Source: an uncultured Gammaproteobacteria bacterium
Lineage (GTDB): Bacteria > Pseudomonadota > Gammaproteobacteria > Steroidobacterales > Foliamicaceae
Reading direction: 5' to 3'
Length of the DNA: 61,333 nucleotides
NCBI GenBank assembly: GCA_964392625.1
Contig: CAYMQG010000104.1
Coordinates: forward strand, 1 to 61,333
Shown here: piece by piece, positions 1-61,333 of the stretch
Layout of the letters: the number at the start of each line of letters is the position of its first letter
How positions within the stretch are numbered: position 1 is the first letter of the stretch
The notes under the pieces: model-generated
What the model was told of the DNA's origin: nothing
What the model saw: only the letters and a program-made list of their open reading frames with translations
Database searches by the model: none
Translations under genes and position numbers: made by a program

Positions 1-210
1 GAGCCCGTGACCACCACCCGTCCGGCTTCGGTCTCCCGCGCCGCCTGCAGCACGTTGCGGGTGCCCACCACGTTGCACTCGTATATGTCGCGTCGATGCG
101 CGAGAGTGCCGTCGATGGTGAATGCATTCGCGGCGACGTGATAGACGCCTTCGCAACCCTCGATCGCGCGGCGGCGGAAGGACAGGATGTCATCGTCGCA
201 ACCTGCTGCG
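1..210 (-). pseudogene. Inverted or displaced internal fragment of an NAD(P)-dependent epimerase / 3beta-hydroxysteroid-dehydrogenase-family gene (about residues 45-115 of the Rossmann half). It runs off the window edge.
   Basis: The minus-strand translation reads ...DDDILSFRRRAIEGCEGVYHVAANAFTIDGTLAHRRDIYECNVVGTRNVLQAARETEAGRVVVTGS. These are the G-x-D-x-V-x-H-x-AA and NV-x-GT-x-N-x-L-x-AA...VV-x-T-S/G-S blocks of extended SDRs. Further upstream on the minus strand (beyond ~215) the frame reads HRPAEARREKVRAAHN, with no GxxGxxG N-terminus. Confidence 0.5.
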
Positions 211-800
211 CGGTTGTGGGCGGCGCGGACTTTTTCCCGTCGCGCCTCGGCCGGACGATGTGCGACTACACCGACGGCAAGCTCCATGCCTACGTGGACG
301 GCGGGTTCGAGTTCGTGGCGGCGCGCGACATCGTCGAAGGGCACCTGCTGTGCATGCGCCACGGGCGCTCCGGAGAAAAATACATCTTCAGCAGCGAATA
401 CAAGACCATCTCCGACATGCTCGATCTCTACGAGGAGGTCACCGGGATTCCGCGGCCGCACCGGCGGATTCCGGCCAACCTGATGTACGTCTTTTCGGAG
501 GCGGCCAGCTTCTACCTGAGCCGGGTACACCCCGACTTTCCCCAGCGTTTCACGCCCGGCGCCATCCGCCTGCTGAAAAAGCGCCGCCACGCCAATCTCG
601 ACAAAGCGAAAAGCGAACTCGGCTACCGGCCGACCCGCATCCGCGACGCCGTGCATGAGGCGTACGCGTTTCACTTTCACGAGCGCAAGGCGATCACCAA
701 TCCGCAGGCAAAACGCCCGCGCGCGAACGGCGCTGCATACGAGGAAGACGCCGCGCCGAACCGCAGTGCGCAGATGACCGCCGATGGAGGCGCGTCATGA
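205..800 (+). CDS. C-terminal ~195 aa of an NAD(P)-dependent epimerase / 3beta-HSD-family protein. By context it is SdmB/ERG26-like (sterol C-4 demethylation). The 5' half is not contiguous.
   Basis: In the frame of ORF 96..800, from ~205 the protein reads VVGGADFFPSRLGRTMCDYTDGKLHAYVDGGFEFVAARDIVEGHLLCMRHGRSGEKYIF...NLDKAKSELGYRP. This is the substrate-binding half of extended SDRs. No GxxGxxG or YxxxK lies upstream in this frame. The stop TGA at 798-800 overlaps the next ATG (ATGA). Confidence 0.6.
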
Positions 801-1927
801 GCACGGCGACGGCCGGACCGCCCGGCTTCGAGGAGGCCGTCAACCTGCGCCAGAAGGTGCGCGCCGCGGGCATGGACCCGGACTACTGGTACGCGGTCGA
901 GGAAGTGCGCAATATCAAGCCGGGATCCGTGGTCGAGGTGGTTTTCTGGAAGCGTTCGATCGCGCTGTTCCGGGCCGAGGACGGTTCGTTTCATGCCATG
1001 GACAACCGCTGCGCGCATCGCCAGCTCAAGCTTTCGCTTGGCCAGGTGGAGGGTTGCCGACTCGTGTGCGCCTACCACGGCTGGAAATACGACCCGGACG
1101 GGCAGCTTGCCGAGACCGCTCACGAGATGCTTGGGGGAAGCATGCCGAATGTCGCGCTCAGGACCTATCCGGTGAAGGTCCGCTACGGCCTGATCTGGCT
1201 GTTTCCCGGGAACCCGGAACTGGCCGACACGCGCCGCATTCCCGACATTCCCGAGTTGGAGGGCAAGGGCCGCTGGGCCTGCGTGCCGTTGAGCTTCACC
1301 TGGTCGGCGCACCACTCGATGGTGATCGACAACGTCAGCGATTTCACCCACGCCTGGCTGCACCGCCGCTACCGCCCGTTCGACGGCGCCGTGCTCACGC
1401 GCTGCGAAACGGTCGGCGACGACGTGCACGTGGCCTACGACACCAGCGTCGGACGCGGGCGTTTTTCCGGAATGTTCGTCGATCGTGAACGGATCGATAC
1501 CGATTCCATGAAGCTCTGCTATCAGTATCCCTATCAGTGGTCGAACACCGACGAGGCGATAAAACACTGGTGTTTCGTGCTGCCAGTCGACGAGCGCACC
1601 ACCCGGGCCTTCTTCCTGTTCTACTTCAAGTCCCTGAAGGTTCCGCTGCTGCCGATACGCTTCCCCCGGCTTGCAATGACCACGGTATTGAAGATATCCA
1701 ACCGTGTGCTGATCGGGCCGCTGCTTTCCCAGGATGGATTTGCGCTCGAAGCCGAACAGGAGGGTTACGAGCGGCACTGGGACGCGCGTCCGCTGGAATT
1801 CAATCCGGCGGTGCGGGCTTTTCAGAATGTCACGGTGCGCAAGTGGCAGGAGTACCTGGCCAGGGAGAACGGAACGGCAATGCCCGCGCCCGGATTGACG
1901 ACCGCGGACGGCGGCGCCGATGCCTGA
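797..1927 (+). CDS. Rieske [2Fe-2S] non-haem-iron oxygenase. By context it is SdmA-like (bacterial-type sterol C-4 methyl oxidase).
   Basis: Rieske motif CAHRQLKLSLG...CAYHGWKYD and an iron-site-like stretch IDNVSDFTHAWLH. ATG 797 overlaps the upstream stop. The gene sits between the SDR gene and the sterol reductase gene. Confidence 0.7.
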   Translation: MSTATAGPPGFEEAVNLRQKVRAAGMDPDYWYAVEEVRNIKPGSVVEVVFWKRSIALFRAEDGSFHAMDNRCAHRQLKLSLGQVEGCRLVCAYHGWKYDPDGQLAETAHEMLGGSMPNVALRTYPVKVRYGLIWLFPGNPELADTRRIPDIPELEGKGRWACVPLSFTWSAHHSMVIDNVSDFTHAWLHRRYRPFDGAVLTRCETVGDDVHVAYDTSVGRGRFSGMFVDRERIDTDSMKLCYQYPYQWSNTDEAIKHWCFVLPVDERTTRAFFLFYFKSLKVPLLPIRFPRLAMTTVLKISNRVLIGPLLSQDGFALEAEQEGYERHWDARPLEFNPAVRAFQNVTVRKWQEYLARENGTAMPAPGLTTADGGADA

Positions 1928-3017
1928 ACTGCCGTTGACCGCGTTTACGCTTGCGGGCGGCCCGCTACTGGAGGCCGCGGCAATGATCGCCGTGTTCATC
2001 GGCGCCCTGTTCCTCGGTTCGATGTTCCTGCCGGGACGCCGGATCAAGGGGCCGGACGTCGGCGGAAAGTCGACCACGTACAAGCTGAACGGTCTGGCGC
2101 TGTTGCTGCTCACCGCGCTTGCCGCCGGCGTTGCGCAAGTTTCGGGCGCGTTCTCCCTGTCGTCGCTTTACACGCACTTTTTCGCCCTCTTTGTGGCCGC
2201 GAACGTGTTCGCGTTCGCATTTTCCGGCTGGTTGTACTGGCGAGGCGCCCGCAAGAGCGCCGGATCGCCTGGATTCCTGCAGGGTTTCTTCTTCGGTGCG
2301 GAACTCAATCCGGCCCTGCTCGGGGTGGACCTCAAGATGTTCAGTTATCGGCCGTCCCTGATCGGGCTGGCGCTGTTCAACACGTCGTTCGCGGTGGTGC
2401 AATACGAGACCTACGGCCATCTGACCCTCGCGATGGGGCTGTACCAGGTCCTGACATGGGTCTATGTGCTCAATTACTTCCAGTTCGAAGGCGGCATGGT
2501 CCACACCTGGGACATCATCAGCGAGCGCTTCGGATGGATGCTGGTTTGGGGCGACTACGTGCTGGTGCCGTTTTTCTACTGCATCGTCGGCTGGTGGCTG
2601 GTTGACGCGTCGGGTCCTCCGCTGAGCCCTCTCGCCGCCGCCGCCATCCTGCTGCTCTATGCCTTCGGCTTCTGGATGTTCCGGGGCGCCAACGCGCAGA
2701 AGCACCGTTTCAAGCGCGATCCGTCCGCCACGATCTGGGGCCGGCCCGCCGAGTCCCTGGACGGGCGCCTGCTCGTGTCCGGATTCTGGGGCATCGGACG
2801 GCATCTCAACTACAGCGGCGAGATCTGCATCTACCTCGCGTTCGCGCTCACGACCGGTTTCGCGTCCTGGGCGCCGTTTCTGTTGCCGGCGTGGCTTGCG
2901 GGGCTGCTGTGGCACCGTTCGCGCCGCGATGACCGGCGCTGCCGCGCCAAGTACGGCGAACTGTGGGGGCGCTACAAGGAGAGGGTGCCGTATTCGATGG
3001 TCCCTTTCGTGTATTGA
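1920..3017 (+). CDS. Sterol reductase of the ERG4/ERG24 family (probable delta14-sterol reductase)
   Basis: Polytopic membrane protein ending ...GIGRHLNYSGEICIYLAFAL...WHRSRRDDRRCRAKYGELWGRYKERVPYSMVPFVY, the C-terminal ERG4/ERG24 signature. ATG 1920 overlaps the upstream stop (1925-1927). It lies immediately upstream of CYP51. Confidence 0.8.
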   Translation: MPELPLTAFTLAGGPLLEAAAMIAVFIGALFLGSMFLPGRRIKGPDVGGKSTTYKLNGLALLLLTALAAGVAQVSGAFSLSSLYTHFFALFVAANVFAFAFSGWLYWRGARKSAGSPGFLQGFFFGAELNPALLGVDLKMFSYRPSLIGLALFNTSFAVVQYETYGHLTLAMGLYQVLTWVYVLNYFQFEGGMVHTWDIISERFGWMLVWGDYVLVPFFYCIVGWWLVDASGPPLSPLAAAAILLLYAFGFWMFRGANAQKHRFKRDPSATIWGRPAESLDGRLLVSGFWGIGRHLNYSGEICIYLAFALTTGFASWAPFLLPAWLAGLLWHRSRRDDRRCRAKYGELWGRYKERVPYSMVPFVY

Positions 3018-3027
3018 GGAAGTAAGG

Positions 3028-4437
3028 GTGGCAAACCATACCGACAGTGCGGCCACCCTGCGTTCGGCGCGGCCCGCGGCGTCGCCGGGCCAGCCGATTC
3101 CCGAACTTTCCGGCGGTTGGCCGCTGCTGGGCCATCTGCCGGAGTTCCAGAAAGACCCGGTTGCGATGCTCGGCCGCTGCTGGCGCGAGCATGGCGAACT
3201 GGTCCGTTTCCGGCTGGGGACCCGCGAATTCGTGCTGTTTACCGGACCGGAAGCCCACGACTGCTACTTCCGGGCGCCCGAGGACCAGCTTGACGCCCGT
3301 GCCGTGTACCAGTTCACGGTGCCCATATTCGGGCGCGGCGTGGCCTACGACGTGGCCCCCGAGATCATGGCGGAGCAGTTGGGATTTCTGTATCCGGCGC
3401 TGCGCGATGCGTCCATGCGCAGGTACGCGCAAATCATGTACGAGGAAGCCGCCCGGTTTGCCGACGAGCTCGGAGAGGAAGGAACGCTCGACCTGCCGGC
3501 GGCGATGAACCGGCTTACGGTGAACATCGCCAGTCGCTGCCTGCTGGGTCAGGAGGTGCGGGATCAGGTGGATTCGGGGTTCGCCCAGGCGTACCACGAC
3601 CTCGAGGAGGGCATAAACCTGATCGGCTTCTTCCTGCCCAGGCTGCCGATCCCGGCGCATCGGCGTCGCGACCGCGCGCGCCGCAGGATAGCCGGGATTC
3701 TTGTCCGAATCATGGAAGGCCGGCGCGGTTCGGGGGCCGCGCCGGAAGATTTCATGCAGGCGCTGATGCAGGCCCGCTACAAGGACGGCCGGGCCCTGAG
3801 CGACGGCGAGGTGACCGGGATATTGCTGACGGTCCTGTTCGCCGGCCAGCACACCAGCGCGGTGCTCGCAAGCTGGATGGGTCTGGAGATGTTCCGCGAT
3901 CCCGCCTGCGTGGCGCGGATACGCGCCGAGATGCGCGAGGTCTACGGCGAGACGGGCGCAGTTAGCCTGGCCAGTCTCAAGCGCCAGATGGCGCTGGAAA
4001 GGACGGTGCGCGAATGCGAGCGGCTGCATCCGCCGCTCATACTGCTCATTCGCAAGGTGCTGAAACCGCTTCAATATGCGGGTTACACCGTGCCTGCCGG
4101 GGCCCTGGCCGTGGTGTCTCCGGCCGTCTCGCACCGCTTGCCTCACCTGTTCGCCCAACCGCAGCGATTCGATCCCGAGCGGTTTGCACCGCCGCGCAGC
4201 GAGAACAAGCAGCACCTCTACACGCTGATCGGATTCGGCGGGGGCAAGCACCGTTGCATGGGGGAGAAATTCGCCATGCTGCAACTGAAGGCGATCTGGA
4301 CGGTGTTGCTCGATCGCTTCGATTTCGATCCCGTTACGGAGTTTCCCGCGCCGAACTACGGCAGCTGGGTGACAGGTCCCACGGCGCCGTGCCGGGTCCG
4401 CTACCGCCGCCGCCCGCAAGCGGGCTTATTCAGTTGA
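3028..4437 (+). CDS. cyp51: Cytochrome P450 sterol 14alpha-demethylase (CYP51), stand-alone haem domain
   Basis: CYP51 B'-helix signature YQFTVPIFGRGVAYD, I-helix AGQHTS, and haem-Cys loop FGGGKHRCMGEKFA. I placed the start at GTG 3028, 10 nt after the upstream stop and preceded by GGAAG. The 2659-3027 part of the listed ORF overlaps the reductase gene. Confidence 0.85.
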   Translation: MANHTDSAATLRSARPAASPGQPIPELSGGWPLLGHLPEFQKDPVAMLGRCWREHGELVRFRLGTREFVLFTGPEAHDCYFRAPEDQLDARAVYQFTVPIFGRGVAYDVAPEIMAEQLGFLYPALRDASMRRYAQIMYEEAARFADELGEEGTLDLPAAMNRLTVNIASRCLLGQEVRDQVDSGFAQAYHDLEEGINLIGFFLPRLPIPAHRRRDRARRRIAGILVRIMEGRRGSGAAPEDFMQALMQARYKDGRALSDGEVTGILLTVLFAGQHTSAVLASWMGLEMFRDPACVARIRAEMREVYGETGAVSLASLKRQMALERTVRECERLHPPLILLIRKVLKPLQYAGYTVPAGALAVVSPAVSHRLPHLFAQPQRFDPERFAPPRSENKQHLYTLIGFGGGKHRCMGEKFAMLQLKAIWTVLLDRFDFDPVTEFPAPNYGSWVTGPTAPCRVRYRRRPQAGLFS

Positions 4438-7400
4438 GCGCCGCCCCTCCGCGTTACGACGTAATCATCGTTGGTGCGGGGCCTGTAGGCAGCTATTGCG
4501 CCCTCGCCCACGCCCGCAAGGGCGCGCGCGTGGCGCTGCTCGAGGCGAACCCCAGGGCGGCCACGCGGCTGGCCGGCGAGTGGCTGCATCCGCTGGCCGT
4601 GCGCATGTTGCGCGATGCCGGCATTCGTCTCGATCCGCCGCTGCGCAGCACCGAGGGCCAGGGCTTCGTGGTGTTTCCGGAGGACGGTTCGGAGCCGATC
4701 GTGCTCCCGTACCCCGGCGGCGGACGGGGGATCGCCTGCGACCATGAGATTCTCGTGGCGCGTCTGCATGAAGCCGTCCGCAAAGAGCCGGGCATCGACT
4801 TTCTTGTCAATGCGCGGGTAAGGCAGGTCGAAGACGATGGCGTGGTCTTTATCCGCGGCGGCTCCAGCGAACGTCTCGCCGCGGACAGAATTGTCGGTGC
4901 CGACGGCCGGTCCTCGGCCGTGCGACGGTCTTTGGGTCTGCCGATGCGCCGCAAGGCCTGCTCGCGGATGGTGGGCGTGACCCTTGAAGGCGTGAGCCTG
5001 CGGCCGGCCGGTTACGGAAACGTAATACTTGGCGGCCCGGGTCCGATTCTCGGATATCCGCTGGGCGAGCACTGCGTGAGGATCGTTGTCGATGTGCCGC
5101 TCGAGCAGTGGACCTCCAGCGACAGGACCGGCCTGCTGGCCGAGTCCTATGCTCGGGTCCTGCCGGAAGAATTGCGGCCCGCTTATCTCTCTGCGCTGAA
5201 GTCGGGCAAATTCCACGCGGCGGCCAATGAACTCAGGCCGCGCATCTCGTACGGCACGTCGAGGCGGGTGCTGATCGGCGATGCGGCCGGACACTACCAT
5301 CCGATGACGGCAGTGGGCATGACACTCGGTTTCGGCGACGCCGCCGCACTGGCGGAAGGCGGGAGCTTCAGGAATTTCGCCGCCAGGCGATTCGGGGCGA
5401 CCCACGCCCCGGAGTTGCTTGCCATGGGGCTTTACGAGGTCTTTGCCGATCATCGACTCGAAGCGGCGGCGCTCCGGCGCGCGATCTACCGAAACTGGCG
5501 GGCGCATGGCGTCGTTCGCGACCGGACCATGCGGCTGCTCGCCTGTGAAGAAACCTCGATGACCCACCTTGTGCTCGCAACGCTCGCTACGGTGATCCGG
5601 GCGATTGCTGGAGTGGTTCGTTCATCGTTCAGACAGTCGGCCTGGCGGCGCGCCCGCTACATCGTTTTCCCGATCGTTACCCGTGCCCGCTGGTTCATGC
5701 GTGGAATTCGCAAGCTGAAGGAGGCCAGGAACGGAGGCGGCGGTCAGGACCGGCAGGCCCGCAGGGCGTTGTCGCGCGCGCTTCTCGCTTCCATGTCCTC
5801 GAACAACGGCCGAGCCGGCGCCACGCGCACGGGCGAATCCGCGTCGCCCGATGCGCAACCGGCATTGCGCAGGGCTGCGGCGCGGCTGCTGGATCTCCAG
5901 GGGAAGGACGGCGCCTGGGAAGGCGAGATGGTCTGGTGCCCCATGCTCACCGCGCAGTACGTGTTGCTGCAGCACATTCTCGGTGAGCCGATGGACTCCG
6001 GCCGGCGGCGGCGCATCCTGCGCTCTTTCGAGTGCACCCGCCTGTCGGGCGGAGCGTGGGGAATGCATGAGCACTCGCCGCCCCACCTGTTCGTCACCGT
6101 GCTGGTTTATGTCGCCTCAAGACTGCTGGGCGTCGACCGTGAAGATCCGCTCATCGGACCGGCCCGCCGTTTCCTTGCCGAAGAGGACGTGCTCGCGATC
6201 CCCAGTTGGGGGAAATTCTGGCTGGCGCTGCTCAATCTGTATGACTGGCGAGGGGTTAACGCAATTCTTCCGGAACTGTGGGCTCTGCCGCGCGGGTTGC
6301 CGTTGCATCCGTCGAACTGGTACTGCCATACGCGGCTCATCTACATGGCGATGGCGTCCATCTACGCCCGCCGCTCCCACGCGCCGGTCACGCCCGTGAT
6401 CGAATTCCTGCGCGAGGAGTTGTTTGGCGACGAGTTTGACCGCCTCGATTTTTCCTCGGCCCGCAACCGCCTGCGCGATGCCGACCTGTTTGCCCGCCCA
6501 AGCCTGTGGCTGCGCGCCGGATACGGGCTGGCGCGCGTATATGAGCGCTTCCACGGCAAGCGCCTGCGCGCCCGCTGCCTTGAGAAGCTGATCCGGCAGA
6601 TCCAATGGGAGTTGCAGACCACCAGCCACACGAGCATCTCGCCGGTCAGCGGATTTCTTAACATCCTGGCCTTGTGGCTGCACGATCCGGACGATGCCGA
6701 CTGCCGCGCCGCACTCGACAAGCTTGACGGCTGGTTCTGGGAGGACGAGGAGCTCGGCGCGCGCGTCACCGGAGCGAGAAGCAGCACCTGGGATACCGCC
6801 TTCTCCGTGCAGGCGCTGGCGGCCGCGCCCGGGTCCGGTGCAATCGGAGACGCCGTCCGCAAGGGCGCCGGTTTCCTGCGCTCGCAGCAGATCCGCAACA
6901 GCTTCGAGGGGTTTCGCGAGGCCTACCGGTCCGACCCGAAGGGTGGCTGGTGCTTTCCCGGCGGCTGGCATGGCTGGCCGGTCAGCGACTGCACCGCCGA
7001 AGCCGTACTGGGGATTCTCGCCGCCGGCAGCGAAGCCGCCGACGAGGCGGCGCTGACCGAGGCGGTCCGGTTCATGCTGCGCAGCCAGAACCGCGACGGC
7101 GGTTTCGGCAGCTATGAAGCGCGGCGCACGAGGATCGGTCTGGAGTGGCTGAACCCCGCCGAGATGTTCGGCGAATCGATGACCGAGAATTCCTACGTCG
7201 AATGCACGGCGTCGTGCCTCGAGGCGCTGGCCGCTTGCCGACGCGGGTTCCCGCAGGTGCTGGGCCCGTCGGCGGTAGGTGCCATCTCCAAAGGCGCCGC
7301 CTGGCTGCGCAAGACCCAGGGGCGCGACGGCTCATGGCGCGGCGTATGGGGCGTTCAGTTCATCTACGGCACCCTGTTCGGCATAAGGGGGCTGGTTGCC

Positions 7401-7841
7401 GCCGGGGCCGGACCGAGCGATCCGGCGCTGCGCCTGGCCTGCCGCTGGCTGCTCGACCGGCAGCGCGAGGACGGAGGATGGGGCGAACACCATAGCGGCT
7501 GCCTGACGGGCCGCTACGTTCCGCATGAGGAAAGCCAGGTCATTCAGACCGCCTGGGCCCTGCTCGCGCTGCTGGAGGCGGAGGAGTCCAACTGGACCGC
7601 CATAGCGCGCGGCGCGCGGTTCCTGCTCAACTCCCAGGAGGCGGACGGCGGCTGGCCGAAACAGGACATGGCCGGCGTCTTCTTCCGCACGGCGCTGCTG
7701 GACTACGTCCTCTACCGGCAGTATTTCCCGCTGCGCGCGCTGGGCCTCTACGAGCAACGCCGCCGGACCCGGCTCGAACTGACCGCCGCTTCGAAGGAGA
7801 AGGAGCCGGACGTGGTCCGGACCAGGCCGCGAGCCGCCTGA
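4434..7841 (+). CDS. Fused squalene monooxygenase (ERG1-type, N-terminal ~400 aa) and oxidosqualene cyclase (C-terminal ~680 aa), 1135 codons
   Basis: One frame runs from TTG 4434 (TTGA overlap with the cyp51 stop) to TGA 7841 with no stop. The N-terminal part has DVIIVGAGPVGSYCALAHARKGARVALLE and LIGDAAGHYHPMTAVGMTLGFGDA. The C-terminal part has the OSC catalytic motif WPVSDCTAE and QW repeats (RSQNRDGGFGSYE, KTQGRDGSWRGVWG, DRQREDGGWGEH, NSQEADGGWP). Confidence 0.8.
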   Translation: MSAAPPRYDVIIVGAGPVGSYCALAHARKGARVALLEANPRAATRLAGEWLHPLAVRMLRDAGIRLDPPLRSTEGQGFVVFPEDGSEPIVLPYPGGGRGIACDHEILVARLHEAVRKEPGIDFLVNARVRQVEDDGVVFIRGGSSERLAADRIVGADGRSSAVRRSLGLPMRRKACSRMVGVTLEGVSLRPAGYGNVILGGPGPILGYPLGEHCVRIVVDVPLEQWTSSDRTGLLAESYARVLPEELRPAYLSALKSGKFHAAANELRPRISYGTSRRVLIGDAAGHYHPMTAVGMTLGFGDAAALAEGGSFRNFAARRFGATHAPELLAMGLYEVFADHRLEAAALRRAIYRNWRAHGVVRDRTMRLLACEETSMTHLVLATLATVIRAIAGVVRSSFRQSAWRRARYIVFPIVTRARWFMRGIRKLKEARNGGGGQDRQARRALSRALLASMSSNNGRAGATRTGESASPDAQPALRRAAARLLDLQGKDGAWEGEMVWCPMLTAQYVLLQHILGEPMDSGRRRRILRSFECTRLSGGAWGMHEHSPPHLFVTVLVYVASRLLGVDREDPLIGPARRFLAEEDVLAIPSWGKFWLALLNLYDWRGVNAILPELWALPRGLPLHPSNWYCHTRLIYMAMASIYARRSHAPVTPVIEFLREELFGDEFDRLDFSSARNRLRDADLFARPSLWLRAGYGLARVYERFHGKRLRARCLEKLIRQIQWELQTTSHTSISPVSGFLNILALWLHDPDDADCRAALDKLDGWFWEDEELGARVTGARSSTWDTAFSVQALAAAPGSGAIGDAVRKGAGFLRSQQIRNSFEGFREAYRSDPKGGWCFPGGWHGWPVSDCTAEAVLGILAAGSEAADEAALTEAVRFMLRSQNRDGGFGSYEARRTRIGLEWLNPAEMFGESMTENSYVECTASCLEALAACRRGFPQVLGPSAVGAISKGAAWLRKTQGRDGSWRGVWGVQFIYGTLFGIRGLVAAGAGPSDPALRLACRWLLDRQREDGGWGEHHSGCLTGRYVPHEESQVIQTAWALLALLEAEESNWTAIARGARFLLNSQEADGGWPKQDMAGVFFRTALLDYVLYRQYFPLRALGLYEQRRRTRLELTAASKEKEPDVVRTRPRAA

Positions 7842-7843
7842 CG

Positions 7844-8863
7844 TCAGTCTCGCCGGGACAGCGGTTTCCGGGCCAGGAAAAAGAACATCGGCGTGAAGAT
7901 CCCGGTGCGGCCGCCTTCAACGAGCGTGTCCGCCCCCCAGTTCAGGAACGAGCTGACCTCCCTGGCGCCTTGCGGAGCGAGCCGCAACCCCTCGGCAACC
8001 CACAGGATCAGATTGGTCAGGGCGCGGCCCAGGGGCGAGCGCGGGATACTCGCCAGACTGAAATCCCGGCCCTGCAGGGCCCGGTACCAAGGCGTTTCCG
8101 GATCCGATTCGGGCGCAAGGTCCCGGGCTTCAAGCAACTCGAATCCGGCCGCGCGCACTGCTTCGCACACCTCCGTAATGCTGGCGATGTCGGGTAGCCC
8201 CGATCCCGTCATGATTCCTTCCTTGACTCGCATGTGTTCCGTGTTCGAAGGATCGAATACGTCGGTGAGACACCAGTCGTAGCACGCGAAACCGGCCCCG
8301 GGACGCAAAACACGGAAGATTTCGCTGTAGGCGGCGGTCTTGTCCGGCGCGTGGGGCATCGCTTCGATGCTGATGGCGCCATCGTAGTGGTCGTCGCTCC
8401 GGGGAATCTTCATGTAGTCGCTCTTGATGAAACGGCACAGCGCCTCGACGTCCCGGGTGTGCACTTTCGCGCGCTCGATCTGGTAGGCGTTGTTGTTGAC
8501 GCCGACAAAACTCGCGCCGCAATAGCGGGCAAGATTGCCCGCGGGGCCGCCCACACCGCATCCCGCGTCGAGAATCTGCATTCCCGGTCTCAGCGACAGC
8601 TTGTCGGCCAGGAAATGCTGGTGCCGGATCTGCGATGCCTTGAAACTCTCGCCCCGCCGCCGCGGAGCAAAGTGGAAGCTGGTACCCCAACCCCACTCGT
8701 AGAAATCGGTTACGAGGTCGTAGTAATGATTGACGAGCTGCCGGTAATGCTCCTTCTTGCTTTCAATACCGGCATCGTGGAGCCCGACGTAGTCATCGAC
8801 CACCGACTTCACTTCCTCCTGGGTCAGATTACCCAGGGAACGATTGGCTACTTTCGTATCCAC
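7844..8863 (-). CDS. Sterol 24-C-methyltransferase (ERG6/SMT family)
   Basis: Carries YYDLVTDFYEWGWGTSFHF (SMT region I), the SAM motif ILDAGCGVGGPAGNLA, and IEAMPHAPDKTAAYSEIFRVLRPGAGFACYDW. GTG start at 8863 with a GGAGG 7 nt upstream. Its stop lies 2 nt from the cyclase stop. Confidence 0.85.
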   Translation of the reverse strand: MDTKVANRSLGNLTQEEVKSVVDDYVGLHDAGIESKKEHYRQLVNHYYDLVTDFYEWGWGTSFHFAPRRRGESFKASQIRHQHFLADKLSLRPGMQILDAGCGVGGPAGNLARYCGASFVGVNNNAYQIERAKVHTRDVEALCRFIKSDYMKIPRSDDHYDGAISIEAMPHAPDKTAAYSEIFRVLRPGAGFACYDWCLTDVFDPSNTEHMRVKEGIMTGSGLPDIASITEVCEAVRAAGFELLEARDLAPESDPETPWYRALQGRDFSLASIPRSPLGRALTNLILWVAEGLRLAPQGAREVSSFLNWGADTLVEGGRTGIFTPMFFFLARKPLSRRD

Positions 8864-8984
8864 CCCCGCGCCTCCGGATGTGCCGGCAGGAAACCAGCGC
8901 GATTGTATCCTGCCTGCGCTCGTTGCATCGCATGGCGCGCGTTAGAATGCGCCCGCCGCCACAGTGGACGTAGCGAGGGGGCAC

Positions 8985-9719
8985 ATGTCCGAAAGCCGCG
9001 CCAGTCTGCCGCCATCCGAACCAGGCCGGGGAAGCAGAGGCCCGACGGTTCCGGTGGCGCTGGTCGTCGCTCTGACGATCGCCGCCGGCACGCTTCTCGG
9101 TATCCTGGTGCGCCTGCAGACCGGCGGGCAACTGAATTTCCTCCACTCCCTGTTCTGCCTGTTCTTTTCGGTCAATCTACTGATCTGCTACTGGGAGATC
9201 TGCCTGTTCTTCCTTCGCGACCGGATCGGGACGCGAGCCGAGTACTGGCGCGAATTGCAGGGCAGGACGGGAAGGTCGCCCGCCCACGGTTTCTTTGCCA
9301 CGAGGATCGGGCTGACGCAGGTCCTGTCGCCGTCCGTGTGGGCCGATGCCTGGGCGGCCTACTGTTATTACGACGACTCGTATGCGGACCGCCGCACCTT
9401 CGGCTTCAACGTGGACATCGCCAACGGTTTCGTGACGCCCGTTCCGACACTGGTCCTGTATGCCGCATTCACGGTGGGCTACCCGTCCGCTCGCATCGCC
9501 GGGATTATCGGGCTGATGATGTCCTGGCAGTGGGTTTACATGACATCGACCTACCTGGTCAGCTTTTTCGTTGCGCGGCGTCAAACCCTGCTGAGCCGGC
9601 GCGACGTGTACATCTACATCGTGGCGATCAATTCCTTCTGGATTCTGTGCGCGCTGCTGGGCGGGTACGTTTCCGTCGCCCTCATCGTCAACGGCGACTA
9701 CCGCGTGCTGGGTTTGTAA
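8985..9719 (+). CDS. EXPERA-domain / emopamil-binding-protein (EBP)-like polytopic membrane protein; candidate sterol delta8-delta7 isomerase
   Basis: About 5 hydrophobic helices. WAAYCYYDDSY matches the EBP pattern W-x2-Y-x3-D-x2-Y (human WKEYAKGDSRY). There is a Glu in TM2 (CYWEICLFF, compare VIEGWF). ATG 8985 is preceded by GAGGGGG. An alternative GTG start exists at 8964. Confidence 0.5.
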   Translation: MSESRASLPPSEPGRGSRGPTVPVALVVALTIAAGTLLGILVRLQTGGQLNFLHSLFCLFFSVNLLICYWEICLFFLRDRIGTRAEYWRELQGRTGRSPAHGFFATRIGLTQVLSPSVWADAWAAYCYYDDSYADRRTFGFNVDIANGFVTPVPTLVLYAAFTVGYPSARIAGIIGLMMSWQWVYMTSTYLVSFFVARRQTLLSRRDVYIYIVAINSFWILCALLGGYVSVALIVNGDYRVLGL

Positions 9720-9758
9720 TATCGGGGTTTTCCGACAGCAAACGATCAAGGAATCCGA

Positions 9759-10358
9759 ATGACCGCACAACGAATCGCGGAAATACAAAAGCAGATTTTT
9801 GAACTGACCGGGGAACTCGGGACGCTCCTGAAGCAAAGCCGCGGCGCCGAGGTGCCCGACTACCGCTTCGCCGGCGGGTCGGGCGAGGTGAGCCTGCTTG
9901 AACTCTTCGCCGGCAGGGACACGCTGCTGGCGATTCACAACATGGGCCAGGGGTGTCGTTACTGCACCGTCTGGGCCGATGGCTTCAACGGCTTTCTTCC
10001 GCACCTGGAAAACGCGATGTCGGTAGTGCTGCTGTCGAAGGACCCGCCGGAACTGCAGCGGCGGTTCGCCAACGAGCGCGGCTGGCGCTTCCGGCTCGCC
10101 TCGCACGGCGGCGGCGCCTATATCCGCGAGCAGACGGTCGTGGAAGGCCAGGACAATTACCCGGGCGCCGTCGTTTACAAGCGCGAAGGGGACAAGGTTC
10201 TTCGCTTCAACGCCTGCGTTTTCGGACCCGGCGACCTCTACTGCTCGCTCTGGAGCCTCCTCGCGCTGGCCGGCATGGGCGCGCAGGACTGGACCCCGCA
10301 GTATTCCTACTGGCGGCGCCCGGAAGTGCTCGACGATGGCGGAGAAAACGTCTACTAA
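9759..10358 (+). CDS. DUF899-type thioredoxin-fold protein
   Basis: Reads LLAIHNMGQGCRYCTVWADGFNGFLPHLEN, the C-x-x-C-containing core typical of DUF899 proteins. An AAGGAA RBS precedes ATG 9759. Confidence 0.55.
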   Translation: MTAQRIAEIQKQIFELTGELGTLLKQSRGAEVPDYRFAGGSGEVSLLELFAGRDTLLAIHNMGQGCRYCTVWADGFNGFLPHLENAMSVVLLSKDPPELQRRFANERGWRFRLASHGGGAYIREQTVVEGQDNYPGAVVYKREGDKVLRFNACVFGPGDLYCSLWSLLALAGMGAQDWTPQYSYWRRPEVLDDGGENVY

Positions 10359-10400
10359 TCGCGCGCGTTCGTCACATCGGCACTCGCTTGTCCGAATGCA

Positions 10401-10420
10401 AGCATATTGATAGCATATTG
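10401..10420 (+). promoter_or_regulatory. Tandem direct repeat AGCATATTG-AT-AGCATATTG upstream of vapB; candidate antitoxin operator and promoter
   Basis: A perfect 9-nt repeat with an 11-nt period, 22 nt upstream of the vapB ATG. RHH antitoxins typically bind tandem repeats overlapping their own promoter. Confidence 0.4.
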
Positions 10421-10441
10421 CTGTCAATTCGGAGATCTGTA

Positions 10442-10678
10442 ATGGGCACGCTAACGATTCGCAACCTGGACGATGGAGTAATTGAGAAATTGAAGGCGCA
10501 GGCGAAGGCCAATCACCGCTCCCTCGAAGGAGAAATCCGCCATGCATTGACACAACGCGCGGACCCTCTCGGGCGCATCGCGGAGTTTCGCGATCGCACG
10601 CGTAATCTTCAGGCGCTTACCGCGGATCGCAAACAGACCGACAGTGTCGAACTGCTTCGCGAGGATCGGGAGCGTTGA
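10442..10678 (+). CDS. vapB: Ribbon-helix-helix antitoxin (VapB/FitA-like)
   Basis: 78 aa, MGTLTIRNLDDGVIEKLKAQAKANHRSLEGEIRHAL, an Arc/MetJ-type RHH N-terminus. GGAGA RBS. The stop overlaps the PIN gene start (TTGA). Confidence 0.8.
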   Translation: MGTLTIRNLDDGVIEKLKAQAKANHRSLEGEIRHALTQRADPLGRIAEFRDRTRNLQALTADRKQTDSVELLREDRER

Positions 10679-11133
10679 GAGTCACCATCGATGCTAGCAT
10701 TGTCGTCAAGTGGTTTGTCGTGGAATCTTTTTCTCAAGAATCACGGCTGCTGCTGGCGCGGGACTTGGAACTTCAAGCTCCGGATCTATTGATACCGGAA
10801 TTCGCCAATACGATCTGGAAGAAAGCCAGACGGCGTGAAATCGCTGACCCGGAGCCGTTCCTCAATGAATTGCACAGCCTGTCCGAACTGATTGAGTTGT
10901 ATCCTGCTGAAGCGCTCATCGAACGGGCATCGCAACTGGCCTTCGAAATCGACCATCCCGTTTACGACTGCCTCTATCTTGCGTGCGCCGAAGTCTCCGG
11001 CACACCTTTGGTAACGGCCGACAAGCGCTTGGTGGCCAGGGCAGATGAGAGTCAATCAGGCCTTGAGGTTCGCAACATTGGCGTCCCCGCCACTGCACGC
11101 TGGATCAAGGACGCGCGTGCTGCGTCAGGCTAG
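10675..11133 (+). CDS. vapC: PIN-domain toxin (VapC family)
   Basis: 152 aa with VTIDASIVVKW..., ...HPVYDCLYLACAE..., PLVTADKRL, giving the acidic PIN residues. It is translationally coupled to the antitoxin. The GC content is visibly lower than in the flanking DNA. Confidence 0.8.
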   Translation: MRVTIDASIVVKWFVVESFSQESRLLLARDLELQAPDLLIPEFANTIWKKARRREIADPEPFLNELHSLSELIELYPAEALIERASQLAFEIDHPVYDCLYLACAEVSGTPLVTADKRLVARADESQSGLEVRNIGVPATARWIKDARAASG

Positions 11134-11150
11134 CTGGCCGGAAACCGGCG

Positions 11151-11891
11151 CTACATGTTTAGCTGCTTTCCGGTCGTGTAGCCGCCATCCACGTAAATGT
11201 TCTGACCGGTGATGTAGCTCGCCGCGTCCGAGCACAGGAAAGCAACCGTGTCGGCAATTTCATCCGGAGTCCCGGCGCGCTTCATCGGATGCGCCTTCAG
11301 CGACGCATCCAGCTGCTTTTCCTTGCCTGGCGCGTTCAGGTGCGAGGACATCGGGGTGGTCACCAGACCCGGGCAAACGCAATTCGCCCGAATATTGTCG
11401 CTTGCGTAATCGATGGCGATGCACCTGGTCAGGTGCGCTACTCCGGCCTTGCTCGCCGCATAGGCGCTCATTCTTTCGGGCGCCAGGCGTCCATACACGC
11501 TGCCGATGGTGACTATGGTCCCGCCCCCTTGTTTCTGCATGTGAGGAATGACGGCGCGAGCCACAAGGAAGGCCGACGTCAGGTTGACCTCCAGGACGTT
11601 GGACCAGCTCTGCGAATCCAGTTCCGTCACGGTGCCGTATTGACCGATGCCGGCGCAGTGAACGAGCGCGTCCAGCCCTCTTGAGGGGACGCCAAGGCCC
11701 TGCACGGCCTTTTGTGTCACTTCCTCGTTGCTTACGTCCGCCTGTTCGAAGCGGTCGAAGACCGATGGATCGGGACTTGCATTGACGTCCATGCCCAGCA
11801 CGGCGTATCCATCGCGATGGAACCTCCGCGCGCAGGCCAGGCCTATTCCCGACGCAGCGCCGGTGACCAGTACGCGCTTTCGCCTACTCAT
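11151..11891 (-). CDS. Short-chain dehydrogenase/reductase (FabG-like)
   Basis: Carries [13 protein letters not shown] (TGxxxGxG) and [13 protein letters not shown] (YxxxK). Confidence 0.8.
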
Positions 11892-11913
11892 GGACTGCGC
11901 ATGTCAGGTCGCT

Positions 11914-12753
11914 TCAGACGCCGTAGAAGCGGGCGGCGGTGCCGCCCAGCACCTGGGTCCGGTCCGCTAAGTCCAGACTGTCCAGGAAGCGTTCGGCGAT
12001 CGCGTTCCAGCCCGGGTAGGTGCCGGCCAGCAGAAGCACCGGCCAGTCGCTGCCCCACATAAGCCGCTCCGGCCCGAACGTGGCGAGCAGGTGTTCCATG
12101 TAGGGGAGCAGGTCGTCGTAGCCCTGGTCCGGGCTGGCTTCGGTCAGGAGGCCGGAGAGCTTGCAGTTGACGCCGGGGCGCTCGGCCAACTTGGACATTC
12201 CATCCGCCCACGGCTGCCACAGCCCCTTGCTGATGACCGGCTTTGCCCCGTGGTCGATTACCGTCTTCAGGTCCGGATGGCGCTCGAGGAATTCGAGCAG
12301 GTAGGGCAGGTGCTGGGGTCGGACCAGCGCGTCGAAGCACAGGCCGGCGTCGATCACCACCTCGGTCGCCGCCGCCAGCCCGGGCCGTGTGATCCACGCT
12401 TCGTCCTCGATGTTGTGAATCATCGGCCGGATCCCGACCAGCTTCGGGTGTTGCGCGAGATCGGCCAGCACCGTCGCCGCGTCAGGAGTTTCCATGTCGA
12501 TCCAGCCGACGACGCCGGCAACCAGGTCGGTCTGGCCGGCCAGTTCCAGAAGGAAGCGCGTCTCCGCGACTGTCGGAGCGGCCTGTACCAGGATGGTCCT
12601 GTCTATTCCTGCGTCCTGCAGCAGCGGGGCGAGGTCGTCGGGCCCGTAGTCCCGGTAGAGGGGCTTGAGCGCCGGCGTCAGCCAGCCGTAGTCGTTGCGT
12701 TCGACCTTCCAGAAGTGCTGGTGGGCGTCGATTCGAAGCGGAGGAGCGTTCAT
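11914..12753 (-). CDS. Amidohydrolase-2 family metal-dependent hydrolase (lactonase/decarboxylase type)
   Basis: Reads MNAPPLRIDAHQHFWKVERNDYGWL, the N-terminal H-x-H of the amidohydrolase_2 family. An alternative GTG start exists at 12792. Confidence 0.65.
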   Translation of the reverse strand: MNAPPLRIDAHQHFWKVERNDYGWLTPALKPLYRDYGPDDLAPLLQDAGIDRTILVQAAPTVAETRFLLELAGQTDLVAGVVGWIDMETPDAATVLADLAQHPKLVGIRPMIHNIEDEAWITRPGLAAATEVVIDAGLCFDALVRPQHLPYLLEFLERHPDLKTVIDHGAKPVISKGLWQPWADGMSKLAERPGVNCKLSGLLTEASPDQGYDDLLPYMEHLLATFGPERLMWGSDWPVLLLAGTYPGWNAIAERFLDSLDLADRTQVLGGTAARFYGV

Positions 12754-12834
12754 GTCTCGGGTGCTCAGAGGGTTCTGGCGCAATTTTCGCACGCCGAAAC
12801 CCGGCGTGCGAACGCCGTTTAGACTTGGAAAGCG

Positions 12835-14082
12835 ATGAAAATCTCAACGGTCAGGCAGCTGTTCGGCAACCGGAACTTCGCCCTGTTCTCGGTGGGCAAC
12901 GTGCTGTCGCTGACCGGTAACTGGATTCAGCTCGTGGCCGTGTCCTGGCTGATCTGGGAACTCACCAATTCCACGGTCTGGCTGGGAATCGTGGCGGCGT
13001 CTCAATTTGTGCCGATTTTCCTGGTCAGTCCGGTGGGGGGCGTGCTGGCGGACCGCATGGACCGTCGCCGGCTCATTCTCTTCAGCAACGGCGGCGGCCT
13101 TCTGTGCGCGCTCGCCCTGTTCGCCATCTACAGCACCGGCCATCTCAACGTTGTCATCATCTGCGTAATCCGGGCGCTGCAGGCAACGTTTCAGTCGCTC
13201 GGGCAACCGGCGAGACTGGCCGTGGTGCCCAGGCTGGTGCCGTCGGAGCAGCAGACCGCGGCCATAGCCATGGGCAACATCAGCCTGCACGTGGCGCGTC
13301 TGCTCGGTCCCATCCTTTCGGGAGTGGTCGTTGCATTCAGCGGGATCGGTCTGGCGATGCTTTTGAACGCCCTGAGCTTTGTGGTCTTTATTTCCTGCGT
13401 TGTGGCGATTCGACTGCCGGACGTGGCGCGCAAGGCCTCCCGTCGTTCCGGGCGGAGGGCCGGGGCCTTTAGTGAAGCAATCGAAGGGGTTACCTATCTC
13501 GGCCGCAACAAGACCATTCTCATGACGGTCGTCCTTGCTGCGGTAATGGTCCTGTTCGCCCGCCCGATCATGTTCATGCTGCCTGCCTATGTGGACACCG
13601 TGTTTGCCCAGGGCATGTCAGGGCTGTCGATCCTGATCTCGATGAGCGCCGCGGGCAGCATTCTGGGTGGCCTGTCCATGGCGCGGACGCGACATTCCGG
13701 CGGTCTCGTGAAGGTCGTATTGCTGAGCAGTCTCGCCATCGCCGCGGCCGCGACCGCGTTTGCCCTCGTGCGCGAATACTGGGTGGCCGGCGCCTTCCTG
13801 GTCATGCTCGGCTTCATGAACGTGGTCTTCAGCGTGTCTTCGCAATCGCTGGTGCAGCACGCGGTCGATGAAGACACCCGCGGCAGGGTAATGAGTTCGT
13901 GGTTCATGCTGAACCGGGGCGGCCCCGCCCTGGGCACATTTTTCTTCGGCATCGTGGCCGAACTCATCGGTCTTTCCTGGCCGATCATCCTGGGATCCGG
14001 CGTCATTGTCATGACCGTGCTGCTCTGTCTGCTCTACCGGAAGCGAACCCTGGAGAAGGCGAACATTCGACCGGCGACCTAA
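12835..14082 (+). CDS. MFS transporter (EntS/MFS_3-like)
   Basis: About 12 hydrophobic segments. The N-terminus NRNFALFSVGNVLSLTGNWIQLVAVSWL...GGVLADRMDRRRL is typical of this MFS subfamily. Confidence 0.75.
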   Translation: MKISTVRQLFGNRNFALFSVGNVLSLTGNWIQLVAVSWLIWELTNSTVWLGIVAASQFVPIFLVSPVGGVLADRMDRRRLILFSNGGGLLCALALFAIYSTGHLNVVIICVIRALQATFQSLGQPARLAVVPRLVPSEQQTAAIAMGNISLHVARLLGPILSGVVVAFSGIGLAMLLNALSFVVFISCVVAIRLPDVARKASRRSGRRAGAFSEAIEGVTYLGRNKTILMTVVLAAVMVLFARPIMFMLPAYVDTVFAQGMSGLSILISMSAAGSILGGLSMARTRHSGGLVKVVLLSSLAIAAAATAFALVREYWVAGAFLVMLGFMNVVFSVSSQSLVQHAVDEDTRGRVMSSWFMLNRGGPALGTFFFGIVAELIGLSWPIILGSGVIVMTVLLCLLYRKRTLEKANIRPAT

Positions 14083-14132
14083 GCGCCACATGAGTCCCTT
14101 CGTTTAGGATGCGGCAAACGGAGAGGTTCGCC

Positions 14133-15215
14133 ATGACAACTCGACACGATATTCCCGTACCCCCGATGGTGCGCAAGGACGGCACCTATCCGACCGTTGA
14201 CCTGCGCCGCGACAAGGTGTCCATCAATATCGTGCAGACGCGCACCCGGCCGGTCGATCCGGACGATCCGGAGCCGCTGATCCGGGACAACCTCGACTAC
14301 ACCCTCAACGCGATCGACAAGGCGCAGGGCAAGGGCCGCGCGGACCTGGTGTGCTTTCACGAGTTCCCCCTGCAGGGAGGAGGCAGGAAGAACCGCGAGC
14401 AGTACCTGAAGGTGGCCCGCTATCCTGAATCCCCAGAAATCGAGGCCATCGCGCTACGGGCGAAGAAATACGACTGCTATATTGCTTTCGGTTGCCTGAT
14501 CAAGGAGGAGGACTGGCCGGGACACGTGATGAACATGCAGATCCTGGTGGGCCCGGAAGGCAACATCGTGGCCAGGCACTGGAAGCAGCGCGCCAAGCGC
14601 GGAACGTTCCGCCACAGCGAGCAGATAACTACCTGTATTTACGATGTTTTCGATCGTTTCGTCGAAATGTACGGCTGGGACGCGGTGATTCCCGTAGCCC
14701 GGACCGATATCGGAAATATCGCGATGTCGCCGGTCCAGTACGAGCCGGAACTGTTCCGCGCCCAGGCGTTGAAGGGCGCCGAAATCCTGGTGCGGCCCGC
14801 AACCGGCGGTTTCCGCTGGGAGGACACTCAGATGTGCTCGTACCACCACGACGTCTTTACCGTCGTCGTGAACAATTCACTGAACATCGGCTACGAGAAC
14901 AGGGAGTTCTTCGTCGAGAATGCGCCGCGCAATGATTGGGTCGGACGTTCCTCGATATTCGGGCCCAAGGGCGAGGTGCTCGCCCAGGCCGGTCCGTTCG
15001 AGACCCGGCGCCGCGCCGTGATCGACATGGCAGCGTATCGTGAGCGCCATCGGATCCCCGATTTCCACATCAGCATGTACCGGCACGTCTTCGACCAGTA
15101 CGAAGAACGCTATCAGCCCAACCTGTGGACCGGGTATCAGCCGGACAACGCCCGCGAAGCCGCGGACTACCTGCACCAGCGTGCGGCCTGGCACAGTTTC
15201 TGGTACGACTATTGA
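14133..15215 (+). CDS. Carbon-nitrogen hydrolase (nitrilase/amidase) superfamily protein. The catalytic Cys is apparently missing.
   Basis: Glu motif DLVCFHEFPLQG and Lys motif VARHWKQ are present. Where G-x-x-x-C-x-D..PE..R is expected, the sequence reads GNIAMSPVQYEPELFR. ATG 14133 is preceded by GAGAGG. An alternative ATG exists at 14109. Confidence 0.6.
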   Translation: MTTRHDIPVPPMVRKDGTYPTVDLRRDKVSINIVQTRTRPVDPDDPEPLIRDNLDYTLNAIDKAQGKGRADLVCFHEFPLQGGGRKNREQYLKVARYPESPEIEAIALRAKKYDCYIAFGCLIKEEDWPGHVMNMQILVGPEGNIVARHWKQRAKRGTFRHSEQITTCIYDVFDRFVEMYGWDAVIPVARTDIGNIAMSPVQYEPELFRAQALKGAEILVRPATGGFRWEDTQMCSYHHDVFTVVVNNSLNIGYENREFFVENAPRNDWVGRSSIFGPKGEVLAQAGPFETRRRAVIDMAAYRERHRIPDFHISMYRHVFDQYEERYQPNLWTGYQPDNAREAADYLHQRAAWHSFWYDY

Positions 15216-15230
15216 GGATTCGCTGCCGGG

Positions 15231-16367
15231 CTAATCGTCGCGGGGGAAAGTCGTAGGCACAACCGGGTGGACCCAGTTCTTCGGGTCCTTGCGGCGGGCC
15301 GGCGAGGGGATGGAAAAATGCCGGTAGCGCCCTTCGTGCTCCAGTTTTTCGACATCGATTTCCCAGCCCTGCTTCACTTTCTCGAACAGCACTTTCCGGA
15401 ACGCCGTTTCGAGCTGGTCGGATTCGACCAGCAGCTGGTGCGCCATGGAACGCGGCACGAATTTCGGCTCCACCGAGGCGACCGCCTCATAGTCTTCGCG
15501 GAAGGCCAGCCGGATGCCGTCGAGACGCGCCTCGTCGTGCTCTTCTTCCATCAGGTAGTTGCGCGCCTGGTGCATGAAGATCCGGGTGTTGTAGGGATCG
15601 ATGGGGGTTCGGGCGGACACGGTTACCTGCCGGACATTGCCCTCGCGAGTAATGTCAATCCGGTGCGAAATGCCCGCCAGGTAGGAGTCGGTGGATGCAA
15701 CAGTCTTGCCCCTTTTCCTGGATACCAGCTTGGCGATGTCGGCACTGACCTGTGTGTGCTTGGGCGGAACCCGTTCACGCGTGGCGTTATGGCCCCCGAA
15801 GGCGTTCGCGACCAGCGGAACGATCTGCACTTTCGGCGCGCTGCGCCGGCCGAACCGGGAATGCACGAAGGCCGGGTGCGCGCTGTCGAGCGAGTTCTCG
15901 TGACCGCGGGCCCAGTTCACGTCGGCGTCGAACTCGATCGAGACTACCCGCCAGTTTTCCTTGTCTTGGTATTCGGGGAAATCGGTTGCCGGGATCGCGG
16001 GACGCTCCTCCTCCTCCAGGTCGCCCAGGAAAACCCAGACCCAGTCGAAATGCTCTTCGACGGGATACGAGTCCACCCGCGCGCGCCTGGGGATGTTGGT
16101 ATCTTTTCCAAGCGCGGGAATCTCGACGCACTGGCCCTGCGCATTGAATTTCCAGCCGTGGTAGCCGCAGGCAATACATCCGGCGCCGTCCAGTTCACCC
16201 CGGCCAATGGAACCGCCGCGATGGCAGCAGGTGTTGGTCAGACAGACGGCCTTGTCTTCCGGAGTTCGGAAGAGCACGAAATTCTGGCCTAACATACGCA
16301 CGATCAATGGCTTCTCGGCATTCACCTCCTGGCTTTTTGCCGCCACGTACCAGTTGTTCATCAACAT
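15231..16367 (-). CDS. Rieske non-haem-iron oxygenase, VanA/phthalate-family alpha subunit-like (paralog of 33527..34669)
   Basis: N-terminus MLMNNWYVAAKSQEV, Rieske motif CCHRGGSIG...CGYHGWKF, and iron site ENSLDSAHPAFVH. An alternative upstream ATG exists at 16391. Confidence 0.8.
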   Translation of the reverse strand: MLMNNWYVAAKSQEVNAEKPLIVRMLGQNFVLFRTPEDKAVCLTNTCCHRGGSIGRGELDGAGCIACGYHGWKFNAQGQCVEIPALGKDTNIPRRARVDSYPVEEHFDWVWVFLGDLEEEERPAIPATDFPEYQDKENWRVVSIEFDADVNWARGHENSLDSAHPAFVHSRFGRRSAPKVQIVPLVANAFGGHNATRERVPPKHTQVSADIAKLVSRKRGKTVASTDSYLAGISHRIDITREGNVRQVTVSARTPIDPYNTRIFMHQARNYLMEEEHDEARLDGIRLAFREDYEAVASVEPKFVPRSMAHQLLVESDQLETAFRKVLFEKVKQGWEIDVEKLEHEGRYRHFSIPSPARRKDPKNWVHPVVPTTFPRDD

Positions 16368-16462
16368 GCTCGTCCCCCATTTGTCCGACATACAACCATT
16401 CGGTTCGACGGTCGGGCGCGGATGTGATCGTTCATTTTAGCTTTCCCCGCTGAACCCGAAAG

Positions 16463-17926
16463 ATGCTGCGTACCGGCAAGAAATTCCTGGCTGGGTTGAA
16501 GGATGGGCGCAAGGTCTATATCGGCGGCGAGGAGGTGGAAGACGTTGTCGAACACCCGGCCTTCAGCGGCGCTGCGCGAACGCTGGCCGGGCTGTTCGAC
16601 TACAAGGCCGACCCCGCCAACGGCGAGCCGATGGCGTTCGAGGAGGAGGGCGAGAAATTCTCGTCCTATTTCCTAAAGCCACGAACCCGCGAAGACCTGG
16701 TCAAGCGCTCGCAGGCGCATTACGCGATCGCCGAACGGACATACGGCCTTTTCGGCCGAAGTCCCGATCACGTCGCCAGTTTTGTGACGGGCCTGGCGAT
16801 GAACCCGGAAATACTGGACCGGGACGGCGATTCCTACTCGGGCCATATCACCGACTACTACGAGCACCTCAGAAGGAACGACCTGTATGCCTCGTATGCC
16901 GTGCATCCGGCCCCCCAGTCCAAGAACGAAAACATCTTCGGCGACACCAAGGGCTACCAGGCCGTGCTGCAGGTCGTCGACGAGGACGACAACGGCGTCA
17001 TCCTGAACGGAATGAAGATGCTGGCCACGGCCGGTGTGTTCTGCGATGAAGTCTGGATCGGAAACCTGACGCCGATTTCCGATGACAAGAAAAAGGAAGC
17101 CATAACCTGCGCCGTGCCGATGAATGCCGCGGGGTTGACCCTCTGGGTTCGCAAGCCCATGGAGCTGTATGCGGCCACGGAGTTCGACAGTCCCCTGGCG
17201 TCGAATTTCGACGAAAGCGACGTGATGCTGATCTTCGATAACGTGCGGGTGCCCTGGGAGCGCGTTTTCGTTCACGACCGCGCGGCGCTCTCGCGGGAGA
17301 TTTATGTCCAGACCGCCTCGCACACGCTCGGCAATCACCAGTCCAATGTGCGCTTCCATGCAAAACTGCGGTTCATCGCCGGAATCATCCACAAGATCAC
17401 GCAATCCGCCGGGGTGGACGGTATTCCCGTCGTGGCGGAAAAACTCGGAAGACTGGCAGCGTGGGAAGCGGCCCTGGGCGGGATGATCCAGGGCCAGATA
17501 CAGGACTGCGAAGATCTCGGCAACGGCTATTTGAATTTCAATCGGCGCTACATGTATGCGGCGCTCAACTGGTGCCAGGAGCACTACCCCGGGATCATCG
17601 CGATGATGCGGGAACTGTCCGGCGGCAGCGTGTTCCAGATGCCCGCCGACATCTCGGTTCTGGAAAACCCGGCGACACGCGATATCTTCCGGGACTACTG
17701 GGCGTCCGGAAACGAAACCGCGGTGGAGCGCGTCAAGCTGTACCGCCTGGCCTGGGACATGTACGGCAGCGAATTCGGGTCGCGCCAGCAGCAATACGAG
17801 AACTTTTTCGCCGGGCCGTCCTTCATCGTGCGCAACCACAGTTTCCGGGAGGCGCCCTGGAGCGCCTTTGGCGCGGTCGTGAACGGCCTGCTGGACAGCA
17901 TCCCGCTGCCCGGGGAGTCCGAATAA
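16463..17926 (+). CDS. 4-hydroxyphenylacetate 3-monooxygenase oxygenase-component family (HpaB-like, group D flavin monooxygenase)
   Basis: 487 aa, MLRTGKKFLAGLKDGRKVYIGGEEVEDVVEHPAFSGAARTLAGLFD. The N-terminus and length are typical of HpaB. Confidence 0.7.
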   Translation: MLRTGKKFLAGLKDGRKVYIGGEEVEDVVEHPAFSGAARTLAGLFDYKADPANGEPMAFEEEGEKFSSYFLKPRTREDLVKRSQAHYAIAERTYGLFGRSPDHVASFVTGLAMNPEILDRDGDSYSGHITDYYEHLRRNDLYASYAVHPAPQSKNENIFGDTKGYQAVLQVVDEDDNGVILNGMKMLATAGVFCDEVWIGNLTPISDDKKKEAITCAVPMNAAGLTLWVRKPMELYAATEFDSPLASNFDESDVMLIFDNVRVPWERVFVHDRAALSREIYVQTASHTLGNHQSNVRFHAKLRFIAGIIHKITQSAGVDGIPVVAEKLGRLAAWEAALGGMIQGQIQDCEDLGNGYLNFNRRYMYAALNWCQEHYPGIIAMMRELSGGSVFQMPADISVLENPATRDIFRDYWASGNETAVERVKLYRLAWDMYGSEFGSRQQQYENFFAGPSFIVRNHSFREAPWSAFGAVVNGLLDSIPLPGESE

Positions 17927-17939
17927 ACAGGAAACTTGC

Positions 17940-19139
17940 TTGGCGGACGTCGATCGAGTCCTGATCGCAGGCGCCGGTCCCGTCGGGCTGAGTTGCGCCC
18001 TGTTCCTGACCCGCAGCGGCATACCGGTTTCGGTATTCGAGGCCGAGAGCGAGCTGCCCGAAGACATGCGCGCATCGACTTTTCATCCGGCCACGCTGGA
18101 TGTGCTCGATGACCCCGAAATCGTCGGGGATTTGCTCGCGGATGGCGTCAAGTGCAGGCAGTGGCAGTACCGCAATCACGAAACGGGCGAATGCGCCGTG
18201 TTCGACATGGACGTCCTGCGGGGCCGGACCTCTCACCCCTACAGGCTGCAATGCGAACAGTTCCGGCTGACCCGGGCGATCTGCTCGAGGCTCGGAGACA
18301 ACAGTCTGTTCAATCTCGAGTTCGGGGTCCGCGTGACCCATGCCGGGCAGAACGAAGACGGCGTCGACGTCAAGGTGGAAGCGCCGGACGGGCCGCGAAC
18401 GGTCCCCGGCAGCTTTATCATCGGCGCGGACGGCGCGGGGAGTCGGATCCGCAAGGCCATGGGCCTGGACTTCAAGGGCGAGACGTATCCGGTCACGTCA
18501 CTGACGGTTGCGGTTCGCTATCCCTTCGACAGGCATATCGAAGGCCTGTTGCCGGTCAATTACTGCTGGACCGAAGACAGTCACTTCAGCATGATGCAGC
18601 TGAAGGACGTCTGGCGGGTCGGTTTTGCGCCCAAACCGGGGCAGTCGCATCAGCAAGCGTTGCAGCCGGATCAGATCCAGGCCCGGCTGCAGGAAATCCA
18701 CCCGAAAGAGGGTCCATACGAGATCGCTCACACAGGCGCCTACACCATTCACCGGCGGATCGCAGACAGTTTCCGCGCAGGGCGCATGGTCTTGGCGGGC
18801 GATGCCGCGCATCTGAACAGTCCTTCGGGCGGCATGGGCATGAACAGCGGCATTCACGACGCGCGCAACCTTTGCGACAAGCTGGGCGCGATCATCCTCG
18901 AGGGCGCGGACGAATCGTTGCTGGACCGTTATTCGCGGCAGCGCCGTTCAATCGCCCTCGATGAGGTGCAGGTCAGGTCCGACCGGAATTACCGGCGCCA
19001 CAGGGTGAAGGGCAAGAGGGAAAGAGCCGAAGTCTGGGACGAGCTACGGCGCGTGACGGGCGACCGCCGCCTGATGACCGACTTCCTGATGGAAAGCTCG
19101 ATGCTGCGGTCGCTTGAGAAGGCAGAGCGGATCGAGTAG
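17940..19139 (+). CDS. FAD-dependent aromatic-hydroxylase-type monooxygenase (group A)
   Basis: Carries VLIAGAGPVGLSCALFLTRSGIPVSVFE and LAGDAAHLNSPSGGMGMNSGIHDARNL. TTG start. Confidence 0.75.
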   Translation: MADVDRVLIAGAGPVGLSCALFLTRSGIPVSVFEAESELPEDMRASTFHPATLDVLDDPEIVGDLLADGVKCRQWQYRNHETGECAVFDMDVLRGRTSHPYRLQCEQFRLTRAICSRLGDNSLFNLEFGVRVTHAGQNEDGVDVKVEAPDGPRTVPGSFIIGADGAGSRIRKAMGLDFKGETYPVTSLTVAVRYPFDRHIEGLLPVNYCWTEDSHFSMMQLKDVWRVGFAPKPGQSHQQALQPDQIQARLQEIHPKEGPYEIAHTGAYTIHRRIADSFRAGRMVLAGDAAHLNSPSGGMGMNSGIHDARNLCDKLGAIILEGADESLLDRYSRQRRSIALDEVQVRSDRNYRRHRVKGKRERAEVWDELRRVTGDRRLMTDFLMESSMLRSLEKAERIE

Positions 19140-19149
19140 ATCGACGCCG

Positions 19150-19872
19150 CTAGAGCAGGCGTCCGCCGGTGACGTTGAGCGTCGCCCCGGTCATGTAGTC
19201 GGCGGCGGAAGAACACAGGAAAGCGATCGATCGGGCCACCTCGCGGGGACTGCAAAGGCGCCCGAGGGGAATCTCATCGATGATCCGGTCCTGTTGCGAA
19301 GGCTCCAGCCGGCGGAACATCGGCGTATCTATCGTGCCGGGCACGATGCAGTTGACCCGGATTCCATCCGGCGCCCATTCCTTCGCCAGGTAGCGCGCCA
19401 GGTTGATGATCCCGGCCTTGGCCGCCGCGTAGGCGGGGCCGGAGAGATGCGAGCCGCCGTGAACGCCGTTGGGGGAGGAAACCAGGACGAGGCAGCCTCC
19501 CGTTTCGCTCAGGTGTTCATGCGTGGCCCGCGCCAGGAGATAAGCCGATGTCAGATTGACGTCGATGAGCCGCCGCCAGTCTTCCGGTTCCGTATCGACG
19601 AGTTTGCCGCCGCCCACCGCGCCGGCGGCGTGGATGACATAGTGGATCTTCGAGAATTGCCGTAAGCATTCGCTTACCGCCTCGCGCAGATCGCCTTCCG
19701 AGGCGACGTCGCCGGCAAGCGCGAGAGCGGCGCCGGCCCCGGCCTTCTTGAGGTCAAGGCCGGCGACTTCGGCACCGGCTTCGGAAAAAAGCTCGGCGAC
19801 CGCCTTTCCGACGCCGCTCGCGGCGCCAGTTACGAACGCTACTTTGCCCCTGGCATTGAAGGACGGCGTCAC
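19150..19872 (-). CDS. Short-chain dehydrogenase/reductase
   Basis: Carries VAFVTGAASGVGKA and YAAAKAGIINLAR. There is a 4-nt overlap with the upstream gene. Confidence 0.8.
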   Translation of the reverse strand: MTPSFNARGKVAFVTGAASGVGKAVAELFSEAGAEVAGLDLKKAGAGAALALAGDVASEGDLREAVSECLRQFSKIHYVIHAAGAVGGGKLVDTEPEDWRRLIDVNLTSAYLLARATHEHLSETGGCLVLVSSPNGVHGGSHLSGPAYAAAKAGIINLARYLAKEWAPDGIRVNCIVPGTIDTPMFRRLEPSQQDRIIDEIPLGRLCSPREVARSIAFLCSSAADYMTGATLNVTGGRLL

Positions 19873-20600
19873 GCCGCTTGCCTGGCCACCAGCTTGTCGT
19901 ATATCCCGTTGAGCATGCTGTAGCGCAACTCCGCCGTGGCTCTGACGATATTCAGCGCGCGCTTTTGAAGCGCAGGCGTGTCCGCGTAGCGATAAGTGAG
20001 TTCGAGACCGGTCTGCGCGTGTTCCACGTCGCCCTCGATGTGCACGTGGAAGAACTCCAGGTCGTCTTCGGAGAAGCCCATTTTTTCCATGGCCGCGACG
20101 TACATGGGGAACAGCGTCGGCAACTGGCCTTCAAGCGCCACCATGATGCCCGCGCAGGCCTCCGAGACGTGTCGTATGGCCGTCAGTTCCCAGGTCCAGG
20201 CGGCCATCGCGCGCGTAGTGGGCAGGATGCGGTTCTCGTCCTCGCCGTCGACGATGTGGCCGCGCGATTTCCCGCAGGCCATGCCGAACTTGACCAGCAA
20301 CTCCGGGTGCCGCTTCTCCGGCTGGTCCGGCATCTCCTCGCCCAGCATGTTCTCGAGCAGGTGCTGGCGACCGTCCAGGTCGGGAAGCCGCGAATAAAGC
20401 AGCGCGAAATGCTGGGGGACCGGCCGGATGTAGTAATAGTGCTGGACCGCCCATTCGCCGAGCTGGTCCCGGCTCAATTCGCCCGCGGCCCAGGCGGCGC
20501 TGAACGGATGCAGCCCGCTATGGCTCGGTTTCCGCGCCGCCTCGAGCGCGGCCCAGAACTCCTCTTTCGGTATCAGCTTGTCCACGCCGCTCTCCCGCAT
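19869..20600 (-). CDS. PqqC/TenA/CADD-like haem-oxygenase-fold (putative di-iron) protein
   Basis: 243 aa, helical. Reads WAVQHYYYIRPVPQHF, LLENMLGEE...HPELL and FFHVHIEGDVEHA. The pattern resembles PqqC/CADD-type iron-containing redox enzymes. Confidence 0.5.
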   Translation of the reverse strand: MRESGVDKLIPKEEFWAALEAARKPSHSGLHPFSAAWAAGELSRDQLGEWAVQHYYYIRPVPQHFALLYSRLPDLDGRQHLLENMLGEEMPDQPEKRHPELLVKFGMACGKSRGHIVDGEDENRILPTTRAMAAWTWELTAIRHVSEACAGIMVALEGQLPTLFPMYVAAMEKMGFSEDDLEFFHVHIEGDVEHAQTGLELTYRYADTPALQKRALNIVRATAELRYSMLNGIYDKLVARQAA

Positions 20601-20636
20601 TCCGCGGTTCCCGTTGTCAGGGTTGGTCGAGCGCGC

Positions 20637-23093
20637 CTAATAGCTGAAGGAGAGGGTCACGCCGCACTTGCGGCCCTCGCGCTCATGTATGACGCGGTGC
20701 GGCACGCCCAGGAAGTTCCGCAGCAGGAACGATCGGACCGGCGTGTCGTCATCCGTCACGTTGCTGCAGAAGCCCTGCACTGACAGGTTTTCCCTCTGCA
20801 GGCCGAAGCGCACATTGACGGTCGTCTGACTGCCGATATACCCGGTATTGGAATCGTCGATATAGCGTTTGCCGCGAAACACGGCGTCGGCGCGGCCAAA
20901 AAAGTCGTAGCCGCCGTTCATCAACCGGCTGACGAACGCGATGCCGACATTACCGGAGTGCTTGCTGACGCTGGAGAACTGATTTCCCGTGATTTCGCCG
21001 GTGGTGATCGGGCCTTCGCCCATATCGTCGGCCATGACGGCGCAATCCAGGATGTCGCACACCCCCTCGAGATCATCGGTCGCGGTGGAGTAGGCGTGGC
21101 CGTACTCGGTATCGGTAAAGGCGTATCCGAGGTTCAGGCTGATGGCCTCCGTCAGCGCGACGAAGGCCTCCAGTTCGATGCCCTGCACCTCGGAGCCCTC
21201 GATATTGCGCACGATCGGGCTGCTGCTCGTCGCCAGTTCCGTGCCCGCGATCAACTGCTGGTCCTTCCAGTCCGTGTAGAAGATGGACGCATTCACTTGC
21301 GCGGCGCCGAACAGGTTGACCTTGGCGCCGGCTTCGTAGGTCCAGTTCGTTTCGATCTCGAAGCTGCGTTCAGATACCGAACAGTCCGGACCCGGGTCGT
21401 TGGGGCCCACACAGATTGAACCGGAGTTGAAGCCCCCGGATTTCGCGCCCCGGGCGGCCACCGCGTAGAGCAGTGTGTTCTCGTTCGGCCGGTAGGAAAC
21501 GACGCCTCGCGGCGTAAGGAAGGTGAAAGTGTCCTCGAAGCGACCCTGCGGCGGTACATAACTCCTGCTGGAGGGATCCCGAAGAGGGAATACGTTCTGC
21601 ATTTCGTTGAATTCTTTCTTTTCCGACGTGTAACGCAGTTCCAAAGCGAGATTCATCTGCTCCGAGGCATCGAAGTCAACGGCGCCGTACGCCGACCGGA
21701 ACGTGTTCTTGCGATTGACCTCCTCGTCCAGCACGGGCGGGCATCCCTGCGTGTAGACGGTGCTTCTGGATCTCACGGGCGGGTCCGAGCAGCGCTTGCG
21801 GTTGTCGTCGAAATCCTCGCTGCTGAAGTAAACGCCGACCAGCCAGTCCAGGCTATTGTCGCCGCTCGATTGCATGCGCAGGTCCTGGCTGATTTCGCGG
21901 CGGTCCTCATCCGATCCCGTCAGCGATTGCGCGAGCACGGGTCCGCCCGACAGGGCCTGGGTCCTGCGCCCTACGATGCCGGAGAACGACGTGCCTTCCG
22001 GGCTGGTATCGGCATCGGAGAACGTAAAGGCCTTGCGGTCCTGCAGACCGGTAAGCGAGGTGACCGTGACCGTGTCGAGGTCCCAGCTCAGTTCCAGTAC
22101 AGCGCGCAGGGAGTTCCGGTCCCCGGCCACGCCCATCGGGTCGGCGAACAGCTCTCCTTCCGTGGACGTGACTTCACCGTCAAACAAACGGGGAATACCG
22201 CAGTCGATCTCGCCGCCCAGGCCGTCCCGGCAGATGCCGGCCGCCGTGGACTCGCCGCGCTCGAAGGGGCTGACCGAGGCCGGCTTGCCGATCAGGCGAG
22301 GGTCGTCGTCGGCGACAAAGGCCCGCGGGCTTGGCGAAATCTCGTCGTCCCTGTAGGCGAGCGAGAAGAATCCCTCCAGGGATTCGTTCGGATTGAACAC
22401 GACGTTGAGGCGCACGAACCCGGACTCCTGCTCGTTCAGCCGGTCGCCGTTGATGATGTTGGTATGCGTTCCGCCGCTGTTGAAGACGCCGGCGTCGATC
22501 CGCGCTGCCAGCCGATTCTCGACCAGGGGCAGGGAAATGTAAGCGGATGCATCCCACTTGCCTTCCGTGGCCGCCGTCGCCCGGCCGCCCAATTCCAACT
22601 CGTCTCCGGGCCTTCGGGTGATGTAGTTGATCGATCCGGCGAAGCTGTTGCGGCCCTGCAGTGCGCTTTGCGGGCCCTTGGCCACCTCGACCCGCTCAAG
22701 GCCGTCGAAGCCTATGGACGTCGAACCGGTAAAGCCGGGCGTGTGGACGCCATCCACGAAGGTCGACACATTGACTTCGTCGCCCACGCGGGTCTGCTGA
22801 TTCAGACCGCGAATGATCGGCCGCGAACCGGCGATGCTGCCTGTGGTTTCGAAATCGAGGCCGGGCACGTGGTGCGCCAGGTCCAGAAGGTGCTCGACAC
22901 CGCGATTCTGCAGCTCCTCCCAGCCGAGCGCCGAAACGGATAGCGGCAATTCCGACAGCCTCTCTTCGCGCTTGCGTGTGGTGACGACTATTTCTTCGAT
23001 CTGCGCCTGGGCGACGGTCAGGGCGAAATCGCTTGCAAGAAATAGGCCCGCGAGTACCGTAGTTACGGTGAGAGTCGAACGGTGAATGTTCAT
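20637..23093 (-). CDS. TonB-dependent receptor
   Basis: Signal peptide followed by a plug domain (EEIVVTTRKREERLSELPLSVSAL..., VEVAKGPQSALQGRNSFAGSINY). 818 aa, with a beta-barrel ending in an aromatic residue. Confidence 0.85.
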   Translation of the reverse strand: MNIHRSTLTVTTVLAGLFLASDFALTVAQAQIEEIVVTTRKREERLSELPLSVSALGWEELQNRGVEHLLDLAHHVPGLDFETTGSIAGSRPIIRGLNQQTRVGDEVNVSTFVDGVHTPGFTGSTSIGFDGLERVEVAKGPQSALQGRNSFAGSINYITRRPGDELELGGRATAATEGKWDASAYISLPLVENRLAARIDAGVFNSGGTHTNIINGDRLNEQESGFVRLNVVFNPNESLEGFFSLAYRDDEISPSPRAFVADDDPRLIGKPASVSPFERGESTAAGICRDGLGGEIDCGIPRLFDGEVTSTEGELFADPMGVAGDRNSLRAVLELSWDLDTVTVTSLTGLQDRKAFTFSDADTSPEGTSFSGIVGRRTQALSGGPVLAQSLTGSDEDRREISQDLRMQSSGDNSLDWLVGVYFSSEDFDDNRKRCSDPPVRSRSTVYTQGCPPVLDEEVNRKNTFRSAYGAVDFDASEQMNLALELRYTSEKKEFNEMQNVFPLRDPSSRSYVPPQGRFEDTFTFLTPRGVVSYRPNENTLLYAVAARGAKSGGFNSGSICVGPNDPGPDCSVSERSFEIETNWTYEAGAKVNLFGAAQVNASIFYTDWKDQQLIAGTELATSSSPIVRNIEGSEVQGIELEAFVALTEAISLNLGYAFTDTEYGHAYSTATDDLEGVCDILDCAVMADDMGEGPITTGEITGNQFSSVSKHSGNVGIAFVSRLMNGGYDFFGRADAVFRGKRYIDDSNTGYIGSQTTVNVRFGLQRENLSVQGFCSNVTDDDTPVRSFLLRNFLGVPHRVIHEREGRKCGVTLSFSY

Positions 23094-23202
23094 GAGATCC
23101 CCCCTCCTGAACTGGCATTGTTCGATACGCTGCCTGTGGAACAGGTTATATCACACGACTTTGCAGGGTTTCGGTTGACCGCTTATCCGAAGATGCTCGA
23201 AA

Positions 23203-23221
23203 GCCAACGCATCGCGTTGGC
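23203..23221. promoter_or_regulatory. Perfect palindrome GCCAACGC-ATC-GCGTTGGC in the divergent TBDR / FAD-monooxygenase intergenic region; candidate operator
   Basis: 8-bp arms with a 3-nt spacer, ending 20 nt before ATG 23242. Confidence 0.3.
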
Positions 23222-23241
23222 AAGCGACGCGCGAAGGCGAC

Positions 23242-24441
23242 ATGTCAATAGCCGGGCATGACCCGGTCCTGGTGGCCGGCGCCGGGCCCGTAGGGCTGGT
23301 TGCCGCGCTGCTGCTCGCCAGGGCAGGCGTGCGTGTGAGGGTCTTCGAGAAGCGCGAGTCTCTCAGCCGCGCGTCCAGGGCCTCGACCTTTCATCCGCCC
23401 ACGCTGGCCATACTGGACGAACTCGGCGTGGCGGACACGGCGATTGGCGCCGGCAGGGTCGTACGGGAGATTCAATATCTGGACGGCGCCCATAAGGTGC
23501 TGGCCCGGTTCGACATGGCGGACCTTGCGACGGAGACGCCCTTTCCCTTTCGCCTGCACTATGAACAGGGGGAGCTCACGCGGGACATCGTCGGGGCTCT
23601 TGAGCGGTTGCCGAACGCCGAAATCACGTTCCGGGCGGAGGTCATCGGCGCGGAGACGGCCGGCTCGCAGGTCGCCGCCGACATCCGGTGCCCTGCAGGG
23701 CGGCAGAAGGTCATCGGGTCATGGCTGTTTGCAGCGGACGGCGCACGCAGCGCCGTGCGGGAAAGCCTCGGGATTGAATTCGACGAACGGCCCTACGGAA
23801 CGCACGTGCTTCGCGTCATGACACGCCAGGACCTGGACACCGTGGTTCGCGGAATAGCGCCGCTCAGTTACATCTTCAATGACGAGGGGTCCTGCAGCCT
23901 GCTCGAGATGCCCGATTGCTGGCGCATCATCCTCAGGGTTCCTGCGGGGACACCGCAGCGACTGGCGCTCGACATGGACTGGCTCAGGGAACGGCTCGGC
24001 AGGTTCTTTGCCCCGTCCGACCTTCGCGAACCGGATTTCGTTTCGACCGACATCTTCGCGGTAAGCAGGGCCATTGCCGGCGAAAACCGCGCGGGCCGGA
24101 TCTTTCTGGTCGGCGACGCCGCGCACCTGACCAATACGCGCGGCGGCATGAACATGAACTGCGGAATTCATGACGCCTATGCGATCGCCGGCGCCCTGAT
24201 CGACACGCTGAAGGGCGGCCCCGAGAGTATGCTTGGGCGGCCCGCCGAGGAGCGGCATGAAATTGCGCGAAACGAACTTATTCCACGCACCGATCATAGG
24301 GTCGCCAGGGCCAATGACTGGCTTCGCGAAGTACGCGACTGCGCCGGCGATCCGATGAGGGCTCGGGAATTTCTCCGGTCCGCATCGATGCTGGACATCG
24401 CCCCGCGCGTGAAGCCGCGTCGGGAAAGCCTTGCCGGCTGA
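23242..24441 (+). CDS. FAD-dependent aromatic-hydroxylase-type monooxygenase (paralog of 17940..19139)
   Basis: Carries VLVAGAGPVGLVAALLLARAGVRVRVFE and LVGDAAHLTNTRGGMNMNCGIHDAYAI. Confidence 0.75.
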   Translation: MSIAGHDPVLVAGAGPVGLVAALLLARAGVRVRVFEKRESLSRASRASTFHPPTLAILDELGVADTAIGAGRVVREIQYLDGAHKVLARFDMADLATETPFPFRLHYEQGELTRDIVGALERLPNAEITFRAEVIGAETAGSQVAADIRCPAGRQKVIGSWLFAADGARSAVRESLGIEFDERPYGTHVLRVMTRQDLDTVVRGIAPLSYIFNDEGSCSLLEMPDCWRIILRVPAGTPQRLALDMDWLRERLGRFFAPSDLREPDFVSTDIFAVSRAIAGENRAGRIFLVGDAAHLTNTRGGMNMNCGIHDAYAIAGALIDTLKGGPESMLGRPAEERHEIARNELIPRTDHRVARANDWLREVRDCAGDPMRAREFLRSASMLDIAPRVKPRRESLAG

Positions 24442-24448
24442 TCCCGCA

Positions 24449-25174
24449 ATGACCCGGCGGGTGGGCGTGGTCGTGCCGCCGGCCAACCCGACCGTGGAGC
24501 CGGAAATGGCCCGCCTGCTCCCGGGGGGCATGGCGATGTACGTGTCGCGGCTGCCCCTCATGCCCGGCAGGACGCTCAAGGAACGCAACCGCTTGTACGT
24601 AACGCATTACCGCAACGCCATCGAGTCCTTCGGCGGCTTGAAACCGGATCCGGTGCTCATCGCCGTCACCGGTCCCTCCTACCGCCTGCTGCCGGAGGGC
24701 GACAGAAAACTCTGCGCCGACCTGAGCGCGGCAACCGGCGCACGCGTGATGACCGCCAGCCTGGCCATCCACGAAGCCATTCAAGCGTTGCGTTGCCAGG
24801 AAATTTCCCTGGTATCCCCATACCCGGACTGGCTGACCTCCTTGGGCGCGGCCTACTGGAAAGCCGCCGGCCACCACGTGGCCTCGATCACGCGCGTCTT
24901 CGATGAAGGCGCAGGACTCGGCGCCTACGACGCAACGACCCCGCAGGTCGTCAAGGCGCTGAAATCCGTCCAGCCTCGGAAGAATTCCGCTATCGTCCTT
25001 TCGGGCACCGGCATGGTGACGCTCGAAGCCATCCGCACCGTCCACCGCGATTTCCGCGTCCCGCTCCTGTCATCCAACCTCTGCGGCGCTTGGTGGCTAA
25101 TGCGCGAGGCTGGCTTGAAGTCCGGCTCCACCCTCTTCAACGCCATCGCAGGCGAGTTACTGGCAACCCTTTGA
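24449..25174 (+). CDS. Asp/Glu/hydantoin-racemase superfamily protein (maleate isomerase / arylmalonate decarboxylase-like)
   Basis: Reads MTRRVGVVVPPANPTVEPEM..., the typical N-terminus of this fold. ATG 24449 lies 8 nt after the upstream stop. Confidence 0.5.
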   Translation: MTRRVGVVVPPANPTVEPEMARLLPGGMAMYVSRLPLMPGRTLKERNRLYVTHYRNAIESFGGLKPDPVLIAVTGPSYRLLPEGDRKLCADLSAATGARVMTASLAIHEAIQALRCQEISLVSPYPDWLTSLGAAYWKAAGHHVASITRVFDEGAGLGAYDATTPQVVKALKSVQPRKNSAIVLSGTGMVTLEAIRTVHRDFRVPLLSSNLCGAWWLMREAGLKSGSTLFNAIAGELLATL

Positions 25175-25184
25175 ACCCGCACTG

Positions 25185-26537
25185 CTACAACGTAAATCGC
25201 GCGTCGAGGCTGCCGTTCAGCACCGCATCGATGATCTGCCGGCCCCTTTCCGCCCCGATCACAGGCGTCATGTATTCGCGCGCCTTTGCCACGACCTGGC
25301 CGGTGCTCATCGGCCTGTCGATGTCGCCGGTAACGGATTCGACCCGGTAACTCCGTGAGCGCCCGCCCGCGCGCACGCGCAGGACGGCGCTGCGGCCGCG
25401 GATATCCGGGCTGACCGACACCTGGATTTTGCTCTCCAGGTCACGCTGCTCTTCGTTATCCAGCGCTTCGGGCAGATAGGCATCGGGCGTCAGGCTTCCG
25501 GTTCGCAGTGCGTGCGCGAGACCGTACGTCAGGCTGAACTGGGCCTGTATCGGCGTGCGCGGACTCCGGTTGCCGCAATAGGTGACGGCTTCTTCGTAGG
25601 TCTCAAGTTCGATGGCGTCGATTTCGCCGGGGTCGGCGCCGGGATTGTCCCGTCGCCACAACTCGGCGCAGGCCACGCCGTAGTGCACGTGGCGCACCGC
25701 GGCATAGGGTTTGAGGTACCCCTCAAGGATGTAGAAATCTTCCGTCGCTTCGAGCGAAGAGGCGTCCGTTCGTTCGGCGTCGAAGTTCAACGCGCTCGCG
25801 GCATCGAACGCGCCCATCGGCGCGGTGATGCCCGCGATTGCCGATTTTGCATAGGAGATTCCCATGGCCGCGGCGTGGGCTGCGTAGGTGTTGCGCGCGG
25901 TGCAGCCTTCGGCGACCGGCAGGTACAGAGTACAGGGCATCTGACAGGCGGCCATTGCCAGGGCATGCCGCGTCGTCTCGATGTTTGCTTCAAGCAACCG
26001 CGAGGCGGCCGCCGTGCTCGCAAGCGATCCCCAGCCGCCGTCCACATGCATGCCCCGGCGGATCCGCAGCGCTTCGCCGAAACGCCCGCCGATCTCGTAA
26101 CCGGCCACGATGGCTTGCAGGACCTCGCCGAGGGTTGACCTCAGCGCGCTTCCCAGTGTGCCGGCGGAAGCCACCGCGTGCAGGCCCGGACGCCCGTGGG
26201 CCCTGGCGAGTCCTTCACAAGCCTCGTCCCAGCAGGCGGCCAGCGCAATAAGGAAAGCGGCTTCCGATGGGGCCAGGCCCTGTTCGGTTCCAGGCAGGCG
26301 AACCGGGCCGGGCGCAATCCGGGCCAGTTCGGCCGCCAGCCTCGCCGGTTCCGGCTTTCCCAGCCCCGAAACCGCACAGGCCAGCGTGTCGAGAAGCAGC
26401 AGCCGGGCCTTCTTCTCAACCTCCGGCGTTTCGGCAAGCTGAAAGCCGGCCAGCCACTCCAGCATCGGCCCGGTCCGAATCATCGGCGCCTGCCCTGAAT
26501 CCGGGGCCGTGCCGTTGTTCTCGTTGTTCGGGGCCAT
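25185..26537 (-). CDS. MmgE/PrpD-family protein (2-methylcitrate-dehydratase fold)
   Basis: 450 aa. Carries LLLLDTLACAVSG, and its length and overall pattern are typical of MmgE/PrpD proteins. Confidence 0.65.
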   Translation of the reverse strand: MAPNNENNGTAPDSGQAPMIRTGPMLEWLAGFQLAETPEVEKKARLLLLDTLACAVSGLGKPEPARLAAELARIAPGPVRLPGTEQGLAPSEAAFLIALAACWDEACEGLARAHGRPGLHAVASAGTLGSALRSTLGEVLQAIVAGYEIGGRFGEALRIRRGMHVDGGWGSLASTAAASRLLEANIETTRHALAMAACQMPCTLYLPVAEGCTARNTYAAHAAAMGISYAKSAIAGITAPMGAFDAASALNFDAERTDASSLEATEDFYILEGYLKPYAAVRHVHYGVACAELWRRDNPGADPGEIDAIELETYEEAVTYCGNRSPRTPIQAQFSLTYGLAHALRTGSLTPDAYLPEALDNEEQRDLESKIQVSVSPDIRGRSAVLRVRAGGRSRSYRVESVTGDIDRPMSTGQVVAKAREYMTPVIGAERGRQIIDAVLNGSLDARFTL

Positions 26538-26558
26538 TGGCGTATTCGCTGTCCCCGT

Positions 26559-27536
26559 TCAGACGTGGTGGCAGGCCACCCGCGCCCCGTTCTCGCGGGT
26601 CTTGAGAATCGGCTCGCGCTTGATGCAGTAGTTGGTGGCGATCGGGCAGCGGGTCCGGAACACGCATCCGGACGGCGGTTCGGTGGGAGAGGGCAGGTCG
26701 CCCTTGAGAATAACCCTCCTGGCGTCATCCTGCGACTCGAGGTCGGGGACGGGAATGGCGCTCAGCAACGCCTGCGAATAGGGGTGGGTCGGTGAGTCGA
26801 ACAGCGTGTCCCGGTCCGCGATCTCCACGAAACGGCCCAGGTACATGACGATGATTCTGGTGCAGACGATACGGACCACCGACAGATCGTGGCTGATGAA
26901 GATGATGGAGATCCCGTGTTTCCTCTGGAGGTCCTTGAGCAGGTTGATGGTCTGCGTGCGGGTCGATACGTCCAGCGCGCTGACCGGTTCGTCGCAGATC
27001 ACCAGCTTCGGTCGGAGGATCATGGCCCTGGCGATGCTGACCCGCTGGCATTGACCGCCGCTGAACTCGTGGGGATAGCGGTTCAGGTACTCGCGGTTCA
27101 GGCCCACGTCGCGCATCGTTTCTACAACGGCGGCATTGATGTCCTCGCGGCCCATTTCCGGATGAAAGCGCCGCAGGGGCTCGGCGATGATGCTGCCTAT
27201 GGTCATGCGCGGGTTGAGGCTGGAAAGGGGGTCTTGAAAGACCACGCCCAGGTCCCTGCGCTTCTCGTTCATCGCCTTGCGGCCGATCCGTGTGAGGTCT
27301 TCTCCCTGCCAGACGATGCGCCCGCCGGTGGCCTCGATCAGCTGCAGTATGGCCCGCGCCAGCGTGGATTTGCCGCAGCCCGATTCGCCCACGATACCCA
27401 CGGTTTCGCCTTCCGCGACGGTGAACGAAACGTCGTCCACGGCCTTGAGCGGCACGTAGCGGCGCCGGAGGCCGCCCGGCGTCCGCGAAGGGAAATACAC
27501 CTTGAGGTTTTCGACCCTGAGAAGCGTGTTGCTCAT
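26559..27536 (-). CDS. Peptide/nickel-type ABC transporter ATP-binding protein (DppF/OppF-like)
   Basis: Walker A GIVGESGCGKSTL, signature FSGGQCQRVSIARA, and a C-terminal oligopeptide-type extension. The start overlaps the upstream stop (ATGA). Confidence 0.85.
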   Translation of the reverse strand: MSNTLLRVENLKVYFPSRTPGGLRRRYVPLKAVDDVSFTVAEGETVGIVGESGCGKSTLARAILQLIEATGGRIVWQGEDLTRIGRKAMNEKRRDLGVVFQDPLSSLNPRMTIGSIIAEPLRRFHPEMGREDINAAVVETMRDVGLNREYLNRYPHEFSGGQCQRVSIARAMILRPKLVICDEPVSALDVSTRTQTINLLKDLQRKHGISIIFISHDLSVVRIVCTRIIVMYLGRFVEIADRDTLFDSPTHPYSQALLSAIPVPDLESQDDARRVILKGDLPSPTEPPSGCVFRTRCPIATNYCIKREPILKTRENGARVACHHV

Positions 27537-28492
27537 GGCGGAAGGTCCAGGTGGCAGGCCTTCAGGTGTTTCCGCCCGCGCAGTTCGGGCGTTTCCCGCC
27601 GGCAGCGGTCCACTACGTGGGCGCAGCGTGGGGCGAAACTGCATCCTCCGGGCAGGCCGGTGTTTGTCGGTGGTTGCCCGCCGATGACCGGCAAGCGCTT
27701 GTCGGGGTCCCAGTCCGGGCGCGGCACGGCCGCCAGCAGCGCCCGGGTGTACGGATGCTGCGGGCGCATGTATATGTCCTCGATCGAGCCCTGCTCGACG
27801 ACTCGCCCGGCGTACATGACGATGACGCGATTGCAGAGCCCGGCGACCACGCCGAGATCATGGGTGATGATCACGATGGTCGTGCGTTTCTTCAGCGATT
27901 TGAAGAAGTCCAGGATCTGCGCCTGAATCGTGAGGTCCAGCGCCGTTGTCGGCTCGTCCGCGATCAACAGGTCGGGGCTGCACAACAGCGCCTGGGCGAT
28001 CATCACGCGCTGGCGCTGCCCGCCCGACAACTGGTGCGGATACATTTCGAACCGGCGCTTCGGCTGGGGTATCTGGACGATCTCCAGGACCTCCATCACC
28101 CGCGCACGGACTTCCTCCCGGCTCATGTTCGTGTGTTCCTGCAGGACCTCGCACAGTTGCCGGCCGACCCGCATGAAGGGCGTCAGCGCGCTCATCGGGT
28201 CCTGGAAGATCATGGCCACCTTTGACCCCCGTATCCGGTTGAGCCGGTCCGGAGGCGCATTGAGGATTTCCTTCTGCCTGAAGCGCACCCTGCCGCTGCT
28301 GACGCCGTTGTCGGCAAGCAGGCCCAGCACGGCCATTGCGGTCTGCGATTTTCCGGAGCCCGATTCGCCCACGATGCCGACGCAATCTCCCTTGTGGATC
28401 TCGAAATCCACGCCGTTTACGGCGAAGACCTCGCCGTCCTGCGTCGTAAAGCGCACATGCAGGTTCTCGCAATGCAAAAGCGGCGCGTTCAA
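27533..28492 (-). CDS. Peptide/nickel-type ABC transporter ATP-binding protein (DppD/OppD-like)
   Basis: Walker A GIVGESGSGKSQT and signature LSGGQRQRVMIAQA. TTG 28492 overlaps the permease stop. Confidence 0.8.
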   Translation of the reverse strand: MNAPLLHCENLHVRFTTQDGEVFAVNGVDFEIHKGDCVGIVGESGSGKSQTAMAVLGLLADNGVSSGRVRFRQKEILNAPPDRLNRIRGSKVAMIFQDPMSALTPFMRVGRQLCEVLQEHTNMSREEVRARVMEVLEIVQIPQPKRRFEMYPHQLSGGQRQRVMIAQALLCSPDLLIADEPTTALDLTIQAQILDFFKSLKKRTTIVIITHDLGVVAGLCNRVIVMYAGRVVEQGSIEDIYMRPQHPYTRALLAAVPRPDWDPDKRLPVIGGQPPTNTGLPGGCSFAPRCAHVVDRCRRETPELRGRKHLKACHLDLPP

Positions 28493-29403
28493 CGGTGGTG
28501 GTCCTTCGGGTCGAGCGAGTCGCGCAGGCCGTCGCCGATGAAATTGAAGCAGAACAGCGTGATGACGAGGAAGGCCGCGGGAATGATGAGCAGCCATGGA
28601 GCGGTGCCGATCTCGTCCGCGCCCTGGGAAATCAGTCGCCCCCAGCTCGTAAAGGGCTCCTGCACCCCGAGGCCGAGAAAACTCAGGTAGCTCTCCACGA
28701 TGATATTGATGGGGATCAGCAACGTGACATAGACGATCACCGGCCCGATCACGTTGGGGATGATGTACTTCAGCAATATCGTGGGCGTCGACAGGCCGGC
28801 CGCCAGCGCGGACTCCACGTACTCCTTTTCCCTGATCGAGAGCGTCTGCCCGCGCACGATACGCGCCAGCGTCAGCCATTCCACGGCGCCTATGCAGATG
28901 AAGATCAGCAGGAAATTGTTGCCGAAGATCGTCACCAGGATGATGACGAAGAACAGCGTGGGCAGCGAATACAGCACGTCCACCACGCGCATCATCACGT
29001 CGCCCACGGCCCCGCCCCGGTAACCGGCGATGGCGCCGTAGAGCACGCCGATGATCAGCGCCACCAGCGTGGTCAGCACCCCGATGGTCAGCGAGATCCG
29101 GGCGCCGTAGAACGTGCGGGAGAACATGTCGCGACCGTTCACGTCGGTGCCGAACCAGAGGATGTTCTCGGTGGTGGGCGGCGACTGGATGTAGTCCCAG
29201 TTCACTTCATCCAGTCTGTTCGGCCAGAATTCGGGGACCAGTGCGGCCAGCACCGTGATCGCGCCCAGTACCCAGAGGCTCGCCATGGCCGCGCGGTGGC
29301 GGCGGAAGCGGGCCATGGCGTCCTTCCACAGCGAGCGGCCCTGCAGGGCGCCCACGCCGCCGCCGTTTCCCGCCGGCAAGCCCAGTGCCGCCGGCCCGCT
29401 CAT
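28489..29403 (-). CDS. ABC transporter permease (DppC/OppC-like)
   Basis: Six hydrophobic segments and the EAA-like loop YVESALAAGLSTPTILLKYIIPN. ATG 29403 overlaps the upstream stop. Confidence 0.8.
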   Translation of the reverse strand: MSGPAALGLPAGNGGGVGALQGRSLWKDAMARFRRHRAAMASLWVLGAITVLAALVPEFWPNRLDEVNWDYIQSPPTTENILWFGTDVNGRDMFSRTFYGARISLTIGVLTTLVALIIGVLYGAIAGYRGGAVGDVMMRVVDVLYSLPTLFFVIILVTIFGNNFLLIFICIGAVEWLTLARIVRGQTLSIREKEYVESALAAGLSTPTILLKYIIPNVIGPVIVYVTLLIPINIIVESYLSFLGLGVQEPFTSWGRLISQGADEIGTAPWLLIIPAAFLVITLFCFNFIGDGLRDSLDPKDHHR

Positions 29404-30362
29404 CGGGGACGGACCCTCGGGTCCAGGTAGCCGTAGATGATGTCGGCCAGCAGGTTGAGCAGGATGATCAGCGTTGCGTAGACGATGACGATGCCCAGGA
29501 TCAGGGAATAGTCGCGGTTCAGTGCGCCCTCGACGAAGGCGCGCCCGATGCCGGGCAGGCCGAAGATCGTCTCGATCACCACCGAGCCGGTCATCGCGCC
29601 GGCGATCGCCGGCCCCAGGTAGCTGACGACCGGCATGCAGGCCGGCCGCAATACGTGTCGGATGATGATTTTCGACTCGGGCAGGCCCTTGGCCCGCGCC
29701 GTGCGCACGTACTGGGCGTTCAGCGACTCGAGCATGGAACCCCGGGTGATGCGCGCGATGCCCGCGATGGAGGGCAGCGCCAATGCGCACACGGGAAGGA
29801 CGATGTGCGCGAATTGCCCGCCGTTCCAGCCGGAAATGGGCAGCCAGCCCAGGTACAGGCCGAAAAACAGCGTGAGCAGCGGCGCCGTGACGAAGGTGGG
29901 GATCGCCACTCCGGTCATTGCGATCGCCATGACGGTGAAATCGGCCGCGGTGTTCTTCCGCAAGGCGGCGACGATGCCGCTCAGCATTCCGAAAAACAGC
30001 CCCACGGCGATGGCCGTCAGCCCGAGCTGCGCGCTGACCGGCAGGCCTTCGGCGATCAGTTCGGCGACGTTCTTGTCGCGGTAGACCAGCGACGGTCCCA
30101 GGTCGCCCTGCGCGAGCCGCCCCAGGTAGTTTGCGTATTGCTCGAACAGCGGCTTGTCCAGGTCATAGGCCTTGCGCAGGTTCTCGATCAGCAGGGGGTC
30201 TAGGTCCGGAACGAGGTCGAAGGGCCCGCCGGGAGCGGCGCGCATCAGAAAAAACGAGGCGGTGATGATGACGAAAAGTGTGGGGATGGCGACCAGAAGC
30301 CGCCTCAATGCGTAGTTCAGCACTTTCCTGTCCGCCCGGCTCCCGGTCCCGTTGTCCCGCAT
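29400..30362 (-). CDS. ABC transporter permease (DppB/OppB-like)
   Basis: Reads LNYALRRLLVAIPTLFVIITASFFLMRAAPGGPFD and YVRTARAKGLPESKIIIRHVLR. The start is uncertain: ATG 30362 or GTG 30323. Confidence 0.75.
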   Translation of the reverse strand: MRDNGTGSRADRKVLNYALRRLLVAIPTLFVIITASFFLMRAAPGGPFDLVPDLDPLLIENLRKAYDLDKPLFEQYANYLGRLAQGDLGPSLVYRDKNVAELIAEGLPVSAQLGLTAIAVGLFFGMLSGIVAALRKNTAADFTVMAIAMTGVAIPTFVTAPLLTLFFGLYLGWLPISGWNGGQFAHIVLPVCALALPSIAGIARITRGSMLESLNAQYVRTARAKGLPESKIIIRHVLRPACMPVVSYLGPAIAGAMTGSVVIETIFGLPGIGRAFVEGALNRDYSLILGIVIVYATLIILLNLLADIIYGYLDPRVRPR

Positions 30363-30411
30363 CCGTTTGCCGTGAAATAATCCACTGGAATCCGACCCGG
30401 GAACGCTCCAG

Positions 30412-31935
30412 ATGAAAGATAACGGTAAATCGAAACCGGCGCTGCCGCAAGGGATTGCCGTGCCGAAGCGCGTGCAGTGCTTCATCGACGGAAAACGTGT
30501 CGCCGGCACGGGCGTTGAAATTCCGGTCATCTATCCGGCCACCGAGGCGGTCATCGGCACGCTCGAGGAGGCGGCCGCAACGGAAGTCGACGCGGCGGTC
30601 GCGGCGGCCCGCGAGGCCTTTGACCACGGGCCCTGGCCCGAAATGGACATTCCCGAGCGCAAGGCAGTGTTGCTGTCGATACGAGCGCGCCTGCTGGAGA
30701 ATGCGGAGGAGCTTGCCGTCCTGGAGTGTCTCGACACGGGCGTCCCCATCCGCACGATCCGGGGAAGGAAGATCAAGCGGCTGACCGACAATTTCGAGCT
30801 CTTTGCCGAGAGCCTGAGCATGATGGCCGGCGAGACCTACCAGCAGGACAAGCAGTTCCTGACCATGGTGACCCACGAGCCGGTGGGCGTCGCCGCCCTG
30901 ATCGCGCCTTGGAACTCGCCATTGGGGCTGGCGACGGCAAAGCTGGCGCCCTGCATCGCCTACGGCAATACCTGCGTGCTCAAGCCGTCGGAGCACACGC
31001 CCATGGCGCTGGCCCGGATGGTGGAAATCCTGCATGAGGCGGGCTTGCCCAAAGGCGTCGTGAACCTGGTGAACGGCCGCGGCCCGGTGACCGGCGCCGC
31101 GCTGGTCGAGCACCCCGGGATCGACCTGGTCTCCTTTACCGGCGGCACCGAAACGGGCCGCTCGGTGATGTCGTCGGCCGCGGGAAACCTCGCCCCGGTG
31201 GCGCTGGAACTGGGCGGCAAGTCGGCCAACATCATCACCGAGACGGCGGACTTCGAGCAGGCCCTGGATGGCGCCCTGCTGGCGATCTATTCCAACAACG
31301 GCCAGCAATGCCTGGCGGGTTCGCGCATCCTGGTGCAACGCTCCATCGCCGACCGTTTCATCGAACGGTTCGTGGAGAGGGCCCGGCAGATCCGGATCGG
31401 CGACCCCATGGACCCCGATTGCGAAATGGGGCCGCTGGCGTTTAGGGAGCACCTGGAGAAGGTGCTTTCCTACGTGGACATCGCGCGGGGCGAGGGGGCC
31501 GAGTTGCTGGTGGGAGGGAAGCGCGCCGAAGGATTCGAGGCCGGTTATTACTTCGAACCCACGGCGGTGCTGGCGCCCTCGAACGGCTTGCGCGTCTGCC
31601 AGGAGGAGATTTTCGGGCCCTTTGCCGCGATTCAGGTCTATGACGGCCTGGACGAGGCCATCGCCATCGCCAACGACACGGAATTCGGACTCGTGGCCTA
31701 CGTGTGGTCGGAAGACCTGCACACGATTACCCGTGTGACGCAGGCGCTGCGCGCGGGGACCGTCTGGGTCAACACGCCGCTGGTCCGGGAAGTCCGCGCT
31801 CCGTTCGGGGGCTACAAGTCCTCGGGTGTCGGCCGCGACGGCGTACGCGACTGCCTGGACTTCTTCACCGAGCAGAAAACCACCCAGATTCCCATCAATA
31901 AACTCTCGCTGGCCAAGCTGGGCGCGGGTTCCTGA
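30412..31935 (+). CDS. NAD(P)-dependent aldehyde dehydrogenase
   Basis: Carries LELGGKSANII and the catalytic-Cys region NNGQQCLAGSRILV. 507 aa. Confidence 0.85.
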   Translation: MKDNGKSKPALPQGIAVPKRVQCFIDGKRVAGTGVEIPVIYPATEAVIGTLEEAAATEVDAAVAAAREAFDHGPWPEMDIPERKAVLLSIRARLLENAEELAVLECLDTGVPIRTIRGRKIKRLTDNFELFAESLSMMAGETYQQDKQFLTMVTHEPVGVAALIAPWNSPLGLATAKLAPCIAYGNTCVLKPSEHTPMALARMVEILHEAGLPKGVVNLVNGRGPVTGAALVEHPGIDLVSFTGGTETGRSVMSSAAGNLAPVALELGGKSANIITETADFEQALDGALLAIYSNNGQQCLAGSRILVQRSIADRFIERFVERARQIRIGDPMDPDCEMGPLAFREHLEKVLSYVDIARGEGAELLVGGKRAEGFEAGYYFEPTAVLAPSNGLRVCQEEIFGPFAAIQVYDGLDEAIAIANDTEFGLVAYVWSEDLHTITRVTQALRAGTVWVNTPLVREVRAPFGGYKSSGVGRDGVRDCLDFFTEQKTTQIPINKLSLAKLGAGS

Positions 31936-31978
31936 CAGCCGAATCCGATCGCGGGCCCTGCCCCTATAATCAGGAATC

Positions 31979-33106
31979 ATGAAGAAACCGGGGCCCCACG
32001 CCATGCTGCCCGAGATGTCTCAGGAGGAGCAATCGAGGCTGAGCTTTTTCGTGTCGTTGAGCGGGGCCGCCCGCAAGGTCCTCAAGCCCGGCAACGAACT
32101 GATCTACGAGCGCGACGCCAGGCCGTCGTTCGTCGCCGAGCACGGACGCGAGCCGGCCACCGTCGAGGAAGTGCGGGACGTGATGGAGAAGCAGGAGTTC
32201 TACCAGATGTGGACCGCACTTTCCCGCTCCCAGCAGGAGCAGTACGTGGACTGCACCGGCAGCATCGTCGAACGCCAGTTGCCCGACCTGGTGCGCCGGT
32301 TCCGCGAGATTTCCGGCGAAGCGAAACTGGGCAGCCTGGAGCTGGACCCGGAGCTCGACATCCCCTACTACCAGAAGGAGTCCCACCAGCACTGCGTTCC
32401 CCTTTCGTACTACGAGGAGCTGGGAGAGGACGACGTATATGCCGGCGCCCGGGCCGATATCGGCTCGTACGCGTACAGCCGCGGACTGCGCGGGCTCTAT
32501 AACGACGACAAGGGCCTGAGCGGGGCGAAGTTTCTCAAGAAGAATTTCCCCGACCTGGATCCGCGGAAAATACTGGACCTCGGCTGCATGTCGGGCAACA
32601 GCACCGTGCCCTACGTCGACGCCTTTCCGGATGCCGTCGTCCATGCCATCGATCTCGGAGCGCCGCAACTTCGCTATGCCCACGCCCGGGCGGAATCCAT
32701 GGGCAAACGGATCCACTTCTCGCAGCAGAACGCCGAAAGCATGAAGTTCGAGGACGGCAGTTTCGAACTGGTCGTCTCGCACATCCTGTTTCACGAGACG
32801 TCGCGTCAGGCGATTCTCAACATCCTGCGCGAAGTGAAGCGGGTCTTGAAGCCCGATGGCGTGTTCCTGCACGTGGAAGTGCCGGTGCGGCGCGAGACGC
32901 CTTTTGCGCAGTTCCTGGCCAACTGGGACAGCTGGTACAACAACGAACCGTTCTGGGGCATCCTGGCGCGGACCGATGTCAGGGCCCTGGCCGTGGAGGC
33001 GGGCTTTGACGAGGAGCGTATTTTCGACCGGCCGGTCTATTCGCAGGCGCCGGGCGGCGTGTTCCGGAAGGGCGACGGCTGGTGGGGGTTCGGCGCCCGC
33101 AACTAG
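31979..33106 (+). CDS. Class I SAM-dependent methyltransferase with a ~170-aa N-terminal extension
   Basis: Carries ILDLGCMSGNSTVP (motif I) and ...FELVVSHILFHETS...LKPDGVFLHVE. Confidence 0.65.
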   Translation: MKKPGPHAMLPEMSQEEQSRLSFFVSLSGAARKVLKPGNELIYERDARPSFVAEHGREPATVEEVRDVMEKQEFYQMWTALSRSQQEQYVDCTGSIVERQLPDLVRRFREISGEAKLGSLELDPELDIPYYQKESHQHCVPLSYYEELGEDDVYAGARADIGSYAYSRGLRGLYNDDKGLSGAKFLKKNFPDLDPRKILDLGCMSGNSTVPYVDAFPDAVVHAIDLGAPQLRYAHARAESMGKRIHFSQQNAESMKFEDGSFELVVSHILFHETSRQAILNILREVKRVLKPDGVFLHVEVPVRRETPFAQFLANWDSWYNNEPFWGILARTDVRALAVEAGFDEERIFDRPVYSQAPGGVFRKGDGWWGFGARN

Positions 33107-33153
33107 GGCCGGTCAACAGCCCCAGGCGCAACCGAGCAGCCGCAACGCGCTCC

Positions 33154-33522
33154 ATGGCTAACAAGGACGAATTCAAGCCGCGCCCAAGGGCGCCCAGGGG
33201 CGTGCGGCCGTTCGCACTGGGCGACCGGCACCTGGAACGCGTGCTGAGCATGCTGGTCGCGGTCGCGGCCGAAGTCTCCGTCGTCCACGACCGCTACGAC
33301 ACGCTGTCACGGATCCTTGCCGAGAAGGGCATGGTCAAACTGGAAGACCTGGAGAACTTCGTCCCCGACGACGACGTGGAGGCGCAGCGCGAAGCCTGGC
33401 GGCAGGCGTTTCTGGGGCGCATGTTGCGCATCCTCCAGGAGGACCTCCAGGAAGACTCGCTGGAGGAGCGCGAAGAGAACTACCGCAAGCTGCAGGAGAA
33501 GCTGGCCAGCCGCCCCGTATAA
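33154..33522 (+). CDS. Hypothetical small acidic helical protein
   Basis: 122 aa, from ATG 33154 after the methyltransferase stop. I recognised no motif. The coding call rests on ORF position and codon usage only. Confidence 0.35.
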   Translation: MANKDEFKPRPRAPRGVRPFALGDRHLERVLSMLVAVAAEVSVVHDRYDTLSRILAEKGMVKLEDLENFVPDDDVEAQREAWRQAFLGRMLRILQEDLQEDSLEEREENYRKLQEKLASRPV

Positions 33523-33526
33523 CCGT

Positions 33527-34669
33527 CTAGTCGTCGCGGCGGGGATAGGTCGTGGGAATGGGCTTTGCGATCCAGTTTTTCGGGTTTTCGCGACGCTGAG
33601 GGCAGGGGATCGCCAGCGCGTTGTAGCGGCCCTGCTTTTCCGCTTCGTCGATGTCGATCTCCCAGCCTCGTTTGGCCAGCTTGTAGATCAGCTTGCGGAA
33701 GGGCGCCTCGTTCTGGTCCGACGCGACCAGCAACTCGCCGGCCGTCGACCTTGGCAGGTAGCGGGGATTGACGTTCTGCGAAATGACCGTGTCTTCGGCC
33801 GCGGCCTTCTTCCGCCCCTCCAGCCGCTCTTCGTCGTGTTCGGGCCCGGTCAGGAAATTGCGCACCTGGTGGCTGAAGATGCGCGTATTGTCGGCGTCGA
33901 TCGGGGTGCGTGCGGCGAAGGTGATGTGCCGCACGCCGTTGCTGCGTTCGATGTCGATCAGGTGGGAAATCCCGACGATGCTGAACCAGGTAAGGGCCTT
34001 GTTGTTGCCGCGTTTCTCTTCAAGGACCGATTTGGTCATCTCGCTCAGGTTCTTGTACTCCGCCGGCGGCCGTTCACGGTAGGTGCTGCTGCCCCATTCG
34101 TGCGCCACCGGTTCCACCAGCATCAGCTTCGGGTCCCTCTTGCTGCCGAAACTGGTGTGCACGAACGAGGGATGGGCGCCGTCGATGGAGTTTTCCTCGC
34201 TGCGCGCCCAGTTGCACTGAACGTCGTAGTTGAGGTGCACGATGCCCCACTTCTCGCGGCTCGCCATCGCCTCGTCGTAGTACGGATAGTTGTCGGGAAT
34301 GGGCGGGCGCTTCTCTTCGGGCAGGTCGCCCAGAAACACCCAGATCCAGCCGTAGCGGATCACGACGGGGTAGCAGTCGACCCGTGCACGCCCGGGGATC
34401 TTCACATCGTCGCCCAGCGCCGGAATCCGCGTGCACCGTCCGCGGCTGTTGTATTCCCAGCCGTGATAGCTGCAGGCGATCCGCCCGTTGTTGACCCTGC
34501 CCAGGCCCAGCGACCCGCCCCGGTGGGAGCAGGTGTCGTTGACGCAGACGACTTCGTTTGCCTTGTTGCGGAACAGTGCGAACCAGAGGCCGAGCATCTT
34601 CACCCGGTAGGGTTTGCCGACTGTGACATCGTCCTCGACAGCGGCAACGTACCAGTTGTTGATCAACAT
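33527..34669 (-). CDS. Rieske non-haem-iron oxygenase, VanA/phthalate-family-like (paralog of 15231..16367)
   Basis: N-terminus MLINNWYVAAVEDDV, Rieske motif CSHRGGSLG...CSYHGWEY, and iron site ENSIDGAHPSFVH. It shares the C-terminal tail ...RRENPKNWIAKPIPTTYPRRDD with its paralog. Confidence 0.8.
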   Translation of the reverse strand: MLINNWYVAAVEDDVTVGKPYRVKMLGLWFALFRNKANEVVCVNDTCSHRGGSLGLGRVNNGRIACSYHGWEYNSRGRCTRIPALGDDVKIPGRARVDCYPVVIRYGWIWVFLGDLPEEKRPPIPDNYPYYDEAMASREKWGIVHLNYDVQCNWARSEENSIDGAHPSFVHTSFGSKRDPKLMLVEPVAHEWGSSTYRERPPAEYKNLSEMTKSVLEEKRGNNKALTWFSIVGISHLIDIERSNGVRHITFAARTPIDADNTRIFSHQVRNFLTGPEHDEERLEGRKKAAAEDTVISQNVNPRYLPRSTAGELLVASDQNEAPFRKLIYKLAKRGWEIDIDEAEKQGRYNALAIPCPQRRENPKNWIAKPIPTTYPRRDD

Positions 34670-34816
34670 GCACGTTCTCCTGGCGGGCGGTACCGGGCGT
34701 TCCGAATGCGCCGTTGCGGCGCGTTGTTATGATACACGGCACGGCCCGAAACACGGTCATATCAACGGTGGCTGACCCATTCAGAATACTTGGCGAACCT
34801 CGCCTGCCGGCGGGAT

Positions 34817-36010
34817 ATGACTGAGCCGGGGCCGGCACGATTGCGCAACAGGGTCCCGACCGCCGAAGAATTCGTCGACCGGGCCCGGGCGATCGTTCCG
34901 CAAATCAGGATGCGTGCGGGCGAAGCCGAGCGCCGGCGCACCCTGCCCGGCGACATGATGGACGTCGTCAGGGAAGCGGGCCTGCTGCACGCCTTCATTC
35001 CCGAGAGATACGGCGGCTACAACCTGAACTGGGGGCCGCAGATCGCGGCGGGCAGGGCGATCTCCGCGGGATGTCCGTCCACGGCGTGGCTGGTGTCGGT
35101 CGTGGGGTCGCATGCCGGCTATGTGGGGCGTATGTCGGAGGCGGCGCAGGACGACGTATGGGGCGGCGGCGAGGGCGTGCTGATCTGCACCGGAGCGGTT
35201 CCCATCGGCGTGGAGATGCGGCGCGCGGACGGCGGTTTCAGGGTCAGCGGTCAGTGGGCGTTCTGCAGCGGGGTCGATCACTCCGCCTGGGCGCTTCTTC
35301 GGGGCACGCCCGTCGGCGAAGAAGACGGGCCGCAGTACTACATGCTTTTCCCCAGCGACGACTTTTCGATTGTCGATGACTGGTTTGTTTCGGGCATGCG
35401 GGCAACCGGTTCGAAGTCGGTCCGTCTCGAGGACGCCTTTGTTCCCGAATATCGCACCCTGGCGCTGCCCGAATTGTTCGCGATGCATCCGCCGGGCTCG
35501 AAAGTGAGCAAGGGTCCCGTCTACAGCTACAGTTTCCGGGCCTATGCCGGCTCGGCCCTGATGGGGCCCATCATCGGCGCCGCGGAAGCGGCCTTCGACC
35601 TGTTCATCGAGGGGCTGAAGGAGTCCGGCAAGGACCTCGCCGACCCGTATGTGCAGATGCTCGTGGGCGAGACCGATGCCGAAGTGCGGGCGGCCGGCCA
35701 GCTGCTGGACAACGTCCTGAAAACGCAGGCCCATTACGCGACGCGCATGCTGCCGGTCCCGATGGAGCACAGGGTGGCGTTTGTCCGCGACCGGGCCTTC
35801 GCCTGCCGCCTGAGCCTGCGGGCGGTGGACAGAATGGCCGGTCAACTGGACCTTCAGCAGTCGCTTTCCGATACGCCGCTTCAGCGCTACCACCGGGACA
35901 TCTACGCGATGTGCCAGCAGATCGGCATCAACTGGGACCGCAACATGACGAATGTCGCCCGCCAGATCCTGGGCCTGAAGACCGACATTCCCTATCTGAA
36001 CGAAGCCTGA
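34817..36010 (+). CDS. Acyl-CoA-dehydrogenase-fold flavin-dependent monooxygenase (HsaA/HpaH-C2/DszC group)
   Basis: By eye it aligns along its whole length with HsaA-type oxygenases: ...RRTLPGDMMDVVREAGLLHAFIPERYGGYNL..., CPSTAWLVSVVGSH..., AQDDVWG, GQWAFCSGVDHSAW, VSGMRATGSKSVRLEDAFVPEYR. Confidence 0.7.
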   Translation: MTEPGPARLRNRVPTAEEFVDRARAIVPQIRMRAGEAERRRTLPGDMMDVVREAGLLHAFIPERYGGYNLNWGPQIAAGRAISAGCPSTAWLVSVVGSHAGYVGRMSEAAQDDVWGGGEGVLICTGAVPIGVEMRRADGGFRVSGQWAFCSGVDHSAWALLRGTPVGEEDGPQYYMLFPSDDFSIVDDWFVSGMRATGSKSVRLEDAFVPEYRTLALPELFAMHPPGSKVSKGPVYSYSFRAYAGSALMGPIIGAAEAAFDLFIEGLKESGKDLADPYVQMLVGETDAEVRAAGQLLDNVLKTQAHYATRMLPVPMEHRVAFVRDRAFACRLSLRAVDRMAGQLDLQQSLSDTPLQRYHRDIYAMCQQIGINWDRNMTNVARQILGLKTDIPYLNEA

Positions 36011-37146
36011 TGGATTCCGGGTCCCTGATGGAAGCGTTGTCGGCACTGGCCGGCGAATTGCGCATGGGCCGCAGGACCGACGAGTTGTTGCCGGCGCTGC
36101 GAAAAGAAGGCGCCTTCGCCTTGCTGCAGCCCGAAAGCCGGGGCGGGCGGGAGGCGGCCTGGCCCGAATTCGTTTCGGCCACGCGGCAGGCGGCCTCGGC
36201 CTGTCCCGCCGCCGGCTGGCTGATCGCCACCTGCGGCGCCAACGCCGTGCTGGTGGCGCGCATGCCGGAAGGCGCGCGGGAGGCGGTGTGGCCGGAGGAC
36301 ACGCGGCCGGTCATAGCCGGAGCGGGACGCCCGGTCGAGAGTGAAGTGCTGGCAACGAAAGCGGGGTTCAGGATTTCCGGTCGCTGGGAGAACGTTCTCG
36401 CCGGCGCATCGGCGGACTGGGTTCTGGCCTCGGCCCCGTTCGACGGCATGCCCTGCGTCGCGCTGATTCCGGCATCACGGCTGGAGGTCGAAAACGCTTC
36501 CGCCCAGGTGCTGCGGGGTTCGGGATGTGCGCACCTGCGCGCCGACGGGGTCGAAGTGCACCGGGATTGCCTGGCTGCCGTCTCCGACCTGTTGGCCGGC
36601 CGGGCGCAATCGGGGCATGGCAATCGCCTCTACAGCGGCGATTTCTCGATGCTGTACGGAGCCGCGCGACTGGGCGCCATGGTTGGGGCGGCGGAGGGGG
36701 CGTACAGGGAGTACGTGAACATCACGGAGAAGTGGGTGAGCGGTATCGGCGGTCATCAGGTCGCGAAATTCACCCAGGTGCAGGTGCGGCTCGCCGAAAC
36801 GAACGCGGAACTGGCCGTTGCCGCGCTGCTGCTGGACCAGTCCACCGCGGCCTTGCAGGATTACATCGAAAGCGGCCGGCTGCCCGGCGGCAGGGAGCGC
36901 GCGGAGTTGCGCCGCAACAACGCATACGTGGCGCGCAAGTCGCTGGAGTGCACCGAAAGGCTGGTCGTGCAAATGGGCGCGCGGGGGCTCCTGGACAGCA
37001 ACCCGGTCCAGCATTTCTTTGTCGATATTCGCGCGATGGCGGCCCATGAGAGCATGGAGTGGGCTTCGAACATGTCGGCCATGGGCAAGTCCCTTCTCGG
37101 TCTCGAAACGGAATCCGCGCCCGCTTCCCTTTTTGCCGGCGGCTGA
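36010..37146 (+). CDS. Divergent acyl-CoA-dehydrogenase-fold protein (second HsaA-like subunit or paralog)
   Basis: ATG 36010 overlaps the upstream stop (TGATG). Reads ACPAAGWLIATCGANA..., SGRWENVLAGASADW... The architecture matches the preceding gene but the conservation is weaker. Confidence 0.55.
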   Translation: MDSGSLMEALSALAGELRMGRRTDELLPALRKEGAFALLQPESRGGREAAWPEFVSATRQAASACPAAGWLIATCGANAVLVARMPEGAREAVWPEDTRPVIAGAGRPVESEVLATKAGFRISGRWENVLAGASADWVLASAPFDGMPCVALIPASRLEVENASAQVLRGSGCAHLRADGVEVHRDCLAAVSDLLAGRAQSGHGNRLYSGDFSMLYGAARLGAMVGAAEGAYREYVNITEKWVSGIGGHQVAKFTQVQVRLAETNAELAVAALLLDQSTAALQDYIESGRLPGGRERAELRRNNAYVARKSLECTERLVVQMGARGLLDSNPVQHFFVDIRAMAAHESMEWASNMSAMGKSLLGLETESAPASLFAGG

Positions 37147-37177
37147 CACGGGAACGATCGAGGAGCAGCGACTGGCT

Positions 37178-38602
37178 ATGGGCGAGAAAACGATTCCGGC
37201 GCGCAACCCGCGAACGGGGGTTGTCGACTACGAGTTCCAGGCCGCCTCGTGCGCCGACGTGGAGCGCGAAGTCGCGGACATGCGCGAACATCAGCCGGCG
37301 TGGGATGGGCTGGGCATCGACGGACGCAGCGCGGTCCTGCGCCGTTGGGCCGACACGGTCGATGAGCGCAGCGAGGCACTGCTCGAAGCCCTGGTGACCG
37401 ACACCGGGCGCTATTCGCTCTCGCGCGGCGAAGTGCTTGGGGTGCGCAGAAGGGTCGAGGCCTGGTGCGCGCAGGCGCCCGGGCTGATCGCCGAGGAGGA
37501 GCGGGTATCGCGGGTGAACAGCGACGTGGTGCTCGCCAATCAGTATGTTCCCTTCCGCGCGGTGGGCGTCATCAGTCCCTGGAATTTCCCGCTTACGCTT
37601 TCGCTGATCGACGGCCTGCCGGCGCTCTTTGCCGGCTGCAGCGTTGCGCTGAAGCCCAGCGAAGTCACGCCGCGATTCATCGGGCCGCTGAAGGAAAGCA
37701 TCCGGGCCGTGCCGGAACTGGCCGGCGTGTTCCGGGTCCTGCCCGGCGACGGCGAGACCGGCGCGGCGCTGGTGAAGCATGTGGACCTGGTCTGCTTCAC
37801 CGGCAGCGTGGCCACGGGCCGCAATGTCGCGGCCGCCGCGGGCGAGCGTTTCATCCCCGCTTACCTGGAGTTGGGCGGCAAGGACCCGGCGATGGTCATG
37901 GAAGGCGCCGACCTCGAAAGGGCCGCCGACGCGGTCGTGCGCCAGGCCGTGCTCAACAGCGGCCAGGTGTGCCTGTCGCTGGAGCGCATCTATGTGCAGG
38001 AGGGCGTATTCGACCAATTCCTCGATCTTCTGGTGGCCCGGGCCGCCAGGGTGCGACTCAACTACCCCGACATGCACTCGGGCCATATCGGCCCGCTGAT
38101 CAGCGGAGACCAGGCAGCCGTGATCAAGGAGCACCTGGCCGACGCGGTGGCCGGCGGCGCCACGGTCCATTGCGGCGGAAAGATCGAGAATCACGGGGGC
38201 GGCGACTGGTGCGCGGCCACGGTGCTGAGCGACGTCAATCACCGGATGAAGGTCATGACCGAGGAAACCTTCGGTCCGATCATCCCGGTAATGAAGTTTT
38301 CGGACGTGGAGGAAGGCATCGCACTCAGCAACGACAGCGACTACGGCCTTTCCGCAGCCGTGTTTGCCGAAACCGACGAGGAAGCGCTGGACATCGCGAA
38401 GCGGATCAACTGTGGCGGGATGAGCATCAACGACGCGGGCCTGCAGTCGGTGACCACCGAGTGCGAGAAGCAGAGCTTCAACTATTCCGGTCTCGGCGCG
38501 TCCCGCATGGGGCCTTCCGGGATGTTGCGGTTCTTCCGCAAGAAGGCGCTGATGACCCAGAAGGGCTACCCGCGAACCATCGATGAACTCGGCGAAGTTT
38601 GA
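37178..38602 (+). CDS. NAD(P)-dependent aldehyde dehydrogenase
   Basis: Carries LELGGKDPAMV and the catalytic-Cys region NSGQVCLSLERIYV. A GAGGAG sequence lies 12 nt upstream of ATG 37178. Confidence 0.85.
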   Translation: MGEKTIPARNPRTGVVDYEFQAASCADVEREVADMREHQPAWDGLGIDGRSAVLRRWADTVDERSEALLEALVTDTGRYSLSRGEVLGVRRRVEAWCAQAPGLIAEEERVSRVNSDVVLANQYVPFRAVGVISPWNFPLTLSLIDGLPALFAGCSVALKPSEVTPRFIGPLKESIRAVPELAGVFRVLPGDGETGAALVKHVDLVCFTGSVATGRNVAAAAGERFIPAYLELGGKDPAMVMEGADLERAADAVVRQAVLNSGQVCLSLERIYVQEGVFDQFLDLLVARAARVRLNYPDMHSGHIGPLISGDQAAVIKEHLADAVAGGATVHCGGKIENHGGGDWCAATVLSDVNHRMKVMTEETFGPIIPVMKFSDVEEGIALSNDSDYGLSAAVFAETDEEALDIAKRINCGGMSINDAGLQSVTTECEKQSFNYSGLGASRMGPSGMLRFFRKKALMTQKGYPRTIDELGEV

Positions 38603-39998
38603 TGTCGTCGTAGTCGGCGGAGGCACGGCCGGCATTCCCGCCGCCATCGCCGTCGCGGAGCGCGGCGGCACGGTGTGCATCGTCGAAGCGACCGCCGCCC
38701 TGGGCGGCACCTGCACGATCAGTTGGGGCCAGATGAGCGGCGCCGGCACCCGGATCCAGGCGGAAAAGGGCATTGCCGATTCCTGGCGCGACCACTACGA
38801 GGACGCCGTTCGCATCACCCAGGGCACGGCCAAAGATGAATTCCTGCGCCTGGCGACGAAGATCCAGGGGCCCCTGATCGACTGGCTGGAGGAAAACGGC
38901 TTCGAAATGGCCCCGGAAGTGCCCGGGATCCTCTACGCGCACGAACCCTATACGGCGGCCCGGCTGTACTGGGGCAACGATCGGGGTCAGTCCATCTGCA
39001 AGGTGCTGTTCAGACTGCTTGAGCCCCTGGTCGACGACGGGCTGGTGACCGTTCGCCTGAACACGGCGATGCGCGAGATCCTGGTCGACGACGACGGCGT
39101 CGTACAGGGAATATCCACCGAAGGCGGGGAGCGGATACTCGCCCGCAGCACCTTCCTGACTACCGGTGGCTACTCGGGCAACAGGGAGTTCTACGAGAAG
39201 ATGCATCCGGGTGTCACCCTTTATCCGGGCACCTGGGAGCACTCGCGCGGAGACGGCATCCGGGCGGCCATGGCGATCGGCGCGGCGACCTGGAACGAGG
39301 AAAACTTTTCGCTGGGCATGGGCGGGATTTACGACAGCACGACGCAATATCCTCGCTATTGCGGCATCGGCGGCCTGACCCCCCAGGTGCGGCTGCCCTG
39401 GGAGATCCTGGTCAACCAGGAAGGCCAGCGGTTCATGGCCGAAGACCACGAGGGCTACGAGTACCGGGCGACCCGCCTGCGCAGGCAGACCGGCAACCGC
39501 GCCTGGTTGGTCTTCGACGAGGCGATCCGCAAAAACGCGCCCAATGTGTTCCTGCGCTGGTCCGGCGAAACGCTGGAGAGGCTCTACAACAACGGGCGCA
39601 CGGTCAAGAAGGGTTCAACCCTGGATGAGCTTGCCGAAAACTGCGGAATCACGGACGAGGCGGCCCTGGCCGGCGCCGTCAGCGATTACAACAAGTCCTG
39701 CGAGAGCGGTCGGGACGGCTTCGGCCGCAGGCATTTTCCGCAAAAGATCGAGGCCGGGCCTTTCTACGCGGTCGAGATTGCCAGCTACGCAGTGCGCGGC
39801 AGCGTCGGCATCAAGGTCGATGCCCGGTTTCGCGTGCTCGACACGCAAGACCGGCCGATCGGAAATCTGTATGCCGCGGGCGAAATCCTCGGCGGCGGAC
39901 TGTTCGGCGCCGCGGCCGTCGCCGGCATGGGGATCACGCCGGCTCTGGCGTTCGGCCAGTACGTCGGCGAGAAGCTGATTCCGCTGGGAGAAAACTAG
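38583..39998 (+). CDS. FAD-binding flavoprotein of the fumarate-reductase / 3-ketosteroid-delta1-dehydrogenase (FAD_binding_2) type
   Basis: Carries FDVVVVGGGTAGIPAAIAVAERGGTVCIVE and a C-terminal NLYAAGEILGGGLFG...ALAFGQYVG. Confidence 0.7.
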   Translation: MNSAKFDVVVVGGGTAGIPAAIAVAERGGTVCIVEATAALGGTCTISWGQMSGAGTRIQAEKGIADSWRDHYEDAVRITQGTAKDEFLRLATKIQGPLIDWLEENGFEMAPEVPGILYAHEPYTAARLYWGNDRGQSICKVLFRLLEPLVDDGLVTVRLNTAMREILVDDDGVVQGISTEGGERILARSTFLTTGGYSGNREFYEKMHPGVTLYPGTWEHSRGDGIRAAMAIGAATWNEENFSLGMGGIYDSTTQYPRYCGIGGLTPQVRLPWEILVNQEGQRFMAEDHEGYEYRATRLRRQTGNRAWLVFDEAIRKNAPNVFLRWSGETLERLYNNGRTVKKGSTLDELAENCGITDEAALAGAVSDYNKSCESGRDGFGRRHFPQKIEAGPFYAVEIASYAVRGSVGIKVDARFRVLDTQDRPIGNLYAAGEILGGGLFGAAAVAGMGITPALAFGQYVGEKLIPLGEN

Positions 39999-40924
39999 GC
40001 GGCCTGATACTCCGTCAGGCTGAGCATCGAGCATTTCAGGCCGGTTTGCAGCTCGTTCACTACCTCGCCCGTTTCGATGTTCCTGCGTTGCAGCAGCCCC
40101 TGGGTGAAGTTGCTCAGGTAGAAGTGTTCTCCGTCCAGGGCCAGCTTCGCGCGAGTCCAGCCCCGGTCGAACGGCACGTCGTAGTTCCTGAGGATATTCC
40201 CCTCGGGACTGAACAGTACGGCGCCCGAACTGCAGGCCATCAGCACCTCGCCGCCGGGAAGCACGCCCATCCCGTAGGTCCTGAGCGAATCATCCTCGCC
40301 AAAAGTGAGGAAATCGTCCAGTTGCCGCCGCGATTGCGTGTCGTAGCGGCCAAGACGCCTGCCCGACTCGGATACGTAGTAGATGGTCGTGTCATCGGGG
40401 GCGATCGCCAGGTTGCTGATGCAGTGTCGGCCGCGGCGCCCGCCGTCGATTTCCACCTCGAAGAAGTGGACGGTCTCGGTGTGGGGATTGAAGCGGATCA
40501 GCTTGCCGTCGCCGAATTCGTCCTCGATCGGCGCGCCGTAGAGTGAATGCACGCCGATCACGATGTCGCCGTTTCGCGCCAGCGCCATGTTCCCGTAGCG
40601 CCGCACCGGCAGGTAGCTCGTCAGGCGGTGTTTTTCTCCCGCCGGATCGTAAACAAGCAGGCTGTTCTCCTGCGGGTTGGTGGCGTAGAGGCGCCGGTCG
40701 TTCGGGTTGTACAGCAGGCCGACCAGCAGTCCCGACTCGCCCGTCCAGAGTTCGCCCTTGGCATTGAAGTCCCGGTCGTAGTGGACGATGCGGCAGAGGC
40801 CGGATATTCCCTTGCGGAAATCGATATTGTCCTGGTCGATTTCGTTCAGGGCCAGGAAGAAATCGCCTTCCTGGAGGTCGCCGAGGTCGGCGGTATCGTG
40901 GCGCTTCCAGGAGTCAATTCCCAT
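39995..40924 (-). CDS. Hypothetical protein, probable beta-propeller (NHL/YncE-like repeats)
   Basis: 309 aa with repeated strand-rich blocks (...RLYATNPQENSLLVYD..., ...TIYYVSESGRRLGRYD...). I recognised no catalytic motif. Its stop overlaps the convergent stop (CTAG). Confidence 0.4.
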   Translation of the reverse strand: MGIDSWKRHDTADLGDLQEGDFFLALNEIDQDNIDFRKGISGLCRIVHYDRDFNAKGELWTGESGLLVGLLYNPNDRRLYATNPQENSLLVYDPAGEKHRLTSYLPVRRYGNMALARNGDIVIGVHSLYGAPIEDEFGDGKLIRFNPHTETVHFFEVEIDGGRRGRHCISNLAIAPDDTTIYYVSESGRRLGRYDTQSRRQLDDFLTFGEDDSLRTYGMGVLPGGEVLMACSSGAVLFSPEGNILRNYDVPFDRGWTRAKLALDGEHFYLSNFTQGLLQRRNIETGEVVNELQTGLKCSMLSLTEYQAA

Positions 40925-40944
40925 CCCGCTCCTCCTTCCCGCGC

Positions 40945-42534
40945 CTAGGGCGCCTCGCGAATGCTCAGGTCCCTGGCCATCTTGGGCGTATAGGTGTTCC
41001 TCCAGCCCTGCACGCGCGGGTTCACGAGGAAGGCCCTGGACTGGAAATACGTGGGTATGACCGGAAAGTCGCCCATCACCTGTTGCTCGATTTCCCTCAG
41101 GTACGCCGTGCGTTCTTCCGTCGATCGGATCGTGTCGGCAATTACCAGCCGCTCGTTGATGTCAGCGTTGGAATAGCCCGAATAGTTGCGGAAACTGTCT
41201 CCCCTGACCAGCGCAAAGAACGAAACCGGGTCCGGGAAAATGGAGTAGTAGGTCAGCCGCATCACCTCGTAGTCCCGGGAAGCGGCGCGGTTCATGAGGT
41301 CGCGGGCGCCGGCGGTTTCGAGTTCGGCTTCAACGCCGGCGCTCTGCCACATGGAGCGGTAGGCCACGGCCAGGCGGCGGTCCTTCTCGACCGGCGCGAA
41401 ATGGAAGGTGAATCGAAGAGGATTGCCGCGGTTGAAGCCGGCTTCCGCCAGCAGCCTGCGCGCTTCGGTCCAGCGCTCTTCCTGGGTCATCCTGGCGAAT
41501 TCGGGGGATTCCCCGGCGCTCCCCCAGATCGCGTTGGGGACGACCGAATAGGCGGGCTCGTCGCCGGTCCTGAGCAGCTTGTCGACGATGACGTCACGAT
41601 CGATGGACAGCGACAGCGCCTTGCGCACGCGCAGGTCGTCGAACGGAGGCCGGGAGTTGTTGATGACCAGGTAGCAGAGGCCGATTCCCCGCGCCAGGCG
41701 GAATTCTTCGGGCCGGGTCTTGCGGAGGTTCTCGTACTGGTTGGACGGGATGTTCAGGATCACGTCCAGCTCGCCGGCCTGGTAACGCTTCAACGACGTG
41801 GTGGGCGAGGGGACGGGATAGTAGAAGACCTCTTCGATGCTGACCTTGTCCGCGCCGTGGTAATGCGGGTTCTTCACCAGTTGATAGTAGGTATTGGTGA
41901 CGACCTTGTTCAGCACGTAGGCGCCGTTGGTGACCATGTTGCCGGGCTGCGTCCATCTCCGGCCGTGTTTCTCGATGGCGTGACGCGGCACGGGCGCATT
42001 GCTGTACGACGCCAGCAACTGGATGAAGTAGGGCGCCGGTCCGTCGAGAACGATCTCCAGCGTGGTTGGGGAAATCGCCGTCACGCCCAGCTCGTCGACC
42101 GGCTTCTCGCCCAGCGAAATGCCCCAGGCGTTCAGCACCGGGAACAGCGCGCTGGCGCCGCGGGTGCCCGACAGCGGATCGAGTATGCGCTTGTACGACC
42201 AGACAAAGTCCCCGGCGGTAATCTGCCTGCCGTCCGACCATTTCGCGTTCTCGTTGAGCTGAAACGTATAGACTCTGCCGTCCTCGGAGATCGTCCAGCT
42301 CTCGGCGATCGCCGGGATGATGCTGCCGTCCGGCGCCCGCGTTACCAGGCCCTCGAAAAGGTCGTACATGATGGCCCCGGCGGAGTTGCCGATCACGTAC
42401 TGGGGATCGAAGGACGGCAGTTCGACGTTGGTCCCGCGCCGCAGCACGCCGGCCTCCAGTTCCGGCACGACCGGTGGCGCGAGCAGCAGCACGGCGAAAA
42501 GCAGTGGCACGGTCGTCCGCCTCATGCCCGACAC
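40945..42534 (-). CDS. ABC transporter substrate-binding protein, family 5 (DppA/OppA-like)
   Basis: Signal peptide followed by ...LPSFDPQYVIGNSAGAIMYDLFEGLV...AESW..S.DG..YTF.L...AKWSDG, typical of SBP_bac_5 proteins. Confidence 0.8.
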   Translation of the reverse strand: MSGMRRTTVPLLFAVLLLAPPVVPELEAGVLRRGTNVELPSFDPQYVIGNSAGAIMYDLFEGLVTRAPDGSIIPAIAESWTISEDGRVYTFQLNENAKWSDGRQITAGDFVWSYKRILDPLSGTRGASALFPVLNAWGISLGEKPVDELGVTAISPTTLEIVLDGPAPYFIQLLASYSNAPVPRHAIEKHGRRWTQPGNMVTNGAYVLNKVVTNTYYQLVKNPHYHGADKVSIEEVFYYPVPSPTTSLKRYQAGELDVILNIPSNQYENLRKTRPEEFRLARGIGLCYLVINNSRPPFDDLRVRKALSLSIDRDVIVDKLLRTGDEPAYSVVPNAIWGSAGESPEFARMTQEERWTEARRLLAEAGFNRGNPLRFTFHFAPVEKDRRLAVAYRSMWQSAGVEAELETAGARDLMNRAASRDYEVMRLTYYSIFPDPVSFFALVRGDSFRNYSGYSNADINERLVIADTIRSTEERTAYLREIEQQVMGDFPVIPTYFQSRAFLVNPRVQGWRNTYTPKMARDLSIREAP

Positions 42535-42543
42535 TTTACCCTG

Positions 42544-44133
42544 TCAGCGCGCCATCAGCACGACGATCCGGCCCGGCCCGTCCGCGGAAGGATGCTGGAT
42601 ATAGACATCGTCCTTGCCGTCCCCGTCGAGGTCGGCAATCCTTGCATTGCGTTCGTCGGAGGACATTGGCGCCGTCACGCTGATCGCTTGCGGCGCGACC
42701 GGCTCGCTTCCCGCCACGCCCAGGAACACGCTCAGTTCGTCCCAGCGTTCGCCGATCAACAGGTCGGCACGGCCGTCGCCGTCAACATCGCCCGTGAGGA
42801 TGGTCGGGAACATCGGCCCGCGCTTGTCCAAAGGCGCGAAGGGGCTGCGCACGTTTCGCGTCCAGTCGGGCTCCGCGCCGTGCTCCCCATTCCGGATCCG
42901 GTAGAACGCAAGATCGATTGAAACGGAATTTCCGACCATGGCGCCGAACATGTTGCCGAGGTCGATGTCGACGGCGCCAATGGCCGTGTCGTTGACGCCG
43001 TCGCCGTCGAAGTCGAAGAAACGCTGTGACGCATAGCCCCAGGGCTGCAGACCGCCGGCTTTCCCCGGCGAATCGAAGGAGGCGTCGGCAGCGGCCGGGA
43101 AGCTCGCGCCGCCTGGCCTGGCCCGGCCGAAATGCACGTTGTAGCGGCCGCGCAGCCGGAACGGGCTGCGCCCCTCCAGCGTCAGCGTGACCAGGTCGGC
43201 CACGGCGTCGCCGTTGAGATCATGGAATCCCTGCAGGATCGTGTGCTGCGTATGCGGTCCGAACCCGAGCAGCATCGACGGCACGCTCGCGTCGCCGAAC
43301 TGGAAGGCCAGGCCGTACGAGCCGTCGAAGTCGAACTCCACCTCGGTCGTGAAGGTGTCGGGTGGATCGCCGAAACCGCCGGACCCGTCCTGCCGGTAGG
43401 CCAGAAACCGGTCCCCATCCCAGAAAACGAGGTCCCGGCGCCCGTCAAGGTCGAAATCGAAGTGATGGACACGGCTCAAGTACCAGGACAGGTTCTCGGC
43501 CGTGATACCGACTTGCGCGTAGGTGCGCTTGTCGCCATAGGCCTTCGCGTTCGCAAACGGATCGCCGGGCCCCAGCTTTTTCACCTGGCCGAAGGAACCG
43601 TCCTCCGACTGCAGAGCGAGCCAGAAGCCGTCGGTGTCGGGCGCCAGCAGGTCGTCCAGCCCGTCGCCGTTCACGTCGCGCGCGATGTCGAGATGCGGTA
43701 CGCCGTCCTCGCCCGTGGCCCGGTAGGGGATCCTCAGATCGACGAGCGGAAGCTGCTCGCCCGACTCCGGATCGATCCACTCCACGCGCCCCCGCCGATA
43801 CGTGATGAGCCGGTCCCGCCCCGCAATCCGCGCGAAATCCACGAACCGGACGGTGGGGTCAAGCTCGCCGTCAAGGGTCGTTATCCAGTCCCCGCTTTCC
43901 AGTGCGATCAACCGAATGTGACCGGACTGCGCCGGATCCATGCCGATCACGGCAAGCTGGGCGCGCCCGGAACCGTCGAAATTTCCCGTGAGCACGGTCT
44001 GGTGCAGCGCCGCCGGCGTGCCGATCTCGTGCGTCTCGAAGAGCGCGATGTCCTGTTGCGCCGTCAGGCTTGAAGTGCATCCGGCGAGGGCCAGGGCAAG
44101 GGCCGGTGCGGCAGCAATCCGGTGCGTAATCAT
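42544..44133 (-). CDS. FG-GAP/VCBS-repeat lipoprotein
   Basis: Lipobox ALALAGCTSS after ATG 44133, with a GGAGG RBS. Repeated Ca-binding-like loops DVNGDGLDDLL, DLDGRRDLV, DLNGDAVADLV, DFDGDGVNDT, GDVDGDGRADLL, DLDGDGKDDVY. Confidence 0.7.
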   Translation of the reverse strand: MITHRIAAAPALALALAGCTSSLTAQQDIALFETHEIGTPAALHQTVLTGNFDGSGRAQLAVIGMDPAQSGHIRLIALESGDWITTLDGELDPTVRFVDFARIAGRDRLITYRRGRVEWIDPESGEQLPLVDLRIPYRATGEDGVPHLDIARDVNGDGLDDLLAPDTDGFWLALQSEDGSFGQVKKLGPGDPFANAKAYGDKRTYAQVGITAENLSWYLSRVHHFDFDLDGRRDLVFWDGDRFLAYRQDGSGGFGDPPDTFTTEVEFDFDGSYGLAFQFGDASVPSMLLGFGPHTQHTILQGFHDLNGDAVADLVTLTLEGRSPFRLRGRYNVHFGRARPGGASFPAAADASFDSPGKAGGLQPWGYASQRFFDFDGDGVNDTAIGAVDIDLGNMFGAMVGNSVSIDLAFYRIRNGEHGAEPDWTRNVRSPFAPLDKRGPMFPTILTGDVDGDGRADLLIGERWDELSVFLGVAGSEPVAPQAISVTAPMSSDERNARIADLDGDGKDDVYIQHPSADGPGRIVVLMAR

Positions 44134-44250
44134 GGGTGGCCTCCGTTTGGGTATCGTTTGCCGCAAACTACCGGTGAAGTCCACTTTATGAAACCATAAT
44201 CGCAAATGTGTCATACTTCTGACCCGAAAAGTTCCAAATGGTGATACCTC

Positions 44251-45003
44251 ATGGTTCAATCAAAGCGTCTCGTGAATGCACTGAAGGAGACCCTGAAGTC
44301 CCGGGACATCACTTACGCCCAGGTCGCCGATCACCTGGGCCTGTCCCTGAGCAGCGTCAAGCGGCAGTTCTCCACCCAGCGCTTCTCGCTGCACCGGCTC
44401 GAGCAGGTGTGCGACCTGGCGGGCATCGATCTGCTGGAGCTGGCCCGTCTCGCGGAAGAAAGACGGCTGCGCGTCGCTTCGTTGACGGAGGACCAGGAGC
44501 GGCAACTCGTAAGCGACCCGGCGCTGCTGCTCACCACCGTCTGCGTGCTCAATCGCTGGACGTTCGAGAGGATTGTCGAGCGCTACGGGTTCTCGACGGT
44601 CCAGTTGACCAATCTGCTGGTGCGGCTCGATCGAATCGGCCTGATCGAACTGCTCCCGGCCAAACGCATACGGCTGCGCGTCGCGCGCAACTTCGCCTGG
44701 CTTCCCGGCGGACCGATACACCGTTATTTCGTGGACCGTGTGCAGGGCGAATTCCTCTCCGGCGAGTTCGATCCCGACCGCGACCTGCACCGCTTTTCCT
44801 GGGGCATGCTGTCGGACCCGTCGGCGGCGCAGTTGCGCGCGAAGATCGCCGAGGTGATGGACGAGTTCGACGATCTGACCCGGCGCGACGAAGTGCGCGC
44901 CGACGCCGCGGCGGCGGGGACCTGTCTTCTGGTCGCGCTGCGACGCTGGGAACCGACCGCGTTTCAGTCGTTTCGGCACTCGAACCTTGCCGATGACCGA
45001 TAA
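44251..45003 (+). CDS. XRE-family helix-turn-helix transcriptional regulator with an uncharacterised C-terminal domain
   Basis: The N-terminus LKETLKSRDITYAQVADHLGLSLSSVKRQFS is a classic HTH_3 motif. Confidence 0.65.
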   Translation: MVQSKRLVNALKETLKSRDITYAQVADHLGLSLSSVKRQFSTQRFSLHRLEQVCDLAGIDLLELARLAEERRLRVASLTEDQERQLVSDPALLLTTVCVLNRWTFERIVERYGFSTVQLTNLLVRLDRIGLIELLPAKRIRLRVARNFAWLPGGPIHRYFVDRVQGEFLSGEFDPDRDLHRFSWGMLSDPSAAQLRAKIAEVMDEFDDLTRRDEVRADAAAAGTCLLVALRRWEPTAFQSFRHSNLADDR

Positions 45004-45046
45004 TCCGCCCGGAACCATTCGGGAGGAGGAAACCGCCTTGAGCGCC

Positions 45047-46630
45047 ATGCTGGATCGATCCGCCCTTGCCGCCATTGCATGCGGCGCGCTGTTGGCCGGC
45101 TGCGGGCAGCAGCCGCAATCCGAAAGCACGGCGCAGCCGCCACAGTCGTTTGCGCAGGTTGCGACCGTCCAGGGCGAGGTCCGGGGAATCGCCGGAGACG
45201 GGCTGGTGCAATTCAAGGGCATTCCCTATGCCGCGCCGCCCACCGGCGACCTGCGCTGGCGTGCGCCTCAGCCGGCTCTGCCGCGGGAAGCGGTCCTCGT
45301 CGCCGACGAATACGGCAACCGGTGCGTTCAGCGGCCGCGCACTGAAGGCTTTGCCATGACGGACGCCTTCACCCAGCCTGAGAGCGAGGACTGCCTCTAT
45401 CTGAACATCTATCGCCCGGACAACGGGGATGCGCAATTGCCCGTAATGGTCTGGATCCCGGGCGGCGGGCTGACGGTCGGTTCGGGCTCGCGGCCGGTCA
45501 ACCATGGCGGCAACCTGGCCAGACTCGGCGTGGTCGTGGTGGCGATCAACTACCGCCTCGGCAGTTTCGGCTTCTTTGCGCACCCGGAACTGTCGGCGCA
45601 GGACCCCGATGAAGGACGGCTGTTCAACTACGGACTGATGGACCAGATCGCCGCGCTGGAATGGGTGAGGGACAACATCGGGGCGTTCGGCGGGGACCCG
45701 GAAAACGTAACGATCTTCGGCGAATCGGCCGGCGGCTACTCGGTCTATGCCCTGGCTGCGTCGCCCGCGGCACGGGGACTGTTTGCGAAAGGCATTTCAC
45801 AGTCCGGTTACGGCCGCAGGGGGCAGCCGCGCGTCGCTTCGCTGGCGGACGCGGGCGAAGCGCCCATCGAAGAGATGGGCGCAGAACTGGCGGAACGGCT
45901 GGGGATGGCCGAGGCCAACCTCGACGACCTTAGGGCGCAGCCCGCGGAGAAGATCGTCGAGGGCACCGACTTCAGCAACTTCATCTCGCTGGCCACCGAC
46001 GGCGTAGTCCTCGCGGACGATCTGTGGCCCGTCTACGACCGCGGCGATGCGGCGAGAGTCCCGCTGATGATCGGCGCCACCGACTCCGAGTTCTCGATGG
46101 GCCCGTCGGAGGGACAGCGTGCGCAATTGCTCCGCTTCATGAGCGAGGACGTGATCGATGCGATGACGCCTTACTACGGTAACGAAACGCAGCGCGATAC
46201 CTACATGTACAGCGATTACGTGTTCCATGCGCAAAACCGCGGCGTTGCCGTTGCGCACGAGAAAGCCGGCAATGCCGTCTACGCCTACCGGTTCGCGATG
46301 CCGGGCGTGGACGTGGAACGGCGCGAACTCAACGGCGAGACGATCTACGGCGCCTATCACGCAGGCGACCTGCCGTACATGTTCGGCAATTTCACCGGCG
46401 ATCATTTCGACCCGACCGAGCCGGACAAAACGCAGCGCGCCGTTTCCGGGCAGATGATGCGCTACTGGACCAATTTCGCGCGCAGCGGCGATCCCAACGG
46501 TGAGGGCCTGCCGTTATGGCCGTTGGCGGAATACGAAAACACGATGTACTTCGCGCCCGACGGCGTTCAGTCGCGGAAGGACAGCTGGATAGCGCGCCTG
46601 GACGCGCTGAACGAACTCGTGGGCCTGTGA
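45047..46630 (+). CDS. Type-B carboxylesterase/lipase, probable lipoprotein
   Basis: Lipobox LLAGCGQQ, oxyanion region PVMVWIPGGGLTVGSG, and nucleophile elbow IFGESAGGYS. Alternative starts at TTG 45038 and ATG 44987. Confidence 0.8.
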   Translation: MLDRSALAAIACGALLAGCGQQPQSESTAQPPQSFAQVATVQGEVRGIAGDGLVQFKGIPYAAPPTGDLRWRAPQPALPREAVLVADEYGNRCVQRPRTEGFAMTDAFTQPESEDCLYLNIYRPDNGDAQLPVMVWIPGGGLTVGSGSRPVNHGGNLARLGVVVVAINYRLGSFGFFAHPELSAQDPDEGRLFNYGLMDQIAALEWVRDNIGAFGGDPENVTIFGESAGGYSVYALAASPAARGLFAKGISQSGYGRRGQPRVASLADAGEAPIEEMGAELAERLGMAEANLDDLRAQPAEKIVEGTDFSNFISLATDGVVLADDLWPVYDRGDAARVPLMIGATDSEFSMGPSEGQRAQLLRFMSEDVIDAMTPYYGNETQRDTYMYSDYVFHAQNRGVAVAHEKAGNAVYAYRFAMPGVDVERRELNGETIYGAYHAGDLPYMFGNFTGDHFDPTEPDKTQRAVSGQMMRYWTNFARSGDPNGEGLPLWPLAEYENTMYFAPDGVQSRKDSWIARLDALNELVGL

Positions 46631-46638
46631 CGGGCGCG

Positions 46639-47889
46639 CTATAGATCGGCGCCTGCTTTCAGGGGCGCACGGCGCCGTCGCGGCATCCAGCCTCCGTCGG
46701 CCCACTTCATCGCGGCGAGGGCGCCCACGCCGAACACCACGTAGGCTGCGACCAGCGCGTAGAGCGTGCCGTCGAAGATATAGGCCACAAACGCGCCCAG
46801 CGGAACCGAAACCAGCGTGGACAGCGAGGCGATCACCGCCGCGCCCACGCCGGCGATGTGCCCCAGCGGCTGCATGGCCAGCGCCCCCAGATTGCCGAAC
46901 AGCAGACCAACGCAAACGAACACGAACAGCAGGTAGCCCATGAACAGCCAGAACGGGAGCACTCCGTCGAAGACGAAGGTCAGACCCAGTCCCACGACCG
47001 ACGCGATCGTGGCCAGGGACATGGCCCCCCGGGACAGCTTTCGCATCCCGTACTGCATCACCAGGCGGCCGTTGACGAACGTTGCGACCCCGACCGCCAG
47101 CGCCAGCACCCCGAAATAGAAGGGAAACAGCGCGCCGGTGCCGTATACGTCCTGGAAGACCTGTTGCGATATGCTCAGGTAGGCCAGGAACGGCGCGAAC
47201 ACGCAGCCGCTGGCCAGCGTGTATCCGAGCGCGATCCGGATCTTGACGACTTCCACCGCCGTCCTGCCGATCGCGCGCGGGGACAGCGACCGCCGGCGTT
47301 CCGAGGGCAGCGTTTCGGGCTGGCGAATCGCGAACCAGAGAAAGCCGACCGCGGCGACGGCAAAGAACACGGCGAATATTGCGCGCCAGCCGCTGAGAAA
47401 CTGGATCCATTGGCCCAGCGCTGGCGCGATTGTCGGCACGATGATGAATACGCCCATCGTGAACGACATCAGGCGCGCCATCTGACGGCCCGCGTACTGG
47501 TCGCGCACCAGCGCCATGACCACCACCCGCGGCGCCGAAACGCCGATGCCCTGCAGCACGCGCCCCGCGATCATCATTTCGAAGCTGCGCGCGTAAATGC
47601 TCATCAGGCACCCGGCCATGAACAGCACGAGGCCGGCATGGATGGCGGGCTTGCGGCCGATCCGGTCGGACAGCGGGCCGAAAACGATCTGGCCCATGCT
47701 CATCCCGAGGAACACCGCCGTAATGACGAACTGCACGTCGTTGCGTTGCGCCACCCCGAGGTCCTCGCCGATCGCCGGCAGCGCCGGCAGCATCGCGTCG
47801 ATCGCCAGCGCAACCAACGAGATCAGCAGCGCGATAAGCGGCACGAACTCGCGCGTACGCAGGGCAGGGGTGGCGGCAGGCTGGCTCAT
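46639..47889 (-). CDS. MFS transporter (Bcr/CflA-type drug-resistance family)
   Basis: Twelve hydrophobic segments. Carries LAIDAMLPALPAIGEDLG and GPLSDRIGRKP. Confidence 0.75.
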   Translation of the reverse strand: MSQPAATPALRTREFVPLIALLISLVALAIDAMLPALPAIGEDLGVAQRNDVQFVITAVFLGMSMGQIVFGPLSDRIGRKPAIHAGLVLFMAGCLMSIYARSFEMMIAGRVLQGIGVSAPRVVVMALVRDQYAGRQMARLMSFTMGVFIIVPTIAPALGQWIQFLSGWRAIFAVFFAVAAVGFLWFAIRQPETLPSERRRSLSPRAIGRTAVEVVKIRIALGYTLASGCVFAPFLAYLSISQQVFQDVYGTGALFPFYFGVLALAVGVATFVNGRLVMQYGMRKLSRGAMSLATIASVVGLGLTFVFDGVLPFWLFMGYLLFVFVCVGLLFGNLGALAMQPLGHIAGVGAAVIASLSTLVSVPLGAFVAYIFDGTLYALVAAYVVFGVGALAAMKWADGGWMPRRRRAPLKAGADL

Positions 47890-48018
47890 TCTTCCTCTTG
47901 GGGGGCAGGCGCCGGGCTCGACGGAATCAACGCGAGCACCGGCGCGAACTGGAACGATGGGATTGGTGGAATTGTAAGTGCTTGGCGTGACTTTGGCAGG
48001 AGTGTTCGCTTCGACCGA

Positions 48019-49449
48019 TCACCGCGGCGGCGTATCTCTTTCCGGTAGCCACTCGGCCAGCGCGTCCCGTACGCTCGCGGAGCCGGCCTCTCCAATCAGG
48101 TTGTTCCATTCATGGGGATCCGCGTCGAGGTCGTAGAGTTCTTCGGACCTGTCGGAGTAACGAGTGTAGCGATAGCGCTCGCTCCTGACGCTGTGGTTTC
48201 GAAAGCCGCTGGTCGTGATCGCCGCCGAATCCCAGGCCGTGGCGGGGTCCCGGAGCAGCGGCAGAAGGCTGTTTCCTTCCACATGCCCGGGAATCGGAAG
48301 ACCGGCAAGTTCGGCCAGGGTCGGATAGATATCAATCAGCGACACGGGCTGGGAACTCCTTGACCCCGGAACCGTGACTCCGGGAGCGACGATGATCAGG
48401 GGCACTCGCGTCGATTCCTCCCAAAGCGTGTACTTGCGCCAACGCTGCTTCTCTCCAAGGTGGAAACCGTGATCCGAGAACAGAACAACAATCGTCTCGT
48501 CGCTGCGGCCGCTGGCGTCCAGTGCATCCAGGATTCGGCCCACCTGCGCGTCCGCGTAGCTCACGCTGGCAAGGTAGGCCTGAACGCCCTGGCGCCACCT
48601 GTCCTCTGAAACAATCCAGCGGTGAAGCGCCATGGGTGGTCTGTCGGTTAGCTCCAGGTACGGCATGGTGGCGATCTCGGGCACGTCATCGAGATCGCCC
48701 GCCAGCGTGTCGGGCAGCTCTATCGTCTCCAGCGGATGTGCATCGAAGTGTTCGCTTGGGGTGTACCAGGGCAGGTGCGGCCGATAAATTCCCGCAGCCA
48801 CGAACCGCGGCTGCCCGGTTGTACTGGCGAGTTGGCCTGAAATCCACGCCGCTACCCTGGTATCCCCCATCTGGTTCACGGTTTCGGTCAGTGCGTGCCA
48901 GTCCAGGTCCTTCGTGAAGGGGTTCCCGTTGACGGGACGGTCCGGAGGAACAACTTCGTCGGGAAGTTGCCGATCGACGGAAGGGAAGAAACGGCTCCAG
49001 GCGCTCGGATCGTTGTAGCCGCTGAAACCCTCGGGGTCGAAGGTATGGGCGTGAAATATCTTTCCGGCCCCGATGGTTTCGTAGCCCTGATCGCGAAAAA
49101 ACCTCGGCAGTGTCGCAATGTTCCGGAACACTTCGAGTCGCCGCCAGTCGGCGTCGTTTTCGTAAACGCCGCTGGACGACGGCCGCAGCCCGGTCAGGAG
49201 CGCCGTGCGAGAAGGGTTGCATAGCGGAGCGGAGGCATGCGCATTGGTGAACAGCATCCCCCGCTCGGCCAACCCGTCGATGCGGGGTGTCCGGGCCTGG
49301 GGATGCCCGCCGAGCACGCCGACCCAGTCATTCAGGTCGTCTATCGCGATAAAGAGAATGTCCGGAGGACCGTCAGCGCGAACGGCCGGAGAGACCGTGG
49401 CCAGCACGAACAGGGTGAGCGCCAACACCATCAGTCTGGGCAATAGCAT
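48019..49449 (-). CDS. Formylglycine-dependent sulfatase (arylsulfatase family)
   Basis: Signal peptide, ILFIAIDDLNDW, and the sulfatase signature CNPSRTALLTGLRPSSSG. The start is taken at ATG 49449; the listed 49470 start lies in the AT-rich intergenic DNA. Confidence 0.85.
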   Translation of the reverse strand: MLLPRLMVLALTLFVLATVSPAVRADGPPDILFIAIDDLNDWVGVLGGHPQARTPRIDGLAERGMLFTNAHASAPLCNPSRTALLTGLRPSSSGVYENDADWRRLEVFRNIATLPRFFRDQGYETIGAGKIFHAHTFDPEGFSGYNDPSAWSRFFPSVDRQLPDEVVPPDRPVNGNPFTKDLDWHALTETVNQMGDTRVAAWISGQLASTTGQPRFVAAGIYRPHLPWYTPSEHFDAHPLETIELPDTLAGDLDDVPEIATMPYLELTDRPPMALHRWIVSEDRWRQGVQAYLASVSYADAQVGRILDALDASGRSDETIVVLFSDHGFHLGEKQRWRKYTLWEESTRVPLIIVAPGVTVPGSRSSQPVSLIDIYPTLAELAGLPIPGHVEGNSLLPLLRDPATAWDSAAITTSGFRNHSVRSERYRYTRYSDRSEELYDLDADPHEWNNLIGEAGSASVRDALAEWLPERDTPPR

Positions 49450-49505
49450 TATTTTACAAATAATTATCATTCAAATAATTTGCTATTCTAACTATTGTGT
49501 ATTAT
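49450..49505. promoter_or_regulatory. AT-rich divergent promoter region between the sulfatase and TBDR genes, containing the direct repeat CAAATAATT-N6-CAAATAATT (49457-49480)
   Basis: A sharp GC drop in otherwise GC-rich DNA. The 9-nt repeat is perfect. The resemblance to a Fur box is weak (about 11/19 in the best register). Confidence 0.4.
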
Positions 49506-49590
49506 CTTTTTGAGCGCGCCGGACAGGACCATTGCGGTCCCGCCCGGTAGCCGCAAGAGTCAGTGACCTCCGAACGGGGAGACAAGCATA

Positions 49591-52032
49591 ATGGCCAAGA
49601 GACTGCAAGGATTTTCAGCTGCCACCTTATCCTTTATTGTGGTGGCAATTGCGTTTGATGGAGTGGTTCCGGCCGCAGGAGCGCAGGAACAGGCAAGTGC
49701 CTCTTCGGCGGCGCTGGAAGAGATCGTCGTAACCGCCCGGCGGCGTGAGGAGAGCCTGCAGGATGTGCCGATCTCGATCTCCGCTTTTTCGGCTGAGCAG
49801 GTCGAACAGCAGGGAATCACGAACCTCATTGACCTGAATTCCGCGGTGCCCAATCTCTCTCTTGGCGGCTCGGATAACACCAACGGTTCCAATTCCATCG
49901 GGGTGACGATACGCGGTGTCGGCGATGGCTCCAGAATCAATCTGGACGGTGCAGTCGGTTTCTATATTGACGATGTTTTCATTCCGAGGCTCACGGGAAC
50001 GATGGTGGATTTGCTCGATGTGGAGAGTATTGAAGTGCTTCGCGGTCCACAGGGGACCCTATTCGGGCGCAACACGACCGGCGGCGCCGTCCGATACAGC
50101 TCCAGGAAGCCCGTTCTCGGCGAGTACGACGCCTATCTGAAAGCAACGGCCGGCAACCTGAATCATTACGGCCTGACAGGCGTGTTGAACGTTCCCATGG
50201 GCGAACAGGCGGCCTTGCGAGTCAGCGGCTATTTCCGGAACCGTGATGGCTATGTCGACAACAGGATCGCCAGCCTGGATCCGGCGACCGTGTCGATTGT
50301 CGATACGGGAACGCAAGACCTGGGCAACAACGAAAACTGGGGCGTTCGAGTCGGGCTGCGGTTCCAGCCGGCCGACAACCTGACGGTTGACCTGACCGGA
50401 GCCTATATCGAAGACAAGGGTCATGGTCCTCCCATAAAGGTCACGTCCTGGAACTTTGACGCCAGACGCGGCGAGGGCGAGCCCTGCCTGATTGCGGCGC
50501 GAGGGATCGTCCGGGGCCGGGAGACGCGGCGGCCAGCGGGCGGGACCTGCACGATCAGCCGCGCCTCCGATCGCGCGTTCGACGGAGTTGCCGCAACGAA
50601 TCCGGCGCTCACCCAGGTGCTGGGCGACACGTTCGCGGTATTCCCGGGCGACGAAACACGCGGCGGAATACCCAATCTGGAAGACTTCACAACCGAGTTC
50701 CTCTCGGCCGTGATTTCCTGGCAGATTAGTGAATCGCTGAGCCTCACCAGCCGGACGGCCTCCCTCGTCATTGATCAGCTGATCATGAACGACAACGACT
50801 ACACGCCCATCGTCTGGCGGGAGCGCGTGCGGATGGGCACCAGCGACAGTTTTTCGCAGGAACTCCTGCTGAACGGCGAATCGGGGAACATCGACTGGAC
50901 TGCGGGGCTCTACTATTTCACCGAGGAACCGGAAGAAGTCACCCGGGGCTCCGACACCGGCACCCCGGATGTCTTCATACGCCACGAGATCCTGGATGCG
51001 GACGCACTAGCGCTGTTCGGCGAAGCAACGCTGCAGGTGAATGACGAGCTGGATATCACCGCAGGCTATCGCTGGACGCAGGACGACAAGACGCTGACCG
51101 CTGTCGGGGACGGCCCGATCCGCACCAGGGACAGGAACTTCGTCCCGGCGCCGGACGATCCTCCGGCGCCCACCGAAGCTACCGGCAGCAGCGACTGGAC
51201 GTCCAATACCTGGCGCGTCAGCGTTCAGTACGACTGGTCGGACAATGTCATGACGTACATATCGGCGAGCACCGGGTTCAGGAGTGGCGGATTCAATAAC
51301 GAGATGGACCTGAAGCACGGCCCGGAGGCCAATTATGGAATCCTGCCGTTCGATCCGGAGGAGATCGATGCCTACGAGCTGGGTCTGCGCAGCGATCTGG
51401 CCGGCGGCCTGATGCGCCTGAACGTTACGGCCTATTGGCAGGAATGGATCAACCGCCAGCTCCGCACGGTGCGCCCGGACGGTCTCAGGTTCGTGGCCAA
51501 CGCGGGCGATGCGGAAACCCAGGGAGTCGAGGTGGACCTGTCATGGCAGGCAAGCGACGATCTGCTGCTCTCGGCGTCGGTTGGAACCATCGATGGCGAA
51601 TGGACGGCAATCGACCCCCTGATGGCCGGCAATATCCTGATCGATTCGGAACCGCACCGCATGCCCGATCTTTCCTACGCGCTGAGCCTTCTTCACACCT
51701 ATGAATTGACCAACGGTTTTGGGCTGACCAGCAGCCTGAACTATGGCTGGACCGATGATCAGTACACCTCTTCGCTGGAGACCCGCACGATTCCCATCGA
51801 AGCCCACGGCCTGATGAACGCCCGGTTCAAGCTGACTTCCGCGCAGCAGACATGGTGGGTTGCTCTTTACTGCACCAATTGCCTGGATGAGGATTACATC
51901 GTGACCGGCGGCGATTTCACCGGCCTCACACCCAACCAGGCGCGCGTACGTGACCTTGGCAGGGAAGGATACCGTTGGGAGGAAATCGGACGGCCACAGG
52001 AATGGGGGATCGAATTCGGCCTGGACTTCTAG
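49591..52032 (+). CDS. TonB-dependent receptor
   Basis: Signal peptide and a plug domain (LEEIVVTARRREESLQDVPISISAF, IEVLRGPQGTLFGRNTTGGAVRY). 813 aa, with a C-terminal ...FGLDF. Confidence 0.85.
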   Translation: MAKRLQGFSAATLSFIVVAIAFDGVVPAAGAQEQASASSAALEEIVVTARRREESLQDVPISISAFSAEQVEQQGITNLIDLNSAVPNLSLGGSDNTNGSNSIGVTIRGVGDGSRINLDGAVGFYIDDVFIPRLTGTMVDLLDVESIEVLRGPQGTLFGRNTTGGAVRYSSRKPVLGEYDAYLKATAGNLNHYGLTGVLNVPMGEQAALRVSGYFRNRDGYVDNRIASLDPATVSIVDTGTQDLGNNENWGVRVGLRFQPADNLTVDLTGAYIEDKGHGPPIKVTSWNFDARRGEGEPCLIAARGIVRGRETRRPAGGTCTISRASDRAFDGVAATNPALTQVLGDTFAVFPGDETRGGIPNLEDFTTEFLSAVISWQISESLSLTSRTASLVIDQLIMNDNDYTPIVWRERVRMGTSDSFSQELLLNGESGNIDWTAGLYYFTEEPEEVTRGSDTGTPDVFIRHEILDADALALFGEATLQVNDELDITAGYRWTQDDKTLTAVGDGPIRTRDRNFVPAPDDPPAPTEATGSSDWTSNTWRVSVQYDWSDNVMTYISASTGFRSGGFNNEMDLKHGPEANYGILPFDPEEIDAYELGLRSDLAGGLMRLNVTAYWQEWINRQLRTVRPDGLRFVANAGDAETQGVEVDLSWQASDDLLLSASVGTIDGEWTAIDPLMAGNILIDSEPHRMPDLSYALSLLHTYELTNGFGLTSSLNYGWTDDQYTSSLETRTIPIEAHGLMNARFKLTSAQQTWWVALYCTNCLDEDYIVTGGDFTGLTPNQARVRDLGREGYRWEEIGRPQEWGIEFGLDF

Positions 52033-52095
52033 TTGCTTCGGCCCGGGAAAAGCTGTGTAATGGGCCACCGGCCCCAGTCGCTGCAGTTTTAGTCC

Positions 52096-52578
52096 ATGCC
52101 GTCGGCAATTCCCAGGAAAAGGAAGACTTTCGGATCCGCGGTCACGTCACCATCGCTCTCGCTCGGCGATCTGAACGATTTTCTGGGCATCAAGATACGG
52201 AGGATTCAGCGCTCCATCAACCGCCATCTTTCGGACGCGCTGGACGGAATGGACGTCGCGGTGGGGGAATTCGGCACACTGGGCCTGATTGCCGCGAACC
52301 CGGGACTCGCCCAGATCGACATAGCCCGCGAATACGATATCGACAAGGCGACGATGGTCGGCCTGCTGGACAATCTGGAGGCGGCGGGATATGTGCGTCG
52401 CCGCAAGCACCCGAAGGACCGAAGGCGCAATGCGCTGACTCTGACGAAGAAGGGCGTGGAGCGGTTTGAAGAGCTGAAGAGCGCTTTTGCCGCTCAGGAA
52501 GCGTCGTTTACCCAGACATTGACGAAGGCCGAGAAAAAGGTCCTGATGGACCTGCTGGACCGCATTCCCCTGCAGTGA
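52096..52578 (+). CDS. MarR-family transcriptional regulator
   Basis: 160 aa. Carries ...QIDIAREYDIDKATMVGLLDNLEAAGYVRRRKHPKDRRRNALTLTKKG, a winged-helix MarR core. Confidence 0.85.
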   Translation: MPSAIPRKRKTFGSAVTSPSLSLGDLNDFLGIKIRRIQRSINRHLSDALDGMDVAVGEFGTLGLIAANPGLAQIDIAREYDIDKATMVGLLDNLEAAGYVRRRKHPKDRRRNALTLTKKGVERFEELKSAFAAQEASFTQTLTKAEKKVLMDLLDRIPLQ

Positions 52579-52588
52579 TGCGGGCCGG

Positions 52589-53116
52589 TCAGTAGCTGTA
52601 GATTTCCTCCCGCGATAGCTGGATTTCCAGCCAGGTGGCGAGTCGCGCCAGCCACTGATTCCGGTAGTAAACCAGTCCGTCAGCCGCAACCGCGGGCGAC
52701 GATCCCGCGATCAGCATGACCTTTTGCCCTTCCGCGAAAGTGTCTTCCCGGTGGTAAATCGCGCCGTTGCCCGCCTGGGCAAGCCACGCCAGTTCCTCCT
52801 CGTCGCCCAGCGCTTTCGCCGCCAGCGCGCGAATGGGGTGTCCTTCATTCAATCCGGTAACAATTGCAATGTGCGGGGCTTCGTGAAACGGCCCGAATTC
52901 CTGAGGTTCGACATGCCGGTAGCTCACGGACTTCCTTGCCAGGAAATCGGTGAGTTCGCCAATCAGCGCAAAGGACTCCGATGTCGCAACGATCAGCAAG
53001 TCCTCCTGGAGCTCCACCGGACGTTGCGAAGAGACCGGGAACGGCGGAGCTTCGACTGATTGACATCCTGCAAGCAGCAACAGCCCCGCTGCAATCAGGC
53101 GCCGGTCAAGAAGCAT
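52589..53116 (-). CDS. Hypothetical lipoprotein
   Basis: Starts MLLDRRLIAAGLLLLAGCQS (lipobox). I recognised no other motif. Confidence 0.45.
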   Translation of the reverse strand: MLLDRRLIAAGLLLLAGCQSVEAPPFPVSSQRPVELQEDLLIVATSESFALIGELTDFLARKSVSYRHVEPQEFGPFHEAPHIAIVTGLNEGHPIRALAAKALGDEEELAWLAQAGNGAIYHREDTFAEGQKVMLIAGSSPAVAADGLVYYRNQWLARLATWLEIQLSREEIYSY

Positions 53117-53121
53117 ACGGA

Positions 53122-54528
53122 TCAATCCGCCGCTGGCCCACCGCGCATGGCGTCGGGCTGAATCTTCCACTCGGCGCCCAGCGGAGGCGTGACGCGCAAT
53201 TCGCTGCGGGGCAATTCCTCGAGCTTCCCGCAGAAGTCGTACGGATAGGCCTGGGCCCGCGCCAACGCCCACAGCGGATTCTCGTGCGCATTGAACGCCA
53301 CGTATTCCCAGACGACTTCACCCCCGTCCGGGTGATTCTCGTCCGGACGCACCTGGAAGATCCTCCCGGTGTTGTCTTCCGAAATCAACGTGTTGCCGTT
53401 CGGAAGGCGCTGGACCGAACCACGGGAGCGGCTGAAAAACCGCCATGAACGGCCGGACGCTTCGTATTTCCAGACAATCCTGTTCTCAACCGGATCGATC
53501 TCGACGATCAGTGTCTTGCCGATGTGGTCCTCGTTCGGCGAATAGGCCCCGTTGTCGAAGACCAGGAAGTTTCCCGCGCCAGGCAGGCCCTTGGGGATCA
53601 TGTGTGCTTCGTGCTGGCCCGCCAGGCCGCCGAGATACCTGTGACCCCCCTTGTAGGTGATCTCACCCGTGTCCCGGCTGATTACCCAGAAATTCGGAAG
53701 ATTGCGCGTGTTGTAGATGACATTGCCGGGCTTGAACCGCTCATCGCCCGCGTCATACCACTTGTTTTCGGGCACCGCCCGAACGGAGTTGCCGTGCGAC
53801 CAGTCGATGATTCGGCGCCAGGCCGGCGCAAAGTCGTTGATGTCGATATGGTCGTGCGCGGCCCATTTCCATGTCACCTCGCCTTCGCGGGTGACGTACA
53901 CCAACTCATCGCCGATGAGTTGCACGCCCTTCCGGCGAATCCGGCCGAAGTAGGGCCAGTCCACGTCCACCACCGTATCCAGAATTTCCTGCGGTACGGG
54001 CAGGCTGTACATCGCAAGCAGCTCGCCGTTGGGCAAGAGTTCGAAATCATGGTGCAGGTAGTGGGACTGTTGATCGCTAAGCCGGCCTCCGACGCCCCGC
54101 TGGTCCGGTCGCCATCGCCAGATCTCCTCGCTGTCCCAGCCATACTCGACGATGTGATTGATTCCTTCTTCCTCGCTCTCCTCGATCATCATCAAGCTGC
54201 AGTTCGGCTGCAGCCGATAACGTTGCCAGGTACCCACGTTCCACTCGTGGACGACGTTGCCGTTCATGTCCAGCAAACGGGCCCGGTCCGGTTCGCGCAC
54301 GACTTCTTCCGAAGCCCCGTAGTTGGTGACCAGCGGCAATAGCAAATAGCTGTTGTAGGCCTTGTCGGGGTCGTAGCGGGTTACGCCGGTCGGATACACG
54401 GAAGGGAAGGCGTGCGCGATTCCCGAACGGTCCGCTCCCGGGATTTCCGCGATCAGGAGCAGCGACAGCGCCACAACGACGCTGGAAACGTAGGTAAACG
54501 CCGATTTCAGCGGTTTGGTCGGGACCAT
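53122..54528 (-). CDS. Aryl-sulfate sulfotransferase (ASST, PAPS-independent)-like beta-propeller protein
   Basis: N-terminal signal/anchor, then HHDFELLPNGELL and IDWSHGNSV blocks resembling the ASST family. ATG 54528 is preceded by an AGGAG RBS. Confidence 0.5.
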   Translation of the reverse strand: MVPTKPLKSAFTYVSSVVVALSLLLIAEIPGADRSGIAHAFPSVYPTGVTRYDPDKAYNSYLLLPLVTNYGASEEVVREPDRARLLDMNGNVVHEWNVGTWQRYRLQPNCSLMMIEESEEEGINHIVEYGWDSEEIWRWRPDQRGVGGRLSDQQSHYLHHDFELLPNGELLAMYSLPVPQEILDTVVDVDWPYFGRIRRKGVQLIGDELVYVTREGEVTWKWAAHDHIDINDFAPAWRRIIDWSHGNSVRAVPENKWYDAGDERFKPGNVIYNTRNLPNFWVISRDTGEITYKGGHRYLGGLAGQHEAHMIPKGLPGAGNFLVFDNGAYSPNEDHIGKTLIVEIDPVENRIVWKYEASGRSWRFFSRSRGSVQRLPNGNTLISEDNTGRIFQVRPDENHPDGGEVVWEYVAFNAHENPLWALARAQAYPYDFCGKLEELPRSELRVTPPLGAEWKIQPDAMRGGPAAD

Positions 54529-54704
54529 CTCGAAAGCTCCTGGATCATGCAAGGCCGTGGTGAAGCGTAATCTTTTTTTCGTCGCTCCGGCAGCGCCTGC
54601 GCCGTATGCGATAATGATTTCGGAAACAATAATTGTATTGAAGAATGATTGAAAATACCAACCACTTGGCGTAATCTCGCTGGCCGGCAACAGCAATCCA
54701 GAGC

Positions 54705-55601
54705 ATGAACGCAACAAGCCAGCAGGCGGGACCCGATGTCCGGTTCGAGGCCGGCCTCACCATCGTTCGTTACGACAAGGACGGGAGGACCGGCTACGGC
54801 ATCCTCGAGAAGGGCCGGGTAACTTCGATCCAGGGCGATATATTCGGCGAGTTCACCGCGGGCGACCGGCACTTTCCGCTCGACGAGGTAGTCCTGCTTG
54901 CCCCCATCGAGCCCAGAAAGGTCTACGGCGTGGGCATGAACAGCCACGGCTACCGGCAATATCGAATGGGCGCCGAGTATCCGGAGGCTGATCCTGCCGA
55001 GCCCCCGGTATTCGAGAAGTCCGGTTCGGCCATAACCGGCCCGCATAGCCATTTGCTCGTGCAGGAAGGAATGACCGGCATTTCCGGAAGCCCGGAACTG
55101 GCCGTGATCATGAAACGCCACGCGAGCGGGATTGCCGAGGATGAAGTGGACGACTACATACTCGGGTATTCGGCATCTTTCGACGCGATGTATCCGGAAG
55201 TCGCGATCAGGGACATGCTGGCGGCCAAGGACTTTCCCACTTCCTGCCCGCTTGGTCCCTGGATAAAGACTTCGCTGGATACCAGCGATCTCGAGGTGTC
55301 ACTGAGCGTCAACGGAAAGGTGTATCACCAGGGATTCACCAGGGACTTCATCTACGATATTCCGCGCGTCGTCAGTTTCCTCTCCTCACGTTACGTCCTC
55401 GAGCCGGGCGACGTCGTTCTGATGGGCGCGATGGGCAGGGAGGCCCACGTGGACGGCAAGTCCGCGGACTTCGTGGATCGATTCACCGACCTCGGGGAAC
55501 TCCGGCCGGTTGCCTACCCGAAATACCAGCCGGGCGACCGGCTTGTCGTGCGCGTTCAGGGCGTGGGAGAACTGCCGTTCAGCGTTTCCCGGTCGGAATA
55601 G
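54705..55601 (+). CDS. Fumarylacetoacetate hydrolase (FAH) family protein
   Basis: Reads ...LLAPIEPRKVYGVGMNSHGY..., PELAVIMKR..., DFIYDIPRVVSFLSSRYVLEPGDVVLMG, the typical FAH-fold C-terminal domain. Confidence 0.7.
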   Translation: MNATSQQAGPDVRFEAGLTIVRYDKDGRTGYGILEKGRVTSIQGDIFGEFTAGDRHFPLDEVVLLAPIEPRKVYGVGMNSHGYRQYRMGAEYPEADPAEPPVFEKSGSAITGPHSHLLVQEGMTGISGSPELAVIMKRHASGIAEDEVDDYILGYSASFDAMYPEVAIRDMLAAKDFPTSCPLGPWIKTSLDTSDLEVSLSVNGKVYHQGFTRDFIYDIPRVVSFLSSRYVLEPGDVVLMGAMGREAHVDGKSADFVDRFTDLGELRPVAYPKYQPGDRLVVRVQGVGELPFSVSRSE

Positions 55602-55607
55602 CGCCTG

Positions 55608-56909
55608 TCAGGACAGCCAGTTCGGCAGAAACGTGATGATTCCCGGCACCAGCAGCAACAGCATCACGAGGAGAAAATCCGCCGCCAGGAACGGGGCGAT
55701 CCCACGGAAGATCGTCCCCACCGGCACGTCCGGCGCGACACTCTTGACCAGATAGACCGCCATGCCTATCGGCGGCGTGATCAGGGCAATCTCCATCGCC
55801 CGGATGATGATGATCGCGAACCAGATGCCCTCGAAGCCCAGCGCCTGGGCGACGGGAAAGAACACCGGCACGGTGAGGGCCATCATGCCGGTCGTGTCCA
55901 GCACCGCGCCAAGCAACAGGTAGATCAGGAAGATCGCCAGAATCGCCAGCAGCGGCGCCACGTCCAGCTCCACGATCGACTCGCTGATCGCTGCGGGGAT
56001 TCCGGTGGCGGTCATGAACGAGGTCATCATGAAAGCGCCGATGAAGATCGCGTACAGAAATCCCGTGGTCTTGAGGGTGGCGACGATCGCGGCCTTTAAT
56101 TTCGCAATAGTCAGGCGCTTACGAATCAGCGCGAACGCCAGGGCCCCCGACGCGCCCACGGCGCCCGCCTCGGTGGGCGTGAACAAGCCGCCCACCAACC
56201 CTCCGAGCACCAGCGCCATCAGTAGCACGACTTCGCCGACGACCTTCAGCGAGGAAAACCGCTCGGCCCAGGAGTATCTGCGCCCCGGCGGGCCGAGCGA
56301 CGGCCGCCAGCTGCACAGCAGGAAAATCGTCGCCATGTAGAAGATAGCTTCGAGGATTCCGGGGACCAGGCCGGCCAGGAATAGCTTGCTGATCGAAAGT
56401 TCGGTCAGCAGGCCCAGCACGATCAGCATGCCGCTTGGCGGTATCAGGCTGCCGATCGTTCCTCCCGCCGCAATGCTTCCGGTGGCGAGGGCGGGGCTGT
56501 AGCGATACTTCCTCATCTCGGGCAGCGAGACGAGGCCCATGGTCGAGACGGTTGCGACGGAAGAGGCGCTGACCGCGGCAAAGCCCGCGCAGCCTCCCAC
56601 TGTCGCCATCGCCAGGCCCCCGCGTTGATGGCCCAGCCACTTTGCCGCCACTTCGTACAAGTCCTTTCCCATGCCCGACTGAAACATCACGTGCGCCATG
56701 AGGATGAACAAGGGCAACACTCCGAAGGTGAAGCTCGAAATGGTGTCGAAGGCAATGTTGGCAAGCTTGGCGAAGGCCGCCTCGGGCGAGAGCAGGTAGG
56801 CGAAACCGCAAAAGGCTACCAGGCCCATGCTGAAGGCGATGGGCAACCGCAGCAGGATCAGCCCGAAAAGCAGGACGAATGCGATCAGGCCCGTCTCAAT
56901 CGGACTCAT
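55608..56909 (-). CDS. dctM: TRAP transporter large permease
   Basis: 433 aa, polytopic. It follows the small permease gene with a 14-nt overlap. Confidence 0.8.
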   Translation of the reverse strand: MSPIETGLIAFVLLFGLILLRLPIAFSMGLVAFCGFAYLLSPEAAFAKLANIAFDTISSFTFGVLPLFILMAHVMFQSGMGKDLYEVAAKWLGHQRGGLAMATVGGCAGFAAVSASSVATVSTMGLVSLPEMRKYRYSPALATGSIAAGGTIGSLIPPSGMLIVLGLLTELSISKLFLAGLVPGILEAIFYMATIFLLCSWRPSLGPPGRRYSWAERFSSLKVVGEVVLLMALVLGGLVGGLFTPTEAGAVGASGALAFALIRKRLTIAKLKAAIVATLKTTGFLYAIFIGAFMMTSFMTATGIPAAISESIVELDVAPLLAILAIFLIYLLLGAVLDTTGMMALTVPVFFPVAQALGFEGIWFAIIIIRAMEIALITPPIGMAVYLVKSVAPDVPVGTIFRGIAPFLAADFLLVMLLLLVPGIITFLPNWLS

Positions 56910-57387
56910 TACGGTCGTCCTCCAGTGCATGCAGCTTCCATGCCGCCAGCCAGACGGCAACACCGCAACAAACGGCCACCCACATCCAGCGCAGCGGCGC
57001 TACCGATATGCCGAGGACTTCCGTGTATTCGCCCAGCCGGGTGTTCCTGAGCGCGACAAGGGCGCCGGCCCAGGCCACGACACACCAGTAGAGCGCGCCT
57101 GCGAGGGCCATCGCGATTGCAATTCGACGCCGGTGTGCATTGGGGTACCGGTCCACGACGAAGTCGATCGCGACATGCGCCCCGGACAGCGTTGCGCAGA
57201 GCACCGCCGTGCCGGCAATGATCGGAATGATCAGTTCGGCCAGTTCATAGCTTCCGGGAATGATCTGGCCGGTCAGGCGGAACATGACATTGCCTACGAT
57301 CAGGACCAGGAGACCCACGAGAGCGACCCCTCCCGCGTAGGCGACCAGATTGACCAGCCGCTCCCGAGCGCTCCCTGAAAAATTCAC
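56896..57387 (-). CDS. dctQ: TRAP transporter small permease
   Basis: 163 aa with 4 hydrophobic helices. It lies between the dctP-like and dctM-like genes. Confidence 0.75.
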   Translation of the reverse strand: MNFSGSARERLVNLVAYAGGVALVGLLVLIVGNVMFRLTGQIIPGSYELAELIIPIIAGTAVLCATLSGAHVAIDFVVDRYPNAHRRRIAIAMALAGALYWCVVAWAGALVALRNTRLGEYTEVLGISVAPLRWMWVAVCCGVAVWLAAWKLHALEDDRNESD

Positions 57388-58406
57388 CGGGCTTTCTGCT
57401 CGAGCCGATGCCTGACCTGCGCCAGCATGACGGTGCCGGGCAGGGACCGCGCATCAAGTTCCCGGGCAATTCTGTCGCCTTCTTCAGCAAGGTTGTCCGC
57501 GTAGCTGCGAAGGTCCGCCGGCGCCAGTTCAATGAACTCGATGCCGATTTCACGGGCGTGCTCCAGACCCCTTTGCTCAACAGCCGCGACCTCGTCCACG
57601 ATGCGATCCGCCCACCACGCTGCACTGTCCGCCATCAGCTTGCGCAGTTCCTCCGGCAGCCGATTCCAGGCGTTCAGGTTGATCGCTCTGGAAGGGTAGG
57701 GAGGCCGTGGATTGGGCAGCAGCGTGATGTAGCGGATCATCTCGTCGAAATTGAGGCTTACGAGCGTGTCCGCCGGGGAAACGGCGCCGTCGAGGATGCC
57801 CCGGCTCAGCGCGAAATACGCTTCGCTCATCGGCATTGCCACAGCGTCCACGCCCAGGCGCCGAAGCGCCGTTACCTTTTCGGCCGTTGATTTCAGCCGC
57901 AATCCCCGCAAGTCATCCAGGCTTCGCACCGGTTTGGCCGTGGTCATGACGAACATCGGACTAAGGCTGTTTGCAGCCAGCACGACCACGCCGGCAAATT
58001 CCTCGCGAAGTGCGGCATGTTCAGCCCACAACTCCCAGAATATCGGCTCCGTGATCTTGCGGTCGAATATGCCGCCGTAGAAAGCCAGCGAGCCGCGTGT
58101 GAGGTGCATGCCGGCCCGCGAGACTACCGGCGAAATCACACCGATGTCGGCAACGCCCGCAGCCAGCTCATGAACGGTGTGCGCCCGCCCCACGAGTGTT
58201 CCGTTCCAGTAGGCCTCGAACTGAAGACTTCCGTCGCTTTCCTTCGTCATCCTGTCCATCCAGGCCCGATCGGCGCGGCTGAAAGGCGCGTTCATCCCGT
58301 ACGGCGAAGCGAAACGCAGCAAATGCACTTCATCGGCGGCGACCGACGGAGCGCTCAGCAAGAACAACAGGAGCGTTGCGGCAGATTTTGGGAAAAACGA
58401 GGGCAT
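57384..58406 (-). CDS. dctP: TRAP transporter substrate-binding protein
   Basis: Signal peptide MPSFFPKSAATLLLFLLSAPSVAA. 340 aa. First gene of the P-Q-M order. Confidence 0.75.
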   Translation of the reverse strand: MPSFFPKSAATLLLFLLSAPSVAADEVHLLRFASPYGMNAPFSRADRAWMDRMTKESDGSLQFEAYWNGTLVGRAHTVHELAAGVADIGVISPVVSRAGMHLTRGSLAFYGGIFDRKITEPIFWELWAEHAALREEFAGVVVLAANSLSPMFVMTTAKPVRSLDDLRGLRLKSTAEKVTALRRLGVDAVAMPMSEAYFALSRGILDGAVSPADTLVSLNFDEMIRYITLLPNPRPPYPSRAINLNAWNRLPEELRKLMADSAAWWADRIVDEVAAVEQRGLEHAREIGIEFIELAPADLRSYADNLAEEGDRIARELDARSLPGTVMLAQVRHRLEQKAR

Positions 58407-58409
58407 CGC

Positions 58410-60047
58410 TTAACGACCGTAATTTGCGGGCTGAAGCAGTCGGAAGGCCGAGGCCTCGCTGCCCGTCTCGCATGGAATCTCTATCACGACCGGGCCCCGC
58501 TTCGAATCTTCCAATGCTCCCTGTAACCGGTCGCCCAGTTCGGCGGGTGAATTCACCCGGTGGGCCCGGGCGCCGAAGCTTTCGGCCAGCGTTACGAAGT
58601 CGGGATTGGTCAGCTCGGAGCCGAATACCCGCCCTTCGTAGAATTCAATCTGGTCCCTTCTGACATTTCCGAAGGCGTTGTTGTTGAAGATCAACGTGAT
58701 CAGCCCGACCTTGTATTGCACCGCCGTTGCAAGTTCCTGAACGCCGTACATGAACCCTCCGTCTCCGGCAATTGATACGACCGTGCTGTGGGGATTGGCG
58801 ATCTTGACGCCGATGCCGGTCTGAAAGCCATGTCCAAGATTACCCTGATAGCCGCCGGTCACGAGTTTTCCCGGTTCATAAACGGGGAATCCATACCATG
58901 CGGTGAAGCCTACCTGGGAGATCTCCTCGACGACGAAGGCGTCTCTTGGCAGTACTTCCCGCATGATGTCCAGGTAGGACATCTGCGGCTGTACCTGCTG
59001 GATCTCGCGCCAGGCTTCAGCCTTGACCGCCTCGAATTCGGCTTCAAGGGACGGACGGTCGCCTGGATCATCGCCGAGTTCCTTCAACAGCGCCTGCAAG
59101 GCGAGCCTTGAGTCCGCAACGAGACCGAGATCGGCTCGCAAGCGAACGGATTGCGTGGGATCGATGTCAATCCGTATCAGTTGAATCGTTGCAATGCCTT
59201 CCTGCCATCGAAACGCCGGAAGTTCGAGGCGGCTACCTATGCCGATCATCAGGTCGGATTCGGCATAGTACTTGTATCCCGCCACGCAATTGAATCCGTA
59301 CGGAGTGTCGTCTCCGACAATGCCCCGGCCTCCGCGAAAGGACGTGACCGGGGCCTGAATCAAGGTTGCCAGCCTGGCCACCTCGCTTTTGGCATGTATT
59401 GCGCCGGTACCCACGTACAGCATCGGGCGCTTGGCCCTGCGAATCATGTCCGCCGCCGCCTTGATCGCGCTGGGGTCGGGTTCAATTGCGACGTCGGGCG
59501 ATACGGAATTCATCGGCTCCACTTGCGATGTCTGTCCCAGAACATCCATGGGCACTTCCAGGGCCACCGGCTGGATGCGCCCGCTGGTCAACTGCCGGAA
59601 CGCCTCTCCCACCAGGGCCGGCGCCTCCGCTGGGTGATTGATTCGTGCAGCCCACTTGGTAAGCGTCCGCAGCGTGTTGAGCTGATCCGGCAATTCATGC
59701 AGCATTCCATGCCCCACGCCAACGAAGGCGCTGGGTACCTGTCCGGCAATGCAGAGGACCGGAGTGTTGTGGGCAGTGCACAGGCCGGCGGTGGAGTTCA
59801 GGACTCCCGGTCCGGGCACCACACAGTAAACGCCGACCTTGCCCGTGGACTTGGCATAGCCGAAGGCCATGTAGGCCGCGCCCTGCTCATGGCGCGTAAC
59901 GAATGTCCGGATTCGTTCCCGGTTCTTGTACAGCGCATCGAACAGGGCGTATGTTTGCGCGCCGGGGATGCCGAAAACAGTATCGACTCCGCCCCGGATA
60001 AGGCTTTCGACGATGGCTTCCGCGCAAGTCTGCGTTGTCGCACTCAT
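58410..60047 (-). CDS. Thiamine-diphosphate-dependent enzyme (acetolactate synthase / sulfoacetaldehyde acetyltransferase / benzoylformate decarboxylase family)
   Basis: The N-terminus AEAIVESLIRGGVDTVFGIPGAQTYALFDAL...RHEQGAAYMAFGYAK and the TPP-binding motif IAGDGGFMY...NNNAFGNV are both present. Confidence 0.8.
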   Translation of the reverse strand: MSATTQTCAEAIVESLIRGGVDTVFGIPGAQTYALFDALYKNRERIRTFVTRHEQGAAYMAFGYAKSTGKVGVYCVVPGPGVLNSTAGLCTAHNTPVLCIAGQVPSAFVGVGHGMLHELPDQLNTLRTLTKWAARINHPAEAPALVGEAFRQLTSGRIQPVALEVPMDVLGQTSQVEPMNSVSPDVAIEPDPSAIKAAADMIRRAKRPMLYVGTGAIHAKSEVARLATLIQAPVTSFRGGRGIVGDDTPYGFNCVAGYKYYAESDLMIGIGSRLELPAFRWQEGIATIQLIRIDIDPTQSVRLRADLGLVADSRLALQALLKELGDDPGDRPSLEAEFEAVKAEAWREIQQVQPQMSYLDIMREVLPRDAFVVEEISQVGFTAWYGFPVYEPGKLVTGGYQGNLGHGFQTGIGVKIANPHSTVVSIAGDGGFMYGVQELATAVQYKVGLITLIFNNNAFGNVRRDQIEFYEGRVFGSELTNPDFVTLAESFGARAHRVNSPAELGDRLQGALEDSKRGPVVIEIPCETGSEASAFRLLQPANYGR

Positions 60048-60195
60048 GATCTTTACTGGCTTGCAGATTGCGTGCGCAACCTGAGGTTCACCCGGAAGCC
60101 TGATTCAATTGACCCTGCTGAATTAGTTTATTGGATAAACAATTGTAATTCCATACCGTTGGAGGATTGCGGCCGCTCGAATCGCGCGGCCTCCC

Positions 60196-60218
60196 GGGAA
60201 GCGAGGGCATGTCCCTCG
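60196..60218. repeat. REP-like element GGGAAGCGAGGGCATGTCCCTCG, related and opposite in orientation to the copies at 61271-61316
   Basis: GGAAGCGAGGGC (60197-60208) is the exact reverse complement of 61303-61314. It also contains its own short hairpin, CGAGGG-N5-CCCTCG. Confidence 0.5.
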
Positions 60219-60244
60219 CGGCGTCCGGCCTTCCGCGAAGACGC

Positions 60245-60487
60245 TCAGGAGAAGAAACGAACGGCGACCAATGCCGTGAACAGAATACCCAAGGCCACGT
60301 ACAGTCGATTGGTTAACCGTGCTTCAAGTTGTGAAACTGCCGTCGTCAAATCCTTGTTTGTAACGTGATCTTCGTTACGTAGCTGCATGGCCCGCGCCAC
60401 TGCCTTCGCTTGCTCAGGCGGCATCCCCGCGTCCTGAAATTCCTCCGCGGCTTTCAGACTGTCAAAAACGCTCTGGGTCATACGCAA
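60245..60487 (-). CDS. DUF1640/CCDC90-like small coiled-coil protein with a C-terminal TM helix
   Basis: 80 aa. Carries FDSLKAAEEFQDAGMPPEQAKAVARAM...LEARLTNRL followed by a hydrophobic tail. Confidence 0.5.
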   Translation of the reverse strand: MRMTQSVFDSLKAAEEFQDAGMPPEQAKAVARAMQLRNEDHVTNKDLTTAVSQLEARLTNRLYVALGILFTALVAVRFFS

Positions 60488-60602
60488 AATGAAGGCATGT
60501 GCTCCTGATTCTAAACGTCATTATTCAGAATGCCCATCGAGAAATAGCCATCGAAAGGCCATAATTTGCGGATTAATTGGATTGGGGGATGGCCGACAGC
60601 GT

Positions 60603-61238
60603 GTGAACGAGAAGAGTGTGTGCAGCGTCCCGCATTGGGCTGAGGCGTGCGAAGCGCTGATTCGCGCCGACCCGGTGCTGGCAAGGCTCGTCCGGGCCGC
60701 CGGGGGATCCGTGCTGCAGCCGCGCAACGACGCGTTCTATTCGTTGTCGCGCTCCATCGTCGCGCAGCAGATCTCCGTTCATGCCGCGGAGGCCGTGTGG
60801 CAGAGGCTGCTCAGAGCAATAGGCGACTTGACGCCTGGCGTGGTTTGCAATCAAACGGAGGACGCGATGCGCGCGTGCGGCCTGTCGCGGCGCAAGGCGT
60901 CCTACCTCGTGAACCTGGCGGAGCAATTCAGGGACGGCGCCCTTGTCGGCAAGTCATGGAATCGCATGGACGACGAGGAGGTCATCGACACGCTGGTCGA
61001 AATCAGGGGCATCGGCCGCTGGACGGCGGAGATGTTCCTGATCTTTCACCTGCTGCGGCCGGACGTGCTTCCGGTCACCGACATCGGCATCCAGAAGGCC
61101 ATCGCGCGCCACTACAACGCCGGCGAGCGCCTGAACGCCGATGAAATGACCGCCATTGCGGAGCCCTGGCGCCCCTGGCGATCCGTCGCCTCCTGGTACC
61201 TGTGGCGCAGCCTGGATGCGATCCCCGTGGAATACTGA
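60603..61238 (+). CDS. HhH-GPD DNA glycosylase (DNA-3-methyladenine glycosylase II, AlkA-like)
   Basis: Hairpin-helix motif LVEIRGIGRWTAEMFLIF and catalytic-Asp region VLPVTDIGIQKAI. The start is uncertain: GTG 60603, or the listed 60489. Confidence 0.75.
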   Translation: MNEKSVCSVPHWAEACEALIRADPVLARLVRAAGGSVLQPRNDAFYSLSRSIVAQQISVHAAEAVWQRLLRAIGDLTPGVVCNQTEDAMRACGLSRRKASYLVNLAEQFRDGALVGKSWNRMDDEEVIDTLVEIRGIGRWTAEMFLIFHLLRPDVLPVTDIGIQKAIARHYNAGERLNADEMTAIAEPWRPWRSVASWYLWRSLDAIPVEY

Positions 61239-61243
61239 TCCGG

Positions 61244-61266
61244 GAGCGAAGGCGTCTCGCCTTCGC
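61244..61266 (+). terminator. Stem-loop AGCGAAGGCG-TCT-CGCCTTCGCT immediately after the alkA-like stop; no T-tract
   Basis: Perfect 10-bp complementary arms beginning 6 nt after TGA 61236-61238. The lack of a U-run makes intrinsic termination uncertain. Confidence 0.35.
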
Positions 61267-61267
61267 T

Positions 61268-61319
61268 GAGGGCGGGACGCCCTCGCTCCCAGGGGGCGGG
61301 ACGCCCTCGCTTCCAGGGG
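61268..61319. repeat. Two tandem copies (24-nt period) of the REP-like palindromic unit GGCGGGACGCCCTCGCT(C/T)CCAGGG
   Basis: Copies start at 61271 and 61295. Each contains the hairpin GAGGGCG..CGCCCTC. The reverse complement (GGRAGCGAGGGCGTCCCGCC) resembles 61242-61261 and 60197-60217. Confidence 0.6.
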
Positions 61320-61333
61320 GCGTATGATCGGGG

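Follow-up and report, generated by a model that had tools for sequence, protein, structure and literature searches.

The window analysed here is a complete contig of 61,333 bp, in which a sterol gene cluster occupies positions 1-9719. In series, the genes encode an SdmB-like SDR, an SdmA-like Rieske oxygenase, an ERG24-type reductase, CYP51, a fusion of squalene epoxidase and oxidosqualene cyclase (SE/OSC), a convergent SMT, and a 244-aa membrane protein. The enzyme content and order agree with a preliminary description of the locus, but the eight adjacent genes counted there correspond to seven ORFs, with two of the enzymes fused in a single ORF. The features are as follows:

1..174, minus strand: inverted sdmB-like SDR gene fragment, corresponding to residues about 59-117 of the intact protein (blastn, translation)
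165..800, plus strand: SdmB-like NAD(P)-dependent SDR (3-beta-HSD/epimerase family), C-terminal 211 aa (colinear with L001 5732-6367)
797..1927, plus strand: SdmA-like Rieske non-haem-iron oxygenase, candidate 4-methylsterol monooxygenase (Pfam Rieske and VanA_C)
1920..3017, plus strand: ERG24/TM7SF2-type sterol delta14-reductase (Pfam ERG4_ERG24, E 1e-72)
3028..4437, plus strand: CYP51 sterol 14-alpha-demethylase, 469 aa, GTG start (Pfam p450, PDB matches)
4434..7841, plus strand: squalene-epoxidase/oxidosqualene-cyclase fusion, 1135 aa, single ORF (Pfam SE, FAD_binding_3, SQHop_cyclase_N/C)
7844..8863, minus strand: sterol C-24 methyltransferase of ERG6/SMT type (Pfam Sterol_MT_C 2e-22, SAM methyltransferase domains)
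8985..9719, plus strand: five-helix membrane protein, 244 aa, candidate sterol double-bond isomerase (profile, fold, residue comparison)

The start/stop overlaps reported previously were re-read at every plus-strand junction and hold. The SDR and Rieske oxygenase genes share ATGA at 797, the ERG24 gene starts (ATG 1920) before the Rieske oxygenase gene stops (TGA 1925-1927), and the CYP51 and fusion genes share TTGA at 4434, while ERG24 and CYP51 are separated by a 10-nt gap in which GGAAG precedes GTG 3028. The fusion and SMT genes converge, and their stops (7841 for the cyclase end, 7844 for the SMT) have 2 nt between them. For the last ORF, ATG 8985 is the most likely start; it gives the 244 aa seen in all homologs.

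Enzyme Families

Of the Pfam families named in the preliminary description, Rieske, ERG4_ERG24, p450, SE, SQHop_cyclase, and Sterol_MT_C were all matched, but the last ORF matched neither the EBP profile nor any other in Pfam (even at E<=1) or NCBIfam. The Rieske oxygenase carries the motifs CxH-x16-CxxH and DxxxDxxHxxxH and has SdmA as its best NCBIfam match (405 bits, E 2e-121). An intact relative of the SDR (L001, 370 aa) matches Pfam Epimerase/3Beta_HSD, with SdmB as its best NCBIfam match (297 bits); both assignments score under the NCBIfam equivalog cutoffs of 600 bits. The reductase matches the Methylomicrobium delta14-sterol reductase (PDB 4quv, 1e-64). The best PDB matches of the P450 are all CYP51 enzymes, the first being that of Methylococcus capsulatus (6mi0, 7e-112), and its signatures are GQHTS, FGGGKHRCMG, and the B'-loop YxFxxPIFGxGVxYD; it lacks a fused ferredoxin.

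The fusion consists of an FAD squalene epoxidase (about aa 1-394), a linker, and an oxidosqualene cyclase (about aa 475-1110), which match human SQLE (6c6n, 3e-25) and human lanosterol synthase (1w6k, 8e-130), and the full-length fused homologs form more than 120 homolog clusters. The cyclase keeps the catalytic DCTAE motif, and its product-specificity triad (A/H/V) departs from both the lanosterol and the cycloartenol patterns. The SMT has YEWGWG as Region I, without the Phe linked to propylation, and LDAGCGVG as SAM motif.

Contig Start and Bacterial Origin

Only 165-800 is colinear with the intact SDR gene of the closest relative (L001). As assembled, the SDR lacks its N-terminus, and residues about 117-159, including the YxxxK catalytic motif, are missing from the contig. 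The minus-strand translation of 1-174 reads RRAIEGCEGVYHVAAN...NVVGTRNVLQAARE...VVVTG, and blastn identifies this segment as the reverse complement of L001 5431-5604, a stretch about 128 nt further upstream in the SDR gene than the colinear part. The SdmB/SdmA-type C-4 demethylation pair proposed earlier stands as a family match, but the pair is not complete, sdmB being broken as assembled.

The broken sdmB is probably a contig-end artefact. A real inversion of roughly 290 bp that inactivated C-4 demethylation in a decaying cluster would account for the upstream, reverse-complemented position of 1-174; the geometry fits a flip of L001 about 5441-5731 with breakpoints in GC-rich CGCGCG microhomology, and a simple self-foldback is ruled out, a matching inverted repeat being absent within the 61,333-bp contig. 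The sterols of such a bacterium would keep one or both C-4 methyl groups (4-methyl or 4,4-dimethyl), if any useful product were made at all. This inversion is nevertheless unlikely: the anomaly is confined to the terminal 174 nt, where assembly artefacts concentrate, and the remaining genes, none of them damaged, are closely coupled and share 88-97% identity with their counterparts in relatives that have an intact sdmB. Published genes of such clusters also evolve under purifying selection (Kelly et al. 2022, PMC9531527). The same rearranged 174 nt, together with the classically eukaryotic nature of the encoded families, could be taken to indicate a chimeric contig or eukaryotic contamination, a reading that is scarcely credible. 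Start and stop codons overlap, GTG and TTG starts are used, introns are absent, G+C is even at 60-68%, and several independent gammaproteobacterial MAGs are colinear with the cluster and its flanks; the remaining contig is filled by TonB-dependent receptors and TRAP/ABC transporters, and a toxin-antitoxin pair is also present. Because the genes overlap, introns are absent, and the locus and flanks are syntenic with gammaproteobacterial MAGs, the cluster is a bacterial operon and not eukaryotic contamination, as the preliminary description had maintained.

Relatives and Published Clusters

Relatives of the cluster are encoded in 438 species genomes, from which 80 loci were kept for comparison. 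The nearest relative is the gammaproteobacterial MAG SB0673_bin_2, which is syntenic at 91% nucleotide identity; positions 165-9719 are colinear at 91% nucleotide identity, with syntenic flanks, with the gammaproteobacterial MAGs L001, L002, and L040. We take the SB-series MAG names to denote an origin from Ircinia ramosa, a sponge whose public MAGs were presumably included in Kelly et al. 2022. The order SDR-Rieske-ERG24-CYP51-SE/OSC is kept in about 65 of the 80 loci at 65-97% amino-acid identity, the SMT adjoins this core in about 60, and the 244-aa gene does so in about 30. Some related loci also contain RND/sterol-sensing and LolA-like transport genes.

The cluster type is already described from sponge-associated bacteria and hence is not new, so the exceptionality previously claimed for it does not survive. 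'Clusters of steroid genes' (CSGs) were found in 115 of 537 Ircinia sponge MAGs across 10 phyla, together with signs of horizontal transfer (Kelly et al. 2022, Microbiome, PMC9531527). Both they and the present locus have ERG24-CYP51-cyclase in the same order on one strand, spanning 5922 bp here and 5910 +/- 74 bp in the published set, with a 5' 'DFR' (the SDR) and hypothetical protein (the Rieske oxygenase) and a 3' opposite-strand SMT (PMC9531527). In that study the SDR and Rieske genes were not identified as SdmB and SdmA, the epoxidase fusion was not described, and the 244-aa membrane protein was not mentioned, and the ERG2 present in some CSGs belongs to a different family (PMC9531527). 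Scaffolds from Aplysina and Petrosia metagenomes carry the same locus type, fusion included (Brown et al. 2023, Nat Commun, PMC10070321), and 'fused SMO/OSC homologs' are named in the methods of that work. The Aplysina aerophoba scaffold JGIcombinedJ30088_10000835 encodes sdmB, sdmA, ERG24, ERG11, SMTs, and one gene matching both ERG1 and ERG7; it has two SMTs, one of them propylating, compared with one here, and no EBP-like gene is among those listed (PMC10070321). Activity for such clusters has been demonstrated for the SMTs only, as in vitro sterol methylation (Brown et al. 2023, PMC10070321).

More distant systems share parts of this gene set. Methylococcus capsulatus uses the same SdmA/SdmB route of C-4 demethylation and has the closest solved relative of the CYP51, but its epoxidase and cyclase genes are separate, its CYP51 is fused to a ferredoxin, it lacks an SMT, and an NTF2-type 8,14-reductase (8,14-Bsr) takes the place of ERG24 (PMC13277303). 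Multi-step bacterial sterol synthesis has also been published for Calothrix sp. NIES-4105, which has a 21-kb cluster, and Enhygromyxa salina, which has a cholesterol pathway (Lee et al. 2023, PMC10202945). As here, these combine SdmAB-type C-4 demethylation, C-14 demethylation, and a C-8 isomerisation homolog, but the epoxidase-cyclase fusion and a sponge association are absent. Compared among themselves or with reference isomerases, the C-8 isomerase homologs of these bacteria show 35-51% identity (PMC10202945), a level that ordinary searches pick up, in contrast to the 244-aa family.

The 244-aa Membrane Protein

The preliminary description called the last gene product EBP/EXPERA-like, a label that gains from profile, fold, and residue comparisons, although the link is remote and a Pfam match is lacking. 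The AF2 model (pLDDT 86) has human EBP, a 3-beta-hydroxysteroid delta8,delta7-isomerase (PDB 6OHT, 8W0R), as its best fold match (TM 0.51-0.60), and the two have a five-helix membrane fold in common and act in or adjoin a sterol pathway. EBP is the sole PDB match of the family profile, and hhalign aligns the two families at 80% (E 1.4e-5), with about 15% identity between the 244-aa protein and EBP. Invariant or near-invariant residues of the family align with EBP W101, Y104, D108, Y111, E122, N193, and W196; at the E122 position, the 244-aa protein has Asp. In other bacteria, genes of this family adjoin KshA-like oxygenases, and distant relatives sit between KshA-like oxygenases and 3-beta-HSD, P450, or SnoaL genes. 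By these profile, fold, and residue comparisons, the family looks like a remote EXPERA member with most EBP catalytic determinants.

Proposed Pathway and Alternatives

Family assignments, motifs, operon structure, synteny, and distribution are results of the sequence comparisons; every catalytic step, the step order, and the product we infer from family membership only. The fused enzyme would epoxidise squalene and cyclise 2,3-oxidosqualene to a protosterol, plausibly passing the epoxide straight between its two active sites. CYP51 would remove the 14-alpha-methyl group to give a delta8,14-diene, the ERG24-type enzyme would reduce the delta14 bond, SdmA and SdmB would take off one or more methyl groups at C-4 via the bacterial route, and the convergent SMT would methylate the side chain at C-24. 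For the 244-aa EXPERA-like protein, the most likely role is an EBP-like shift of the nuclear double bond from delta8 to delta7, in which its conserved acidic and aromatic residues would protonate the sterol and stabilise the carbocation. These steps, with the isomerisation as a possibility, are those predicted in the preliminary description, and they fit the families found. Squalene synthase, HpnCDE, ferredoxin, and reductase genes are absent from the 61-kb contig; the proteins that provide squalene and pass electrons to CYP51, SdmA, and the epoxidase must therefore be encoded elsewhere.

The absence of squalene synthase and HpnCDE from the contig could also mean that the enzymes mainly remodel sponge-host sterols, by demethylation, side-chain methylation, and double-bond shifts, with no synthesis from squalene. 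Bacterial methylation of host-acquired sterols has been discussed (Brown et al. 2023, PMC10070321), and the transport genes of some related loci would suit such a role. We consider this rather improbable, as the conserved epoxidase-cyclase fusion with intact DCTAE is useful for de novo synthesis only, and CSGs of sponge MAGs are enriched in squalene synthase (FDFT1), which in some cases lies beside the cluster (PMC9531527). A more serious, though still minority, possibility is that the 244-aa protein is not an isomerase: it might instead bind or sense sterols or play an accessory role in the membrane, in line with proposals made for other EXPERA members such as TMEM97, or it might act as a scaffold on which the pathway enzymes assemble. 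The family does not conserve H76, the proton donor of EBP, significant alignment is limited to the C-terminal half (TM1-2 do not align significantly), about 50 of the 80 loci have no copy of the gene beside the cluster, and some relatives lie in unrelated neighbourhoods. Against this, the seven aligned positions are among 11 alanine-scan determinants of EBP catalysis and include D108, the most conserved EXPERA position; an eighth determinant, E80, has an aligned counterpart only where the alignment is not significant. The gene also recurs beside steroid-active enzymes in two unrelated architectures.

The region is thus very probably one copy of a horizontally spread 'cluster of steroid genes' operon of sponge-associated bacteria, in an uncultured gammaproteobacterium close to SB0673_bin_2. 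A description of the 244-aa family was not found in the literature. The EXPERA superfamily has so far been treated as eukaryotic, with the origin of EBP inferred within eukaryotes (Hoshino and Gaucher 2021), and the one modestly new point of this locus is the 244-aa family as a probable distant bacterial relative of animal EBP.

Gene Content of the Cluster and Its Contig

Seven open reading frames lie within positions 1–9719 and together make up a genuine bacterial operon for sterol synthesis, well formed throughout apart from its first gene:

165–800, plus strand: sdmB-like short-chain dehydrogenase/reductase (SDR), incomplete
797–1927, plus strand: Rieske oxygenase with a VanA_C domain (Pfam), SdmA-like
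1920–3017, plus strand: ERG4_ERG24 reductase (Pfam, E 1e-72)
3028–4437, plus strand: cytochrome P450 (Pfam)
4434–7841, plus strand: 1135-aa fusion of an N-terminal squalene-epoxidase/FAD domain with C-terminal SQHop_cyclase N and C domains (Pfam)
7844–8863, minus strand: methyltransferase with a Sterol_MT_C domain (Pfam), SMT
8985–9719, plus strand: 244-aa membrane protein, no Pfam or NCBIfam match

A preliminary description had placed these genes in named sterol families, and Pfam, PDB and motif evidence supports that placement for most of them; the SdmA- and SdmB-like pair scores below equivalog cutoffs, and the 244-aa protein has no Pfam match. The junctions it reported are exact (ATGA at 797, an 8-nt overlap at 1920–1927, TTGA at 4434), as is a 10-nt gap, within which a GGAAG sequence stands ahead of the GTG start at 3028. 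The stop codons of the cyclase and SMT genes are convergent and 2 nt apart, and ATG 8985 is the most likely start of the last reading frame, giving 244 aa as in its homologs. Gene calling by GC3 only was too noisy, and a three-position GC filter was used instead. Promoter and terminator scans gave chance-level results.

The window is a complete contig, as the 244-aa protein's own database entry lies on a 61,333-bp contig, and its G+C content is 60–68% throughout. The remainder encodes two TonB-dependent receptors, ABC and TRAP transporters, MFS pumps, catabolic oxygenases, a sulfatase, an arylsulfotransferase and a FitA/PIN toxin-antitoxin pair. Neither a squalene synthase nor a ferredoxin is among the genes of the 61,333-bp contig; squalene supply and electron donors would have to be encoded elsewhere. 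The window has no tRNA genes, and neither an integrase nor a transposase was observed adjoining the cluster. The flanks at 9736–10352, 11918–12741 and 11164–14000 are colinear with L001 (the locus of the closest relative, MAG SB0673_bin_2) and with the related loci L002 and L040, all labelled Gammaproteobacteria; the contig is therefore of bacterial origin, with no chimeric join at the edge of the cluster. The earlier proposal of a bacterial origin rather than eukaryotic contamination is thus borne out by an ordinary bacterial contig with gammaproteobacterial flanks.

Several features of the surrounding DNA were also recorded. The toxin-antitoxin pair, a FitA-like ribbon-helix-helix antitoxin and a PIN-domain toxin (10448–11133), sits just 3′ of the sterol cluster and occurs at the matching place in L002, not in L001. 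In both L001 and L002, about 1 kb separates the 244-aa gene from a DUF899 gene (L001 15266–16301), a stretch that the window lacks at 9720–9735 and that in L001 includes a 280-aa ORF (15571–16413, minus strand) with no Pfam match. The catabolic genes include two more Rieske + VanA_C oxygenases that broadly resemble SdmA in type, at 15231–16391 and 33527–34669 (both minus strand). The sulfatase and arylsulfotransferase, at 48019–49470 and 53122–54717 (both minus strand), share the contig with many transporters, a gene set that would suit living on host-derived sulfated compounds.

A Rearranged sdmB-Like Gene at the Contig Start

Nucleotide comparison (blastn) shows that window positions 165–9719 are colinear with L001 5732–15265 at 91% identity, while positions 1–174 are the reverse complement of L001 5431–5604, which belongs to the same gene about 128 nt upstream. 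In the encoded SDR, residues ~59–117 are consequently inverted, residues 160–370 are in the right orientation, and residues ~117–159, which carry the Tyr/Lys catalytic motif (YxxxK), are absent, corresponding to ~128 nt missing before the colinear part. The assignment of this gene to the SDR/3beta-HSD-like family stands, with the qualification that the copy in the window, as assembled, is broken and, compared with L001, lacks its catalytic segment. The intact L001 ortholog (370 aa) matches Epimerase/3Beta_HSD in Pfam, and SdmB is its best NCBIfam match.

The geometry of the contig start fits an inversion of ~290 bp with breakpoints in CGCGCG microhomology. A simple hairpin or self-foldback was rejected, as the window contains no sequence with which the inverted piece could pair. 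Since the rearrangement occupies the terminal 174 nt of the contig, it more probably stems from misassembly.

Predicted Functions of the Conserved Enzymes

The SDR and Rieske genes adjoin and overlap, and the SdmA-like protein keeps the Rieske CxH...CxxH motif and the iron site DxxxDxxHxxxH. The best NCBIfam matches of this pair are SdmA, at 405 bits, and, when the intact L001 gene is scored, SdmB, at 297 bits; both lie below the 600-bit equivalog cutoffs.

The fusion protein carries an FAD GxGxxG motif, a DCTAE motif at aa 852 and QW repeats. In searches of solved structures, human squalene monooxygenase is the match to its epoxidase half (3e-25), and its cyclase half matches human lanosterol synthase (LSS) far better, at 8e-130, than squalene-hopene cyclase, at 1.5e-50. 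The latter half is therefore predicted to be a sterol-forming oxidosqualene cyclase, nearer to that class than to squalene-hopene cyclases; with TIGR03463 it scores 741 bits, below that model's cutoff of 851. The residues at human LSS positions 381/449/453 are Ala/His/Val (aa 781, 846 and 850 of the fusion; window 6974–6985 and 7011–7031), a mixed triad that fits neither the lanosterol- nor the cycloartenol-synthase class and does not discriminate between a lanosterol-, a cycloartenol- and a parkeol-type product.

All of the P450's best solved-structure matches are CYP51 enzymes, led by that of Methylococcus capsulatus (7e-112), and it contains the CYP51 signatures GQHTS (I-helix), FGGGKHRCMG (haem) and the B′-loop signature (family pattern YxxF/LxxPxFGxxVxY/FD). 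Motifs and closest relatives thus agree in identifying a probable sterol 14-alpha-demethylase. Unlike the M. capsulatus CYP51, which is fused to a ferredoxin, the window's CYP51 has no such fusion. Among solved structures, the ERG24-type reductase matches a Methylomicrobium delta14-sterol reductase (1e-64); its interpretation as a methanotroph 8,14-reductase was rejected, since the methanotroph enzyme is an NTF2-fold protein. The minus-strand methyltransferase, with Sterol_MT_C (2e-22), Region I (YEWGWG) and a SAM motif, is by domains and motifs a predicted sterol C-24 methyltransferase (ERG6/SMT), and its Region I lacks the phenylalanines linked to propylation. Neither the SMT nor the ERG24 product had an exact match in the sequence look-up; differences between gene callers in the choice of start codon probably account for this.

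Each step of the pathway that these genes would encode is assigned from family membership. The fusion would epoxidise squalene and then cyclise the epoxide, and CYP51 would remove the 14-methyl group. The ERG24-type enzyme would reduce the delta14 bond by the canonical route, not that of the methanotroph NTF2-type 8,14-reductase. SdmA and SdmB, best model matches that fall below equivalog cutoffs, would remove the C-4 methyl(s), and the SMT would alkylate C-24. The EXPERA-like 244-aa protein may shift the delta8 bond.

Relationship to Published Clusters and Distribution

[quoted passage not shown] These CSGs were found in 115 of 537 MAGs from 10 phyla and showed purifying selection and horizontal transfer (PMC9531527). 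The window has the same core in the same order and strand (1920–7841, 5922 bp), with matching flanks: the incomplete SDR and the Rieske gene on the plus strand and the SMT on the minus strand. An Aplysina scaffold carries sdmB, sdmA, ERG24, ERG11, a single gene that matches ERG1 as well as ERG7, and SMTs; the same study mentions "fused SMO/OSC homologs" and reports that, in vitro, SMTs of such clusters form sterols with 24-methyl, 24-ethyl and even 24-isopropyl groups (Brown et al., 2023; PMC10070321). Multi-step sterol clusters are also known from Calothrix and Enhygromyxa (Lee et al., 2023; PMC10202945). In light of these publications, the initial impression of an exceptional locus is out of date: the window is a further instance of a published and widespread kind of cluster, from a lineage already sampled.

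Full-length (~1130 aa) homologs of the fusion form more than 120 clusters at 67–90% identity. When one genome per GTDB species was scanned, 438 proved to encode a relative, and the fusion is present in all of the best 80 of these 438 (64–92% identity). The labels of the best 80 include Gammaproteobacteria, Alphaproteobacteria, Nitrospirales, Binatia, Acidimicrobiia, Bryobacterales, Vicinamibacterales, Thermodesulfobacteriota, Opitutales, Longimicrobiales, Nitrospinaceae and others, and sponge-project names are common among them. By tblastn, the order SDR-Rieske-ERG24-CYP51-fusion is kept in ~65 of the 80 loci (65–97% protein identity), with the SMT adjacent in ~60 and the 244-aa gene in ~30. 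The nearest relatives, at 91% nucleotide identity and with syntenic flanks, are MAGs such as SB0673_bin_2 and CO36388bin_2, names that we take to come from sponge studies.

Shadow ORFs, which are typical of high-GC DNA, contaminated an all-versus-all clustering of ORFs from the 80 loci. Only long recurrent families were used. Four such families, each absent from the window, occur near the operon elsewhere. A 674-aa fusion of GPP34 (Golgi phosphoprotein 3, a lipid-binding domain) with a cytochrome P450 adjoins it in 22 of the 80 loci, typically a few kb or less from the cyclase gene (L032 3196–5220). The others are an amine-oxidase/HpnE-like flavoprotein (16 loci; L019 3569–4951), an MMPL/RND transporter that contains a sterol-sensing domain (14 loci; L012 14858–17152) and a LolA-like protein (8 loci; L073 13524–14384).

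The 244-aa Protein and the EBP/EXPERA Superfamily

The 244-aa protein is the only part of the cluster for which we found no description. All 434 of its relatives are annotated as "hypothetical" and none has a Pfam domain; an exhaustive HMM search placed 331 representative clusters (50% identity) in the family. The window's protein itself gave no match to the Pfam EBP/EXPERA model at E ≤ 1 and none in NCBIfam. Among family members, EBP/EXPERA is the only recurring Pfam family, with weak matches in 9 of 59 (best E 0.0029).

Structure prediction and profile comparison both point to EBP. The AlphaFold model, predicted with confidence (pLDDT 86, pTM 0.83), consists of five long helices and a helical insert, and its top Foldseek matches in the PDB are human EBP (8w0r, 6oht; probability 1.0, TM 0.51–0.60), all others reaching ≤0.4. 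Built from close homologs alone, the profile had no relative in the PDB and aligned non-significantly with EBP in hhalign (0.6%); the link emerged only when the profile was widened by distant members. EBP is then the sole PDB match of the 59-member profile at E ≤ 10 (E 0.077), and hhalign gives 53% against human EBP and 80% against 29 vertebrate EBPs (E 1.4e-5 over 110 columns).

Conserved residues were compared with the determinants identified by alanine scanning of EBP, which are H76, E80, W101, Y104, D108, R110, Y111, E122, T125, N193 and W196, D108 being the most conserved EXPERA position (PMC4263179). Invariant or near-invariant positions in the 244-aa family are N64, E71, W119, W123, Y126, D130, Y133, D144, N147, G148, Y185, Y190, N216 and W219. 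Seven of the 11 determinants, D108 included, are matched: W123, Y126, D130, Y133, D144, N216 and W219 align to EBP W101, Y104, D108, Y111, E122, N193 and W196, respectively. E71 aligns with E80 only in a non-significant stretch, and H76, R110 and T125 have no counterpart in the family alignments. The structure and profile comparisons give moderate support, short of proof, for a shared fold and profile-level homology with EBP. Of the original "EBP/EXPERA-like" label, remote homology is supported by fold, profile and residues, and a significant Pfam match is lacking.

Genomic context adds independent support to this link. In two unrelated distant relatives (28–29% identity), a 244-aa-type gene directly follows two KshA-like Rieske oxygenases; one has a P450 and a 3-beta-HSD alongside (L083), and the other an MFS transporter and a SnoaL protein. 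Such tandem KshA-like oxygenases followed by a 244-aa relative span the following positions:

L083, 3953–8062
L086, 5934–9207
L087, 1137–3926

The neighbors of two other relatives were uninformative. The KshA-linked setting gives the family a second steroid-type arrangement of genes, distinct from the first. In sponge symbionts the family accompanies the sterol operon, and in other bacteria it accompanies paired KshA-like oxygenases.

EBP has been inferred to have arisen within eukaryotes (Hoshino and Gaucher, 2021), and a full-text literature search for EXPERA with bacteria and sterol returned nothing relevant. Delta8-delta7 isomerisation is a plausible candidate function of the 244-aa protein. 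We consider it possible, if somewhat short of probable, that the family is an unrecognised bacterial EXPERA/EBP branch acting as a sterol/steroid double-bond isomerase.

Implications

Early eukaryotes and sponges are traced in the fossil record by steranes alkylated at C-24, which is why bacterial clusters of this type matter. That argument has already been made, and in part tested, by others; the remaining value of the window lies in the uncharacterised EXPERA-like gene and in the sdmB gene broken at the contig end, a warning for readers of this assembly. Should the 244-aa protein be the isomerase of the nuclear double bond, it would close a gap in the predicted bacterial pathway, and these bacteria could produce delta7 (or otherwise rearranged) 24-alkyl sterols. 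A medically important sterol-enzyme superfamily (EBP, TMEM97, TM6SF2) would then reach into bacteria, and EBP-type sterol isomerases would not be a purely eukaryotic invention, which would bear on whether the late sterol-modifying steps are solely eukaryotic in origin.

Follow-up and report, generated by a model that had tools for sequence, protein, structure and literature searches.

The window examined here, the whole 61,333-nucleotide stretch of contig CAYMQG010000104.1 from an uncultured gammaproteobacterium, carries at positions 4434 to 7841 of the forward strand a genuine single gene in which a squalene epoxidase (SE) is fused to an oxidosqualene cyclase (OSC), and the fusion is not an artifact. 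The product is quite probably a bifunctional, membrane-associated enzyme of the kind published as MsbE or as a fused SMO-OSC, encoded in a horizontally spread sterol operon and having the role proposed below. The gene and its neighbors are listed here with the basis of each assignment in parentheses.

1–800, forward strand: sdmB-like gene for an NAD(P)-dependent sterol C-4 demethylation enzyme, 3' part, cut at the window edge (NF052578)
797–1927, forward strand: sdmA-like Rieske oxygenase, 4-methylsterol monooxygenase (Pfam Rieske and VanA_C; NF052579)
1920–3017, forward strand: ERG4/ERG24-type sterol C-14 reductase (PF01222, 246 bits)
3028–4437, forward strand: CYP51-type cytochrome P450, sterol 14-alpha-demethylase (Pfam p450, E 8e-61)
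4434–5558, forward strand: catalytic body of the FAD-dependent squalene epoxidase, aa 1–375 (Pfam SE and FAD_binding_3, motifs, Foldseek)
5559–5780, forward strand: SE C-terminal tail, aa 376–449, three basic amphipathic helices, predicted to bind the membrane (AF2; homology to the C termini of stand-alone epoxidases)
5781–5849, forward strand: tether, aa 450–472, containing Met454 (ATG at 5793; low pLDDT, alignment to the split pair L083)
5850–7841, forward strand: OSC, predicted lanosterol synthase, aa 473–1135 plus stop (Pfam, NCBIfam, 1W6K match, VSDCTAE, four QW repeats)
7844–8863, reverse strand: sterol C-24 methyltransferase (ERG6/SMT type), convergent with the fusion gene (Sterol_MT_C, E 2e-22, plus methyltransferase domains)
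8985–9719, forward strand: 244-aa multi-pass membrane protein, tentatively EBP-like, sterol delta8-delta7 isomerase fold (Foldseek to EBP)

Continuity and distribution of the fused gene

Translation of 4434–7841 yielded 1135 codons free of internal stops and followed by a terminal stop, in agreement with the initial annotation, which had read the two enzymes as one polypeptide. The frame is open already from position 4014, the 4014–4434 part overlapping the CYP51 gene, which uses another frame. The SE/OSC gene starts with a TTG at 4434 and shares the tetranucleotide TTGA with the CYP51 stop. ATG, GTG, or TTG stands at the aligned position in 76 of 79 related loci, and in the 25 loci that were inspected the next base is almost always A, so that the NTGA overlap with the CYP51 stop recurs. 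GC3 in the SE/OSC frame was 0.70 to 0.94 over the entire ORF, including the junction. When 11 close pairs were compared, dN/dS was approximately 0.1 to 0.2 in both catalytic halves for most pairs and 0.3 to 0.8, i.e., below 1, in the junction region (aa 376–449) for nine. On the basis of the GC3 pattern and of dN/dS values below 1, we conclude that the junction is translated in frame.

The squalene epoxidase and OSC genes are separate in textbook bacterial sterol loci, and this prior is the one point in favor of the alternative that a base error or indel erased a stop between two separate genes. The initial annotation had likewise allowed for loss of a stop codon, which would concern this one assembly; we found a conserved gene instead. 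In every one of the 80 related genomic loci, which come from independently assembled genomes, the frame likewise stays open for at least 1135 codons, and the search for proteins of SE plus SQHop_cyclase architecture that the annotation had proposed recovered more than 120 clusters (90% identity; from ENA, NCBI, and JGI) of full-length fusions, 1089 to 1186 aa long, in which Pfam detects both the SE and the cyclase domains. The codon-position GC pattern is unbroken along the ORF, purifying selection spans the junction, and the fusion has been published by two independent groups. The probability of an artifact is negligible, and the open frame in all 80 related loci rules it out.

The 80 fetched genomes with the fusion represent about ten phyla, with labels that include Gamma- and Alphaproteobacteria, Nitrospirales, Binatia, Acidimicrobiia, Bryobacterales, Vicinamibacterales, Longimicrobiales, Opitutales, Dehalococcoidia, and Thermodesulfobacteriota. 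Of the fetched relatives, the nearest comes from Gammaproteobacteria bacterium SB0673_bin_2 (L001; 92% identical). Among the recovered relatives the fused form is far commoner than the split form. Other multi-enzyme fusions in related pathways were also seen, namely an HMGR-FPPS-SQS-HSD protein (L082) and SE-x-SQS proteins.

Assignment of the two halves

All of the motifs quoted in the initial annotation (the FAD motifs, VSDCTAE, four QW repeats, a hydrophobic helix, a basic stretch, and the ATG at 5793) were located in the translation. In the N-terminal half, Pfam SE and FAD_binding_3 matches cover aa 8–394, with PF08491 (SE) scoring 82.4 bits against a cut-off of 20.1 over aa 154–394. DVIIVGAGPVG occupies aa 9–19 and the second quoted FAD motif, GDAAGHYHPMTAVGM, occupies aa 282–296; the FAD fingerprints are GAGPVG at aa 14, GADG at aa 155, and GDAAGH at aa 282, and residues G14, G16, G19, D157, G158, and D283 are invariant among 69 homologues. 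A Foldseek comparison of the model (pLDDT 72) with human SQLE (6C6N) gave a TM score of 0.78, normalized to the target, and an rmsd of 4.0 over 455 columns on the 450-residue target, and SQLE, full length and including its C-terminal helices, is the best fold match of this half. By predicted domain, motifs, and fold, the N-terminal half is a putative squalene epoxidase.

The C-terminal half matches SQHop_cyclase_N over aa 479–772 (PF13249, 176 bits, E 1e-51) and SQHop_cyclase_C over aa 783–1107 (PF13243, 193 bits, E 7e-57), and exceeds the TIGR01787 cut-off (504 versus 323 bits). The top NCBIfam match, TIGR03463 'osq_cycl', scored 741 bits, under its curated 851, a shortfall that counts against the narrow subfamily model only and leaves the OSC identity untouched. 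VSDCTAE is at aa 850–856 and aligns with human V453-S-D455-C-T-A-E, so that the predicted catalytic acid is Asp852 (nt 6987–6989); V850, D852, and C853 are invariant among homologues. Of the four Qx2-5GxW repeats, located at aa 489, 962, 1010, and 1068, two conform to the strict Poralla pattern. The match to human OSC (1W6K) had an E of 8e-130 at 35% identity, compared with only 1e-50 for squalene-hopene cyclase (SHC), and the TM score versus 1W6K was 0.65 normalized to the target. The human 453 position is an invariant valine (V850). Ala and His occupy positions 381 and 449, a departure from the canonical lanosterol-synthase triad of T381, C or Q449, and V453 that counts against a lanosterol product. 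In bacteria the residue at position 453 alone was found to track lanosterol (Wei et al. 2016), and from this valine we infer that lanosterol would most likely be the product.

The 23 to 24% identity between the SE half and human SQLE, together with weak matches of the same half to UbiH-type hydroxylase models, could be taken to mean that the flavoprotein acts on a substrate other than squalene; similarly, the cyclase might be of the squalene-hopene type and need no epoxide. We consider such a mis-assignment very improbable given an SE score of 82.4 bits against a cut-off of 20.1, the full-length fold match to SQLE, the OSC-type VSDCTAE motif, the preference for human lanosterol synthase over SHC, and neighboring genes that are all post-lanosterol sterol enzymes.

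Anatomy of the junction

AF2 placed helices at aa 376–397, 401–434, and 439–449 and gave pLDDT values below 50 over aa 452–469; in the model of the fusion (pTM 0.56) the tether is disordered, so the orientation of the two halves is undefined. The segment THLVLATLATVIRAIAGVV (aa 377–395) is the most hydrophobic 19-mer of the protein (Kyte-Doolittle 1.8), and the basic, Gly-rich stretch KEARNGGGGQDRQARR is found at aa 429–444. Net charge over aa 398–450 is +13 in the window protein, with a median of +8 over 81 homologues. The hydrophobic segment was considered as a conserved transmembrane helix and rejected, its median hydrophobicity over the 81 homologues being 1.15, with values above 1.6 in only 11; these values favor a helix that is in-plane or amphipathic.

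The initial annotation had described a linker of approximately 100 residues. The stretch is present, but it is mostly the tail of the epoxidase itself, and the flexible tether is only approximately 20 residues long. Stand-alone epoxidases (442 to 477 aa) align to the fusion until aa 419–467, and human SQLE superposes on approximately the first 450 residues of the model; because both reach that far, we assign aa 376–449 as the C-terminal helices of the epoxidase. Stand-alone cyclases begin at aa 454–474 of the fusion, and alignment to the L083 split pair places the SE/OSC boundary near aa 463–467. The length from aa 372 to 491 varies only between 116 and 120 residues across 81 sequences of about ten phyla; the motif AWRRAR and S453 are conserved. 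Our literature search found no published account of this near-fixed junction length.

A natural split pair and the number of products

One related locus, L083, holds the closest split pair and encodes the two enzymes as separate polypeptides of 477 and 666 aa, with a stop codon and 5 nt between them. Its cyclase and epoxidase are 72% and 55% identical to the corresponding halves of the window protein, its neighbors are sdmB, sdmA, and CYP51 as in the window, and the split version was seen in several assemblies. Relative to L083, the fused form is without approximately 16 terminal residues, the stop, and the spacer. In neighbor-joining trees, both halves of the pair group inside the span of the fused clade; these are rough distance trees free of support values and were used only for this coarse placement. 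Because a natural split pair falls inside the fused clade, the covalent link appears not to be indispensable, and L083 weakens a strict requirement for channelling. No published account of a split SE|OSC pair within the fused clade was found in our literature search.

The ATG at 5793, which encodes Met454, had been proposed as the start of a formerly separate cyclase gene. In L083, Met454 aligns to a Met within the epoxidase tail, 23 residues ahead of the epoxidase stop, and the separate cyclase starts with a GTG aligned near aa 462, approximately 8 residues beyond Met454. Of 81 homologues, 18 have Ile, Leu, or Val in place of this Met. On these grounds the ancestral start is not upheld, even though Met1 of a distant stand-alone OSC (P0134) aligns to Met454.

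The same evidence bears on whether the gene yields one polypeptide, which would have 1135 residues, or whether internal initiation at Met454, or proteolysis in the tether, also gives rise to a separate cyclase. Met454 is encoded by ATG in 62 of 80 loci, aa 452–469 are predicted to be disordered and thus potentially accessible to proteases, and the P0134 alignment could be read in the same direction. Against this, the codon at this position is ATA, ATC, ATT, CTG, or TTA in 17 loci, no purine-rich Shine-Dalgarno-like sequence lies upstream of ATG 5793, the L083 cyclase begins downstream of a Met that sits in the epoxidase tail, and both the frame and the junction length are conserved, neither of which two independent products would need. 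We therefore give two products a slim chance. Another question is whether the fusion, although real, has any kinetic or channelling role. Neutral or weakly advantageous joining of adjacent, translationally coupled genes, by a deletion of approximately 56 nt that took the stop and spacer along with a few terminal codons, could have persisted through guaranteed co-expression and co-transfer. The fused protein is indeed two stand-alone proteins end to end with no extra linker, the split version with its 5-nt spacer occurs in the same clade, the operon genes already overlap at their ends, and the other multi-enzyme fusions noted above suggest that fusion comes easily here. A neutral connector would, however, be expected to drift more than a junction that keeps its length, AWRRAR, and S453 in 81 sequences and has dN/dS below 1, and the recovered relatives are fused far more often than split. 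We regard a neutral or weakly advantageous fusion that has no kinetic or channelling role as a real possibility that falls short of an even chance.

Operon context

The order sdmB-sdmA-ERG24-CYP51-SE/OSC is found in at least 64 of the 80 loci, and the SMT gene adjoins the fusion in approximately 60. The sdmB-like gene, syntenic in most related loci, has NF052578 ('sterol demethylase protein SdmB') as its best NCBIfam match (E 1e-37, profile positions 154–328 of 328); truncation of the gene keeps the score under the equivalog cut-off. The sdmA-like gene overlaps its neighbors by 4 and 8 nt, and its best NCBIfam match is NF052579 SdmA (405 bits, E 2e-121, under the 600-bit equivalog cut-off). 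The CYP51 gene starts with GTG behind the ribosome-binding-like sequence GGAAGTAAGG and occupies the position of msbD or ERG11 in published clusters. No further sterol genes were seen among the genes sampled from 9.7 to 35 kb of the window, which are ordinary catabolic and transport genes.

The 244-aa ORF is kept near the fusion gene in approximately 30 of the 80 loci and has 449 homologues, every name among those listed being 'hypothetical'. Its AF2 model is of high confidence (pLDDT 89, pTM 0.84), and the only confident Foldseek matches in the PDB were human EBP structures, 8W0R (probability 1.00, E 3.7e-3) and 6OHT (0.99), with borderline TM scores of 0.49/0.56 for 8W0R. A tie to EBP was also sought at the level of sequence and not found: the ORF had no Pfam match at E ≤ 10, including EBP PF05241, and no NCBIfam match, hhalign against the EBP of locus L081 gave a probability of 0.7%, and a profile search of PDB sequences returned no match. 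The protein is tentatively EBP-like in predicted fold.

Proposed role of the fusion

In the reading that we favor, a bifunctional enzyme of the MsbE type, the basic amphipathic helices of aa 376–449 would hold the epoxidase at the membrane surface, and the approximately 20-residue tether (aa 450–472) links them directly to the cyclase (aa 473–1135). The epoxidase half would convert membrane squalene to (3S)-2,3-oxidosqualene, and Asp852 of VSDCTAE in the cyclase half would protonate the epoxide and start its cyclization, most likely to lanosterol. The gene is the fifth of a translationally coupled operon, sdmB-sdmA-ERG24-CYP51-SE/OSC, with the SMT and the EBP-like protein adjoining, and horizontal transfer has carried the whole unit across many phyla of sponge-associated bacteria. 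Fusion most likely holds the two monotopic enzymes at 1:1, side by side on one membrane leaflet; because of this arrangement, the path of the hydrophobic epoxide to the cyclase would be short, and putative substrate channelling is plausible. It would also keep both activities together in transfer. A more specific version, that the junction, made up of the basic amphipathic epoxidase tail and its connector of roughly 20 residues, is no passive tether but a length-locked membrane-interface module fixing the geometry of epoxidase exit and cyclase entrance, with 2,3-oxidosqualene handed over inside the protein-lipid interface, is speculative and rather unlikely. If it were true, the L083 split pair and the EBP-like protein would allow reconstruction of a complete yet minimal bacterial machine, open to testing, that leads from squalene to a delta7-sterol.

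The reliability of 24-isopropylcholestane and related steranes as fossils of early animals is debated (Brown et al. 2023, PMC10070321), and sterol synthesis in sponge symbionts bears on that debate. The fused epoxidase-cyclase would be the entry enzyme of the symbiont pathway; because it is present in many genomes of about ten phyla, its activity and product would set what the symbionts can make. With native proteins end to end, a near-fixed junction length, and a natural split variant, the family also offers a convenient test system for channelling between linked monotopic membrane enzymes, a question relevant to metabolic engineering of triterpenoids.

Comparison with known systems

The initial annotation had left the novelty of the SE-OSC fusion unconfirmed. 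The fusion is not new; it has been reported in sponge-symbiont bacteria, is common there, and is documented yet uncharacterized. A full-text literature search found no biochemistry, proteomics, or family name for it and turned up no mention outside the papers of Mohanty et al., Brown et al., and Kelly et al. discussed below; Hoshino & Gaucher 2021, Wei et al. 2016, and a cyclase phylogeny published in MBE in 2025 do not mention it. No PDB entry in the Foldseek search covers both halves. Human SQLE and lanosterol synthase each match the fold of one half, but the human enzymes are separate ER membrane proteins. Likewise, stand-alone SQMO and OSC proteins, such as the L083 pair and a 689-aa OSC (P0129) from a Myxococcota MAG, belong to the same families as the fusion but are separate polypeptides.

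The sterol cluster of an Aplysina aerophoba symbiont includes one gene that, in the supplement, matches both ERG1 and ERG7, and the authors mention 'fused SMO/OSC homologs' (Brown et al. 2023, Nat Commun 14:1859). That gene adjoins ERG11, ERG24, SMT, and sdmB, as the window fusion does; the SMO part was trimmed for phylogeny, only methyltransferases were tested, and the fusion itself was not analyzed. The ERG24-CYP51-LSS 'CSG' operon of Ircinia symbionts was found in 10 phyla, with horizontal gene transfer among sponge symbionts and purifying selection (Kelly et al. 2022, Microbiome 10:164, PMC9531527). Its phylum spread agrees with that of our 80 loci; there the gene was annotated just as LSS/ERG7 and the fusion was not analyzed. 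A published parallel in gene order is the msb locus of a gammaproteobacterial symbiont of the sponge Melophlus sarasinorum (Mohanty et al. 2020, Mar Drugs 18:124, PMC7074536), which comprises msbA/B (NAD(P) oxidoreductase and Rieske), msbC (sterol reductase), msbD (14-demethylase), msbE, and msbF (SMT). MsbE was published with the same fused architecture, described by annotation only and with neither junction analysis nor biochemistry, and we liken it to the window protein by annotation and gene order. The order msbA-F is that of the window, where an uninterrupted SE plus OSC ORF likewise has sdmB/sdmA, ERG24, and CYP51 upstream and an SMT adjacent.

Reading frame and domains of the fusion gene

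Positions 4434-7841 on the forward strand were translated without an internal stop into 1135 codons followed by a terminal stop. The frame is open already from position 4014, with the 4014-4434 part overlapping the 3' end of the P450 gene in a different frame, and the gene probably begins with TTG at 4434, sharing a TTGA overlap with the P450 stop. The following features were located in the encoded squalene epoxidase-oxidosqualene cyclase (SE-OSC) protein.

Features of the fusion protein (aa positions; gene on the forward strand)
aa 8-394, forward: squalene epoxidase domain PF08491 and FAD_binding_3 (Pfam; PF08491 at 82 bits against a cut-off of 20)
aa 377-395, forward: hydrophobic 19-mer
aa 429-444, forward: Gly-rich basic stretch
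aa 479-772, forward: first squalene/oxidosqualene cyclase domain (Pfam, E 1e-51)
aa 783-1107, forward: second squalene/oxidosqualene cyclase domain (Pfam, E 7e-57)
aa 850, forward: VSDCTAE motif

Four QW-type repeats are present in the cyclase half, and the ATG at 5793 encodes Met454. The motifs quoted in the initial annotation (FAD motifs, VSDCTAE, four QW repeats, the 19-mer, the Gly-rich stretch, and ATG 5793) were all recovered where it had placed them. Because long spurious ORFs are common on both strands of the window at its G+C content of 63.6%, an open frame by itself is little proof; GC3 in the fusion frame, however, stays at 0.70-0.94 over the entire gene, including the junction. The absence of an internal stop, the continuous GC3, and the two sets of Pfam domains confirm that two enzymes are encoded in one polypeptide.

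Conservation of the fused frame

Loss of a stop codon in this one assembly, by a base error or frameshift at ~5700-5800, had been put forward as one way in which the fusion might prove false. Among 5.8 billion proteins searched, 572 relatives were found at E ≤ 1e-10; the 120 top-ranking clusters were 67-90% identical to the query, 1089-1186 aa in length, and aligned over 95-100% of it. Both the SE and cyclase Pfam domains were present in these clusters, so the proposed database check for such two-domain proteins yielded at least 120 clusters with that architecture. When one genome per GTDB species was scanned, 401 stretches encoding a relative were found, and in all 80 of the best 80, which were fetched, a stop-to-stop frame of at least 1135 codons including the cyclase was uninterrupted. 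For most of 11 closely related pairs the dN/dS was ~0.1-0.2 in both catalytic halves; for the junction (aa 378-470), nine pairs gave 0.3-0.8 and the remaining two gave 0. The junction is thus under looser constraint than the cores, yet with dN/dS below 1, as expected for translated in-frame sequence. The comparative data argue against a stop lost in a single assembly, and the 80 open frames together with the junction dN/dS rule out its artefactual loss between two genes.

Anatomy of the junction

The ~100-residue linker of the initial annotation proved to be mostly something else. Alignments of stand-alone epoxidase homologues (442-477 aa) to the fusion end at aa 419-467, and those of stand-alone cyclases (644-689 aa) begin at aa 454-477. 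An AlphaFold2 model of the fusion (69 homologues as input; mean pLDDT 72, pTM 0.56) contains helices at aa 376-397, 401-434, and 439-449, pLDDT values below 50 for aa 452-469, and the first cyclase helix from aa 475. Human squalene epoxidase 6C6N, a construct that includes the C-terminal membrane-associated helices of SQLE, was matched to the model by Foldseek in 455 columns over its 450 residues (TM 0.78). Human lanosterol synthase matched the second half (TM 0.65), and no PDB entry covering both halves was returned by Foldseek. The stand-alone alignments, predicted helices, and 6C6N superposition point to aa 376-449 being the epoxidase's own C-terminal tail, which would leave an actual connector of ~20 residues.

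The Kyte-Doolittle maximum of the hydrophobic helix is 1.8 in the window versus a median of 1.15 over 81 homologues, and a conserved transmembrane segment at this site was rejected on the basis of that median. The helices that follow are strongly basic: their net charge is +13 in the window protein, and the 81 homologues have a median of +8. This combination of hydrophobicity and basic helices fits a putative interfacial, monotopic membrane anchor. Although the junction sequence evolves faster than the catalytic cores, all 81 sequences have 116-120 residues between the anchor positions aa 372 and aa 491, and motifs such as AWRRAR and Ser453 are kept; the junction is therefore length-constrained despite its faster sequence change.

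The operon and its spread

Genes flanking the fusion
1-800, forward: SdmB-like gene, 3' part
797-1927, forward: SdmA-like Rieske oxygenase
1920-3017, forward: ERG4/ERG24 sterol reductase
3028-4437, forward: P450 in the CYP51 position
7844-8863, reverse: sterol C-24 methyltransferase (SMT), convergent with the fusion
8985-9719, forward: multi-pass membrane protein, 244 aa

Each gene either shares 4-8 nt with the next or is followed by it after a short gap carrying a ribosome-binding-like sequence, which makes sdmB-sdmA-ERG24-CYP51-SE/OSC a translationally coupled operon. This order was found in at least 64 of the 80 loci, mostly with an adjoining SMT. The fusion starts with ATG, GTG, or TTG at the aligned position in 76 of 79 loci, and its start overlaps the CYP51 stop as NTGA in the start contexts listed. 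The 80 loci were labelled Gamma-/Alphaproteobacteria, Nitrospirales, Binatia, Acidimicrobiia, Bryobacterales, Vicinamibacterales, Longimicrobiales, Opitutales, Dehalococcoidia/Chloroflexi, and Thermodesulfobacteriota, with frequent sponge-microbiome labels (Spongia_Bin9, Candidatus Porisulfidus, Ca. Poriferihabitaceae, lac_sponge). The nearest of them is the Gammaproteobacteria MAG SB0673_bin_2, at 92% identity. Between phyla the fusion relatives are 64-72% identical, values that indicate horizontal spread of the operon as a unit.

Elsewhere in the window there are two further Rieske/VanA_C oxygenases (15231-16391 and 33527-34669, both reverse) and two FAD_binding_3 monooxygenases (17940-19139 and 23242-24441, both forward). 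All four lie among HpaB-type hydroxylase, amidohydrolase, TonB-receptor, and ABC-transporter genes and have the look of common catabolic functions. The ORFs sampled in the window outside the operon included no further sterol gene.

The 244-aa membrane protein had no Pfam or NCBIfam matches. It is kept beside the sterol cluster in several phyla (~30 of the 80 loci), and all names listed for its 449 homologues were "hypothetical". The only confident Foldseek PDB neighbors of its AF2 model (pLDDT 89, pTM 0.84) were 8W0R and 6OHT (TM ~0.5-0.57), structures of the human sterol delta8-delta7 isomerase EBP. At sequence level the protein showed no link to EBP; the equivalent place in L081, a locus with a more distant SE-OSC fusion, is held by a canonical EBP. 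The modeled fold suggests that this protein may be an unrecognised bacterial sterol isomerase.

A natural split pair and the ATG at 5793

Of the stand-alone epoxidases, P0144 (477 aa) is the closest; the 13 members of its cluster stem from several assemblies, one of them a Petrosia ficiformis sponge metagenome. It belongs to a split pair at 8001-11440 of the L083 locus (ENA ERZ24894576, ctg49556l), where the order is sdmB, a small ORF, sdmA, CYP51, SE (477 aa, ending in TAG), 5 nt, and OSC (GTG start, 666 aa). At 72% identity to the cyclase half in the window, the L083 cyclase is as near to it as are fused proteins from other phyla; it falls inside the fused clade by neighbor-joining, at distances of 0.18-0.19 to fused members versus 0.45-0.56 to outgroups. 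The epoxidase distances (0.36-0.40) are typical of the clade (within-clade median 0.375). With both halves in the fused-clade range, the pair would have arisen by secondary fission or else survive from a basal split state, the rough neighbor-joining trees favoring fission.

Relative to the L083 pair, the fusion lacks ~16 terminal residues, the stop, and the spacer, a difference of ~56 nt, and that length restores the frame. The initial annotation had taken ATG 5793 as the former cyclase start, and one observation speaks for it, namely that Met1 of the distant stand-alone cyclase P0134 aligns at position 454. Against it, Met454 aligns with a Met in the L083 epoxidase tail (FLVSM...), 23 residues ahead of the stop, whereas the separate L083 cyclase starts ~8 residues beyond the Met454 equivalent. 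Among 81 homologues, moreover, 18 have Ile, Leu, or Val at position 454, and no purine-rich ribosome-binding sequence was found ahead of ATG 5793. A former cyclase start at this ATG is therefore not supported.

Fusions beyond the sponge clade

In a HMMER search of 1.84 billion cluster representatives (50% identity clusters) the sponge clade collapsed to a single representative, P0036. Further full-length SE-OSC fusions were P0121-P0126, with 47-51% overall identity, and P0133 and P0136, in which the cyclase half is only ~35% identical. A rough tree grouped P0121-P0126 with two unfused cyclases and placed P0133/P0136 on a separate branch. Multiple fusion or fission events are likely.

The P0122 locus (L081 3879-12110, Logan SRR14366766) has a rearranged cluster, sdmB(3-beta-HSD)-CYP51-sdmA(Rieske)-SE/OSC-EBP-ERG24, in which the fused SE-OSC (1092 aa) is ~50% identical to the window protein and the EBP gene is canonical by Pfam. 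Rrf2 and COX1-like genes adjoin it, and a sister copy on an ENA contig also has a nos_propeller/cupredoxin gene nearby. P0133 adjoins a very large multi-domain ORF (L082 3257-7945, forward; NCBI GCA_041156705.1, JBFPEA010010148.1). This single ORF of 1562 aa comprises HMG-CoA reductase (aa 14-397), polyprenyl synthase (487-723), squalene synthase (825-1111), and 3-beta-HSD/epimerase (1198-1425) domains and sits 55 nt upstream of the divergent fused SE-OSC (1073 aa), giving six pathway domains in two ORFs. Its neighbors are bacterial-looking (OmpA, AraC). A separate class of ~1140-1200 aa joins an N-terminal squalene epoxidase to a C-terminal squalene/phytoene synthase (P0215, P0223, P0249); P0231, P0237, P0247, P0259, and P0260 probably belong to it. 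P0215 and P0249 have a weak, partial SQHop_cyclase_C-like match mid-protein (~aa 600-740).

Predicted function of the fusion

The GxGxxG, DG, and GD flavin fingerprints are present in the N-terminal half, with most residues invariant over 69 homologues, and VSDCTAE of the C-terminal half, the acid motif of oxidosqualene cyclases, aligned with human D455. The cyclase half matched human lanosterol synthase at E 8e-130 versus squalene-hopene cyclase at E 1e-50. Its best NCBIfam match, "osq_cycl", scored 741 bits, below the 851 cut-off, and the general cyclase model was passed. The equivalent of human V453 is an invariant Val, a residue that tracks lanosterol rather than cycloartenol production in bacteria (Wei et al. 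2016). Since human positions 381 and 449 are Ala and His in the fusion and so depart from the canonical triad, lanosterol is assigned only tentatively as the product.

Most likely the basic amphipathic tail would hold the protein on one membrane leaflet, where the N-terminal half would epoxidise squalene and deliver 2,3-oxidosqualene to the nearby cyclase entrance; the tetracyclic sterol released would then be processed by CYP51, ERG24, SdmAB, and SMT. Fusion could provide proximity or channelling, a fixed 1:1 stoichiometry, or mere co-inheritance on transfer. The fixed junction length speaks for a structural role of some kind, and the existence of a viable split variant speaks against the covalent bond being essential; this natural variant makes the channelling question directly testable.

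Comparison with published sterol loci

The fusion and its operon are widespread and have been in print since 2020, so the novelty raised in the initial annotation does not hold. Full-text literature searches found no biochemical or structural study of an SE-OSC fusion, and the architecture is thus known at the level of annotation. Brown et al. 2023 (PMC10070321) mention "fused SMO/OSC homologs", and in their Supplementary Data one Aplysina aerophoba metagenome gene matches both ERG1 and ERG7 and adjoins ERG11, ERG24, two SMTs, and sdmB. Among 537 Ircinia MAGs, Kelly et al. 2022 (Microbiome 10:164, PMC9531527) reported an ERG24-CYP51-LSS operon in 115, spread over 10 phyla, and described it as horizontally transferred and under purifying selection; the 3765 positions of their LSS alignment correspond to the fused-gene length, the epoxidase part being unremarked there. 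The msb locus of Mohanty et al. 2020 (Mar Drugs 18:124, PMC7074536), from a gamma-proteobacterial symbiont of the sponge Melophlus sarasinorum, has a fusion of the same architecture, MsbE, and also encodes an NAD(P) oxidoreductase and Rieske protein (msbA/B), sterol reductase (msbC), demethylase (msbD), and SMT (msbF), and its gene order around MsbE is that of the window.

Follow-up and report, generated by a model that had tools for sequence, protein, structure and literature searches.

Predicted sterol C-24 methyltransferase and its sterol gene cluster in an uncultured gammaproteobacterium

Side-chain-alkylated steranes (ergostane, stigmastane, and 24-isopropylcholestane) are taken as eukaryote, algal, or sponge biomarkers, and a gene for an ERG6-type sterol C-24 methyltransferase (SMT) in bacterial DNA raises the question of whether its owner would make such sterols itself. 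We addressed this question for a 61,333-nt stretch of DNA from an uncultured gammaproteobacterium (the window), in which the initial annotation had placed an SMT gene next to a cyclase gene. The reading that we favor, with a probability of roughly 0.75, is that the product of the gene is a functional, SAM-dependent sterol C-24 methyltransferase, which would perform side-chain tailoring for a bacterial sterol cluster that is horizontally mobile. We infer its activity, the order of the substrates, the products, and the role of an isomerase-like neighbor from the sequence.

The open reading frame of the SMT lies on the minus strand and fills positions 7844–8863 exactly when the stop codon is counted; its start codon is GTG, and its product has 339 amino acids. 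The initial annotation gave no strand, and the motifs that it quoted are all present in the translation, namely YEWGWGTSFHF at residues 55–65 (Region I), LDAGCGVGGP at residues 98–107 (the SAM motif of Region II), IEAMPHAP at residues 166–173, and YSEIFRVLRPGAGFACYDW at residues 179–197. The protein thus carries both the Region I pattern YExGWGxxFHF and the Region II pattern DxGxGxxGP. The GC contents of the third and second codon positions (0.77 and 0.46, respectively) are of the coding type, and that of the window is 64%. A promoter and terminator scan of positions 7700–9100 gave no sites.

Pfam detected Sterol_MT_C (PF08498) at residues 276–334 with an E value of 2e-22 and a score of 79.5 bits (gathering cut-off, 21.7), and class I SAM methyltransferase domain(s) on its N-terminal side. 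BLASTP aligned the protein with yeast ERG6 over 330 residues, corresponding to the full length, with 41% identity (260 bits, E = 4e-89); the numbering of the ERG6 sequence used agrees with every position quoted by Brown and Welander. In the alignment to ERG6, all 25 residues common to the SMTs active in vitro (Brown and Welander 2025, bioRxiv 10.64898/2025.12.19.695621) were identical in the window SMT, which shares Regions I–IV and Sterol_MT_C with the Saccharomyces cerevisiae enzyme as well. The two proteins differ in that the N-terminus of the window SMT is approximately 40 residues shorter, in the replacements of Y83 by Trp and D249 by Ser, and in the bacterial context of the window gene. 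The protein collection contained more than 4,400 homologues of the SMT. The best solved non-sterol methyltransferase scored no more than 69 bits, through the Rossmann core only, and the non-sterol models of NCBIfam, which has no SMT model, scored no more than 55 bits. The Sterol_MT_C domain, the 25 conserved residues, the full-length similarity to ERG6, and the conserved synteny described below all support the assignment made in the initial annotation, and 7844–8863 is by prediction a genuine ERG6-type sterol C-24 methyltransferase gene.

The number of methyl groups that such an enzyme would transfer depends on residues that can be located in the alignment. In ERG6 numbering, the window SMT has Y81 (Tyr55), W83 (Trp57), E243, and S249 (Ser221). 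Brown and Welander (2025, bioRxiv 10.64898/2025.12.19.695621) reported that Gly at position 249 is necessary, but insufficient alone, for the third methylation, and that Phe at position 81 or 83 increases the yield of C30 sterols. In their study the G249S, G249A, G249N, and G249T mutants of Chl_SMT, an enzyme from Chlamydiae, retained the C28 and C29 products and lost the C30 product; the rule for residue 249 rests on mutants of two enzymes and was published as a preprint. The marks of a propylating SMT are absent from the window SMT, which has Ser in place of Gly at position 249 and Tyr and Trp in place of Phe at positions 81 and 83. The propylating SMTs from Aplysina aerophoba and from Chlamydiae, in contrast, have Gly249 and Phe at one or both of positions 81 and 83. 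The combination Y81/W83/S249 was found in 8 of the 93 aligned SMT sequences, the window one included, and is common to the gammaproteobacterial clade of the window SMT. Most of the cluster-linked SMTs in the same alignment have Y/F at positions 81/83 and D or N at position 249, and Gly249 occurs in just four sequences, among them that of Nitrospira sp. bin75 (F/F/G). Since the window SMT has S249 together with Y81 and W83, C28 and possibly C29 sterols are its expected products, and propylation to 24-isopropyl (C30) sterols is argued against. The initial annotation held that the number of added carbons is unreadable from the sequence; this now needs to be qualified for the third methylation, which has become partly predictable and, given S249 and the lack of Phe at both positions, is predicted not to occur.

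The same residues bear on an alternative in which this member of the SMT family lacks activity or methylates another position or substrate (C-26, or C-28 only). Of the metagenomic SMT homologues assayed so far, about one third showed no activity with the two standard substrates (PMC10070321; bioRxiv 10.64898/2025.12.19.695621). Brown and co-workers saw no activity on desmosterol and 24-methylenecholesterol with 11 SMT homologues, 4 of which kept all of the conserved residues (bioRxiv 10.64898/2025.12.19.695621), so that conservation of these residues does not guarantee activity on the two sterols. The residue combination at positions 81, 83, and 249 is uncommon, as noted above, and the enzymes of C-26 methylation are still unknown (PMC10070321). 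Against such a protein stand the complete set of residues kept from functional SMTs, the purifying selection reported for the core genes of the cluster (PMC9531527), and the 63–90% identity of the SMTs of metagenome-assembled genomes (MAGs) to the window copy. We regard an inactive or differently directed enzyme as very improbable, and an unusual regiochemistry of the Y81/W83/S249 clade as less likely than the isomerase family proposed below.

On the favored reading, the substrate of the SMT would come from the pathway encoded to its left. The nearest of these, at 4434–7841 on the plus strand, is a single open reading frame in which an N-terminal squalene epoxidase is fused to a C-terminal oxidosqualene cyclase (OSC). 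Pfam identified the domains SE, FAD_binding_3, SQHop_cyclase_N, and SQHop_cyclase_C, and the NCBIfam model TIGR03463 (2,3-oxidosqualene cyclase) gave 741 bits. The cyclase half matched human lanosterol synthase (1W6K) with an E value of 2e-130 versus 4e-51 for hopene cyclase, and the catalytic motif DCTAE is present. The likely start codon is TTG at 4434, which overlaps the stop codon of the preceding CYP51 gene (TTGA); GTG at 4389 is an alternative. The fusion gene and the SMT gene are convergent, tail-to-tail, with 2 bp between their stop codons, in line with the placement of the SMT next to a bacterial cyclase in the initial annotation. At the positions corresponding to residues 381, 449, and 453 of human OSC, canonical lanosterol synthases have Thr, Cys or Gln, and Val, and cycloartenol synthases have Tyr, His, and Ile. 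The window cyclase has Ala, His, and Val, which fits neither set. The Val residue favors a lanosterol-type product for this predicted cyclase, an argument that has likewise been applied to MsbE (PMC7074536).

Four further sterol genes precede the fusion gene on the plus strand. At 3–800 lies the 3′ part of sdmB, encoding an NAD(P)-dependent reductase of sterol C-4 demethylation; the match to NF052578 (“sterol demethylase protein SdmB”, E = 1e-37) covers profile positions 154–328 of 328, with frame 3 open from base 3, which indicates that the contig begins inside the gene. The sequence is 62–93% identical to the first cluster gene of related loci. An open reading frame at 96–800, which has no Pfam match and resembled a conserved but unassigned gene of the cluster, proved by NCBIfam to be this truncated sdmB. 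The next gene, sdmA (797–1927), encodes a Rieske-type 4-methylsterol monooxygenase with the Pfam domains Rieske and VanA_C; NF052579 (“4beta-methylsterol monooxygenase”) gave an E value of 2e-121 and 405 bits, below the equivalog cut-off of 600 bits. Its start codon overlaps the stop codon of sdmB (ATGA). The gene at 1920–3017 overlaps the stop of sdmA by 8 nt and encodes a Δ14-sterol reductase of the ERG24/TM7SF2 type (Pfam ERG4_ERG24, E = 1e-72), for which the best PDB match was the Δ14-sterol reductase 4QUV (E = 9.5e-65). The newly described 8,14-sterol reductase was rejected as an identity for this gene, being an unrelated NTF2-fold protein. The CYP51 sterol 14α-demethylase gene (3028–4437; Pfam p450) probably starts with GTG at 3028, preceded by GAGGAAG, and every top PDB match of its product was a CYP51, led by 7jj1 and 6mcw (“Cytochrome P450 51”, E = 6e-112). 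Successive genes thus overlap or abut (ATGA, the 8-nt overlap, and TTGA), which indicates that sdmB, sdmA, erg24, cyp51, and the fusion gene form one operon.

These assignments suggest the following route. Squalene, made elsewhere in the genome, would be epoxidized and cyclized by the fusion protein to a lanosterol-type protosterol. CYP51 would then remove the C-14 methyl group, the ERG24-type reductase would saturate the Δ14 double bond, and SdmA and SdmB would carry out C-4 demethylation. The SMT would transfer a methyl group from SAM to C-24 of the Δ24 side chain to give a 24-methyl(ene) C28 sterol and possibly a 24-ethyl(idene) C29 sterol, and the EBP-like neighbor described below may shift the nuclear double bond from Δ8 to Δ7. 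The claim of a complete upstream pathway in the initial annotation stands for the steps from squalene epoxidation through C-4 demethylation; it does not extend further, as the 61,333-nt window contains no squalene synthase gene and sdmB is cut by the end of the contig. The synteny of the SMT with the cyclase, CYP51, the C-14 reductase, and sdmAB supports the suggestion of de novo bacterial synthesis of 24-alkyl sterols, which this gene content implies.

The remaining 50 kb of the window held no further sterol genes. It encodes TonB-dependent receptors, Opp-type ABC and TRAP transporters, a sulfatase, an arylsulfotransferase, aromatic-ring oxygenases, a MarR regulator, and a PIN toxin, and is thus ordinary Gram-negative DNA. 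A eukaryotic origin of the contig is ruled out by the TonB-dependent receptors, the Opp-type ABC and TRAP transporters, the MarR regulator, and the overlapping operon genes.

Several studies have reported clusters of this architecture from sponge-associated bacteria, and the window copy is accordingly an ordinary one. The msbA–F locus (GenBank MT026193.1) of a gamma-proteobacterial symbiont of the sponge Melophlus sarasinorum consists of overlapping genes for an NAD(P) oxidoreductase and a Rieske oxygenase, followed by genes for a membrane sterol reductase, a C-14 (C30) demethylase, a bifunctional squalene epoxidase/cyclase, and a SAM-dependent sterol methyltransferase, and the squalene synthase of this symbiont is encoded away from the locus (Mohanty et al. 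2020, PMC7074536). The msb locus and the window share these six genes and the bacterial class. Among 537 Ircinia MAGs, Kelly et al. (2022, PMC9531527) identified 115 with “clusters of steroid genes” (CSGs). These clusters occur in 10 phyla, Gammaproteobacteria among them, and show evidence of horizontal gene transfer; a “DFR” gene and a gene for a hypothetical protein lie on the 5′ side of the core ERG24-CYP51-LSS/ERG7, and SMT1/ERG6 or FDFT1 lies on the 3′ side on the opposite strand. The “DFR” of the CSGs corresponds to sdmB and the hypothetical protein to sdmA, in the same order as in the window. The layout of the window is therefore that of msb and the CSGs, with sdmB-sdmA-ERG24-CYP51-(ERG1/ERG7 fusion) in this order and, at the 3′ end, an SMT read from the other strand. 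The clusters of Brown et al. (2023, PMC10070321), from Aplysina aerophoba (JGIcombinedJ30088_10000835) and from a Chromatiales MAG of Theonella swinhoei, likewise contain an SMT, a fused ERG1/ERG7 under a single gene ID, ERG11, ERG24, sdmA, and sdmB, and their SMTs are approximately 41–42% identical to ERG6. The A. aerophoba cluster differs in having two SMT copies, where the window has one. SMTs from clusters of the window architecture methylated desmosterol and/or 24-methylenecholesterol in vitro, and three of them form a 24-isopropyl side chain (PMC10070321). The motifs of the window, its protein accessions, and the term “Gammaproteobacteria” were not found in the supplements of that study (PMC10070321). 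The novelty implied by the initial annotation is lost, since the same cluster with an opposite-strand SMT was published in 2020, 2022, and 2023; the window cluster is already known and is another gammaproteobacterial copy.

The msb precedent also suggests another destination for the pathway, in which the cluster would supply a triterpenoid natural-product scaffold, such as a sarasinoside-like norlanostane saponin, and the SMT would tailor that scaffold and not 24-alkyl sterols of the membrane. It was proposed that msbA–F give rise to the sarasinoside sterol core, and the SMT msbF was assigned to the methylated congeners (PMC7074536); the msb locus is approximately 74% identical to the Ircinia clusters (Kelly et al. 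2022, PMC9531527). The link to sarasinosides is, however, itself a hypothesis (PMC7074536), and no glycosyltransferase or sugar-nucleotide genes were found near the cluster within the window. Furthermore, MAGs of many phyla carry this cluster, and homologous SMTs carry out C-24 methylation in vitro (PMC10070321). We therefore consider a saponin scaffold an improbable purpose of the cluster, and 24-alkyl sterol synthesis remains the preferred reading.

To place the locus among its relatives, we scanned one genome per GTDB species for related SMTs and searched 21 kb per locus by tblastn with the window proteins. The scan yielded 80 related SMT loci, all in MAGs, with an SMT identity of 56–90% to that of the window, or 63–90% when the most distant locus (L081) is left out. 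The closest genome record, OZ220729.1, has an SMT that is 90% identical, and the 90%-identity cluster of the window SMT comprises 66 sequences named “MAG: Gammaproteobacteria bacterium”. The loci were distributed over Gammaproteobacteria, Nitrospirales, Alphaproteobacteria, Vicinamibacterales, Dehalococcoidia, Rhodothermales, Gemmatimonadota, Binatia, Ca. Poriferihabitaceae, and Ca. Porisulfidus, which reproduces the phylum spread of the CSGs. Bin labels such as SB, IRC, RHO, and COS, which are of the kind used for sponge metagenomes, occur among them. From the names and bin labels of the related loci, the window may come from a sponge-associated bacterium.

In 56 of the 80 loci an OSC gene was located no more than 10 kb from the SMT, mostly together with sdmB, sdmA, ERG24, and CYP51. 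It adjoined the SMT in 39 loci, and 32 of these had the tail-to-tail arrangement of the window, which is thus the commonest layout. In the other 24 loci no cyclase was found within 10 kb of the SMT, and 12 of these 24 still had the EBP-like gene. These 24 loci are an argument for a role in which the SMT and the EBP-like protein chiefly remodel sterols of a eukaryotic host and not the products of the adjacent cyclase. Brown et al. (2023, PMC10070321) have raised modification of host sterols for an SMT from Chlamydiae that is unaccompanied by other sterol genes, and the window SMT, being encoded apart from the core operon and on the other strand, would also fit. On the other hand, the cyclase-less loci were judged on 21 kb each, and a cyclase may be encoded elsewhere in those genomes, whereas the window SMT lies 2 bp from its cyclase gene in the commonest layout. 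Host-sterol remodeling and a de novo role can, moreover, coexist. Remodeling as the chief function is in our judgment unlikely, and we retain the de novo route for the window SMT.

The gene on the other side of the SMT, divergent from it at 8985–9719 on the plus strand (possible alternative start, GTG at 8964), encodes a multi-helix membrane protein of 244 amino acids that is annotated as “hypothetical”. The protein gave no match to Pfam, PF05241 included, or to NCBIfam. Its family comprises 434 sequences at 90% clustering, all “hypothetical”, and 332 representatives at 50% in a library of 1.84 billion proteins. An AlphaFold2 model built from 30 homologues had a pLDDT of 87 and a pTM of 0.82. 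Foldseek against the PDB matched this model to human EBP, the sterol Δ8/Δ7 isomerase, in 8w0r_A (probability 1.00) and 6oht_A (probability 0.99) with TM scores of 0.51–0.59; all other PDB chains had TM scores of 0.26 or lower, so that human EBP (6OHT, 8W0R) is the only solved fold that matches. The identity to human EBP is approximately 15%, and the window protein has an extra N-terminal helix.

Profile comparisons gave results of differing strength. PF05241 (EBP/EXPERA) matched weakly 4 of 30 and 4 of 57 relatives (best E = 0.0029). The diverse family alignment (A2) matched human EBP in hhalign with an E value of 8.7e-5 and a probability of 60% over 104 columns, whereas the shallow alignment (A1) gave a non-significant E value of 0.084, and a search of PDB sequences with the family profile gave a chance match only. 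The human EBP query has H76, E80, E122, N193, and W196 at the expected positions; these five are the catalytic residues of EBP. In the hhalign alignment, W123, Y126, D130, and Y133 of the family are paired with the WKEYxxGDSRY loop of EBP, D144 with E122, N216 with N193, and W219 with W196, and these family residues are invariant or near-invariant. A near-invariant glutamate of helix 2, E71, may correspond to E80 of EBP; a counterpart of His76 was not found in the family alignment. The structural model and these alignments suggest that the protein is a diverged member of the EXPERA superfamily and a candidate sterol isomerase. It may also be related to the plant cyclopropyl sterol isomerase (CPI1), for which we know of no solved structure.

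Of the 80 loci, 39 have the EBP-like gene no more than 10 kb from the SMT, and in 23 it is the immediate neighbor. The fungal C-8 isomerase works directly after ERG6. Characterized bacterial sterol pathways invoke C-8 isomerization of the ERG2 type, and Kelly et al. note only ERG2, in some clusters (PMC9531527). In the cluster papers cited here the EBP-like gene is unmentioned or set aside as unrelated to sterol biosynthesis (PMC7074536, PMC9531527, PMC10070321); compared with the msb locus, the window differs in that the flanking hypothetical gene is predicted to have an EBP-like fold. We tentatively propose, as a possibility that we hold to be doubtful at present, that the protein founds a highly diverged bacterial EBP/EXPERA family of sterol nuclear double-bond isomerases (Δ8 to Δ7 or a related shift) inherited together with the SMT.

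Bacterial SMTs tied to a full sterol-core pathway weaken the reading of 24-alkyl steranes as eukaryote biomarkers, a point that has been made and tested experimentally since 2020–2023. The present locus is modestly useful in three respects. It provides a sequence-based prediction that the products of the Y81/W83/S249 clade end at C28/C29, it allows sdmA, sdmB, and the epoxidase half of the fusion to be named explicitly, and it points to the candidate EBP-like isomerase; sdmA, sdmB, the epoxidase half, and the EBP-like gene are left unannotated in the CSG description (PMC9531527). The residual novelty is the EBP-like neighbor together with the product prediction for this clade. The neighbor constitutes a new lead, namely a candidate isomerase that tracks the SMT even where no cyclase operon is nearby. 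If this assignment is true, the isomerase would add a post-cyclization step to the pathway and bring the sterols of these symbionts nearer to “eukaryote-like” 24-alkyl sterols.

The residues that bear on product identity were compared among aligned sterol C-24 methyltransferases (SMTs), using yeast ERG6 numbering. The cluster-linked SMT of Nitrospira sp. bin75 (MPMZ01000005.1, locus L012, 10001-10999) carries Phe81, Phe83 and Gly249, the complete residue set linked to 24-isopropyl formation, and this combination occurred in 1 of 93 aligned SMT sequences. Three tandem SMT-like genes adjoin the cyclase operon at the loci L035 (1195-4336) and L048 (8696-12102), and one of the three has Gly249 (Y/Y/A/G at positions 81/83/243/249). 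This arrangement suggests a division of labour among the paralogues.

The SMT of the L001/L007 locus (OY761822.1, a 5.9 Mb Gammaproteobacteria MAG; locus coordinates 4376-11026) is 78% identical to the window SMT, and no cyclase was found within 10 kb of it. A 517-aa FAD_binding_4 protein, which matches DHCR24-type sterol delta-24 reductases in size and domain, and a fatty-acid-desaturase-family protein are encoded nearby. A reverse transcriptase, a type I restriction-modification system and an integrase were also found there, and the surroundings look like a mobile-element context.

In the window, the gene at 8985-9719 (+ strand; alternative start possibly at 8964) is divergent from the SMT gene and encodes a 244-aa membrane protein annotated as hypothetical, which adopts an EBP/EXPERA fold. 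Its family comprises 434 unannotated proteins, and the gene is frequently located beside an SMT gene in other MAGs, including at loci without a nearby cyclase. Directly downstream is a DUF899/thioredoxin-like gene (9759-10358, +), which is shared only with L003, the closest relative examined. A PIN-domain (VapC-like) toxin gene (10675-11133, +) follows at the right border of the sterol cluster. At the left end, sdmB (1-800, +) is 5'-truncated, and the ORF called at 96-800 merely starts at its first in-frame ATG. Because the contig begins within sdmB, the cluster may extend leftward beyond the window.

Besides sdmA, the window encodes two Rieske/VanA-type oxygenases (15231-16391, with a weak KshA_C match, E = 3.8e-5, and 33527-34669; both -), with only about 25-30% identity to sdmA. 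Together with HpaB-type and FAD-dependent hydroxylases (16463-17926, 17940-19139 and 23242-24441; all +), these genes look like aromatic, possibly steroid-ring, catabolism. A second class I SAM methyltransferase (31979-33106, +; 375 aa, Methyltransf_25/11) carries no Sterol_MT_C domain and is no SMT paralogue. A sulfatase and an arylsulfotransferase (48019-49470 and 53122-54717, respectively; both -) are encoded beside TonB-dependent receptors, and we infer that this combination would fit a host-associated life on sulfated glycans.
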